From NCBI GenBank assembly GCA_004284765.1, contig NQJD01000022.1, forward strand, positions 1 to 32,000: a stretch of DNA of 32,000 nt, in the 5' to 3' direction. Shown here piece by piece: positions 1-32,000 of this stretch. Position 1 is the first letter of the stretch, and the number at the start of each line of letters is the position of its first letter. The notes under the pieces are model-generated. The model was not told where the DNA came from. It saw nothing but the letters and a program-made list of their open reading frames with translations, and searched no databases. The stretch is from Candidatus Electronema aureum. GTDB lineage: Bacteria; Desulfobacterota; Desulfobulbia; Desulfobulbales; Desulfobulbaceae. Position numbers and translations under genes: made by a program.

Positions 1-428
1 TCCCAAGAGCCTTCATTCTTGTATAAACAGACTGATGCTTGACAGAAAAGAACATCGCTCTTTCCTCAAGAGTCGCTGAAGGATTTTTCAGAACATGCTC
101 AAGAAGAGCCTCGTCGCTGAATTTTTTTGCACGATATTTTGTCCTTTTATAAGGCTCAATGCTTCCTGTTTCTTTGTATTTTCTTATCCATCTGTTCAGG
201 GTATCCAAACTTATTAGGAGTTACGCAGTTGGTTTTGCAACCCGTTGATTTTGTTCAACTGGCGATTTGTGCAGCAAAAGAACAATTTGCTGTAATAATT
301 GAACTTTTAATTTTAACTGCGTAACTCCTACTTATAATAAAAATATCAAGAATTTCTTTTTTGGATATCCCTGATTCATAATTCTTGATCACCCTTTCTC
401 TCAAGTCATTGCTGTATGCTTTAGTCAT
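1..428 (-). pseudogene. IS630-family transposase, N-terminal part; runs off the window edge and is disrupted by a 121-bp insertion
   Basis: Minus-strand translation gives MTKAYSNDLRERVIKNYESGISKKEILDIFIIS (428-330). After the insertion, in another frame, it gives ISLDTLNRWIRKYKETGSIEPYKRTKYRAKKFSDEALLEHVLKNPSATLEERAMFFSVKHQSVYTRMKALG, open to position 1. This is an HTH-type N-terminus typical of IS630/Tc1-like transposases. The two pieces rejoin in frame when the insertion is removed. Confidence 0.75.
215..330. mobile_element. MITE-like non-autonomous element: 116 bp, 16-bp perfect terminal inverted repeats, 5-bp CTTAT target-site duplication
   Basis: taggagttacgcagtt (215-230) is the exact reverse complement of aactgcgtaactccta (315-330). 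Direct cttat copies flank it at 210-214 and 331-335. The element has no coding capacity, and its excision restores the transposase reading frame. Confidence 0.8.
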
Positions 429-684
429 TTCACGTAACACGTTAATTTTAATTAGTTAAATAAAAAATAACCTCTCAGGTTGTAAATTATAACACAACTG
501 ATTTAAAACTTAAACACTATAGCATGGAGTGGAAGCGGCGGGCTGCTTTGCGGGATTTTCTCTGTTGACAGGGGGAGATGTGCTGCGTAAAGTGGTTGGT
601 CAGGATGTTGCAATTTTTCTGTGTATCGTGCTGAAGCTACAGGATATACAGTTCTGTATAATGTCTTGTTAGGCATAAAAAACA

Positions 685-1371
685 ATGTGTAAAATAACCA
701 AGAAGTTCGTCTTTTCCGAGAAAGATGACGGAAAGCGCCGTTTGATTTGCAGAGAATGCAGGCGAGAAACGTTGCATTCAATTGTCTACTCATACAACGA
801 AAGGGGCAGTCAAGATTGTGATGGCGGGTACTCCGTAGATTGGGACTGCAAAAATCAAATCATCCAATGCCTGGGTTGTGAAACGGTTTCATTTCGCACC
901 ATATCCACATGTTCCGAAGATATGGATTACAATGACGATGGCATGTATTACCCAGAAGCCATTAAGTATTATCCAGGACGTTCAGTGGGCTTGAAGTCCA
1001 TCGAGTCCGACTTGTTACCGTACAACATACGAAAAATTTACGAAGAAACCATGCTATCAATTGATAATAAGCAATATATACTAGCAGGTATTGGCATAAG
1101 AGCAATAGTCGAAACTGTATGTAAAGACCTTGATGCAAAAGGAAGCAATCTATTTGATAAAATTAACTCATTAAGAGAGATGTCAATAGTAACATCTGAA
1201 GGCGCAAATACTCTTCATAAGCTGAGAGTGCTTGGTAATGATGCTGCTCACGAGGTAAAAGCACATAATTCACAGCTATTAGAACTTGCCATGGAAATTA
1301 TTGAGCATATGCTTGATGGCACATATATTATCCCAAGCAAAGTTCAGCATGTATTTCCAAAAAATGGCTAA
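685..1371 (+). CDS. zinc-ribbon + DUF4145-domain protein (HEPN-like C-terminal domain, function unknown)
   Basis: 228-aa ORF in AT-rich DNA. It has two CxxC pairs (CRECRRE, CLGCE). The C-terminal block ILAGIGIRAIVETVCKDL...LHKLRVLGNDAAHE is recognised as DUF4145. TATAAT at 657-662 lies just upstream. Confidence 0.6.
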   Translation: MCKITKKFVFSEKDDGKRRLICRECRRETLHSIVYSYNERGSQDCDGGYSVDWDCKNQIIQCLGCETVSFRTISTCSEDMDYNDDGMYYPEAIKYYPGRSVGLKSIESDLLPYNIRKIYEETMLSIDNKQYILAGIGIRAIVETVCKDLDAKGSNLFDKINSLREMSIVTSEGANTLHKLRVLGNDAAHEVKAHNSQLLELAMEIIEHMLDGTYIIPSKVQHVFPKNG

Positions 1372-1532
1372 CAATCGCAACCGGCTACAGGAAGGAGAAA
1401 GGCTGGCAAACAGGGCGGGCCTGTTGTTGCAGGCGCAGCGGAAGCTCCCAGCTGCCCTGCATGGCGCACCCCTGAGCGGTTTGCCACTCCGCTTCACCGA
1501 AGCACTGCTGTAAACCAGTTATCTATAAAACA

Positions 1533-2531
1533 ATGCCCCCTTATCTTGATTTTCTGCCTACAGCATTAAAGAATACAATTACCCGCCTACATGAAGAAAA
1601 GCAGGCTTGGATTAATCAGCCTAAGAAAGGCTTCTTGCGCTACCAAGAACCGATAGCCAAGCTATCGCATCTTCGGGCCTCTCTTCTTGATCTCAGCGGT
1701 GATGTAGTACGCATCGGCAATCGTGCTGATCTTAACGATGCTGAACACGAGCAAGTGCTGCGCTTGCTGAGAACCTTCATGCCGTGGCGTAAGGGACCGT
1801 TCTCGATTTTTGGTACAGAGATTGATGCAGAATGGCAAAGTTGGCGCAAGTGGAATCGCTTGTTACCTGCCTTGCCTGATCTCAAGGACAAGGTGATTGC
1901 GGATGTCGGCTGTAACAACGGGTATTATATGTTCCGCATGGCGGCACACGCACCCAAGATGGTGCTGGGTTTCGAGCCGTATGCCCAGCATTACTTTACC
2001 TTTTCCACTCTCAACCGTTTTGCTGGCGTAGAGAACCTCTTTATCGACCTATTAGGCATTGAGCATCTGCCGCTCTTCCCTGACTGCTTCGACGTGATTT
2101 TCTGCCTCGGTATTCTCTATCATCGGCCCTCACCGATTGATGCGTTGCGCGAGCTGCACATGGCACTCAAGCCGGGTGGTTGCCTTTTGTTAGAATCACA
2201 AGGCATTAGTGGCGAGGAACCAGTGGCTCTCTTCCCAGAGAAAACCTATGCCAAGGTGCCGGGTACGTGGTTTGTACCCACAGCCTCGTGTCTGCATAAC
2301 TGGCTGATGAGAAGTGGGTTTACTGATATTGAATGCTTCTGTCAGCATCCGATGAGCAGCGAGGAGCAGCGGCGAACAGACTGGATGCTTTTTGAATCCT
2401 ATCAGGATTTTATTGACAAGATGAACCCGATGCGTACAATAGAGGGGCATCCTGCACCTTGGCGAATATTCTTCAAGGCAGGAAAGACGCAGCCCAAAAG
2501 CTATGCCTGCCCTTTGCGGCAGAAAAGTTAA
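1533..2531 (+). CDS. cmoB: tRNA U34 carboxymethyltransferase CmoB
   Basis: 332-aa ORF collinear with E. coli CmoB as recalled: MPWRKGPFSIFG, EIDAEWQSWRKW, DVGCNNGYYMFRM, LYHRPSP, EEQRRTDWM, EGHPAP. Confidence 0.9.
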   Translation: MPPYLDFLPTALKNTITRLHEEKQAWINQPKKGFLRYQEPIAKLSHLRASLLDLSGDVVRIGNRADLNDAEHEQVLRLLRTFMPWRKGPFSIFGTEIDAEWQSWRKWNRLLPALPDLKDKVIADVGCNNGYYMFRMAAHAPKMVLGFEPYAQHYFTFSTLNRFAGVENLFIDLLGIEHLPLFPDCFDVIFCLGILYHRPSPIDALRELHMALKPGGCLLLESQGISGEEPVALFPEKTYAKVPGTWFVPTASCLHNWLMRSGFTDIECFCQHPMSSEEQRRTDWMLFESYQDFIDKMNPMRTIEGHPAPWRIFFKAGKTQPKSYACPLRQKS

Positions 2532-2557
2532 TATTTATATTCCATGAGGTGATTTTT

Positions 2558-3112
2558 ATGATGAAGGCAGCAGAATGCACGCTGTATCACGGCGGTCTCA
2601 AGGGCGCAGAAACTCTCTTTGGCGAGCTGGCAGAAAAATACGGCGCAAAGGAAGTGATCTTCACCTTTGAAGGTCACCGGTTGAACCGCGACCAAAACGC
2701 AGTGTTGCTGACCGAAGACGACCTCCAACGAGGTGACATCAGCATGGAAATCGCCTCGCGGATGATGAATCGCACCTACTATGAAACTGAAAAGATTCGG
2801 CGGGTACTGCAAGCCATTTTCCACATGGTCAACAAGGGCCATCAGGTCTTTGTCATTGGCACTATCTTAGAGGACAACTCGGTTAAGGGCGGCACTGGCT
2901 GGGCAGTGGAGTTAGCCAAGCTCTTTAATCGGCCTCTGCATGTTTTTGATCAGAATCGCAAGGGCTGGTTCACGTGGCATGATGGGATTTGGCAGCCAGA
3001 GGAACAAGCACGAATCTCCTTTGATACCTATGTTGGTTCAGGCACTCGCTATTTGAGCGATGAGGGGAAACTGGCCATTGAGCAGTTGTACGCTGACAGC
3101 TTTGGTGACTGA
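2558..3112 (+). CDS. hypothetical protein, possible SLOG/DprA-like Rossmann-fold protein
   Basis: ATG at 2558 is preceded by gaggtga (2546-2552). The upstream part of the track ORF (2459-2557) overlaps the cmoB tail. Motifs YHGGLKGAE and GGTGWAVELAKLFNRPLHVF resemble DprA/LOG-type nucleotide-binding folds. Function not established. Confidence 0.5.
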   Translation: MMKAAECTLYHGGLKGAETLFGELAEKYGAKEVIFTFEGHRLNRDQNAVLLTEDDLQRGDISMEIASRMMNRTYYETEKIRRVLQAIFHMVNKGHQVFVIGTILEDNSVKGGTGWAVELAKLFNRPLHVFDQNRKGWFTWHDGIWQPEEQARISFDTYVGSGTRYLSDEGKLAIEQLYADSFGD

Positions 3113-3214
3113 TTCAAAAGTCAATAGGGCAGGCCCGCCGCCGCCGGGCAGCCGCTGCTGCACAATGCCGCCGGCTTTGGTGACTGATTCAAAAGTCAAT
3201 AGGGCAGGCCCGCC
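3099..3214 (+). repeat. 41-bp perfect direct repeat, two copies (3099-3139 and 3174-3214), 75-bp period
   Basis: gctttggtgactgattcaaaagtcaatagggcaggcccgcc occurs twice, identically. The first copy contains the last codons and stop (3110-3112) of the upstream gene. The second copy continues into the hairpin agggcagg/cctgccct (3201-3208 / 3220-3227). Confidence 0.95.
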
Positions 3215-3235
3215 CCGTACCTGCCCTGCTTCCCT

Positions 3236-3868
3236 ATGAGAATCAAACCGTATCAGGAACATGCTCTGCGCTACGACCGCTGGTTTGACGACCACCGCTT
3301 GGTCTATGAGGCGGAGTTGCAGGCGGTTCGTACTTTGTTGCCTACAAGCGGACGAGGTGTAGAAGTCGGCGTAGGCACGGGAAGATTTGCTGCGCCGTTG
3401 GGTATTTGTATCGGTGTGGAGCCATCGGAAAGCATGGCTGCGTTGGCTCAACAGCGAGGCATTAAGGTCATCGGCGGCGTGGCAGAAGCACTGCCACTGG
3501 GCAATGCTACCGCAGAATTCATCCTGATGGTAACGGTCATCTGTTTTGTCAGCGATCTTCAGCAAACCTTTCGTGAAGCATGGCGAGTCTTAGCTGACAG
3601 AGGGCAGCTTGTAGTTGCCATGATTGACCGCGACAGCCCGCTGGGACAGAAATATGCGGCCAAAAAGCAGCAGGGCAGCCTCTTCTATCAACAGGCAACC
3701 TTTTATGCCGTTGATGAAGTGGTCTCTGTCATGAAAGAGATTAGCTTTGCCGAATTCAGCTTCTGTCAGACAATCTACCAAGACGTGTCTGCAAGTACGG
3801 CGCAGGAGCAGGTACGAGTGGGGCATGGCGAAGGGTTGTTTGCTGTCATCCGGGGAGTGAAGAGATAA
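3236..3868 (+). CDS. class I SAM-dependent methyltransferase (Methyltransf_11-like)
   Basis: 210-aa ORF with SAM-binding motif I VEVGVGTGRF, and an acidic residue after beta-2 (GVEPS). Confidence 0.8.
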   Translation: MRIKPYQEHALRYDRWFDDHRLVYEAELQAVRTLLPTSGRGVEVGVGTGRFAAPLGICIGVEPSESMAALAQQRGIKVIGGVAEALPLGNATAEFILMVTVICFVSDLQQTFREAWRVLADRGQLVVAMIDRDSPLGQKYAAKKQQGSLFYQQATFYAVDEVVSVMKEISFAEFSFCQTIYQDVSASTAQEQVRVGHGEGLFAVIRGVKR

Positions 3869-3871
3869 AAG

Positions 3872-4177
3872 ATGATCAGCGGCAAAGAAATTGCAGAAGC
3901 GAAAGAAGTGCTGCATCTGCCGGAGCGAGCATCAATAGCTGAAATCAAAGCGAGCTACAGAACGCTGCTCAAACAGTGGCACCCGGACAAATGCGGCGGA
4001 GACAAGGCGGAATGCAATGAAATGACCCAGAAGATCACTGCCGCCTACAAGCTCATCATGCTGTATTGCAGTCAGTATAAATTCCCCTTCACGCAGAAGG
4101 AGATAGAGCAGCATGTCTCGGATGAGGAGTGGTGGGCCGAACGCTTTGGCCATGATCCTTTATGGGGCAGGCACTGA
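3872..4177 (+). CDS. J-domain (DnaJ-like) protein
   Basis: 101-aa ORF with IKASYRTLLKQWHPDK, containing the HPD tripeptide. It starts 4 nt after the methyltransferase stop. Confidence 0.8.
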   Translation: MISGKEIAEAKEVLHLPERASIAEIKASYRTLLKQWHPDKCGGDKAECNEMTQKITAAYKLIMLYCSQYKFPFTQKEIEQHVSDEEWWAERFGHDPLWGRH

Positions 4178-4195
4178 ACGAACGTCTGCTGAATT

Positions 4196-4230
4196 AAAAA
4201 ACGGTCTCCCGAAAAGACTTCAGGAGACCG
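4196..4230 (-). terminator. rho-independent terminator of the DUF485-actP operon
   Basis: 8-bp GC-rich stem cggtctcc (4202-4209) / ggagaccg (4223-4230). On the minus strand it is followed by a T6 run (A6 at 4196-4201). It lies 44 nt after the actP stop. Confidence 0.75.
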
Positions 4231-4274
4231 TGTGAGCTGGGCAGATTACTCTGCCCGATGTAGATTTCTCTCGC

Positions 4275-6011
4275 TCAGTGCTTGCTTGATCCTTCCGCAC
4301 CGATGCCTATGTAGGTCCGCACCTTCTCAGACTCAAACATATCTTCAGCCGTTTTCTCCCGCTTCATCAGGGAGACCAGAATACCCATCAGAAAAGCCAA
4401 GCCCATGGAGAACACGCCTGGGTTCTTCATCTTAAAGGGCGCGGGCTTCACAGCGGCCTTCTTGGTGACCACTTCAGCTTTAGCAATGGTCAATTCAGCT
4501 TCCTTGCTTGCCTTTAACTCAGGGGTAATATCGGCGGCTTTGAGTGCCTTCTCGATACCAGTCACCTTTTCATTGGCAGCGACCAGTTCCTTCTTCGGTG
4601 CAGACTGCATAACATCCTCATATACAGTCGGCGACAGCATAATCAGTGTCACCGCCACGATCATACCGGTGAAGATGCTGGTTACTGCGCCTGCGGTGGT
4701 GAATCGCTTCCAGACGATGGACAACAGCAGGGCCGGGAAGTTGGCACTGGCAGCCACGGCAAAGGCCAGACCGACCATGAAGGCCACGTTCTGCCCCTTG
4801 AAGAGCAGGCCCAGCAGCACCGCTGTGATGCCCAAGCCAATCGTGGCAGCCTTAGCCACCTTCATTTCTTCTTTCTCGTTCGCTCTGCCGCTGCGGAACA
4901 CGCCGACATAGAGATCATGGGAAAGGGCTGAGGCACCGGCCAGGGTCAGACCAGCAACAACCGCCAGAATGGTGGCAAAGGCGACTGCGGCCAAGAAGCC
5001 CAACAGCAGGCTACCGCCCAAGTTCTCAGCCAAGACCATGGCGGCCATGTTGCCGCCCTTGTCAATGTCCATGATGACATTTTTGCCGACCAGCACCACT
5101 GCGCCGAAGCCAATGGTCACGGTGAGGATGTAGAAGTAGCCGATGAAACCTGTTGCGTAGAACACGGACTTGCGCGCTTCGCGGGCATCGGGCACCGTGT
5201 AGAAGCGCATCAGGATGTGGGGCAAACCGGCGGTACCGAACATCAGGGCGAGGCCCAGCGAGAAGGCATCGAGCGGATCAGAGACCAAACCGCCCGGCTC
5301 CAAGAAGGAGCTGCCGTACTTGTCAGAAGCCATCTGGAAGAGCTTGCCGTAGCTCCAGTCGATATCAGCATGGTTTAAGGTCAAAATCACTAGCAGGGTT
5401 GCGCCGCCGAGCAGCAGCACGGCCTTGATGATCTGCACCCAGGTGGTGGCGAGCATTCCGCCGAACAAAACATAGGCAATCATCAGGCCGCCGACGAGGA
5501 ACAAAGCCGACTCGTAGGGCAGGCCGAACATCAGTTTGATCAGCGTGCCTGCGCCGACCATCTGCGCGGTCAAATAAAAGAGCACCGTGACCAACGAACC
5601 GATAGCGGCTGCGGTTTTGATCGGCTTTTGCTTGAGGCGGAAAGCAACTACGTCGGAAAAGGTGAACTTGCCGAGGTTGCGCAGCGGCTCGGAGATCAGG
5701 AACATGACGATAGGCCAGCCGACCAGCCAGCCGACTGAGTAGATCAGGCCGTCATAGCCCTTGGTTGACACCAGACCGGCGATGCCGAGAAACGAGGCCG
5801 CGCTCATGTAGTCGCCGGCCAAAGCCAAGCCGTTCTGGAAGCCGGTGATGCCGCCGCCTGCGGCGTAGAACTGGCTGGCGGTTTTGGTCTTCTTCGCTGC
5901 CCAGTAAGTGATGCCCAGCGTGGCGACGACGAACAGCAGGAAACAAAGGATGGCAATCGGGTTCAGGGTGCCGATGACCGTCTGCGGTGCTTGCGTTGGC
6001 ATTCTGCTCAA
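4275..6011 (-). CDS. actP: cation/acetate symporter ActP (sodium:solute symporter family)
   Basis: 578-aa polytopic ORF. The N-terminal block [33 protein letters not shown] is typical of ActP. It has a 4-bp overlap with the upstream DUF485 gene, as in yjcH-actP. Confidence 0.9.
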
Positions 6012-6319
6012 CCTCCAAAGCGTTTTTTGATGCGTTTGACCTTCTCGTCATAAACGCTGTTGGCCCAGAAAATATAAATGCCGGTCAAAATCCACGAAAG
6101 GATGATCACGCCGACCGCAATCGGAATGCCGATGGTGGTTGCTGATCCCTCGGCTATCTTTCTAGCCAGAAACGGCTTGTTGTAGGCAATCAGGCCAATG
6201 AAGCCGAAGTACAGCACCAGCTCGGTGATGGTCAAGATCAGAGAAACCTTGTTCTTCTGACGGGCAAGCTCCTTGAATTCAGGGTCTTCAAGGATGGCGT
6301 GAGGCGTTTTGTCGTTCAT
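6008..6319 (-). CDS. DUF485 (YjcH-like) small inner-membrane protein
   Basis: 103 aa with two TM segments and the motif [12 protein letters not shown]. It is the canonical partner gene upstream of actP. SD aaaggagga lies upstream. Confidence 0.85.
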
Positions 6320-6514
6320 TGTTGTCCTCCTTTTACCGGTTGATGGTGATGGGCCTTTGTTTTTTTTTTCATGCGTGGCTCCTGGATAAATAGTTGGTCA
6401 GAAGTGAAACCTGTTGATGAACTTGATTTGATTTTGTCGTGCCGCATCATCGGATGAACGCCTCTTCCGCAGCGCAGAACGGCTCGCGGCACACCTTGGG
6501 CGGTTGCGGCTCTG

Positions 6515-7072
6515 TCAAAATCTTGCGGTCAGAGTAATTCCAATATAATCTCTGCTGGCCGCAGGTGCCACTGTCACCCCTTTATACGGCTCAGTGAAAT
6601 AAAAACTGCTGATCGTGCCAATCACTGCGCCTGCAAGAACATCTTCAACATAGTGCTTGTCCGCATCAACTCTGCTGTAACCGGTAAATGCTGCGCCAAG
6701 ATAGGCAGGAATGCTGCATTGCCACCCATACCGCTTATGAATAAAGGCGGCAGCTTGAAATGTTGTCGAAGTATGCCCGGACGGAAAGGAATGATCGTCT
6801 GACTCATCGGGTCGATCTTTGTGAATCGTATATTTTAAGCCTTGGGTCACAGCTTGATTGGCAATAAATGCTTTGACGAACTGCATGCTGCCTTCAGTAT
6901 CCTTAATGTACAACGTCGAACCGAATGCCACTGCGGGTATTAACCCAAGCAAGACATCTCCAGAGGTCTCAACAACATTTGAAGCCGCTGCACACTGGGG
7001 AAAGATGGTTCCGGCAGATGCAAAAGAAAGAAAAGCTATGCTCGCTACGATCTGTTTCGTTCTGCAATTCAT
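6515..7072 (-). CDS. PAP2-family phosphatase with N-terminal signal peptide
   Basis: Acid-phosphatase motifs KDRP, PSGH and SRVDADKHYVEDV are present. The start is chosen at ATG 7072 (MNCRTKQ...), preceded by aggag with 7-nt spacing. Confidence 0.8.
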   Translation of the reverse strand: MNCRTKQIVASIAFLSFASAGTIFPQCAAASNVVETSGDVLLGLIPAVAFGSTLYIKDTEGSMQFVKAFIANQAVTQGLKYTIHKDRPDESDDHSFPSGHTSTTFQAAAFIHKRYGWQCSIPAYLGAAFTGYSRVDADKHYVEDVLAGAVIGTISSFYFTEPYKGVTVAPAASRDYIGITLTARF

Positions 7073-7189
7073 AATTTTTCTCCTGTGTGGCATTTAAAGT
7101 TACGCAGAACATCTTAAACGCACTCTGCAATGTTGCCAACGGTCCGCTCATCGCATCTTTCGCACCGCTTTTCCGCCCGCCGGACCCGT

Positions 7190-7294
7190 CGAACAGACCA
7201 ATTTAGCCGTTCAACCGATGTTCAGGGCCGCAGAACGGCCAAACAGGTCTACTCAACAGCTAGTCGGAGCGTTTCTGCGGCCCGTACTATCCTT
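7190..7294 (-). repeat. Copy A of a ~100-nt imperfect repeat (leader-like structured element) upstream of the PAP2 gene
   Basis: Aligns with 8223-8322 over about 100 nt in the same orientation. An example shared block is gccgtt.aaccgatgttca.ggccg...aacggcc...aggtct..tcaac.gct.g.cgga. It contains the conserved hairpin ggccg-N5-cggcc. Confidence 0.7.
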
Positions 7295-8066
7295 CAGCCC
7301 AGCCTGACCCGCTGCCTTGCAGTTTGAAGTAAGGCAGGAGCAGGTCTTCCATACTGTAGAAGCCTTTCGGCTTGCCTTTAAGATTCTCAACTGCGAAGAG
7401 AATGCCATTGCCGAATGCCTCGCGGGTGATGGATTCATGCTTCAGGCGGACAGTTTGATACGGAAAACCGAAGAGTATTTCATGCACACCGATAATGCCG
7501 CCCGCCCGGACTGATTTGATGCTTTCCACTTCCATGCCCAGTGTCCGGGCAATGATTTTGGCAGTTCCTGAAACCTCTTTTTTCATCTTGAAATGCTCCT
7601 CAATGACTTCAATATCCGTGTACGGCGCAATGGTTTTCAAAATTTTCGCGGCGATGAGCAGAAAGTTGATGCCGACCGTGATATTCGGCGAGTGCATCAC
7701 CACTGTCCGTTTGGACAATTTGTGCAGCCGCCGCAGCGTTGTTTTCTGATAATTGGAGATCGCGCTGACAATGGTCACGCCATGATCAGCCGCCGCGTCG
7801 CCATAATACTCAAGACCGCTCTCTGAAGAGAAGTCAATCACCGCATCAACCGGGAATCTGCTGAACAGCTCGTCAGCGGAGAACTCTTCTTTGGAGTGAA
7901 TGCAGCCCGGCTCGGCAGATTCAACACCGAGGAATTCAGGAACTGAGCGGTGCTCCAGCAGCCGAGAGCGGCGCACCACCCATTGCAGTTTGGTTTTTTT
8001 GGATTCCAGCAGCACGGAAGCGACCGCCTTGCCTGTTTTTCCAAAACCGATAATGCCAACGTTCAT
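7287..8066 (-). CDS. DapB-family (4-hydroxy-tetrahydrodipicolinate reductase-like) oxidoreductase, divergent
   Basis: N-terminal GxGxxG (IIGFGKTGKAV). The signature EEHFKMKKEVSGTAK corresponds to DapB E-x-H-H-x-x-K-x-D-x-P-SGTA, with the second His replaced by Phe. Good SD aaggagg. Confidence 0.75.
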   Translation of the reverse strand: MNVGIIGFGKTGKAVASVLLESKKTKLQWVVRRSRLLEHRSVPEFLGVESAEPGCIHSKEEFSADELFSRFPVDAVIDFSSESGLEYYGDAAADHGVTIVSAISNYQKTTLRRLHKLSKRTVVMHSPNITVGINFLLIAAKILKTIAPYTDIEVIEEHFKMKKEVSGTAKIIARTLGMEVESIKSVRAGGIIGVHEILFGFPYQTVRLKHESITREAFGNGILFAVENLKGKPKGFYSMEDLLLPYFKLQGSGSGWAEG

Positions 8067-8096
8067 TCCTGTTCCTCCTTGAGCAGTAGGTTGTGT

Positions 8097-8136
8097 AAAA
8101 AAAAGCAGGGGCAGGCCGGAAGGTCTGGCCCTGCGC
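8097..8136 (-). terminator. rho-independent terminator/attenuator 30 nt upstream of the DapB-like start codon
   Basis: Minus strand reads gcaggg...ccctgc (GC stem; alternative 7-bp stem with one bulge), directly followed by T8 (A8 at 8097-8104 on plus). Confidence 0.6.
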
Positions 8137-8222
8137 TGTCTTCATGCGGAGATGTCGTCTATTCTTCTGCTCCTTTCTGCTTTTAAAAGGCGTTTGCAAG
8201 CCATTCAGCCGCCCTTCATATC

Positions 8223-8322
8223 CGAACAACAGACCCGCCGGGCCGTTGAACCGATGTTCAAGGCCGATAAACGGCCCCAAAGGTCTGTTCAACGGCTCGC
8301 CGGATACGTTCATCGTATCCTT
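8223..8322 (-). repeat. Copy B of the ~100-nt imperfect repeat, in the leader of the DapB-like gene
   Basis: See copy A. On the minus strand gccgttgaac pairs perfectly with gttcaacggc (10 bp), enclosing the hairpin ggccg-tttat-cggcc. It is preceded by the hairpin ggatacg-atgaa-cgtatcc. Confidence 0.7.
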
Positions 8323-8361
8323 GCCATACGTTCCGCACATCCTGTGAGGCGTTTTTACGGC

Positions 8362-8393
8362 CTGTAAGGGCGAAAAATCTTTCGCCCTTACAG
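8362..8393. other. perfect 14-bp stem / 4-nt loop hairpin in non-coding DNA
   Basis: ctgtaagggcgaaa (8362-8375), loop aatc, tttcgcccttacag (8380-8393). There is no adjacent U-tract on either strand. It lies 146 nt downstream of the exonuclease stop. Confidence 0.9.
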
Positions 8394-8538
8394 ATTCTGC
8401 CGTTTGCAGGCGCAGTTCAGCCCGTCTCGTACCACGTTGTCGCAGCATGATAATCTGCCCTGCTCACCACTTCATACCATAAAGTACAAAAAATTGCCGC
8501 AAAGAAATGGCGACTTATTCTTTTTTGTATTTTGTGCG

Positions 8539-9258
8539 CTAATTTTGGCGCAGCAGGAGCGGCTGACCGACATTATGAAGCTGGCGCAGGGTTTGCACCT
8601 GGCCATTGTTCAATTTTTTTGCCAGAAAAAGGAAAAGATAGGCGCACTGAAGGGCATCTTCAAGCGCACTATGAGCCTTGAAGCGCGGCAGCTTGAACTC
8701 TTCGGCGATCTCATTCAAGTTGCAGGGCAGCGACTGGTCGCAGTAGCCGTAATCACAGACATAACTGGTCTCTTTATAGGCTTTGACCAAGCGCAGCGTG
8801 TCAATTGTCGGGTTTGCCAAGGTGCCACCCAGCACTTTTTTGGTCGCCCGATTGAGATAGCCCATGTCAATTTCCAGAAAATGGCCGATCAGCAGGGCAT
8901 CACCGCAGAATTCGACAAACTCAGGCAGCACGTCTCTGATCGGACGGGCGGCGCGGAGCTGATCCGGGGTAATTTGATGGATAAACGTGGCCTGATTGTG
9001 CTTGAGATTCAATGGCCGCACCAGCGTATGAAAGACATTACCCAGTTCCAGCTGCATATTGCTGATCTTAACTGCACCAATGGAGATAATTTCGTCCTTG
9101 TAGCTCAGTCCAGTCAATTCCGTGTCCAGCACCACGAAGCTGTAGTCGGTCAGCGGCTTGTTTTGGTCGAATTGAGCGAAGCGGCGGCGGTTTTCCACCA
9201 GCAAAGGATGCGGCTGGCGCTGTTCCAGCAGCTCCCGCAGATAACTGAGCAGGCTCAT
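8539..9258 (-). CDS. DEDDh-type 3'-5' exonuclease (DnaQ / Pol III epsilon-like)
   Basis: Exo I VVLDTELTG, Exo II GHFLEIDMGYL, Exo III HSALEDALQCA. ATGA overlap with the upstream DUF294 gene. Confidence 0.85.
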   Translation of the reverse strand: MSLLSYLRELLEQRQPHPLLVENRRRFAQFDQNKPLTDYSFVVLDTELTGLSYKDEIISIGAVKISNMQLELGNVFHTLVRPLNLKHNQATFIHQITPDQLRAARPIRDVLPEFVEFCGDALLIGHFLEIDMGYLNRATKKVLGGTLANPTIDTLRLVKAYKETSYVCDYGYCDQSLPCNLNEIAEEFKLPRFKAHSALEDALQCAYLFLFLAKKLNNGQVQTLRQLHNVGQPLLLRQN

Positions 9259-11189
9259 AGCGCAGGAAAGAAGGTTTTTAACACAGCGTGCAGCCGGTCA
9301 ATCACCTCAAAAGCATCGCGCAGCATTCGCCGGTCGAGTTCCGACAAATCTGCTGGAGCGATGTGATTATCCGGCGGCGTGTTTACTTCAAGCTGATTGA
9401 GCTGATGCACCAGCCGGAGCTGCATCTGCATCTCGTAGGCATCAGTCGCTGCTGCCAGCAGTTCCTCGCTGAGAATCTTTTCTTTACCCAACACCTGGAG
9501 CCTGGCCAAGGTGTTTGTCTCGCGGATGCCGTGCCGCAAGGCGAGGATGCGGGCGAAATTGACAAAGGGGGTCAATCCCTGCACCTTGATGTCGAGCTTG
9601 TTCTTGTGTTCGCCGTCCTTATCAACAATGAAGTTTTTGAAGAAGGAGAGTGGTGCTTTGGCAGATAAGCACTGTCGAGCGAGGTGAAAGAGGTACAGCT
9701 CGCTTTTCTTGGTCAGTCCGTTCAAGTGCTGGCGCAGTTCATCTGCTAAAATGGCCTTGCCAAAGCCTGCCCGGAAATCAAAGAAGATGCTGGCGTTCAG
9801 CACTTCCTCTGGCTCAGGCAAGGCAGCCCAGTCGCTGAAGCATTGTTTCCAGGCCGAAAGCGGTTGTCGCCATTTGGGATTCGTTGCCATGATCTCGCCG
9901 GGGCAAAGCGGGTAGCCGCACTGCACCAGATGCTCGATGGCAAGGCGAGCAAGAGCGGCAAAATACGCTTCACAGGCAGCGGCCTGCTGCGCATCTGCTG
10001 GGTCTTCGTACAGAATGGCGTTGTCCTGGTCTGTGCGGAAGGTCTGCTCCCGCCGACCCTCGGAACCCATCAGCAGCCAGCAGTACGCGACCGGCGGCGG
10101 CCCCAGCTCTTCCTCTAACAGGGTGAGCAGCCGCTCCAGAATCTGATCGTTGAGGATGGCGATCATCCGGGCGATGTGTCCGGCCCGTGCTCCTTCCTTA
10201 ATCAGGTTGCGGATCATCTCTGGAATCTTGCGCGAGAGCGGATATAGCCCATCAATGCGCTGCTGTTTGCCGATTTCCTTGAATAAAGAATAGGGCGCGT
10301 GGCCTTGCAGCAAGGCGATGTCGTGCGAGGTGATCACGCCGATGATTTTATCCTTCTGCTCCACGGCTAAATGATGGGTGGAGCCGGACATCATCCTGAG
10401 CAGGGCATCAAAACAGGTGGCCTGCGACAGCACAGTGGCCACCGGCGCGGACATCACTGCCCGGATTGGCTCATTAGAGTCAAGGCCCGGTGCTAAGACC
10501 TTGTTGCGCAGGTCTCGGTCGGTGACAATACCGATAATTTGCTCTTCATCGTCCGGTTCATGGATCAGCAGGGAGGCCACTCGGAACTCGGCCATCTTGG
10601 CGGCGGCCTGACGGATGCTTGCGTCCGCCGCGATGGTGCGCGGAGCCTGCCGGATAATATCACCCACCTGAATGGAGAAAAGATGCAGGCTGCTATCATT
10701 GCTTCGGCCCACCCGGTGGTGGCGCAGCTCGCTGTAGGCAGTGGCCACAATCTTTTCCGAGAAGCTCTTCAGGTAGTATTGGGAGAATCCGGGCTGGCTG
10801 CTGATCAGCTCAAGGAACACCGCTCTCGGCAGAAGAAAGCAGAAGGTGTCCTCCACCATTTCCACGTCCAGATTGGCCAAGGTGCCGCGAATGATGCCGA
10901 GCGCGCCGATGCAGTCGCCCTCGCCCCGGTAGTCCTTGAGCGTGACTGCGCCCTCATCATCAACAATGAAGCACTTCACCCCGCCTTTCTGGATCAGATG
11001 CAGGTATTTGATTTCGCTCTTGCCCGCTTCGAGCAGCCGTGTACCCTTGGGAAAGAAGTCCACCTTCACCTTGCGGGCCACCTGATCAATGATTTCCGGG
11101 GCAAGTTCCTTAAACGGCATGATCTTGCCGAGAAATTCGGCTACAACTGCCGGGGCTGCGGAATGCGTAGTGCCTTTCATGGGGTTCAT
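9255..11189 (-). CDS. cNMP-binding + CBS-pair + DUF294 nucleotidyltransferase + DUF294_C protein
   Basis: 644-aa ORF. The N-terminal part is cyclic-nucleotide-binding-like and the central part is a tandem CBS region. A Pol-beta-type NTase motif is present (LLMGSEGRREQTFRTDQDNAIL). The alternative start ATG 11180 has better SD spacing. Confidence 0.85.
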   Translation of the reverse strand: MNPMKGTTHSAAPAVVAEFLGKIMPFKELAPEIIDQVARKVKVDFFPKGTRLLEAGKSEIKYLHLIQKGGVKCFIVDDEGAVTLKDYRGEGDCIGALGIIRGTLANLDVEMVEDTFCFLLPRAVFLELISSQPGFSQYYLKSFSEKIVATAYSELRHHRVGRSNDSSLHLFSIQVGDIIRQAPRTIAADASIRQAAAKMAEFRVASLLIHEPDDEEQIIGIVTDRDLRNKVLAPGLDSNEPIRAVMSAPVATVLSQATCFDALLRMMSGSTHHLAVEQKDKIIGVITSHDIALLQGHAPYSLFKEIGKQQRIDGLYPLSRKIPEMIRNLIKEGARAGHIARMIAILNDQILERLLTLLEEELGPPPVAYCWLLMGSEGRREQTFRTDQDNAILYEDPADAQQAAACEAYFAALARLAIEHLVQCGYPLCPGEIMATNPKWRQPLSAWKQCFSDWAALPEPEEVLNASIFFDFRAGFGKAILADELRQHLNGLTKKSELYLFHLARQCLSAKAPLSFFKNFIVDKDGEHKNKLDIKVQGLTPFVNFARILALRHGIRETNTLARLQVLGKEKILSEELLAAATDAYEMQMQLRLVHQLNQLEVNTPPDNHIAPADLSELDRRMLRDAFEVIDRLHAVLKTFFPAL

Positions 11190-11318
11190 CTCCTGTAATC
11201 GACAGGTTTGGACGGCTGCTACAGCCTCATCGTGGCTATCTTAGCGGCAGAGAGGCACTCTGGTAAACAGAAAAAAGCAGGGCAGAGAGAGCCATTTCTG
11301 CCGGGTTGCGTTTTTTTC

Positions 11319-11348
11319 TTGGCAGGAGCGGCCCTTTTTGTGTATGAT
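11319..11348 (+). promoter_or_regulatory. candidate sigma-70 promoter of the yceD-rpmF-plsX-fab operon
   Basis: TTGGCA (11319-11324), 18-nt spacer, TATGAT (11343-11348). This is a pattern match only. It would imply that the yceD start lies at one of the in-frame GTGs at 11387-11399 rather than 11360. Confidence 0.3.
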
Positions 11349-11359
11349 TTTAAATTTTA

Positions 11360-11914
11360 GTGTCCCCGCAGCCGCGTACCGACAAGGTGTCAGAGAGCGT
11401 GAACGTTCCATTTGCAGAGATTCCCAAAACAGGCAGCCATTACGCAGTAAGCGACGATGCTTGGCTGGCAGAGACTGGCTTGCTGCGCATAGCTCCAGTT
11501 GCAGCAGAGCTGAATCTTCGGTGCAAAGGCGAGAGCCGGGCCGAGGTAGAGGGCTTTCTGCGTACGGCGGTACGGCTTACTTGCGACTGTTGCCTGAACG
11601 ACTACGACTTTACTGTCGATGCTACCTTTCATCTGGTATTAGAAGTGCCTGATGAAGCTGACTGGAAGGTCAAAGAGCTGGAATGCACGGCTGCCGACTT
11701 TGACGTGGTGCAGGTTGATGAACCAATCGCTGATCTGGAAGATATCCTCCGGCAGCAGTTGTATCTCAGCCTGCCGATCAAGCAGGTCTGTTCGCCAGAC
11801 TGCCAAGGTCTCTGCCCGCATTGCGGTGCTGATCTGAATTCTGGCGGCTGCACCTGCTCGTCCGAGGTGAAGAATTCCCCGTTCGCCGCGTTGGCGGCAT
11901 TGAAGAAAAGATAA
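11360..11914 (+). CDS. yceD: YceD/DUF177 family protein (large-subunit ribosome-associated)
   Basis: Cys clusters CDCC and CSPDCQGLCPHCGADLN, and the C-terminal NSPFAALAALKK typical of YceD. It sits upstream of rpmF as in E. coli. The start codon is uncertain (GTG 11360 or 11387). Confidence 0.85.
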   Translation: MSPQPRTDKVSESVNVPFAEIPKTGSHYAVSDDAWLAETGLLRIAPVAAELNLRCKGESRAEVEGFLRTAVRLTCDCCLNDYDFTVDATFHLVLEVPDEADWKVKELECTAADFDVVQVDEPIADLEDILRQQLYLSLPIKQVCSPDCQGLCPHCGADLNSGGCTCSSEVKNSPFAALAALKKR

Positions 11915-11970
11915 AATAATCCATTCTGCCCTGCTTGAGGGCGGAGACGCACTGTTCAAGGAGAAAACAA

Positions 11971-12159
11971 ATGGCCTTGCCAAAAAGAAGACATTCCTAT
12001 TCCCGCACTCACAAGCGGAGAGCACACGACTTCCTCACCGCTCCTTCCGTAGGTCGCTGCCCGAACTGCGACGAGCCGAAGATGCCACATCAGCTTTGCT
12101 CTGGCTGTGGTAAATACAAGGGCAAAACCATTTATCAGCTTGGCGACGAGCTGGCGTAA
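11971..12159 (+). CDS. rpmF: 50S ribosomal protein L32
   Basis: MALPKRRHSYSRTHKRRAH... with CPNC...CSGC zinc-ribbon. ATG 11971 follows aaggag. The upstream part of the track ORF is rejected. Confidence 0.95.
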   Translation: MALPKRRHSYSRTHKRRAHDFLTAPSVGRCPNCDEPKMPHQLCSGCGKYKGKTIYQLGDELA

Positions 12160-12165
12160 GCTGCT

Positions 12166-13173
12166 GTGAGAATAGCCCTTGATGCCATGGGCGGCGACCG
12201 GGGTTCTGGCCCGCTGATTGACGGGGCCGTCCAGGCGGTCGAGCAGCATCCGGGCATCGAGGTGCTGCTGCTCGGCCCGGAGGAGCTGCTGCGGGCCGAG
12301 CTGGCCCAGCGGGGCAAAGGCGCGGAAACGCGCCTTTCCGTCGTTCATGCCCCGCAGACCGTCTCGATGGATGAGGCGGCAGTGGACTCAGTGCGCCGAA
12401 AGAAGGACTCCACCATCATGGTGGGCTTTGATCTGGTCAAACAAGGTCAGGCCGATGCTTTGGTCTCCGCCGGGCATTCCGGCGCGACCATGACTGCCGC
12501 CATCCTCCAGCTGGGACGGTTGAAGGGCATCTCTCGCCCCAGCATTGCCAGTGTTTTCCCTACGCTCAAAGAACCGGTTTTAGTGACCGACATCGGTGCC
12601 AACGTGGACTGCCGCCCGCAGCATCTCTATCAGTTCGCGGTCATGGCCTCGTCCTGCTCCGAGCTGCTGCTGAACCGGGCCAAGCCCCGCGTCGGTCTTC
12701 TCAGCATTGGCGAGGAGCCGGGCAAGGGCAACGCGGCAGTGAAGGAAGCCTATGATCTGCTCAAGGCCAGCAGCCTGAACTTTATCGGCAACGTCGAAGG
12801 CCGCGATGTGTACAGCGGCGATGTGGACGTGGTGATCTGCGACGGCTTTGTCGGTAACATCGTCCTGAAGATCAGTGAAGGACTGGCCGAAGCGATCCAG
12901 CAGATGCTCAAGACCGAGATCAAGAAATCCTTGGGAGCCAGCCTCGCCTCCTTCTTCATCCGCCCGGCCTTTCGCGCCTTCCGCAAGCGGGTGGATTACG
13001 CCGAATACGGCGGGGCACCACTGCTCGGCATCAACGGGGTGGGTATCATCTGTCATGGCACCTCCTCCGCAGTTGCCATCCGCAACGCCATTAAGGAAGC
13101 AGCCAAGATGGCTGAATGCCAGGTCAACGCGGCCATTACCCGTCATCTTCAGCAGGAAGTGGTGCAGGCATGA
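12166..13173 (+). CDS. plsX: phosphate acyltransferase PlsX
   Basis: (V)RIALDAMGGD N-terminus and HGTS near the C-terminus. GTG start 7 nt after rpmF. Confidence 0.95.
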   Translation: MRIALDAMGGDRGSGPLIDGAVQAVEQHPGIEVLLLGPEELLRAELAQRGKGAETRLSVVHAPQTVSMDEAAVDSVRRKKDSTIMVGFDLVKQGQADALVSAGHSGATMTAAILQLGRLKGISRPSIASVFPTLKEPVLVTDIGANVDCRPQHLYQFAVMASSCSELLLNRAKPRVGLLSIGEEPGKGNAAVKEAYDLLKASSLNFIGNVEGRDVYSGDVDVVICDGFVGNIVLKISEGLAEAIQQMLKTEIKKSLGASLASFFIRPAFRAFRKRVDYAEYGGAPLLGINGVGIICHGTSSAVAIRNAIKEAAKMAECQVNAAITRHLQQEVVQA

Positions 13174-14144
13174 GGCGGGCGGCTGTCCTTGGCACTGGCT
13201 CTTGTCTGCCTGAACGAGTGCTGACCAACGCCGAGCTGGAGCAGATGGTGGAGACCTCGGACGAGTGGATTACTGCTCGCACCGGCATCCGCAGCCGCCG
13301 CATCGCCGGGCCGGACGAGCAGAATTACCAGCTCGCCACGCGGGCGGCCCGCCGTGCCCTTGAGGCAGCCGGAGTCACTGCGGACGAGCTTGGCCTGATC
13401 ATCGTCGCCACCATCAGCCCGCACATGCTGATGCCTTCCTGCGCCTGCTTTGTCCAAGCGGAGCTGGGCGCGGCCAAAGCCTTCGCCTTTGATTTGAACG
13501 CAGCCTGCTCCGGTTTTCTTTATGGGCTAGATGTGGCGGCTAAATACATCGTCGCTGATCCGAACATGAAGGTGCTGGTGATCGGCTCGGAGACGCTCTC
13601 GGCGCGGGTTGATTGGGACGACCGCAACACCTGCATCCTCTTCGGCGACGGAGCCGGGGCCTGCGTGGTCGGCGGCGCGGAAGGGCGCGGCATCATTGAC
13701 AGCTGCCTGCTTTCCGACGGCAGCCTGTGGAATTTGCTCTACATGGACAGCCCGGCCAGCACCAATCCTGATCTGCTCGACCCGAAGAGCAAAGGCTGCG
13801 TCATCCAGATGTCTGGCCGCGATGTCTTCAAATACGCCGTCCGGGCGATGGAGGACGTTGTCCGCCAGCTTTTGGAGCGGCAGCAGCTCGCTGTCCAAGA
13901 CATCTCGCTCATCATTCCCCATCAGGCCAACATCCGCATTCTGGACAATCTTGCCGAACGCCTCGGCGCGGTGCCGGAGCAAATTTTCTGCAACGTGAAC
14001 AAATACGGCAACACCTCGGCGGCCAGCATTCCGATTGCCTTGGACGAGGCGGTGCGCGAAGGGCGGCTGCATCGCGGCGGCAAGCTGTTGCTCTGCTCGT
14101 TTGGCGGCGGCTTTACTTGGGGTTCGATGCTGCTGGACTGGTAG
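13170..14144 (+). CDS. fabH: 3-oxoacyl-ACP synthase III FabH
   Basis: MRRAAVLGTGSCLPERVLTNAELE..., active-site context NAACSGF, HQAN, GNTSAASIP. ATGA overlap with plsX. Confidence 0.95.
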   Translation: MRRAAVLGTGSCLPERVLTNAELEQMVETSDEWITARTGIRSRRIAGPDEQNYQLATRAARRALEAAGVTADELGLIIVATISPHMLMPSCACFVQAELGAAKAFAFDLNAACSGFLYGLDVAAKYIVADPNMKVLVIGSETLSARVDWDDRNTCILFGDGAGACVVGGAEGRGIIDSCLLSDGSLWNLLYMDSPASTNPDLLDPKSKGCVIQMSGRDVFKYAVRAMEDVVRQLLERQQLAVQDISLIIPHQANIRILDNLAERLGAVPEQIFCNVNKYGNTSAASIPIALDEAVREGRLHRGGKLLLCSFGGGFTWGSMLLDW

Positions 14145-14151
14145 CGCAAAG

Positions 14152-14278
14152 GTTTCATGCGCATGACTGTCCGGCTGTCATGTGCATGAGTTTCAGAAGG
14201 TCATAAGTATGACTGTCAGACTGTCATGAGCATGAGTCTCAGGCAGTCATGTACATGAGCGGGCGCGTTTCATGCGCA
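14152..14278 (+). promoter_or_regulatory. tandem repeat / palindrome array between fabH and the acyl-CoA dehydrogenase gene (candidate operator region)
   Basis: Two 41-nt units (14156-14196 and 14202-14242) are 34/41 identical, and a partial third unit lies at 14244-14259. The 19-nt near-palindrome ATGACTGTCAGACTGTCAT is at 14209-14227. The array is bracketed by 12-nt perfect direct repeats gtttcatgcgca (14152-14163 and 14267-14278). Confidence 0.6.
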
Positions 14279-14297
14279 GTGAGCAAAGGAGAACACG

Positions 14298-15446
14298 GTG
14301 GATTATTTTCTGACTGAAGAACAGCGGATGATCAAAGAGACCGCCCGCGATCTGACCGAGGCGAAGATCATTCCCAAGCGGGCCGAGCTGGACGAGCGCA
14401 ACGAGTTCGCAGGCGAGCTGCTGGCTGACATCGCTAAAGCTGATCTCTTCGCCGTGCTGGTGCCCGAAGCCTACGGCGGCATGGGTGTTGGCATCTTTGA
14501 CATCGTGCTTGCTTTGGAAGAACTGGCGCGGGGCTGCGTCGGCGTGGCCACCAGCTTTGCCGCCTGCGGCCTTGGCATTTTGCCGATTCTCATTTCCGGC
14601 AGCGAGGAGCTGAAGGAGAAGTATCTGCCCGCAGTTGCTGAGGGCAAGAGCCTGGCCGCCTTTGGCCTGACTGAGGCCAATGCCGGTTCCGATGCGGCGG
14701 GCATCCGCACCACGGCTGTGGACGGCGGCGACTGCTGGATTCTCAACGGCACCAAGCAGTGGATCACCAACGGCGGCGAGGCGCAGATTTACTCCATCAT
14801 TGCCCTCACCAGCCCGGAGAAAGGCATACGCGGGGCCTCGATGTTTGTGGTTGAGGACGGCGATCCTGGCTTCTCCTACGGCAAGAAGGAGAACAAGATG
14901 GGCATCCGCGCCTCAGCCACCCGCGAGCTGGTGATGAAGGACTGCCGCATTCCTAAAGACCGGCTGATCGGCAGAAAGGGCCACGGCTTTATCACGGTGA
15001 TGAAGACCTTGGACGTGTCGCGGCCCGGCATTGCCAGCTTGGGCGTGGGCTTGGCGCAAGCGGCACTCGACGAAGCGGCAAGCTATGCCAAGCAGCGCGT
15101 GCAATTTGGCAAGCCGATCATCAGCTTCCAGGCTGTCCAGCACATGCTCGCAGATATGGCGATTCAGACCGAGGCGGCGCGGGGCTTGGTCTATGGCGCG
15201 GCCCGGCATATTGATGCGCATCCTGAGGACGCAAGCAAGGTCTCGTCCATGTGCAAGGTCTTTGCCACGGATGCAGCCATGAAGGTGACGACAGATGCGG
15301 TGCAGGTCATGGGCGGCTACGGCTACATGAAAGAGTATCCGGTTGAGAAGATGATGCGCGATGCCAAGATCCTGCAAATCTACGAAGGCACCAACCAGAT
15401 TCAGCGCAATGTGATTGGCCAGGAACTGAACCGGGAATACGCATGA
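14298..15446 (+). CDS. acyl-CoA dehydrogenase (short-chain / butyryl-CoA dehydrogenase type)
   Basis: 382-aa ORF with GTG start after aaggag. Motifs GLTEANAGSD, WITNG, and catalytic-Glu context IYEGTNQIQR. Confidence 0.9.
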   Translation: MDYFLTEEQRMIKETARDLTEAKIIPKRAELDERNEFAGELLADIAKADLFAVLVPEAYGGMGVGIFDIVLALEELARGCVGVATSFAACGLGILPILISGSEELKEKYLPAVAEGKSLAAFGLTEANAGSDAAGIRTTAVDGGDCWILNGTKQWITNGGEAQIYSIIALTSPEKGIRGASMFVVEDGDPGFSYGKKENKMGIRASATRELVMKDCRIPKDRLIGRKGHGFITVMKTLDVSRPGIASLGVGLAQAALDEAASYAKQRVQFGKPIISFQAVQHMLADMAIQTEAARGLVYGAARHIDAHPEDASKVSSMCKVFATDAAMKVTTDAVQVMGGYGYMKEYPVEKMMRDAKILQIYEGTNQIQRNVIGQELNREYA

Positions 15447-16222
15447 AGATTATCGTCTGCATCAAGCAGGTGCCAGATGCCAAAGACGTGCGCCTTGATC
15501 CCAAGACCAACACCTTAGCCCGTGAAGGCGTGGCCGCGATCATGAATCCCTTTGACCGCCATGCCTTGGAAGAGGCGGTGCGGCTGAAGGAGCAGCTTGG
15601 CGGCACGGTGACGGCGTTGTCAATGGGGCCGCCGCAGGCGAAAGAGGTGCTGCTGGAGGCGATTTCCTGCGGCGCGGACGAGGGTGTGCTGGTCTCTGAT
15701 CGGGCCTTTGCTGGCGCAGACACTTGGGCGACTTCCTACACCCTTGCCAAGGCTGTGCAGTGCTTGGGCGCGTTTGATCTGATACTCTGCGGCAAGCAGG
15801 CGATTGACGGCGACACGGCGCAGGTCGGGCCGGGACTGGCGGCGCAGCTCAAGCTGCCCTATGTCACCTGTGTGCAAAAGACCCGCGAGGCCAGTGCTGC
15901 CGCGCTCCGGGTGGAGCGGATGATGGATGACGGCTACGATGTGGTGCAGCTGCCGCTGCCTGCCTTGCTGACTGTGGTCAAGGACATCAACGAGCCACGG
16001 GTGTCCTCGCTGAAGGGCAAGATGAAGGCGAAGAAGGCGGAAATCCGGGTGCTTTCTGCTGCGGACATCAAGGCGGAGCCGCAGTGCATCGGCTTGGCTG
16101 GTTCGCCGACCAAGGTGGCGCGGGTGTTCTCGCCGGAGCCGCGCGGCAACCGGAAGATGTTCTCCGGCACAGCGGTGGAGCAGGTGACGCAGTTGGTGGC
16201 GGAGATTCAGGGGTATTTGTGA
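15443..16222 (+). CDS. etfB: electron transfer flavoprotein beta subunit
   Basis: MKIIVCIKQVPD N-terminus and CGKQAIDGDTAQVGP. ATGA overlap with the dehydrogenase gene. Confidence 0.9.
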   Translation: MKIIVCIKQVPDAKDVRLDPKTNTLAREGVAAIMNPFDRHALEEAVRLKEQLGGTVTALSMGPPQAKEVLLEAISCGADEGVLVSDRAFAGADTWATSYTLAKAVQCLGAFDLILCGKQAIDGDTAQVGPGLAAQLKLPYVTCVQKTREASAAALRVERMMDDGYDVVQLPLPALLTVVKDINEPRVSSLKGKMKAKKAEIRVLSAADIKAEPQCIGLAGSPTKVARVFSPEPRGNRKMFSGTAVEQVTQLVAEIQGYL

Positions 16223-16416
16223 AAGAGCAGCTTGATTTTTCTTGGGAAGGCGCATTAGCTGATCTGAAAGATCAATATACCTCTGTGGAGTTGCAGCACG
16301 AGGCGATGCAGTGGAGGATTGATGAACTTGATGCTGATGCTCGGAAGGGCGGCACAGAGTTGTTTATGCAGGACAAGCAGGCGAAGATTAGTTTGGAACA
16401 CAAATTAAAAATGTGA
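16219..16416 (+). CDS. small hypothetical acidic protein (65 aa), start overlapping the etfB stop
   Basis: The GTG at 16219 overlaps the etfB TGA (ttGTGAaa). The ORF ends 10 nt before the antitoxin ATG. No recognised domain; coding status uncertain. Confidence 0.35.
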   Translation: MKEQLDFSWEGALADLKDQYTSVELQHEAMQWRIDELDADARKGGTELFMQDKQAKISLEHKLKM

Positions 16417-16426
16417 GGGAAAAATC

Positions 16427-16696
16427 ATGCCAGAGCTTGCTACAACTAAAATGTCATCGAAAGGGCAAGTAATCATACCGGAAGAAATACGCAAGCGCCT
16501 TAACTTGAAAAGCGGCACTCAATTCGTTATTGTTGCCGATAAAGATGTTGTTGTTTTAAAAAACATTACGCCACCTTCAATGGACGAATTTGATACGCTC
16601 ATCGCACAGGCGCGGGCGGCAGGGAAAGAGTCTGGCTTAAAAAAGAAGGATATTCAAGAAGCGATCATAAAGGCCAGAGGAACTGCCAAGAAGTGA
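16427..16696 (+). CDS. AbrB/MazE/SpoVT-family antitoxin
   Basis: SSKGQVIIPEEIRKRLNLKSGTQFVIV is the swapped-hairpin SpoVT-AbrB signature. Its stop overlaps the toxin start (GTGA). Confidence 0.85.
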   Translation: MPELATTKMSSKGQVIIPEEIRKRLNLKSGTQFVIVADKDVVVLKNITPPSMDEFDTLIAQARAAGKESGLKKKDIQEAIIKARGTAKK

Positions 16697-17103
16697 AGAT
16701 AGTTCTTGACACCAATGTGTTTATATCTGCCATATTTTTCGGAGGTCAGCCAGCTAAGATTCTTCAAGCATGGAGAGACCGAAAAATTCAGATAGTGCTT
16801 TCAGAGGAAATTTTAAGCGAATATCATCGAATAGCGGAGGGACTATCGGAAAAATATCCTAAGATTGATATCGGGCGTTTTTTTGAGTTGTTGATTCATT
16901 ACAGCGAGATGATTGAAACGCAACATGTATCTGTTGCGGCTTGTGAAGATTCAGATGATGACAAGTTTCTTGCATGTGCGATTGCAAGCGGCAGCAAGCT
17001 GATAGTAAGCGGTGATAAACATCTGTTGCATGTTTCTGGATATGAAGGGATTTCTGTGCTGAAGCCGAGAGAATTCGTTGATATTCATCTGAAAGAAATA
17101 TGA
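16693..17103 (+). CDS. PIN-domain toxin (VapC-like ribonuclease)
   Basis: (V)KIVLDTNVFISAIF, LSEEIL, DSDDDKFLACA, SGDKHLL supply the conserved acidic PIN residues. Order is the canonical antitoxin-then-toxin. Confidence 0.85.
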   Translation: MKIVLDTNVFISAIFFGGQPAKILQAWRDRKIQIVLSEEILSEYHRIAEGLSEKYPKIDIGRFFELLIHYSEMIETQHVSVAACEDSDDDKFLACAIASGSKLIVSGDKHLLHVSGYEGISVLKPREFVDIHLKEI

Positions 17104-17120
17104 ATAAAAAATACCGTATT

Positions 17121-17172
17121 ATTTTTACCGGCACAGCAGCGGAGCAGGTGACGGAAATTAGAGGTATTCATG
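17121..17172 (+). repeat. degenerate duplicate of the etfB 3' end
   Basis: 17128-17153 matches 16164-16189 at 24/26 nt. After a 12-nt gap relative to etfB, 17154-17178 matches 16202-16227 (18 of 26 aligned columns). At protein level this is FTGTAAEQVT-EIRGIH versus the etfB C-terminus FSGTAVEQVTQLVAEIQGYL. Confidence 0.8.
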
Positions 17173-17979
17173 AACAAGAAGATTGTTGATAATTTTTCAA
17201 AAAGGTATAGGTACAAGAATGCTGAGGAAGTTGAAATCACTATCCGTGAGGATGCGCCTCAGGAATTCAGAGCCTTTCTCATCGAGTTATTATACGAGTT
17301 TGGTTTTACTCCGAGCAGACTAAGAAAAATATTTTGTCTTGTTTTAAGACAAGTGCCAGATGAGGGCAATTGGTCTGAGTACCCAAATATTGATGGAGAA
17401 ATCAGAGGATTATTGCGTGATTGTGAGTGGTTTAAAGTTTATGACATCTTGGAAAAGATACTCCAAGATGATCGTTCTCATTTTAATCGAGATAAATTTA
17501 CTACAGAGGTGAACAATTTCTTTATTGAGGAGGGGTACGGTTGGAAAATAAATCAATCTTTAATTGAAATGCGTGGAGATAGATCTTTTGAACTTATTGT
17601 AAAGTCAGCTAGTGATAAATTAGCTGACGATCAATATAGTACAGCAAGCAAAGAATTATATCAGGCGTTAAAAGACTTATCAAGAAGACCTTCTTCAGAT
17701 ATAACAGGAGCTATTCAGCATTCAATGGCTTCTCTTGAATGTGTTGCACGGGAAATTACCGGAGATCGAAAGGCAACTCTCGGCGAGATAATGAGTAAAC
17801 ATAAGGGGCTAATTCCAGCTCCTTTGGATGAAGCTGTAACAAAAGCATGGGGATTTGCTTCTGAGTATGGCAGACATATTAGAGAAGGTCGTGAGCCAGC
17901 CTTTCAAGACGCAGAATTAATTGTCGGAATATGCTCATCTATTGGAAGTTATCTTTTAGGTTTAAAGAAAGCAAAATAA
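17170..17979 (+). CDS. AbiJ-like protein (AbiJ N-terminal-domain-like + helical HEPN-like C-terminal domain), candidate abortive-infection/defence gene
   Basis: 269-aa AT-rich ORF. The N-terminus FSKRYRYKNAEEVEITIREDAPQEFRAFLIELLYEFGF resembles the AbiJ-NTD pattern (FS-R-GY...I...D-P..LR..L). The C-terminal helical region has a GRHIREGR patch. This is a recognition-level call only. Confidence 0.55.
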   Translation: MNKKIVDNFSKRYRYKNAEEVEITIREDAPQEFRAFLIELLYEFGFTPSRLRKIFCLVLRQVPDEGNWSEYPNIDGEIRGLLRDCEWFKVYDILEKILQDDRSHFNRDKFTTEVNNFFIEEGYGWKINQSLIEMRGDRSFELIVKSASDKLADDQYSTASKELYQALKDLSRRPSSDITGAIQHSMASLECVAREITGDRKATLGEIMSKHKGLIPAPLDEAVTKAWGFASEYGRHIREGREPAFQDAELIVGICSSIGSYLLGLKKAK

Positions 17980-18058
17980 TTTTATAACAAAGCAAGAAGT
18001 TAAATTCCATGGCAGCAAATTTATCCGCAGTGCAATTCATACTGAATTTTATACTGTC

Positions 18059-19252
18059 ATGCTCATAGTTGACACCACCCTATGTATCGGCTGCGGAGTC
18101 TGCGAAGCCAACTGCGCCTTTGGAGCGATCATCCTCAAGGACGGCGTTGCCGTGGTCGGCGATGGCTGCAAGCTCTGCGGTTCCTGCGTGGACAACTGCG
18201 AACCCGGTGCCTTGCGCATTGAAACCGCTGCCAAAGCCGCGCCAAGCGATCTGTCCGCGTGGTCTGGCATCTGGGTCTTTGCTGAAGCGCGGCACGGCGT
18301 GGTTGCGCCAGTGGCTTTTGAGCTGCTGGGCATCGGCAGAAAGCTGGCTGATCAGCGCGGCACTGCCTTGACCGCTGTGCTGCTGGGTGCCAGTGTCGAG
18401 AGCAAGGCCGCCGAGCTGATCGCCGCAGGCGCGGACAAGGTGCTGCTCGCTGATGACCCCGCGCTTGCTCAGTACCGCGAGGACGTGTACGGCAAGGTGC
18501 TGGAGCATTTGATTCTTCAGCATAAACCTGAAGTGGTGCTGGCCGGAGCAACCGCCATTGGCCGCTCGGTCATTCCGCAGGTGGCGAATGTTCTTGGCGC
18601 GGGCCTGACCGCCGACTGCACCGCTCTTGCCATCCGCGCCGAAGACGGCGTGCTGCTGCAAACCCGCCCGGCCTTTGGCGGCAACATCATGGCAACGATT
18701 GAATGCCCGCAAACCCGGCCTCAGATGGCGACGGTGCGGCCTAATGTCATGGCCCCGATTGTGCCAGATGCAGCCCGCAGCGGCGAGGTGATCAAAGTGC
18801 CGCTCGCGCCGGATCTGCTGGCCTCCAAGGTCGAAGTGCTGGAAACGGTGTTCAGTCAGGAGCAGCAGGCCAATATTCAAGAGAAGGAAGTGCTGGTCAG
18901 CGGCGGGCGCGGCTTGGCAAGCGAGAAAGGCTTTGCCCTGCTTCACGAGCTGGCGAGCGAGCTGAACGGCGCGGTGTCTGCCTCGCGAGCCGCTGTGGAC
19001 GCAGGCTGGATCGGCTATCCCTGCCAGGTCGGCCAGACTGGCAAGACGGTCAGCCCGAAGCTCTACATCGCCTGCGGCATTTCCGGCGCGGTGCAGCACA
19101 CGGTCGGGATGCAGTCCGCCGAAACCATCGTCGCCATCAACCGCGACGAAAAGGCCCCGATCTTCGACCTCGCCACTTACGGCTTGGTTGGCGATCTTTT
19201 TGAAATCCTTCCCCTGCTGACGCAGAAAATCAGGGAGCAGCGCAGGCTATGA
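18059..19252 (+). CDS. etfA: electron transfer flavoprotein alpha subunit with N-terminal 2x[4Fe-4S] ferredoxin domain
   Basis: CIGCGVCEANC and CKLCGSCVDNCEP motifs are followed by an EtfA body with PKLYIACGISGAVQH. The stop overlaps the fabG ATG (ATGA). Confidence 0.9.
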   Translation: MLIVDTTLCIGCGVCEANCAFGAIILKDGVAVVGDGCKLCGSCVDNCEPGALRIETAAKAAPSDLSAWSGIWVFAEARHGVVAPVAFELLGIGRKLADQRGTALTAVLLGASVESKAAELIAAGADKVLLADDPALAQYREDVYGKVLEHLILQHKPEVVLAGATAIGRSVIPQVANVLGAGLTADCTALAIRAEDGVLLQTRPAFGGNIMATIECPQTRPQMATVRPNVMAPIVPDAARSGEVIKVPLAPDLLASKVEVLETVFSQEQQANIQEKEVLVSGGRGLASEKGFALLHELASELNGAVSASRAAVDAGWIGYPCQVGQTGKTVSPKLYIACGISGAVQHTVGMQSAETIVAINRDEKAPIFDLATYGLVGDLFEILPLLTQKIREQRRL

Positions 19253-19998
19253 CACTTGCAGGAAAAACAGCGTTAGTCACCGGCGGCAGCCGGGGCATAG
19301 GCCGGGCAATCTGCCTGCGCTTGGCCGCTCAGGGCGCGAATGTTGGCATCAATTACGTCAGCCGGGCCGCTGCTGCTGAAGAGGTTTTGGCGGAAATCAC
19401 CGCTGCGGGCGGCAAGGGCTTTGTCATCGGTTTTGACGTGACCGACAGCGCGGCAGTGCAGAACGCGGTAAAAACAATTTCTGCTGACCACGGCGGAGTT
19501 GATATACTGATCAACAACGCAGGCATCACCCGCGACGGCCTGATGGCCCGGATGAAGGACGAGGACTGGGACGCAGTGCTGAACACCAATCTCAAGGGCG
19601 CGTTCACCTGCTCGAAAGAGGCGATGCGCGGGATGATGAAAAAACGCTGGGGCCGGATCATCAACATCAGCTCGGTGATCGGCTGCGTCGGCAACGCGGG
19701 CCAGGTGAACTACGCGGCGGCCAAGGCAGGGCTGATCGGCCTGACTAAATCAATGGCCAAAGAGCTGGCTTCGCGCAAGATCACGGTCAATTGTGTAGCA
19801 CCGGGCTACATCGTCACTGACATGACCACCGAGCTGCCGGAGGAGATCAAGGAGAGCATCCTTGCCGCCATTCCGCTTGGCAGCATCGGCCAGCCGGAGG
19901 ATGTGGCCGATGCGGTCGCGTATCTCGCCGCTGAAGAAAGCGGCTATGTCACCGGCCAGACATTGCATGTCAACGGCGGCATGTACATGGGCAATTAA
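19249..19998 (+). CDS. fabG: 3-oxoacyl-ACP reductase FabG
   Basis: TGGSRGIGRA, NNAGITRD, NYAAAKAG, VNCVAPGYIVTDMT: canonical FabG SDR motifs. Confidence 0.95.
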   Translation: MTLAGKTALVTGGSRGIGRAICLRLAAQGANVGINYVSRAAAAEEVLAEITAAGGKGFVIGFDVTDSAAVQNAVKTISADHGGVDILINNAGITRDGLMARMKDEDWDAVLNTNLKGAFTCSKEAMRGMMKKRWGRIINISSVIGCVGNAGQVNYAAAKAGLIGLTKSMAKELASRKITVNCVAPGYIVTDMTTELPEEIKESILAAIPLGSIGQPEDVADAVAYLAAEESGYVTGQTLHVNGGMYMGN

Positions 19999-20073
19999 GA
20001 ATTACCGTTCGGAACGGCGGATTTCCGTCCGCAATTTTTGCATATCTCAACAAGAACTATCAGGAGAACGAGC

Positions 20074-20304
20074 ATGGCAGTTGCAGAGAAGATGATCGAC
20101 ATCATTGTGGAGCAGCTCAGTGTGGATAAAGAGAAAGTTGTTCCCAACGCCTCCTTTGTGGATGATCTGGGTGCGGATTCTTTGGATCAGGTTGAGCTGA
20201 TCATGGCAATGGAAGAGGCTTTTGATATCGAAATCCCAGATGAGGATGCTGAAAAAATCAAAACCGTCCAGAGTGCCATCGATTATGTGGAGAAGCTCCA
20301 GTAG
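20074..20304 (+). CDS. acpP: acyl carrier protein
   Basis: 76 aa with [17 protein letters not shown] (phosphopantetheine Ser). ATG 20074 follows aggaga. The upstream part of the track ORF is rejected. Confidence 0.95.
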
Positions 20305-20315
20305 TAAGCAAGCAC

Positions 20316-20345
20316 GCATCAGCAGGAGGTCTATCCTGCTGATGC
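20316..20345 (+). other. perfect 12-bp stem-loop between acpP and fabF (no U-tract)
   Basis: gcatcagcagga (20316-20327), loop ggtcta, tcctgctgatgc (20334-20345). It is a likely mRNA-stability/attenuation hairpin, as often seen after acpP. Confidence 0.8.
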
Positions 20346-20367
20346 CCGCCCTTCACTTCAGCACAGG

Positions 20368-21621
20368 ATGAGTGACGTGAAACAGCGACGGGTTGTTGTG
20401 ACAGGAATTGGTCTGGTGACTCCACTGGGCACCGGCACCGATAACACGTGGGAAGGACTGATGAACGGGCGCAGCGGCATCGGGCCGATCACCCGTTTTG
20501 ATGCATCGGCTCATGCTGCGCAGATTGCTGCTGAGGTCAAAGATTTTACTCCGGAACGCTGGTTCGAGCCGAAGCAGGTCAAAAATCTCGACCTCTTTGT
20601 TCAGTACGCTGTGGCTGCTGCGGATATAGCCATGCAGGACAGCGGCTTGGAACTCAGCGAAGAACTGGCAGAGCGGGTTGGTGTGATCACTGGCTGCGGT
20701 ATGGGTAGCCTGCCCACCATCGAGGAATACCACTCGGTGCTGCTGGCTAAGGGGCCGCGCCGGATCACTCCTTTCTTCATCCCCAGGGTGATTCCCAACA
20801 TGCCTTCCGGCCACATCTCCATGCGCTTTGGGGCCAAGGGGCCGAATCTTGCTCTTTCAACGGCCTGCGCCGCAGGCACTCACGCGGTGGGCGAGGCGTA
20901 CCGCCATATTATTTTCGGTGACTGTGACGCAGCCATCACCGGCGGCGCAGAAGCGGTCATCTGCCCAATAGCGGTCGGCGGCTTTGCGGCAATGAAGGCT
21001 CTGTCCACCCGCAACGAGGAGCCGGAACGCGCTTCGCGGCCTTTTGACCGCGACCGCGACGGCTTCATCATGGCCGAAGGCGCGGGCATGATTCTGTTGG
21101 AGGAGTTGGAATCAGCACGAAAACGCGGAGCCAAGATCTATGCTGAGATCGTCGGCTATGGCCTGAGCAGCGATGCCTATCATATTGCCGCTCCGCCTGA
21201 CGACGGCGACGGCGCGGCCCGCTGCATGAGGATGGCTCTCCGCAGCGCGGGCATGAACCCGGACGAGATTGACTACATCAACGCGCACGGCACCTCGACC
21301 CCGCTCAACGATAGCTGCGAGACTGCGGCGATCAAGACCGTCTTTGGCGATCATGCCTATAAGCTGGCGGTCAGCTCCACTAAATCAATGACCGGCCACA
21401 TGCTGGGTGGTGCAGGCGGCATCGAGGCGGCTTTTACCGCGCTCACGTTGTATCATCAGTGCATTCCGCCAACCACGAATTACGAGAATCCTGATCCGGC
21501 CTGCGATCTGGACTATGTGCCGAACACGGCCCGCAAGATGCAAATCCGGGCGGCGATGTCCAATTCCTTCGGCTTCGGCGGCACCAACGGGGTCATCATC
21601 ATGAAGCGGTTTGAGGGATAA
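20368..21621 (+). CDS. fabF: 3-oxoacyl-ACP synthase II FabF
   Basis: RRVVVTGIGLVTPLG, active-site ALSTACAAG, NAHGTSTPLND, SNSFGFGGTNG. Confidence 0.95.
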   Translation: MSDVKQRRVVVTGIGLVTPLGTGTDNTWEGLMNGRSGIGPITRFDASAHAAQIAAEVKDFTPERWFEPKQVKNLDLFVQYAVAAADIAMQDSGLELSEELAERVGVITGCGMGSLPTIEEYHSVLLAKGPRRITPFFIPRVIPNMPSGHISMRFGAKGPNLALSTACAAGTHAVGEAYRHIIFGDCDAAITGGAEAVICPIAVGGFAAMKALSTRNEEPERASRPFDRDRDGFIMAEGAGMILLEELESARKRGAKIYAEIVGYGLSSDAYHIAAPPDDGDGAARCMRMALRSAGMNPDEIDYINAHGTSTPLNDSCETAAIKTVFGDHAYKLAVSSTKSMTGHMLGGAGGIEAAFTALTLYHQCIPPTTNYENPDPACDLDYVPNTARKMQIRAAMSNSFGFGGTNGVIIMKRFEG

Positions 21622-21624
21622 GAA

Positions 21625-22050
21625 ATGAAAATTGCAGTGGGCAGCGACCACGGCGGCTTTGAGCTGAAGCAGCAGGTGGTGGAATTTCTGAGCAAGGCCG
21701 GGTACGAGGTTGAGTCCGTGGGCTGCTTCGATCTGGCCTCGGTGGATTATCCCGATTTCGCCGAAAAGGTCTGCGCTTTGGTGAAGTCAGGGGCCTGCGA
21801 GCGGGGCATCCTCATCTGCGGCACCGGCATCGGCATGTCCATCGCCGCCAACCGGCACCGAGACATCCGCGCCGCCCTCTGCCACGAGGCCTTCACCGCC
21901 CGCATGAGCCGCGAGCACAACAACGCCAACGTCCTCTGTCTCGGCGCACGGGTGATCGGCCCGGAGCTGGCCTTGGAAATCGTGCGGACGTGGGTGGTGG
22001 CGGAGTTCGTGGGCGGCAGGCATCAGCGCAGATTGGATATATTGAGCTGA
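21625..22050 (+). CDS. rpiB: ribose-5-phosphate isomerase B
   Basis: MKIAVGSDHGGFELK, ILICGTGIGMSIAANR, HNNANVLCLGARV. Confidence 0.9.
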   Translation: MKIAVGSDHGGFELKQQVVEFLSKAGYEVESVGCFDLASVDYPDFAEKVCALVKSGACERGILICGTGIGMSIAANRHRDIRAALCHEAFTARMSREHNNANVLCLGARVIGPELALEIVRTWVVAEFVGGRHQRRLDILS

Positions 22051-22087
22051 TACGGGACTCCCGCTGTTTTCATTTTCAGAGAACTTT

Positions 22088-22118
22088 CGGCAGCCCTGCT
22101 CGGTGCTGCCGTTTTTTT
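22088..22118 (+). terminator. rho-independent terminator after rpiB
   Basis: Stem cggcagc (22088-22094) / gctgccg (22105-22111), followed by T7 (22112-22118). Confidence 0.8.
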
Positions 22119-22159
22119 ATTTATCATCGCCGGGTTATGTTAAACCAAAGAGCATTGAC

Positions 22160-23602
22160 ATGGATAAAAAACTTGATATTCTAAAAAGTATAGATTTTGG
22201 TCAATCGGTAGCTGAACAGGAAGCCGAAAAGTTAGAGATGTATTTCGTTAAGACACGTCAATGGAATCAGGTATATAAAGATGAAATAGATATCGTTTAT
22301 GGTCCTAAAGGAGCTGGTAAAAGTGCCATCTATTCTTTGATTGAAAAGTATGAACCGAGTTTTTTCCAAAAAAATATCGTGTTGATATTTGCTGAGAATC
22401 CAAGAGGAGCAACTGCTTTCAGCGATCTTGAAACAGCTCCTCCTTCTGATGAAAGATCATTTGTTAATTTATGGAAACTATATTTTCTTGTTTTAATAGG
22501 GGAACATTTTCAAATTTATGGCACACAAACACTTAATGGTTCAGATGTATTAAACACGTTAACAGAAAGCGGATTGCTTCAAAAAGGAAATACTCTCAGG
22601 TCGATACTAGGTAAAATTAAGAATTATATTTATAAATATTTTAATCCTCAATCTTTCGAGCCGAATGTATCGTTCAACGAACAAACTGACAGCATGGCAA
22701 AAAATGGCGCAAAATCTGTGGACGCTCTTTTTCATAAAGCTAATAAGGAACTTAAAAAATCAGAATTTAAAATTTGGTTTCTTCTTGACAGGCTGGATGT
22801 CGCCTTCGCAGACTCTCCTGGATTAGAAGAAAACGCTTTGAGGGCTTTATTTAAAACGTACTTAGATTTAATGGGATTTGAAAATTTTAAAATAAAAATT
22901 TTTTTAAGATTAGATATATGGAGAAAGATCACTAAAGAAGGTTTCAGAGAAGCTACTCATATTACCAAGTGCACAACTATAGAATGGGAAAGATCTTCCC
23001 TGCTTAATTTAGTTATCAGGAGACTATTAAATAATAATTTATTACTACGTTATTACAATATAGAAAAAGAAGAAGTATTATCGGATATCTCCTCTCAGGA
23101 GAAACTGTTTTATAAGATTTTTCCAAGAAAAATTGATATTGGAAAAAATCCAGACACGTTTGATTGGATATTAGGTCGTGTTGAAGATTCCCTCGGTTTA
23201 TCCGCACCACGTGATATTATCAATCTTATCAATGGTGCTATATCAGCACAGATAAAATCATTTGAATTAGGTGAAAATTCAACAGAAGAAACTGCTCTGT
23301 TCGGTCGAGCCAGTTTAAAGAAAGGTCTTGCTTATGCTTCAAGAGAAAAAACAGAAAAATATTTATTTGCTGAATATCCTTCTCTTCGAAAATATTTTGA
23401 CTCATTGCGTGGTGGAAAGGCAACACAGACATTAACCTCGCTTTCATCTCTCTGGAATTGTTCTGAAAACGAAGCGGAACAAATAGCGGCACAGATCGTG
23501 CAGACAGGATTCTGGAAAATTGAAAAGAAAGGACAGTCAACATACTGGATACATTTTATCTTTAGAGATGCTTTAGAGATTGTACAGGGTACCGCGAAAT
23601 AA
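22160..23602 (+). CDS. orphan P-loop NTPase (STAND/KAP-like; possibly the family annotated as Sll1717-type P-loop ATPase)
   Basis: 480-aa AT-rich ORF from ATG 22160. The track extension to 22103 would run through the rpiB terminator. Walker A GPKGAGKS, Walker-B-like [10 protein letters not shown], and a long helical C-terminal region. Confidence 0.7.
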
Positions 23603-23655
23603 ACTGGGTAACAGAGTTTTATACCTTGTTACCTAATAACTATCAGGCTAATATC

Positions 23656-24915
23656 ATGGCGATTTTGAAACAGACTGACCCGGATGTGCATCAATATATT
23701 CAGTACGAGCTGGAGCGGCAGGCAAACCAGCTGGAGCTGATCGCCTCGGAGAACATCGTCTCTCCGGCGGTGCTGGAGGCGCAGGGGTCTATTTTTACAA
23801 ACAAATACGCGGAAGGCTATCCCGGCAAGCGCTACTACGGCGGCTGCGACTACGCCGACAAGATCGAGACGCTGGCTATCGAGCGGGCGAAGGAGATTTT
23901 CGGGGCGGAGTATGTCAATGTCCAGCCGCATTCGGGCAGCCAGGCCAACATGGCGGTGTATTTTTCCTGCCTCAATCCGGGCGACAAGGTCTTGGGCATG
24001 GACTTGGCCCACGGCGGCCATCTCACGCACGGCGCGGCGGTCTCCTTCTCCGGCAAGCTCTTCAATTTCATGTCCTATGGTGTGAAGCGCGACACCGAAA
24101 CCATCGACATGGCCGAGGTGGAGCGAATCGCCTTTGAGAACCGGCCCAAGCTGATCGTGGCCGGAGCCAGTGCCTATCCGCGCATCATTGATTTTGAGCA
24201 TTTCCGCCATATTGCTGATCAGATCGGCGCACTGTTTATGGTGGATATGGCCCACATCGCCGGATTAGTTGCTGCGGGCGTGCATCCCTCGCCGGTGCCC
24301 TATGCCGATTTTGTCACCACCACGACCCACAAAACCCTGCGCGGGCCGCGCGGCGGCTTGATTCTGGCAAAGAAGAAATATGCCAAGGCGTTAGATTCCA
24401 ACATATTCCCCGGCATTCAGGGCGGGCCGCTGGTGCATGTGATCGCGGCCAAAGCGGTCAGCTTCAAGGAGGCGATGACTGAGGAATATCGTCAGTATCA
24501 GCGGCAGGTCGTGACCAACGCCCAGACGCTGGCCGTGCAGCTCAAAGGCCACAGCTTCCGCATCGTCTCCGGCGGCACGGACAACCATCTCATGCTGATT
24601 GATCTGAGCAGCAAGAGGCTGACCGGCAAGGAGGCCGAGCATCTGCTGGAAGAGGCGGGCCTGACCGTGAACAAGAACGCCATTCCCTTTGACACCCAGC
24701 CGCGCTTTGTCACCAGCGGCATCCGCATCGGCACGCCTTCCGTGACCACCAGAGGGCTGAAAGAGCCGGAGATGGTCAAAATCGCTGATTGGATCAACCG
24801 GGTGCTGACTACTAGAACTCCGGCGGTCATTGCCCAAGTACGGCAGGAAGTGCGGGAACTCTGCGAGGCATTGCCGCTTTATCCTGAGATGGCGCGGGAT
24901 GAGGAGTTCGCATGA
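23656..24915 (+). CDS. glyA: serine hydroxymethyltransferase
   Basis: [11 protein letters not shown]...[22 protein letters not shown] (PLP Lys). Confidence 0.95.
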
Positions 24916-25385
24916 CTCCCATCGGTTTCATCTATAGCCCGTTCAGCAGCTTGGAAGGAATGCCCATCCAGCCGACCGGCGCAGCCGGAGTGCGCGGCAG
25001 GGTGGAAATCCTGCCTGAATACCGGGCGGGCTTGAAGGATATCGAGGGCTTCTCGCATCTAATTCTGCTTTATCTCTTTCACCGCAGCAGCGGCTTTCAG
25101 CTAGAAGTGGTGCCGTTCTTGGACAGCCAGCCACGCGGCCTTTTTGCCACCCGCGCCCCTAAACGACCGAATCCCATCGGCCTATCCATCGTCCGCTTGG
25201 ATTCAGTGGAAAATGGTGTGCTGAATGTGCAGGATGTTGACATCTTGGACGGCACGCCGCTTTTGGACATCAAACCCTATGTGCCGGTGTTCGACCGCCG
25301 CGAAGGAGTACGGGCGGGTTGGCTGGAATCGACAGGCAACGCGGTTGCGGCGCATAAATCCGATGCCCGTTTTGCTGCGCCATGA
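24912..25385 (+). CDS. trmO: tRNA (t6A37) methyltransferase TrmO/TsaA (YaeB family)
   Basis: [44 protein letters not shown] overlap with glyA. Confidence 0.85.
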
Positions 25386-25849
25386 AATGCCCCTACTGCG
25401 GCAACTTGGACAACCGGGTGATTGATTCCCGCCTGAGCCGCGACAAGACCATCACCCGGCGGCGGCGGCATTGCGCCTCCTGCGAGCAGCGTTTCACCAC
25501 CTATGAGCGGATTGAAATGACCCTGCCCATGCTGGTAAAGAAGGATGGTCGCCGCGAGCCGTGGGATCGGGGCAAAATGCTGCTTGGCCTCGAAAAAGCC
25601 TGCGAAAAGCTGCCAGTGAGTATAGAGCAGTTAGACAGCTTGGTCGATGGCATCGAGCGCAGGCTCCAAGATGTGGGTGGTAAGGAAATTTCCACCTCGC
25701 AGCTTGGTGAATGGGTGATGGAAGCCTTGCCAGAGATTGACGTGGTTGCCTATGTCCGCTTTGCCTCGGTATATCGACAGTTCAAGGATGTGAATGAATT
25801 CATGGACGAACTCAAGCATTTCCTCGGTAAAGAAAAAAAGCATGATTGA
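25382..25849 (+). CDS. nrdR: transcriptional repressor NrdR
   Basis: MKCPYCG...CASC zinc ribbon plus an ATP-cone region. ATGA overlap with trmO. Confidence 0.95.
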   Translation: MKCPYCGNLDNRVIDSRLSRDKTITRRRRHCASCEQRFTTYERIEMTLPMLVKKDGRREPWDRGKMLLGLEKACEKLPVSIEQLDSLVDGIERRLQDVGGKEISTSQLGEWVMEALPEIDVVAYVRFASVYRQFKDVNEFMDELKHFLGKEKKHD

Positions 25850-26933
25850 GGCTGATCTGCATTTCATGCGCTTGGCATTAGACTTGGCCAAAAAAGGGCT
25901 GGGGCGGACTGCGCCCAATCCCTGCGTCGGTGCTGTGCTTGTTCGAGATGGAAACATCATCGGCAGCGGCTATCACCGCAACGCCGGAACCCCTCATGCA
26001 GAAGTGAATGCCATCGCCGATGCCGGGGGAACTTCAGCCTGTTTTGGTGCAACGCTCTACGTCACCTTGGAACCGTGTAACCACACCGGCAGAACCCCGC
26101 CGTGCAGTCAAGCCGTTTTAGCTGCTGGAATTCGGCGGGTGGTTATCGGCATGGCCGATCCCAATCCAGTGGCAGCTGGTGGAGCTGATTTCCTCCGCAA
26201 CCAAGGGGTTATCGTCGAAATAGGGGTGTTAGAACAAGAATGCCACCAGCTCAATCGCCCTTTCATCAAGCATTCAACTACCGGTCTGCCTTGGGTGGTA
26301 CTCAAGGCAGGCATGAGCTTAGACGGCAAAATCAGCCGAGTGCGCGGTCAAGGCGGGCCGATCACCGGGCCGGAGTCGCAGCAGCGGGTGCATGAGCTAC
26401 GCGATCAGCTTGATGCCATTTTGATCGGCATTGGCACAGCTCTGATCGACAATCCAGCTCTTACCTGTCGTTTGGATAATGGCCGAGACCCGCTGCGGTT
26501 GATCTTAGACCGCCAGCTTCGTCTGCCACCGGACGCGAAGATGCTGCACCAGCAATCTGACGCAGCAACGTGGATATTCTGCGAAAACGAAGCATCAGTG
26601 GAAAAACAGAAGCTCCTTGAGCAGGCTGGGGCAATAATTCATCGGATTGCTGTTGATCACAACGGACAGCTTGACCTGAAGCAAGTTTTGCAACGAATTT
26701 GCAGTGCTGGCCTCACTTCAGTGTTGGTAGAAGGTGGTGCAACAGTACATGGAGCTTTTCTGCGGGCTGGGCTGGCAGATGAGATGCAGCTCTTCCTTGC
26801 CCCTTATTTCATCGGCGATACTGGAACACCGTTGCTGACAGGCAGCGTGCCTCTTAATCTGAAGCTCATGGAAATGACTACCGAGAAGCTGGGGGAGGAT
26901 GTACTCCTGCGGGGCTTGCTGCGAACAGACTGA
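25842..26933 (+). CDS. ribD: bifunctional riboflavin biosynthesis deaminase/reductase RibD
   Basis: Start ATG 25842 overlaps the nrdR end. Deaminase motif HAEVNA...PCNHTGRTPPC, followed by a reductase domain. Confidence 0.9.
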   Translation: MIEADLHFMRLALDLAKKGLGRTAPNPCVGAVLVRDGNIIGSGYHRNAGTPHAEVNAIADAGGTSACFGATLYVTLEPCNHTGRTPPCSQAVLAAGIRRVVIGMADPNPVAAGGADFLRNQGVIVEIGVLEQECHQLNRPFIKHSTTGLPWVVLKAGMSLDGKISRVRGQGGPITGPESQQRVHELRDQLDAILIGIGTALIDNPALTCRLDNGRDPLRLILDRQLRLPPDAKMLHQQSDAATWIFCENEASVEKQKLLEQAGAIIHRIAVDHNGQLDLKQVLQRICSAGLTSVLVEGGATVHGAFLRAGLADEMQLFLAPYFIGDTGTPLLTGSVPLNLKLMEMTTEKLGEDVLLRGLLRTD

Positions 26934-26942
26934 AAACTCTAT

Positions 26943-28013
26943 TTATTCATGTTTTATGCTGAATTTTCGCAGAAAAACATCCTGATAAATCTGTAGCAAT
27001 CGATTTCCTTTGCCCTGCTCATGCCGTCTCCGCATGATCGATTCCACCACCGCCGTCTCCGCTTGTCGGAGAACAGTAGCAAATTCCGCTGTGTTCAGGC
27101 GGTCATAGCGAGCGATCTCCTGCCGTTTATTTCGCATTCTACTGAAACCCCGCAATGCTTCTCCCAAGCCTTGACAATAGGCCCAGAAATGCCTTTTCTT
27201 AATCGTGAACAGGAACCAGCAGAACTGATAAATCGCAATCACCGGTAGAAAGCGAAGGAACAAGGGAAAAGAATAATGCTTTATCAGTACGTAGAAAGAA
27301 TTGCGGGTCGAAAGTCGGATAGTGAAGGGATTGAATTTCGAGCCGCTGCTGGCACTGCCGATGTGATAGACCTTGGCGGCTGGGACATAATAGCCTTTGT
27401 ATCTGGCGCGGTTCAAGCGCAGATTGAGGTCAACATCTTCAAGATAAGCGAAAAAATCCTCGTCAAACAGGCCAATGCGGTCAAAGAGGCCGCGCCGATA
27501 CAACACCGCGCCCGCGCAGGTTCCGAAGACCTGCCTCGGATGGTTATAGATTTCGCTGTCTTTCTCCATCGTGCCGATTCGGTATCCGGCTCCGCCGCGC
27601 AAATAGCCATCTCCTGCGCCGTCCAGCACGGTGCGGTTATGGAAACTGAGCATTTTGGGGGCGAAAAACTCATATTCCGGCAGTTCTTCCGCCGCGTTCA
27701 GCAACAGATGCAGGCAGTCAGGCGGCAGCTCGGTGTCATTGTTGAGCAGAAAAACATAAGGCACATTGCTGCTCAAGATACCCGCGTTGACCGCCGCGCT
27801 GAAACCCCGATTTTCCGGCAAAACGATAACATGCACTTGCGGATAGGCTTTTCGCAAATATTCCACTGAGCCATCGCTGGAGCCGTTATCCACCACGGTG
27901 ATTTGCCAAGAATCAAACTGCTGCTGTTCGATGGAGGACAAACAGTTAGAAAGGAAACGCAGTCCGTTCCAATTAGGGATGACGATATTGACTGCCGTTT
28001 GGTCGCCGCTCAC
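26943..28013 (-). CDS. family-2 glycosyltransferase
   Basis: VIPNWNG, VVDNGSSDGS, ENRGFSAAVNAGI, LLNNDTE. Confidence 0.85.
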   Translation of the reverse strand: MSGDQTAVNIVIPNWNGLRFLSNCLSSIEQQQFDSWQITVVDNGSSDGSVEYLRKAYPQVHVIVLPENRGFSAAVNAGILSSNVPYVFLLNNDTELPPDCLHLLLNAAEELPEYEFFAPKMLSFHNRTVLDGAGDGYLRGGAGYRIGTMEKDSEIYNHPRQVFGTCAGAVLYRRGLFDRIGLFDEDFFAYLEDVDLNLRLNRARYKGYYVPAAKVYHIGSASSGSKFNPFTIRLSTRNSFYVLIKHYSFPLFLRFLPVIAIYQFCWFLFTIKKRHFWAYCQGLGEALRGFSRMRNKRQEIARYDRLNTAEFATVLRQAETAVVESIMRRRHEQGKGNRLLQIYQDVFLRKFSIKHE

Positions 28014-28966
28014 GCCTCTTCCCGCTTTCCGCCCAGCACCTTGCGCACCACATAGATCGGCTTACCCTGTGATTCATGGTAAGTTCGCACCTGAAGTTCG
28101 CCCAGCAAGCCGATGGAAATGAACTGAATGCCCATGAAGAGCAGTAATACCGCCAGCAGAAGCAGGGGGCGGTCGGACAGCGGCATCCCAAAAAACGTCC
28201 GCTGGATGGTCATCAGCAGGGCCAAGGCAAAGCCAAGACCGCCGCTGAACATGCCCAGCATTCCGAAAACATGGATGGGGCGGGTGGCGTAGCTGAGGAG
28301 GAATTTGACCGTCATTAGGTCAAGTACCACGCGCAGCGTCCGGGAAATGCCGTACTTGGAGGTGCCAAAACGTCGGGGCCGGTGATTGGCCTTGATTTCG
28401 GTGATCCTGCCGCCTACGCCGCTGGCAATAGCCGGAATAAAGCGGTGCATCTCACCGTACAGATGAATGCCTTGAGTAATCTCTTTCCTGAATGTTTTCA
28501 GGGTACAACCGTAGTCGTGCAGATGCACACCAGTGACGGTGGAGATGATTTTATTCGCGATCATTGAGGGCAGGCGGCGGTTGAGAAACGGGTCTTGCCG
28601 CTTGTAGCGCCAGCCACTAACTAACTCATAACCTTCCTTCATTTTTGCCAGAAACATGGGTAGATCATGCGGATCGTTCTGCATGTCGCCGTCCATAGTC
28701 GCAATCACATCGCCGCTGGCGTAGTCGAAGCCTGCGGACATAGCGGCGGTCTGGCCAAAATTGCGCCGGAAGGAAACCACTACCACCTTACTGTCTTTTT
28801 GCTGAATCTTCTCCAGTAGCTCTAAGCTGGTGTCGCTGGAACCGTCATCCACAAAGACAATTTCGTGGTCGTGTTCAAGACTGTTCAGTACAGCTTTCAG
28901 CTCTTCGTAGAGCGGATTGATGTTTTCTTCTTCGTTGTAGATGGGAATGACGACAGAGAGTTTCAT
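28010..28966 (-). CDS. polyprenyl-phosphate glycosyltransferase (GT2; GtrB/ArnC/DPM1-like)
   Basis: VIPIYNEEENI, VDDGSSD, MDGDMQNDP, plus two C-terminal TM helices, the architecture typical of bactoprenol-phosphate sugar transferases. Confidence 0.85.
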   Translation of the reverse strand: MKLSVVIPIYNEEENINPLYEELKAVLNSLEHDHEIVFVDDGSSDTSLELLEKIQQKDSKVVVVSFRRNFGQTAAMSAGFDYASGDVIATMDGDMQNDPHDLPMFLAKMKEGYELVSGWRYKRQDPFLNRRLPSMIANKIISTVTGVHLHDYGCTLKTFRKEITQGIHLYGEMHRFIPAIASGVGGRITEIKANHRPRRFGTSKYGISRTLRVVLDLMTVKFLLSYATRPIHVFGMLGMFSGGLGFALALLMTIQRTFFGMPLSDRPLLLLAVLLLFMGIQFISIGLLGELQVRTYHESQGKPIYVVRKVLGGKREEA

Positions 28967-29077
28967 TGTTTTGATTTTTATTATAGTTAGACTGGTATCG
29001 AGTAGGGTTGTTCTTTAATGACGAGAATAGGAGTGGTTCAAGCTGTTTTCTATGAGCGAAGCTCATGGGAAAGATTT

Positions 29078-30532
29078 TCAAGAATGAAGCAAAGGCATCT
29101 TTCTGCTTGAAAAAATATTTTTATGGTAAGAAAAAATGCGATGAATCAGCAATGGAAGTGCTATAATTCCGCAATATACAGTTGGAATGCTAAACCTGAA
29201 ATCAGAAGAAGTGCTTATTATAATATAAGGGAACCAATAAATTAATCCTATAGAAAGTATCAACACGATTCTTCTATAGCTGTCTCCGAGATATGCTTTA
29301 TATGAAATTGCAGCAACAAGCTGTAGTATAATTAAAACTATATAAACCCAAACTCTATATAAATAAGTTTTCATTAAAAACCAATAGGCAACGTAAAATG
29401 ATTTTTCCATTGCAATTTTATGACGCATTTCAAGGTGCTTAGAAGGTTCATAAAGTACATCTTGTTTATCAGATGGTTTGTAAATATTAAATTCAAACGC
29501 AACAATCGCAGGAACATGCGGCACAGGCCACTTTATTCCAAGCATGTACAAGACAAGCCTGCTTCTCACCTTTAAATAAGCTGCCGGATATTTCAAGATT
29601 AACCTAATGAAATCTTTTTTGAAAATTTTATCTGGAAATTTATCCGCATTGTCCGTACACCTGTACGGATTAATGTGTGGCAGATATATGATACTACAAG
29701 TGTAAGGTTCGTAAAGCCTTTTTAATTGTTCAATGGTTAGTAACCTTCCAGTATCACTGAATACATATTCAGGAATAATATTTTTATTAAGCTCTACAGA
29801 CATTCCCCATAAATCCCATATAAATGTAGCATTTTCCATATGATGGACTACATTTTCTTTTTTTACAATACCATGAATAAGAAAGTTACTTAACTTAACT
29901 CCGCCATAAAAAAATATTGGAGTTAAAATTGTTATTAAAATTGTTTTTTTTGAGATACTGCTTTTAATTAAGATCGATAATATATATATAATATATGGAA
30001 GTAAACAAACTACAGAATTATGCCTCACAGATATAGTGTATATAAAAAATAAAATAGACAGCAATAAAAATATTTTTTTTCTGTTTAATTCAAATTTAAA
30101 AAGTAAGGCAAAAGACATGGAAAGTGAAACAAACACTGATACATCCTTCCAAATAACACCAGTGATAAAAAATATTGGCGGAAAAAAACAAATAAAGCAA
30201 ATAAAAATTACTCTATGAATTACTCTATGGTAGAAAATTCTTGCTAATAGCCATATAGACAAATTCAATATTATATATTGAAATATAAGCATACCTTGAG
30301 GTCCATATGTAATTTTATTTAAAACGATCCACAAATAGACCATCGACGGTGGAAACCAGCTGCTGATCATTTCTGGATTAGTAACTTGATACCATTGATT
30401 AACAGAGTCGCCTGACATGGCACCAGGATAAAAGATATAGATTCCAAACAATGCTATTGTTATACTTAAAAATAAGTCGAAATAGCTATCAACGAATGAT
30501 TTAAGGAAAACAGTACTAGTATACTTTTTCAT
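29078..30532 (-). CDS. polytopic membrane protein, GT-C-like (GtrC/ArnT-type) candidate glycosyltransferase; very AT-rich
   Basis: 484-aa ORF from ATG 30532 (aggaga SD 6 nt upstream). It has about 10 or more hydrophobic segments. An acidic first-loop motif PGAMSGDSVNQW is present. The gene is adjacent to the GtrB-like gene. The fold call is inference. Confidence 0.5.
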   Translation of the reverse strand: MKKYTSTVFLKSFVDSYFDLFLSITIALFGIYIFYPGAMSGDSVNQWYQVTNPEMISSWFPPSMVYLWIVLNKITYGPQGMLIFQYIILNLSIWLLARIFYHRVIHRVIFICFICFFPPIFFITGVIWKDVSVFVSLSMSFALLFKFELNRKKIFLLLSILFFIYTISVRHNSVVCLLPYIIYILSILIKSSISKKTILITILTPIFFYGGVKLSNFLIHGIVKKENVVHHMENATFIWDLWGMSVELNKNIIPEYVFSDTGRLLTIEQLKRLYEPYTCSIIYLPHINPYRCTDNADKFPDKIFKKDFIRLILKYPAAYLKVRSRLVLYMLGIKWPVPHVPAIVAFEFNIYKPSDKQDVLYEPSKHLEMRHKIAMEKSFYVAYWFLMKTYLYRVWVYIVLIILQLVAAISYKAYLGDSYRRIVLILSIGLIYWFPYIIISTSSDFRFSIPTVYCGIIALPLLIHRIFSYHKNIFSSRKMPLLHS

Positions 30533-30663
30533 TTGATATCTCCTGATGTATGTATTCAATCAGCAAAATAACTATATTGAATAAAGATGCCTTTTACATA
30601 TCTGTAGGCGTACACTGTTCAATATTTTCCTTACTCATTATACATAAATTTAATTTTTCTTTG

Positions 30664-32000
30664 CTAATACAAAAACACATCCGGCCAGTTATCATTGCCG
30701 GTATGGAAGCTCAGGCGCGCCGTATTGCTCATAGAAGAACCAATCGGCCAGAGGAAAATTTCATAATCTGCCGTGTCATGCTCATGCCCACCGGTGCTGG
30801 CTCCATAGACCAACAAATCGCCAGTGTTGGCGATTTTAGGAAAATATTCATGACTGTACTCGCTCGGTGAATCGAACCAAAGCTGCCGCTCCAGCGTGTC
30901 AGGATTGATCTTGTAGAAAACGTTCCCTTTTTCCCCATGCCCAACATGGTAGAGAAAAGAAGAATCCGGCGACCAGTTCAGCTCGCAGCCCTCGTTGACT
31001 TCGCGCACCGTCCTATCCGGCCCGATCAGATAGGTATAAACCGGACCGTTTTTCCGCATCGTCACCGCCAAACTCTGCCGGGCTTCACTCCACGCCGGAG
31101 TTTCTAAATACAGGGAAGCATCAAGCGGCAAGCTCTTTCCTGTTTCAAATACCACAGTCTCCTTCCCGGTGGCAAGAACATATTCGACGAACTGGTTTGC
31201 CTGCCGCTGAAAATAGATTTTTTTGCCATCCGCCGACCATGTGGGCGTGTTGGCGTTTTTTGCCAGTAAGCGGCTCTTGCCGGTGGGCAAATCGAGCAGC
31301 CAAGCGTCCCAAGGATATTTGTTGCGCTGCGAAACCCACGGTTCCTGCGAGCGGGCAAAGACCACCTTGCTGCCGTCCGGCGAAATGCGGGGAAAATAGT
31401 CGGTATGCGGGTCAGAAGTCAGGCGGGTCAGCTTGCGTTCTGGCAGGGTGAGCATGACCAGATCATGCGTACCAAAACGGTTGCTACTCCAGATAACAAA
31501 ACCGCGCAGCTTGGTCAAGATCGGATTAGCGGCCAGCTCTGCCTCAGCAGTAGGAATAGGCTGGCCGGGCTTAGGCGGACGAAAGGCTCCCATCTTGCCC
31601 ACGTTGCGGACTTGCAGGGCAAAGACAGCCAGCCCGGCGCAGAAGAGGCAGGCGGTTAACGGCAAGAGCCATTTTTTTCCCTGCGCCGTCGGAGCAATGC
31701 TGCTTCGGCGACCAAGCAAGATGATGAACAAAATTAAGGCAGCGATACCCAGTGCGTAATCAACAGCTTGGCTCCAGATATGCAGAGTCAGCATGACCAA
31801 AACCGAGGCGGTCTTGGCCGCGCCGAGGACGGTCAGGGCCAACGCGCCGCCTGCCTCGTAGGTACCGAAGCTCATGAAGGTCGGCACTGGCAGCGCGCTG
31901 CCAGCCTCGGCGCTGACCAACGCGACAAGCACCGCAGCAATATCCCGCCTCAGCTCTGGGAAGGAGGAAAGTGCAACACCGAGAAAAAGCAGATAAAGGC
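30664..32000 (-). CDS. membrane protein: flippase-like (UPF0104 / LPG-synthase TM-like) N-terminal region fused to a periplasmic PD40/TolB-like beta-propeller; 5' end outside the window
   Basis: The reading frame stays open to position 32000 (LYLLFLGVALSSFPELRRDIAAVLVAL...). PD40-like repeats are SPDGSKVVF, TWSADGKKIYF and NWSPDSSFLY. Confidence 0.6.
   Translation of the reverse strand, partial: LYLLFLGVALSSFPELRRDIAAVLVALVSAEAGSALPVPTFMSFGTYEAGGALALTVLGAAKTASVLVMLTLHIWSQAVDYALGIAALILFIILLGRRSSIAPTAQGKKWLLPLTACLFCAGLAVFALQVRNVGKMGAFRPPKPGQPIPTAEAELAANPILTKLRGFVIWSSNRFGTHDLVMLTLPERKLTRLTSDPHTDYFPRISPDGSKVVFARSQEPWVSQRNKYPWDAWLLDLPTGKSRLLAKNANTPTWSADGKKIYFQRQANQFVEYVLATGKETVVFETGKSLPLDASLYLETPAWSEARQSLAVTMRKNGPVYTYLIGPDRTVREVNEGCELNWSPDSSFLYHVGHGEKGNVFYKINPDTLERQLWFDSPSEYSHEYFPKIANTGDLLVYGASTGGHEHDTADYEIFLWPIGSSMSNTARLSFHTGNDNWPDVFLY

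What the first reader, a model, noticed from the sequence alone, without database searches (positions are those of the whole stretch)
13170..21621. Acyl-CoA dehydrogenase + EtfB + ferredoxin-fused EtfA occupy the fabD slot of the fatty-acid synthesis operon
The canonical order is yceD-rpmF-plsX-fabH-fabD-fabG-acpP-fabF (E. coli and many others). Here fabD is missing, and acd-etfB-(island)-etfA sits between fabH and fabG. The etfA stop overlaps the fabG start (19249-19252, ATGA), so Etf and FabG are translationally coupled rather than merely adjacent. EtfA carries an extra N-terminal 2x[4Fe-4S] domain (CIGCGVCEANC, CKLCGSCVDNC). I recall this feature from flavin-based electron-bifurcating Etf complexes of anaerobes (A. 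woodii CarE/LctC type). No enoyl-ACP reductase gene is present in the cluster. Hypothesis: this Acd/Etf complex works in the reductive direction as an Etf/ferredoxin-linked enoyl-thioester reductase feeding type II FAS, or it couples FAS to a reverse-beta-oxidation route.
Basis: partly seen in the sequence, partly recalled or inferred. Interest (0 to 1): 0.65.

Follow-up and report, generated by a model that had tools for sequence, protein, structure and literature searches.

The report
Electron-bifurcating-type reductase genes inside lipid-synthesis operon
In a cable bacterium and about 75 related species, genes for an acyl-thioester dehydrogenase and a ferredoxin-linked flavoprotein sit inside the core fatty-acid-synthesis operon. 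They probably supply the operon's missing reduction step in an energy-saving way, which no paper I could find has described.

Summary
The + strand reads yceD-rpmF-plsX-fabH-acd-etfB-[low-GC island]-Fd-etfA-fabG-acpP-fabF. There is no fabD or known enoyl-ACP reductase (ENR) in the cluster. ATGA overlaps join plsX/fabH, acd/etfB and etfA/fabG.

The arrangement is not strain-specific. About 75 of 80 species-representative genomes keep acd-etfB-etfA just upstream of fabG, after fabH in nearly all. These are Desulfobulbaceae, Desulfocapsaceae, Desulfurivibrionaceae and related MAGs. The etfA stop overlaps the fabG start in 50 of 72.

Acd is the second most conserved operon protein, after ACP. Its GC3 matches the fab genes, so it is native.

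In a second phylum (Nitrospirota, Thermodesulfovibrionales), etfB-Fd-etfA is fused in the same way to a true fabD. It is sometimes joined by acd or acpS, in five different contexts.

The Etf is of the bifurcating type. Its best solved relatives are CarE/CarD (6FAH), the eight Fe-S cysteines are conserved and the EtfB DGDTAQVGP motif is invariant.

Best explanation, confidence about 0.5: an NADH-dependent, ferredoxin-reducing enoyl-thioester (probably enoyl-ACP) reductase serving type II fatty acid synthesis. Untested: ACP versus CoA specificity, and whether FabI/K/L/V exist elsewhere in these genomes.

Ten literature searches found no description of this.

The parts
11319..11348 (+). Sigma-70-like promoter candidate upstream of yceD (TTGGCA-18-TATGAT). 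Possible operon promoter.
   Evidence: 10 of 12 matches. This is a consensus match only, not proof of function.
11360..11914 (+). yceD (DUF177)
   Evidence: Pfam PF02620.
11977..12159 (+). rpmF (ribosomal protein L32)
   Evidence: Translation. Ribosomal_L32p gene at the same position in L002/L004.
12166..13173 (+). plsX; its stop overlaps the fabH start (ATGA)
   Evidence: PF02504 at 1.9e-109; junction sequence.
13170..14144 (+). [quoted passage not shown]
   Evidence: TIGR00747, 407 bits against a cut-off of 292.
14155..14269 (+). Four to five tandem 23-nt units in the fabH-acd spacer, including two 20-mers ATGACTGTCNGRCTGTCATG. Operator-like and lineage-specific.
   Evidence: (0 expected by chance). 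The spacer is about 20 nt in D. propionicus.
14298..15446 (+). Acd: ACAD-family flavoprotein with catalytic Glu363 (YEGT). Proposed catalytic subunit of the enoyl-thioester reductase.
   Evidence: Pfam PF02771/PF02770/PF00441. Best solved relatives are short-chain ACADs and Bcd. The Glu is invariant in 85/85 orthologues. Median identity across species is 75%.
15443..16222 (+). EtfB, bifurcating type, with CGKQAIDGDTAQVGP. ATGA-coupled to acd.
   Evidence: PF01012. Best PDB matches are CarD 6fah_B at 2.8e-74 and LctB 7qh2_B. The core of the motif (C116, G117, K118, A120 and D122-P130) is invariant in 82/82, with minor variation at Q119 and I121.
16219..17979 (+). Low-GC inserted island, all genes co-oriented with the operon: orf65 (16219-16416, GTGA-coupled to etfB), AbrB/MazE antitoxin (16427-16696), PIN toxin (16693-17103), AbiJ_NTD4 / PDC-S32 protein (17170-17979).
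   Evidence: Different cargo sits at the same site in four other cable-bacteria genomes.
18059..19252 (+). Fd-EtfA: N-terminal 2x[4Fe-4S] ferredoxin domain (about 18059-18240) followed by ETF and ETF_alpha FAD domains. Its stop overlaps the fabG start.
   Evidence: CarE 6fah_A at 1.1e-120, aligned over residues 7-391. Eight Cys conserved in 78/79. ATGA junction.
19249..19998 (+). fabG (3-oxoacyl-ACP reductase)
   Evidence: TIGR01830, 345 bits against a cut-off of 298.
20071..20304 (+). acpP (acyl carrier protein)
   Evidence: TIGR00517, 109 bits.
20368..21621 (+). [quoted passage not shown]
   Evidence: TIGR03150, 653 bits.

Best explanation
[quoted passage not shown] No other gene in the operon provides this step.

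Proposed mechanism: NADH delivers a hydride to the bifurcating FAD on EtfB. One electron goes downhill through the EtfA FAD to the Acd FAD, and after two rounds it reduces trans-2-enoyl-ACP (or a CoA equivalent) to acyl-ACP. The other electron goes uphill through the two [4Fe-4S] clusters of the EtfA ferredoxin domain to external ferredoxin or flavodoxin. The large free energy of enoyl reduction is thus partly saved as reduced ferredoxin.

Shown: gene content, bifurcating-type sequence features, and conserved, translationally coupled placement among FAS genes in two phyla.

Inferred: complex formation, the reductive direction, the ACP-bound substrate, bifurcation, and replacement of FabI/K/L/V.
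For: 1. Conserved operon membership. The Acd scan of one genome per species found 555 relatives, and the best 80 were kept. About 75 of these keep acd-etfB-etfA immediately upstream of fabG, preceded by fabH in nearly all. This holds even where plsX, acpP or fabH have moved (L082, L083).

2. Tight coupling. The etfA stop overlaps the fabG start in 50/72 genomes, with the 4-nt form in 39. The fabH-acd gap has a median of 18.5 nt. In the window, plsX/fabH, acd/etfB and etfA/fabG all share ATGA.

3. Housekeeping-level constraint. Acd median identity is 75%, second only to AcpP (80%) and above FabF (70%), FabG (67%) and FabH (63.5%). The catalytic Glu, the EtfB motif and the eight Cys are essentially invariant.

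4. Native and co-inherited. GC3 is 0.75-0.80, like the fab genes. Acd divergence tracks FabF, FabG and PlsX divergence, with Spearman 0.71-0.75.

5. Independent association in Nitrospirota. etfB-Fd-etfA is followed directly, or with overlap, by a true fabD (TIGR00128, 375 bits; 49-57% identical to E. coli FabD). This occurs in five loci with different flanks, with acd upstream in three and acpS upstream in one.

6. Bifurcating-type Etf. The top solved relatives are CarE/CarD, T. maritima EtfAB, A. fermentans and C. difficile EtfAB, and LctC/LctB. Canonical ETFs score far lower.

7. The ACAD fold does accept carrier-protein-tethered substrates. MbtN acyl-ACP dehydrogenase and prolyl-PCP dehydrogenases appear among the family hits.

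8. No FabI-like gene lies within 10 kb in any of about 85 loci. None lies in the 8.5 kb upstream or about 7 kb downstream of the window either.

9. From my own knowledge, not tested here: cultured Desulfobulbus and Thermodesulfovibrio are not known as fatty-acid oxidisers, so a universally conserved Bcd-like enzyme lacks an obvious catabolic role. In Firmicutes the flavoprotein ENR gene fabK occupies the equivalent slot (fabH-acpP-fabK-fabD-fabG).
Against: - The Acd's nearest characterised relatives all act on CoA thioesters. It reaches no NCBIfam equivalog cut-off, so substrate and direction are open.
- ACP docking was not tested.
- Whole genomes could not be searched, so a canonical FabI/K/L/V may exist elsewhere.
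- FabK, FabV and FabL were screened only through Pfam/NCBIfam on operon genes, not with their own sequences against the flanks.
- In Thermodesulfovibrio and Dissulfurispira thermophila, acd sits alone after pmbA, away from etf-fabD.
- Gene neighbourhood is correlative evidence.
Confidence: 0.5

Rival explanations
1. Ordinary acyl-CoA metabolism. A butyryl- or short-chain acyl-CoA dehydrogenase/Etf works on CoA thioesters, for example in recycling or beta-oxidation of fatty acids or in fermentative redox balancing. On this view it sits in the fab operon only for co-regulation with lipid turnover.
For: The best solved and curated relatives are acyl-CoA enzymes: Bcd 5ol2_C at 2.3e-108, 4l1f, and AcrC and cyclohexane-carbonyl-CoA dehydrogenase profiles. 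Database names are 'butyryl-CoA dehydrogenase'. In some Nitrospirota acd is not next to any FAS gene.
Against: No thiolase, hydratase or 3-hydroxyacyl-CoA dehydrogenase gene is in the cluster or its conserved flanks. Placement between fabH and fabG with start/stop overlaps holds across about 75 species, and there is a second, independent fusion to fabD/acpS. Conservation is higher than that of most Fab proteins.
Confidence: 0.2
2. A backtracking acyl-ACP dehydrogenase for anaerobic unsaturated-fatty-acid synthesis, functionally like H. pylori FabX. Acd would oxidise a medium-chain acyl-ACP to trans-2-enoyl-ACP, and perhaps isomerise it to cis-3. Etf would carry the electrons away, possibly confurcating with reduced ferredoxin to NAD+.
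For: The FAS-operon placement fits equally well. FabX shows that a flavoprotein with a [4Fe-4S] cluster can run this step backwards within FAS II (PMC8626469, found). The ACAD catalytic Glu is a dehydrogenase feature. From my own knowledge: Desulfobulbaceae are rich in monounsaturated fatty acids.
Against: This would still leave the operon and all examined flanks without an ENR. A one-per-chain side reaction hardly explains a three-gene bifurcating-type complex that is more conserved than FabF or FabG. No isomerase partner was seen.
Confidence: 0.12
3. Primer supply. An acryloyl-CoA or crotonyl-CoA reductase makes propionyl- or butyryl-CoA starter units for the adjacent FabH, which would explain odd-chain lipids.
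For: The top NCBIfam profiles for all three subunits are the C. propionicum acryloyl-CoA reductase AcrABC set. The acd gene directly follows fabH. From my own knowledge: Desulfobulbus lipids are rich in odd-chain acids.
Against: All three scores are far below the equivalog cut-offs (414 against 640, 243 against 475, 349 against 600). In Nitrospirota the linkage is to fabD/acpS, not fabH. L083 keeps acd-etfBA without an adjacent fabH. From my own knowledge: propionyl-CoA is already available from the methylmalonyl-CoA pathway in Desulfobulbus.
Confidence: 0.06

Closest known systems
Butyryl-CoA dehydrogenase/EtfAB complex of Clostridia and Acidaminococcus (PDB 5OL2, 4KPU, 4L1F)
   Same: It has an ACAD-fold dehydrogenase plus a two-FAD EtfAB, and reduces an enoyl thioester with NADH while reducing ferredoxin. 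Sequence matches are Bcd 5ol2_C at 2.3e-108, EtfA 5ol2_A at 2.5e-84 and EtfB 5ol2_B at 5e-64. It shares the catalytic Glu and the EtfB DGDTAQVGP motif.
   Different: The clostridial genes lie in butyrate-fermentation clusters with thiolase, hbd and crt. Their EtfA matches start only after the window protein's ferredoxin domain (4kpu_A and 5ol2_A align from query residue 70-71). Here the genes are embedded in plsX-fabH...fabG-acpP-fabF, EtfA carries a 2x[4Fe-4S] domain, and the presumed substrates are C4-C18 enoyl-ACPs.
Caffeyl-CoA reductase CarCDE of Acetobacterium woodii (PDB 6FAH)
   Same: It is the best solved match for both Etf subunits: CarE at 1.1e-120 over residues 7-391, including the ferredoxin domain, and CarD at 2.8e-74. 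CarC is an ACAD homologue at 2.1e-93.
   Different: CarCDE reduces a phenylacrylyl-CoA in caffeate respiration. The window's Acd is closer to Bcd and short-chain ACADs than to CarC, and the genomic context is fatty-acid synthesis.
FabK, the flavoprotein enoyl-ACP reductase II of Firmicutes
   Same: It is a flavin-dependent ENR encoded inside the fab operon next to fabD/fabG. The positional analogy rests on my own knowledge. It would catalyse the same proposed pathway step.
   Different: FabK is an unrelated fold (FMN TIM barrel, PF03060), a single subunit, and has no ferredoxin coupling. No PF03060 protein is in the operon.
FabX of Helicobacter pylori
   Same: It is a flavoprotein with a [4Fe-4S] cluster acting on acyl-ACP within FAS II (PMC8626469).
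   Different: FabX is a FabK-type fold, works as a dehydrogenase/isomerase for unsaturated acids, and coexists with FabI. There is no Etf.
Carrier-protein-dependent ACADs (MbtN acyl-ACP dehydrogenase; prolyl-PCP dehydrogenases PigA, RedW, AnaB)
   Same: They share the ACAD fold and show that the fold can take phosphopantetheine-tethered substrates on carrier proteins (hits).
   Different: They are much more distant in sequence (for example MbtN 58 bits, 4irn at 1.1e-52), act oxidatively in secondary metabolism, and have no bifurcating Etf partner.

Membership tests
Bifurcating (group 2) electron-transferring flavoproteins | Closer in sequence to experimentally bifurcating Etfs than to canonical mitochondrial or Paracoccus ETF | tested here: met
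   EtfA scores 407-282 bits against CarE, T. maritima, A. fermentans, C. difficile and LctC, and about 166 bits against human ETF. EtfB scores 253-210 bits against about 106 bits.
Bifurcating (group 2) electron-transferring flavoproteins | EtfB motif of the second (bifurcating) FAD / NADH site, DGDTAQVGP, where canonical ETFs differ (my own knowledge of the motif) | tested here: met
   CGKQAIDGDTAQVGP is present. The core of the motif (C116, G117, K118, A120 and D122-P130) is invariant in 82/82 orthologues, with minor variation at Q119 and I121. The same segment is present in the aligned CarD and LctB sequences.
Bifurcating (group 2) electron-transferring flavoproteins | Two FAD per EtfAB and NADH-dependent ferredoxin reduction coupled to a high-potential acceptor | not testable with these tools
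   Requires biochemistry.
CarE/LctC-type EtfA with N-terminal ferredoxin domain | N-terminal 2x[4Fe-4S] domain with two CxxCxxCxxxC motifs fused to EtfA | tested here: met
   Fer4 family hits on residues 3-51. The alignment to CarE starts at residue 7. Eight Cys are conserved in 78/79.
Acyl-CoA dehydrogenase (ACAD) superfamily | N-terminal, middle and C-terminal ACAD domains and a catalytic glutamate in the Y-E-G-T segment | tested here: met
   PF02771, PF02770 and PF00441. Glu363 is aligned with solved ACADs and invariant in 85/85.
Specific curated ACAD subfamilies (acryloyl-CoA reductase AcrC, cyclohexane-1-carbonyl-CoA dehydrogenase, glutaryl-CoA dehydrogenase and others) | Score above the NCBIfam equivalog cut-off | tested here: not met
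   Best scores are 414 against 640 (AcrC) and 367 against 650 (CyhCrbnylCoADH). EtfB and EtfA likewise fall below the AcrB and AcrA cut-offs.
Known enoyl-ACP reductase families (FabI/FabL/FabV SDR-type; FabK FMN type) | Homology to one of the four known ENR folds | tested here: not met
   Acd/Etf are unrelated folds. E. coli FabI matches only FabG weakly, in the window and in all loci. If this is an ENR, it is a new class rather than a member.
Known enoyl-ACP reductase families (functional definition) | Reduces trans-2-enoyl-ACP in the FAS II cycle | not testable with these tools
   Needs enzyme assays or complementation of fabI(Ts).
Canonical yceD-rpmF-plsX-fabH-fabD-fabG-acpP-fabF operon | Gene order as in E. 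coli | tested here: not met
   The E. coli order was confirmed in NC_000913. Here, and in about 75 relatives, fabD is absent from the slot and acd-etfB-etfA occupies it.

The most novel reading that the evidence does not exclude
Desulfobulbales (including cable bacteria) and Thermodesulfovibrionales use a fifth, previously unrecognised class of enoyl-ACP reductase. It would be a flavin-based electron-bifurcating Acd/EtfB/Fd-EtfA complex acting as their main or sole ENR. Every elongation cycle of membrane-lipid synthesis would then regenerate reduced ferredoxin from NADH, an energy-conserving FAS II suited to energy-limited anaerobes that need low-potential electrons for CO2 fixation.
Probability: 0.35. 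Interest if true: 0.85.

Novelty: new variant of a known kind. Interest (0 to 1): 0.72.

Why it matters
Enoyl-ACP reductase is the pacing and most variable step of bacterial fatty acid synthesis and a major antibiotic target. Four classes are known (FabI, FabL, FabV, FabK). A Bcd/Etf-type, ferredoxin-coupled ENR would add a mechanistically different class.

It would also show that electron bifurcation is used in core anabolism, not only in fermentation and respiration. That would change energy and redox budgets for sulfate reducers, sulfur disproportionators and cable bacteria. It would correct the 'butyryl-CoA / cyclohexene-carbonyl-CoA dehydrogenase' names now given to hundreds of these genes, which can be misread as evidence for fatty-acid or aromatic degradation in metagenome studies.

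The hypothesis is directly testable with Desulfobulbus propionicus, which is cultured and has the operon without the island.

Tried and rejected
1. Search for a canonical ENR.
- E. coli FabI by tblastn against the window and about 85 loci hit only FabG.
- Clustering and reading the conserved flanking families found ribD, Mla, permeases, pilC, RNase D and similar, but no ENR.
- Extending the source chromosome by about 8.5 kb upstream and about 7 kb downstream found nothing.
- Whole genomes could not be scanned. Absence is therefore unproven.

2. Literature. Ten full-text searches and a term search of the text of an ENR review (PMC9260719), the ladderane FAS comparison (PMC2649909) and the closed cable-bacteria genome paper with its supplements (PMC10030654) found no mention of Acd/Etf in FAS II. 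The Etf-family classification paper and the 2019 cable-bacteria genome paper are not held.

3. Chain-length inference from pocket residues. The positions equivalent to MCAD Gln95/Glu99 are Ala/Ala here (MCAD numbering from my own knowledge). The short-chain ACAD 3pfd has Ser/Ala at the same columns, so this does not discriminate, and I dropped it.

4. Terminator scan. Counts inside the operon equal chance, so nothing can be said about transcript boundaries.

5. Reverse beta-oxidation coupling. Rejected for lack of any thiolase, hbd or crt gene.

6. Recent horizontal insertion of acd-etf. Rejected because GC3 is the same as in the fab genes, divergence is correlated with theirs, and conservation is order-wide.

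Full report
**1. What is in the window**

ORF listing, Pfam and NCBIfam give one co-directional gene string on the + strand:

| Gene | Coordinates | Note |
|---|---|---|
| yceD | 11360-11914 | |
| rpmF | 11977-12159 | |
| plsX | 12166-13173 | |
| fabH | 13170-14144 | |
| Acd | 14298-15446 | 382 aa, acyl-CoA-dehydrogenase family |
| EtfB | 15443-16222 | |
| island | 16219-17979 | 1.76 kb, low GC |
| Fd-EtfA | 18059-19252 | 397 aa, ferredoxin-fused |
| fabG | 19249-19998 | |
| acpP | 20071-20304 | |
| fabF | 20368-21621 | |
| rpiB | 21625-22050 | |

- The junctions plsX/fabH, acd/etfB and etfA/fabG are ATGA start/stop overlaps.
- E. coli FabD, taken from NC_000913, has no match anywhere in the 32-kb window. 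E. coli FabI only grazes FabG.
- Window proteins are encoded on NCBI chromosome OW818638.1 (GCA_942492785.1, 2.94 Mb). Its sibling accessions are closed cable-bacteria genomes. The paper reporting those genomes describes a closed Ca. Electronema aureum GS genome (PMC10030654). The source is therefore most likely that freshwater cable bacterium. This is an inference.

**2. The arrangement is conserved, not a strain oddity**

- The Acd is 80-97% identical to proteins from Desulfobulbus, Ca. Electrothrix and many MAGs.
- In D. propionicus DSM 2032 the order is yceD-rpmF-plsX-fabH-acd-etfB-Fd-etfA-fabG-acpP-fabF-rpiB, with no island.
- In Ca. Electrothrix laxa the order is the same, with a different island.
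- A scan of one genome per species found 555 Acd relatives, and the best 80 were kept.
- tblastn of all window proteins against those loci shows acd-etfB-etfA immediately upstream of fabG in about 75 of the 80. fabH precedes it in nearly all; a few show no adjacent fabH (L083, and probable assembly gaps such as L055 and L062).
- These cover Desulfobulbaceae, Desulfocapsaceae, Desulfurivibrionaceae, Desulfopila, Desulforhopalus and unclassified Thermodesulfobacteriota MAGs. Acd identity to the window runs from 94% down to 66%.
- The block stays in place even where plsX and acpP (L082) or fabH (L083) are missing from their usual positions.
- None of these loci has fabD between fabH and fabG.

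Gene-spacing statistics:

| Junction | Result |
|---|---|
| etfA stop / fabG start | overlap in 50 of 72 genomes (39 with the 4-nt overlap) |
| fabH-acd gap | median 18.5 nt |
| etfB-etfA gap | median 20 nt |

**3. The genes behave like core operon members**

Median identity to the window proteins across species:

| Protein | Median identity |
|---|---|
| AcpP | 80% |
| Acd | 75% |
| EtfB | 72% |
| FabF | 70% |
| FabG | 67% |
| FabH | 63.5% |
| EtfA | 63% |
| PlsX | 61% |

- Acd divergence correlates with that of FabF, FabG and PlsX (Spearman 0.71-0.75).
- GC3 of acd, etfB and etfA (0.75-0.80) equals that of the fab genes. Island genes have GC3 of 0.28-0.52.
- The block is therefore ancient, vertically inherited and strongly constrained.

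**4. An independent link to fatty-acid synthesis in a second phylum**

- The three lowest-ranking loci of the scan are Nitrospirota.
- In L080 and L081 the order is pmbA-acd-etfB-Fd-etfA-fabD, followed by panD in L080. The etfA stop overlaps the fabD start.
- A homologue search with that EtfA, followed by context look-ups, gave three more contexts:
  - Dissulfurispira sp.: acpS-etfB-Fd-etfA-fabD
  - a 555-kb contig: mdh-ndk-acd-etfB-Fd-etfA-fabD
  - a third contig: etfB-Fd-etfA-fabD
- All three have unrelated flanks.
- The downstream gene is a genuine FabD. It scores 375 bits on TIGR00128 against a cut-off of 261, and is 49-57% identical to E. coli FabD. The upstream gene in L089 is a holo-ACP synthase.
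- In Thermodesulfovibrio and Dissulfurispira thermophila the acd gene sits alone after pmbA, so linkage of acd itself is looser there.
- Two phyla and two different FAS partners make chance adjacency very unlikely.

**5. What kind of proteins these are**

- Fd-EtfA best matches CarE of the A. woodii caffeyl-CoA reductase (6fah_A, E = 1.1e-120). The alignment runs from residue 7 to 391 and so includes the ferredoxin domain. Next come the EtfA subunits of four other experimentally bifurcating systems. Human and Paracoccus ETF score less than half as much.
- EtfB behaves the same way, with CarD and LctB on top.
- The eight cysteines of the two [4Fe-4S] motifs are conserved in 78 of 79 orthologues. 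The core of the EtfB segment CGKQAIDGDTAQVGP (C116, G117, K118, A120 and D122-P130) is invariant in 82 of 82, with minor variation at Q119 and I121.
- The Acd is a standard ACAD with the catalytic Glu in YEGT, invariant in 85 of 85.
- Its best solved relatives are short-chain ACADs and the C. difficile and A. fermentans butyryl-CoA dehydrogenases that work with bifurcating Etfs.
- It reaches none of the curated subfamily cut-offs. The nearest is acryloyl-CoA reductase AcrC, at 414 bits against 640.
- Database names such as 'butyryl-CoA dehydrogenase' or 'cyclohex-1-ene-1-carbonyl-CoA dehydrogenase' are therefore similarity labels, not assignments.

**6. Most likely function**

- Apart from chain initiation and condensation, the FAS II cycle needs a ketoreductase (FabG, present), a dehydratase and an enoyl reductase.
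- The only step an ACAD-fold flavoprotein can chemically perform is interconversion of acyl and trans-2-enoyl thioesters.
- With a bifurcating-type Etf, the known physiological direction in Bcd/EtfAB and CarCDE is reductive: 2 NADH + oxidised ferredoxin + enoyl thioester gives 2 NAD+ + reduced ferredoxin + acyl thioester. This is established knowledge of those systems.
- I therefore propose that Acd/EtfB/Fd-EtfA is the enoyl-thioester reductase of fatty-acid synthesis in these bacteria, most probably acting on enoyl-ACP, and that it recovers reduced ferredoxin.
- The ACAD fold is known to accept carrier-protein-bound substrates (MbtN and prolyl-PCP dehydrogenases appear).
- From my own knowledge, fabK, the flavoprotein ENR of Firmicutes, occupies the same operon slot next to fabD/fabG.
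- Also from my own knowledge, cultured Desulfobulbus and Thermodesulfovibrio are not known to oxidise fatty acids. That leaves a universally conserved Bcd-like enzyme without an obvious catabolic role.

Shown: sequence features and conserved, coupled gene placement. Inferred: complex formation, direction, ACP specificity, bifurcation, and replacement of known ENRs. Confidence is about 0.5.

**7. Rivals**

- (a) Ordinary acyl-CoA metabolism co-located for regulation, confidence about 0.2. It fits the sequence similarity. It fits poorly with the missing companion enzymes, the overlaps with fab genes and the second fusion to fabD/acpS.
- (b) A FabX-like backtracking acyl-ACP dehydrogenase for anaerobic unsaturated-fatty-acid synthesis, confidence about 0.12 (PMC8626469). 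It fits the context. It leaves the ENR step unassigned and hardly needs such a conserved three-subunit bifurcating-type machine.
- (c) Primer supply (acryloyl- or crotonyl-CoA reductase for FabH), confidence about 0.06. The AcrABC profile hits are far below cut-off, and the Nitrospirota linkage is to fabD, not fabH.

**8. What could not be settled**

- The key comparative test is whether these genomes lack FabI, FabK, FabL and FabV.
- Within that reach, no FabI-like gene was found near any of about 85 loci or in the extended source chromosome.
- A FabD-like gene, just under the FabD cut-off at 252 against 261 bits, lies 2.5 kb upstream of the operon in one Desulfobulbaceae MAG (L069). fabD has therefore probably moved rather than been lost.
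- Ten literature searches and three papers searched by term found no description of Acd/Etf in FAS II. In a 2022 review of bacterial ENR classes, the terms 'acyl-CoA dehydrogenase' and 'flavoprotein' do not occur.

**9. The island**

- The 1.76-kb insert between etfB and etfA carries four genes:
  - a 65-aa ORF whose GTG start overlaps the etfB stop
  - an AbrB/MazE-type antitoxin
  - a PIN toxin
  - an AbiJ-N-terminal-domain protein matching PADLOC candidate PDC-S32
- Four other cable-bacteria genomes carry different low-GC, same-strand cargo at exactly this intergenic site. The cargo includes DUF2281-like/PIN pairs, BrnT/antitoxin and Mrr-type nucleases.
- About 70 other Desulfobulbales have only about 20 nt there.
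- acd, etfB and etfA stay intact in all of them. This again argues that they are indispensable and that the island is read through.

**10. Verdict**

No description was found in the searchable literature. This would be a new use of a known enzyme type, and possibly a new class of ENR. It is clearly testable in cultured D. propionicus.

Noticed in passing
window 16219-17979; L005 11930-13553; L006 11934-13139; L007 12005-13226; L008 11928-13431: The etfB-etfA intergenic gap is an insertion hot spot in cable bacteria. Five genomes carry different low-GC (0.38-0.41), operon-co-oriented cargo there: toxin-antitoxin pairs (PIN, BrnT) plus an AbiJ-like or Mrr-type nuclease gene. About 70 other Desulfobulbales have only about 20 nt at this site. 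In the window, the first island ORF (65 aa) starts with a GTG overlapping the etfB stop, and its sequence resembles the C-terminal half of the 68-aa antitoxin in L005.
   Followed up: partly
window 22103-23602: A second low-GC island (GC 0.34) between rpiB and glyA encodes a 499-aa Sll1717-family P-loop ATPase (NF047389, 188 bits; PADLOC PDC-M28C). It is absent from this position in Ca. Electrothrix laxa (L004).
   Followed up: partly
window 14155-14269: The fabH-acd spacer holds four to five tandem 23-nt units with two 20-mers ATGACTGTCNGRCTGTCATG (none expected by chance). It looks like an operator or iteron array. The spacer is only about 20 nt in D. propionicus, so the array is lineage-specific.
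   Followed up: partly
window 29078-30559 (- strand): A third low-GC stretch (about 0.30) encodes a 493-aa polytopic membrane protein with no Pfam match. It lies next to two family-2 glycosyltransferases (26943-28013, 28010-28966). It is possibly a horizontally acquired polysaccharide polymerase or glycosyltransferase.
   Followed up: no
window 685-1371: The low-GC start of the window encodes a DUF4145 protein with weak PADLOC hits (PD-T7-4 at 5.7e-07). It is another candidate defence gene.
   Followed up: no
L080 10001-14682; L089 8775-12120; L090 8071-12123; L091 9209-12108: In Thermodesulfovibrionales (Nitrospirota), etfB-Fd-etfA-fabD is a conserved, overlapping gene triplet in otherwise unrelated contexts. 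acd, acpS or panD are adjacent in some loci.
   Followed up: yes
L069 4332-5282: One Desulfobulbaceae MAG has a diverged FabD-like acyltransferase (252 bits against the FabD cut-off of 261) between lspA and mlaA, 2.5 kb upstream of the fab operon. It hints at where fabD went in this order.
   Followed up: partly
window 24912-25385: A TrmO-like gene (PF01980) sits between glyA and nrdR, overlapping both neighbours. Ca. Electrothrix laxa has glyA directly followed by nrdR.
   Followed up: no

Follow-up and report, generated by a model that had tools for sequence, protein, structure and literature searches.

The segment at 17113-17172 of the window (the whole stretch of DNA analysed, 32,000 nt in length, from a cable bacterium, Ca. 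Electronema) is likely the fossil of an older junction between etfB and an AbiJ-like gene, displaced when toxin-antitoxin (TA) cassettes brought along their own 3' part of etfB by recombination at a hotspot of the minimal mobile element type. We found that the etfB-etfA junction is repeatedly rewritten, and that this is specific to cable bacteria.

The etfB-etfA island and its repeat

All features described here lie on the plus strand. The acd-etfB-etfA-fabG block starts with an acyl-CoA dehydrogenase gene (14298-15446, Pfam Acyl-CoA_dh_N/M/1), a conserved neighbour on the upstream side of etfB in almost every related locus. The left border of the hotspot is an intact etfB (electron transfer flavoprotein beta subunit, 15443-16222, Pfam ETF 1.3e-48), which is 96% identical to that of Ca. 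Electronema sp. JM and UBA5173, and the right border is etfA with an N-terminal ferredoxin domain (18059-19252, Pfam ETF, ETF_alpha and Fer4). The island between them has a GC content of 0.35-0.44 compared to 0.60-0.65 in the flanks; its genes are all co-oriented, each starting on or near the preceding stop codon, and no terminator-like site was found within it. It comprises a 65-aa ORF placed on the etfB stop codon (16219-16416), a resident TA pair of an AbrB/MazE-fold antitoxin (16427-16696, Pfam MazE_antitoxin 2.6e-08) and a PIN_3 toxin (16693-17103, Pfam PIN_3 1.7e-20), the relic, and a gene for an AbiJ_NTD4-domain protein (17170-17979, Pfam AbiJ_NTD4 1.3e-22), which is a candidate defence gene. 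The spacer between the latter and etfA (17980-18058) is recognisably alike in the window and in the loci L168, L164, L167 and L171 when read by eye, with no formal alignment. The arrangement is not an assembly artefact: an identical etfB is present in three Logan assemblies (L001-L003), one of which covers the whole island with identical proteins, while the other two are identical as far as their sequence extends.

The functional 3' end of etfB (16149-16222, homology robust from 16164) reappears as the relic (17113-17172, robust from 17128). Positions 16164-16189 and 17128-17153 agree in 24 of 26 nucleotides, after which the relic is without cagttggtggcg, a 12-nt gap following 17153, and shows one more gap of 1 nt; beyond the 12-nt gap the etfB end reads gagattcaggggtatttGTGA and the relic gaaatt-agaggtattcATGA. 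The homologous xTGA provides the start of each downstream ORF, GTGA for the 65-aa ORF at 16219 and ATGA for the AbiJ-like gene at 17170, and the sequences thus agree with the initial annotation, which had described the 24/26 match, the 12-nt deletion and the shared start. The relic also contains the ATG with which the AbiJ-like gene begins, along with a purine-rich AGAGG. An ungapped repeat search widened the match to 16149-16189 and 17113-17153 (41 nt, 80%), the leftmost 15 nt of which are only 9/15 identical and unconvincing alone. The similarity, for which a statistical test against shuffled sequence had been proposed, passed it clearly. Smith-Waterman local alignment of the etfB end with the island scored 45-47 where shuffles gave 19-20 ± 2.3, and against the score of 47 neither 1000 dinucleotide shuffles of the etfB-end query (20.5 ± 2.5) nor 300 island shuffles (20.4 ± 2.3) exceeded 30; an independent rerun of the alignment gave z = 11.7. 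The relic is the top match to the etfB end in the whole window, the reverse strand reaching 26, and no other gene-end relics were found in these 32 kb, including the rpiB|glyA islet.

Compared with the window relic, its own etfB end is identical in 40/46 positions, other Electronema-type ends in 37-39/46 and Electrothrix-type ends in 29-31/46. An assignment of the relic to another lineage's etfB is therefore not possible. A 29-aa ORF (17100-17189, MNKKYRIIFTGTAAEQVTEIRGIHEQEDC), which is the etfB-frame reading of the relic and a gene call in L001 and in L174, a further stretch of the L001 contig, is probably no gene. We discarded it as a conserved micro-gene or coupling relay, the frame being lost in L171: there the relic stands in a different frame, which the gene caller reads as an N-terminal extension of AbiJ, and therefore no relic peptide is conserved.

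The antitoxin and toxin genes overlap by 4 nt (16693-16696), which fits a predicted type II system of AbrB-fold antitoxin and PIN toxin. Homologs of the PIN_3 toxin with at least 75% identity were located directly after etfB in cable-type loci in all four cases looked up, and one at 69% was found in an unrelated context. Residues 4-33 of the 65-aa ORF correspond to residues 44-74 of a full-length DUF2281 antitoxin encoded after etfB in L005 (BLASTP, 81% identity, E = 2e-17). The L005 protein matches Pfam DUF2281 at 1.4e-15 and the window ORF matches it weakly, in the C-terminal half. Judged by its sequence, the 65-aa ORF represents what is left of an earlier TA pair, namely the 3' half of its DUF2281 antitoxin gene. 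The later arrival of the 0.9-kb cassette, suggested at first, is supported, but the cassette is itself layered. The window has at least three layers: the truncated DUF2281 antitoxin, the AbrB-PIN_3 pair, and the relic with AbiJ. Locus L170 carries the window's own cassette (PIN 98%), with a further 87-nt in-frame deletion in the region of the 65-aa ORF. Between the window and L170 the TA genes are 96-100% identical, the core genes 84-94% and the relic 82%, and the downstream genes differ.

Cargo and relics at the junction in cable bacteria

Spacer statistics were compiled from 153 loci, mostly from metagenome assemblies; a metagenome scan with EtfB, which yielded no close relatives (best 81%), served these statistics only. 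In about 140 non-cable loci, from other Desulfobulbales and more distant organisms, etfB and etfA are separated by a median of 17 nt, whereas in every cable-bacterial locus they lie 641-1836 nt apart with low-GC cargo in between. This cargo occurs in ten or so configurations, bearing out the recurrent use of the site that had been suggested from the window, and varies among L004, L005, L006, L007, L164, L166, L167, L168, L170, L171, L172 and L176. It includes four types of PIN TA pairs, BrnT/A, AbiJ-like genes, Mrr_cat (an Mrr-like nuclease), Abi_C and unknowns. Between clades the cargo can be more similar than the flanks, as seen for AbiJ (89%) versus etfB (77%) in L164 and L167, and for a TA pair (88%) versus etfB (76%) in L167 and L006. 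Pfam scans of the tested island cargo proteins and scanned neighbours revealed no mobility-gene domains, and no inverted repeats were found at the cassette ends.

The initial annotation had further supposed that AbiJ once directly followed the etfB stop codon, in this genome or in a diverged donor, and that relatives might show variants of the junction. Comparison across relatives indeed yielded AbiJ-only, TA-bearing and near-abutting states, the last with the 17-nt median, and the adjacency is found as such; for the diverged donor, the comparison of etfB ends allows no assignment. In L164 and L165 (etfB ...GGGGTATTTGTGAATAAGAAGATC...) the AbiJ-like gene begins on the etfB GTGA with no TA cassette, and in L166 (Ca. 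Electrothrix aarhusensis) its start lies 10 nt past etfB. The AbiJ_NTD4 match spans residues 7-147 of the window protein, which has a full-length match to the PADLOC candidate PDC-S32 (5.6e-29); its C-terminal half has no Pfam match, and an exact look-up of the protein returned no record. Of the seven closest homologs (69-91% identity), all five that were looked up lie in the etfB-etfA interval or immediately precede the start of etfA. The AbiJ-like gene is thus a recurrent resident of the junction in cable bacteria.

Beyond the window, a relic of the etfB end immediately follows the TA stop codon in five TA-bearing arrangements. Similar relic-flanked cassettes, for which a search had been proposed early on, thus exist at the same junction and were not seen elsewhere in the 32-kb window. 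The relic in L005 reaches z = 16.2. In L170 it measures 74 nt, without the 12-nt deletion and with the same left edge as in the window, and in L171, L172 and L173 about 33-41 nt. The L176 relic is 21-29 nt long (score 33 versus a shuffle maximum of 30), and that of L168 was seen by eye only and is weak on scoring (best 29 versus etfB ends). Overall the relics range from 21 to 74 nt (21-29, about 33-41, about 40 and 59-74). The old stop codon forms their downstream end, and the gene that follows (AbiJ-like, HicB-like or Mrr-like) is distinct from them. The L172 relic contains an in-frame TAG and is therefore not a mis-joined functional etfB end. A mirror case is present in L007, where a 55-nt relic of the etfA 5' end precedes an RHH-PIN pair (z = 17.5). 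No significant relics were found in L004, L006, L164, L166 and L167, of which L006, L004 and L167 carry cargo nonetheless; in L006 only the 12-nt GGTATTTGATAG stands at the expected place. Common to L171 and to the window and L170 are ATAAAAAAT after PIN and the motif CGGCACAG, an ambiguous sign that may or may not reflect one founding event.

A before/after pair and the probable route of entry

Loci L164 and L171 are 98-100% identical over ~2.5 kb on the left and ~2.8 kb on the right, and L171 equals L164 plus an AbrB-PIN_3 cassette, its PIN being 78% identical to that of the window. The relic and AbiJ of L171 match the etfB end and AbiJ of L164 exactly over 198 nt, in line with a later arrival of the cassette. 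The functional etfB end of L171 (GTAAGTCAGCTTGTGGAGGAGATTAAG) agrees with the L171 relic in 30/41 positions only, and this relic is identical to the functional end of L164. Nucleotides 1-452 of the two etfB genes are identical and all 23 differences fall in the last 328 nt, so that a diverged etfB segment was co-transferred in this one pair. In this patch the L164 version looks native to the clade and the L171 version is shifted in composition; from this modest compositional signal solely we infer the direction of the event, a gain rather than a loss of the TA genes. The pair therefore indicates that the cassette most likely came with a foreign etfB 3' segment, displacing the resident end.

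L171 and L172 show 0 mismatches over 1500 nt through the TA genes and diverge from the first base of the relic, with AbiJ as cargo in the one and an Mrr-like gene in the other. The relic is hence linked to the cargo that follows it rather than to the TA genes. The junction of the two ('...AATGCGGCA|CAGTTGG') resembles etfB GTGGCGCAG in 7/9 positions, which may reflect an illegitimate joint at a microhomology of 3-10 nt and would fit a crossover inside an older relic just as well. More generally, blocks of near-identity between genomes stop almost exactly at the inner edges of both etfB-end copies. Such sharp edges are not predicted by simple homologous crossovers within the arms and could point to mobilisation by a more precise activity.

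In the scenario we favour, the AbiJ-like gene would have been first, its start codon overlapping the stop codon of etfB, and TA and defence genes would be exchanged through the conserved etfB and etfA flanks. TA cassettes would have entered on DNA that included a second 3' part of etfB, joined on the left by a homologous crossover within etfB and on the right a few tens of nucleotides before the stop codon of the resident etfB. The working etfB end would then derive from the incoming DNA, and the resident end would be shifted downstream, still joined to AbiJ. Such a displaced end would keep the ribosome-binding stretch and start codon of AbiJ, while the remainder would decay by AT-ward changes and the 12-nt deletion. 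The first right-hand join may have arisen by homology-facilitated illegitimate recombination or by homologous pairing of a relic already in the donor.

More tentatively, the relic may serve a 'recombination-armed' TA cassette as its functional homology arm on the right, the addiction module being bracketed by two copies of the target's 3' end. RecA-type entry into any naive etfB end would then be possible with no integrase, leaving etfB undamaged and whatever the downstream gene, and post-segregational killing would favour those recombinants whose crossover lies in the relic and which retain the TA genes. This reading would account for the same TA block in front of different units of relic and cargo, for blocks ending at the left edge of the relic, and for the mirror case in L007.

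The direct repeats around the TA cassette in the window, L170, L005, L171 and L176 would also suit a Campbell-type circle as proposed for Rhs, in which recombination of the etfB end with the relic excises one repeat with the TA genes and a single crossover re-inserts them and recreates the duplication. Variable relic length, similar to Rhs 'core fragments' (PMC2935791), and blocks stopping at the inner repeat edges fit as well. We regard this as improbable: no circle was observed, a prior duplication is required, which leaves the first event unexplained, and the foreign tract in L171 reaches 328 nt into etfB, far beyond the repeat a circle could carry (74 nt at most). Because of this tract the circle is excluded as the sole mechanism.

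Very improbable is site-specific integration with the etfB 3' end as attachment site, the relic as attR and a recombinase encoded elsewhere (an integron-like or mobilisable islet). It would explain why insertions recur at a single gene end, why the first cargo gene invariably begins on the etfB stop or at most about 4 nt away, and why the block edges are sharp. However, the relic length varies, L007 duplicates the etfA 5' end on the opposite side, and a co-transferred etfB tract of 328 nt is unexpected from att recombination. Neither a recombinase domain among the island genes or scanned neighbours, nor a tRNA or Rfam match at the locus, nor a hairpin or attC-like structure at the etfB end was found, the latter folding no better than shuffles (z = -0.67). 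Where an integration or recombination site had been suggested, the evidence thus speaks for recombination, and nothing points to site-specific integration.

We give no more weight than this to an in situ duplication of the etfB/AbiJ junction by slippage or unequal sister exchange, followed by cargo insertion and neutral decay with no foreign etfB DNA. The window relic and its own etfB do share a lineage-specific ACG (Thr) codon, and among the 12-19 mismatches between them GC-to-AT changes prevail over AT-to-GC (8-10 versus 2-4), as decay predicts. With 7/12 or 9/19 mismatches at third codon positions, the sites are too few for this pattern to separate a foreign allele from local decay. Against in situ duplication, the functional end is the diverged copy in L171 and its relic equals the functional end of L164, the L170 relic is closer to the L005 etfB end (55/59) than to its own (52/59), and the TA blocks are far more recent than their flanks. 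Chance similarity or an assembly artefact, for which only the shortness of the repeat speaks, is practically negligible given that no shuffle attained the score, independent assemblies share the arrangement, the L170 relic is homologous with the same left edge, and the L172 relic holds an in-frame TAG.

Significance and comparison with known systems

With displacement by incoming etfB ends as the preferred reading, the locus preserves, in unusually readable form, the entry and stacking of small TA and defence cassettes in a conserved operon without a mobility gene: a near-identical strain pair captures the states before and after, and dated gene-end fossils give the order of events. As a cable-bacteria-specific defence and TA hotspot it could serve as strain marker, and the etfB-etfA junction is a possible natural 'landing pad' that tolerates inserts. 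To our knowledge cable bacteria have neither a pure culture nor a genetic system, and we know of no natural transformation in them. If the relic is used as homology arm, this would be one route by which addiction modules spread through host recombination alone.

Integrative elements that target gene 3' ends (att sites in tRNA or protein genes) carry a replacement end. Similarly, the insert here lies between direct repeats of the target 3' end and leaves the target gene intact; unlike in those elements, there is no integrase, no fixed core and no constant repeat length, and the etfA 5' mirror case and a long co-transferred homologous tract are found. The sequential displacement of T6SS effector genes (Kirchberger et al. 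2017, PMC5361080) likewise involves a conserved upstream anchor at which a non-homologous module is added and the older one moved downstream, and the arrays can then spread via ordinary homologous recombination. That paper deals with orphan immunity genes and no duplicated end of the anchor gene, whereas here the older cargo AbiJ stays intact and would be expressed. Homology-facilitated illegitimate recombination, as described in references within PMC5361080 and PMC2884548, shares the one-sided homology anchor, evident in L171 versus L164, where all 23 differences cluster in the final 328 nt of etfB.

In the 'C-terminal displacement' of Rhs/CDI genes with their orphan modules (Jackson et al. 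2009, PMC2935791), as here, an intact conserved gene is followed by its own displaced 3' fragment of variable length on older cargo, and the incoming low-GC DNA carries its own copy of the conserved part. Unlike there, no in-frame fusion joins the etfB fragment to a toxin tip and the reading frame of the relic is not conserved; etfB is a metabolic gene with an invariant product, and the cargo (TA pairs, Abi, nuclease) comes as genes in their own right.

Minimal mobile elements (Saunders & Snyder 2002; Snyder et al. 2007), in the definition quoted in PMC3082526, have no mobility genes of their own and are exchanged by homologous recombination of their flanks. The cable-bacterial cassettes match this definition: the conserved flank genes are adjacent in relatives, different strains hold different whole-gene cassettes, and the sequences indirectly suggest incorporation by homologous recombination in the flanks. 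In contrast to minimal mobile elements, the site is embedded in a housekeeping block (acd-etfB | etfA-fabG) that is co-transcribed, in cable bacteria that are uncultured, and the cassettes are stacked rather than just swapped, leaving dated fossils of the flanking gene ends behind.

The repeated etfB end and the genes of the island

The island between etfB (15443-16222, plus strand) and the ferredoxin-fused etfA on its right flank (island 16223-18058) has a G+C content of 0.35-0.44 against 0.60-0.65 in the flanks. Pfam searches identified both Etf proteins, an acyl-CoA dehydrogenase beside etfB and, within the island, an AbrB/MazE antitoxin (16427-16696), a PIN_3 toxin (16693-17103) and an AbiJ_NTD4 protein (17170-17979), the last also matching the candidate system PDC-S32 in PADLOC. 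All island genes are oriented as the operon and start on or beside the preceding stop codon; overlaps of this stop/start kind are known to imply translational coupling. tRNA and Rfam searches gave no match, the island search found no terminator-like sites (about 3 expected), and the etfB end folds into a hairpin no better than random.

A decayed second copy of the etfB 3' end before the AbiJ-like gene had been described in the initial annotation, and we could confirm it. etfB ends with ...TCCGGCACAGCGGTGGAGCAGGTGACGCAGTTGGTGGCGGAGATTCAGGGGTATTTGTGA, and the relic (17113-17172, plus strand) reads ACCGTATTATTTTTACCGGCACAGCAGCGGAGCAGGTGACG, then after 12 missing nt GAAATT, and after one more missing nt AGAGGTATTCATGA. 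The repeat search of the window aligned 41 nt at 80%, the 12-nt gap is visible in the MAFFT alignment, and the relic is the top local match to the etfB end within the whole window. Its alignment score of 47 stands clear of dinucleotide shuffles of either partner (20.4-20.5 ± 2.3-2.5, maximum 30), and a rerun gave z = 11.7. Translated in the etfB frame, the relic yields RIIFTGTAAEQVT, a four-residue gap and EIRGI versus RKMFSGTAVEQVTQLVAEIQGYL and stop. At the end of both copies lies a homologous xTGA that serves as the start of a downstream ORF, again as initially proposed. In each relic the last ~15 nt are the best preserved part, probably because they provide the next gene with its ribosome-binding stretch and start codon (AGAGGTATTCATG in the window, GGAGGTATTTATG and GGGGGTATTTGTG in the homologous loci L170 and L171). 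An identical etfB is present in three Logan assemblies, one of which covers the whole island with identical proteins, the other two being identical to the limit of their reach. Immediately behind the PIN stop lies an A/T-rich imperfect hairpin (17100-17127; AATAAAAAATA / TATTATTTTT) that reaches into the relic at its weak left edge; L170 has a similar stretch, and folding 17095-17180 as DNA gives z = -3.4.

The 0.9-kb insert between the two copies had been regarded as one cassette; its insertion is supported, its unity is not, as it is itself layered into a DUF2281 stump and AbrB-PIN. In the 65-aa ORF at 16219, residues 4-33 share 81% identity with residues 44-74 of the DUF2281 antitoxin that follows etfB at full length in locus L005; the ORF is the stump of an older TA pair and no gene in its own right.

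Cargo at the etfB|etfA junction

The window EtfB is 96% identical to those of Ca. Electronema sp. JM and Desulfobulbaceae UBA5173, 92% to Ca. Electronema halotolerans and 85% to Ca. Electrothrix marina. Among 153 loci having both genes, the etfB-etfA spacer measures 641-1836 nt in every cable-type locus versus a median of 17 nt in the non-cable loci, of which only L136 from a distant lineage (EtfB 59% identical, 724 nt) exceeds 500 nt. The junction is a hotspot restricted to cable bacteria, and its recurrent use, as initially suggested, is borne out by cargo that varies from locus to locus. We found two small ORFs (L004), DUF2281-PIN followed by a 304-aa protein (L005), an antitoxin-PIN pair followed by an Mrr_cat nuclease-like protein (L006), a secreted-looking protein before RHH-PIN (L007), AbiJ-like alone (L164/L165), AbiJ-like before a lone RHH antitoxin (L166, Ca. 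Electrothrix aarhusensis), AbiJ-like after either the L006-type TA (L167) or BrnT/BrnA (L168), the TA of the window before a HicB/BrnA-like ORF (L170), AbrB-PIN before AbiJ-like (L171), the same TA before an Mrr-like gene (L172), and AbrB-PIN, HicB-like and Abi_C in this order (L176).

Some cargo genes are mosaics (L004 5777-5956, L170 1937-2254, L176 1858-2265), in which the C-terminal LLKKPLKIPEFKPLTREEIY motif of the L006/L167-type antitoxin is attached to a BrnA-like N-terminus (MKDEYDFTDAE.GKFY), itself preceded by a HicB-like N-terminal part in L170 and L176. The AbiJ-like gene of L173 (889-1776) and acd and etfA of L166 (3091-4208 and 6076-7274) are each split into two ORFs, by either decay or sequencing errors.

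Between clades, cargo is more alike than its flanks (AbiJ 89% vs etfB 77%, L006-type TA 88% vs etfB 76%), and all four of the closest window PIN homologs looked up (at least 75% identity) lie behind etfB, a 69% homolog being in unrelated context. The site thus has a circulating cassette pool of its own. Between the window and L170, identity is 96-100% for the TA block, 84-94% for core genes and 82% for the relics, and the downstream genes differ. L171 and L172 show no mismatch in 1500 nt from etfB through the TA up to …AATGCGGCA and diverge from the first relic base into AbiJ-like and Mrr-like cargo, respectively; an in-frame TAG marks the L172 relic as a true pseudo-end. On these comparisons the relic travels with the downstream cargo, and cargo moves between lineages.

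Elsewhere in the window, a second variable islet (22051-23625) lies between rpiB (21625-22050) and glyA (23626-24915) and encodes a 499-aa low-GC (0.31-0.39) protein with a PADLOC match to candidate PDC-M28C (1.3e-18); rpiB and glyA adjoin in L166, a D12 methyltransferase follows rpiB in L164, and no gene-end relic was detected at this islet. Two more low-GC islets (0.28-0.39) are found at 1-1400, with a DUF4145 protein (685-1371), and at 28800-30900, with a minus-strand 493-aa ORF (29078-30559, no Pfam match) between genes for a glycosyltransferase and a PD40-repeat protein. Direct repeats unrelated to the relic occur at 3092-3139 / 3167-3214 (48 nt at 94%, spacing 75 nt) and 7173-7268 / 8209-8304 (96 nt at 72%, spacing 1036 nt).

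Relics in other loci and the L164/L171 pair

L164/L165 have no sequence between etfB and the AbiJ-like gene, which starts on the stop codon of the former (…GGGGTATTTGTGAATAAGAAGATC…). By eye, the window, L168, L164, L167 and L171 resemble one another in the AbiJ-etfA spacer. The AbiJ-only variant anticipated by the initial annotation thus exists; AbiJ directly behind etfB is a real state of the locus, of which the window relic is the junction, and the distant donor considered as an alternative source is not needed.

Relics directly follow the TA stop codon in the window, L170, L005, L171/L172/L173, L168 and L176. The 74-nt relic of L170 shares its left edge with that of the window and lacks the 12-nt deletion, which makes the deletion a later event in the lineage of the window. 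The L005 relic comprises some 40 nt and, in addition, GTAAATAAG, which represents the opening codons of AbiJ (z = 16.2); the relics of L171/L172/L173 measure 33-41 nt, and that of L176 measures 21-29 nt and runs 8-9 nt beyond the stop, into the start of the next gene (score 33 vs shuffle maximum 30); the L168 relic was read by eye only and scores weakly (best 29 against etfB ends). L007 presents the mirror image, a 55-nt copy of the etfA start at 6185-6239 (MPIVNTETCIGCGLCQTN, z = 17.5; ATG and the following 18 codons, with 80% identity to the genuine start) upstream of an RHH-PIN pair that itself directly precedes etfA. This pair is equipped with a promoter-like TTGACA...TAATAC of its own and with a palindrome, GTAATACACCTTGTATTAC. 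The ~9-26 nt after the etfB stop in L171 (3684-3710) and L176 (1132-1140) resemble the start of a HicB-like gene (GAGCAGACGAATAC), which suggests that the AbrB-PIN cassette first formed at an etfB/HicB-like junction and later moved before AbiJ.

That a cassette entered later between etfB and the relic is supported by L164, without TA, and L171, with AbrB-PIN (PIN 78% identical to that of the window), which are 98-100% identical over ~2.5 kb to the left and 2.8 kb to the right. Nucleotides 1-452 of their etfB genes are identical, and the last 328 nt carry 23 differences. From its first relic base, L171 matches the functional etfB end and AbiJ of L164 exactly for 198 nt, and its own functional end agrees with its relic at 30/41 positions only; by these matches, it would be the functional end of L171 that is foreign and the relic that is resident. 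In unique-site fraction, the divergent tract as present in L164 resembles the rest of the gene (0.089 vs 0.104) and that of L171 is shifted (0.067), which gives modest support to L171 as the recombinant of the pair.

Mode of entry and comparison with known systems

Recombinational displacement at a flank-defined hotspot is the best supported mechanism. Incoming DNA, anchored by homology in etfB (in etfA for L007), would carry the cassette and its own copy of the gene end, and its far join would fall a few tens of nt inside the resident gene end, which would thereby be retained as a relic before the older cargo. For the first far join, homology-facilitated illegitimate recombination (PMC5361080, PMC2884548) would be a fitting candidate; once a relic exists, a donor relic may pair with a naive etfB end, making later insertions fully homologous. 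Displacement leaves unexplained that near-identity blocks end almost exactly at the inner edges of both etfB-end copies. The Rhs circle model (PMC2935791) is a partial rival, but a circle bearing nothing more than a repeat (at most 74 nt) could not bring the 328-nt tract of L171. The simplest reading of this tract is linear DNA that recombined with etfB by a homologous crossover. That the relic acts as a homology arm for cassette entry we regard as rather doubtful. A fixed att site or target-site duplication is argued against by the varying relic length and by either flank being duplicable; of the integration or recombination site initially proposed, recombination holds and site-specific integration does not. 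Overall, the nested-insertion interpretation is supported with refinements in donor, layering and mode of integration.

Our literature search found no paper on this locus or on TA/defence islets in cable bacteria. The hotspot agrees with minimal mobile elements as defined in the literature (PMC3082526). In its mode of action it resembles Rhs/CDI C-terminal displacement and the displacement of T6SS effectors, without being a member of these families, since no toxin tip is fused to the relic. We regard the locus as a clear and well-documented case, not as a new principle.
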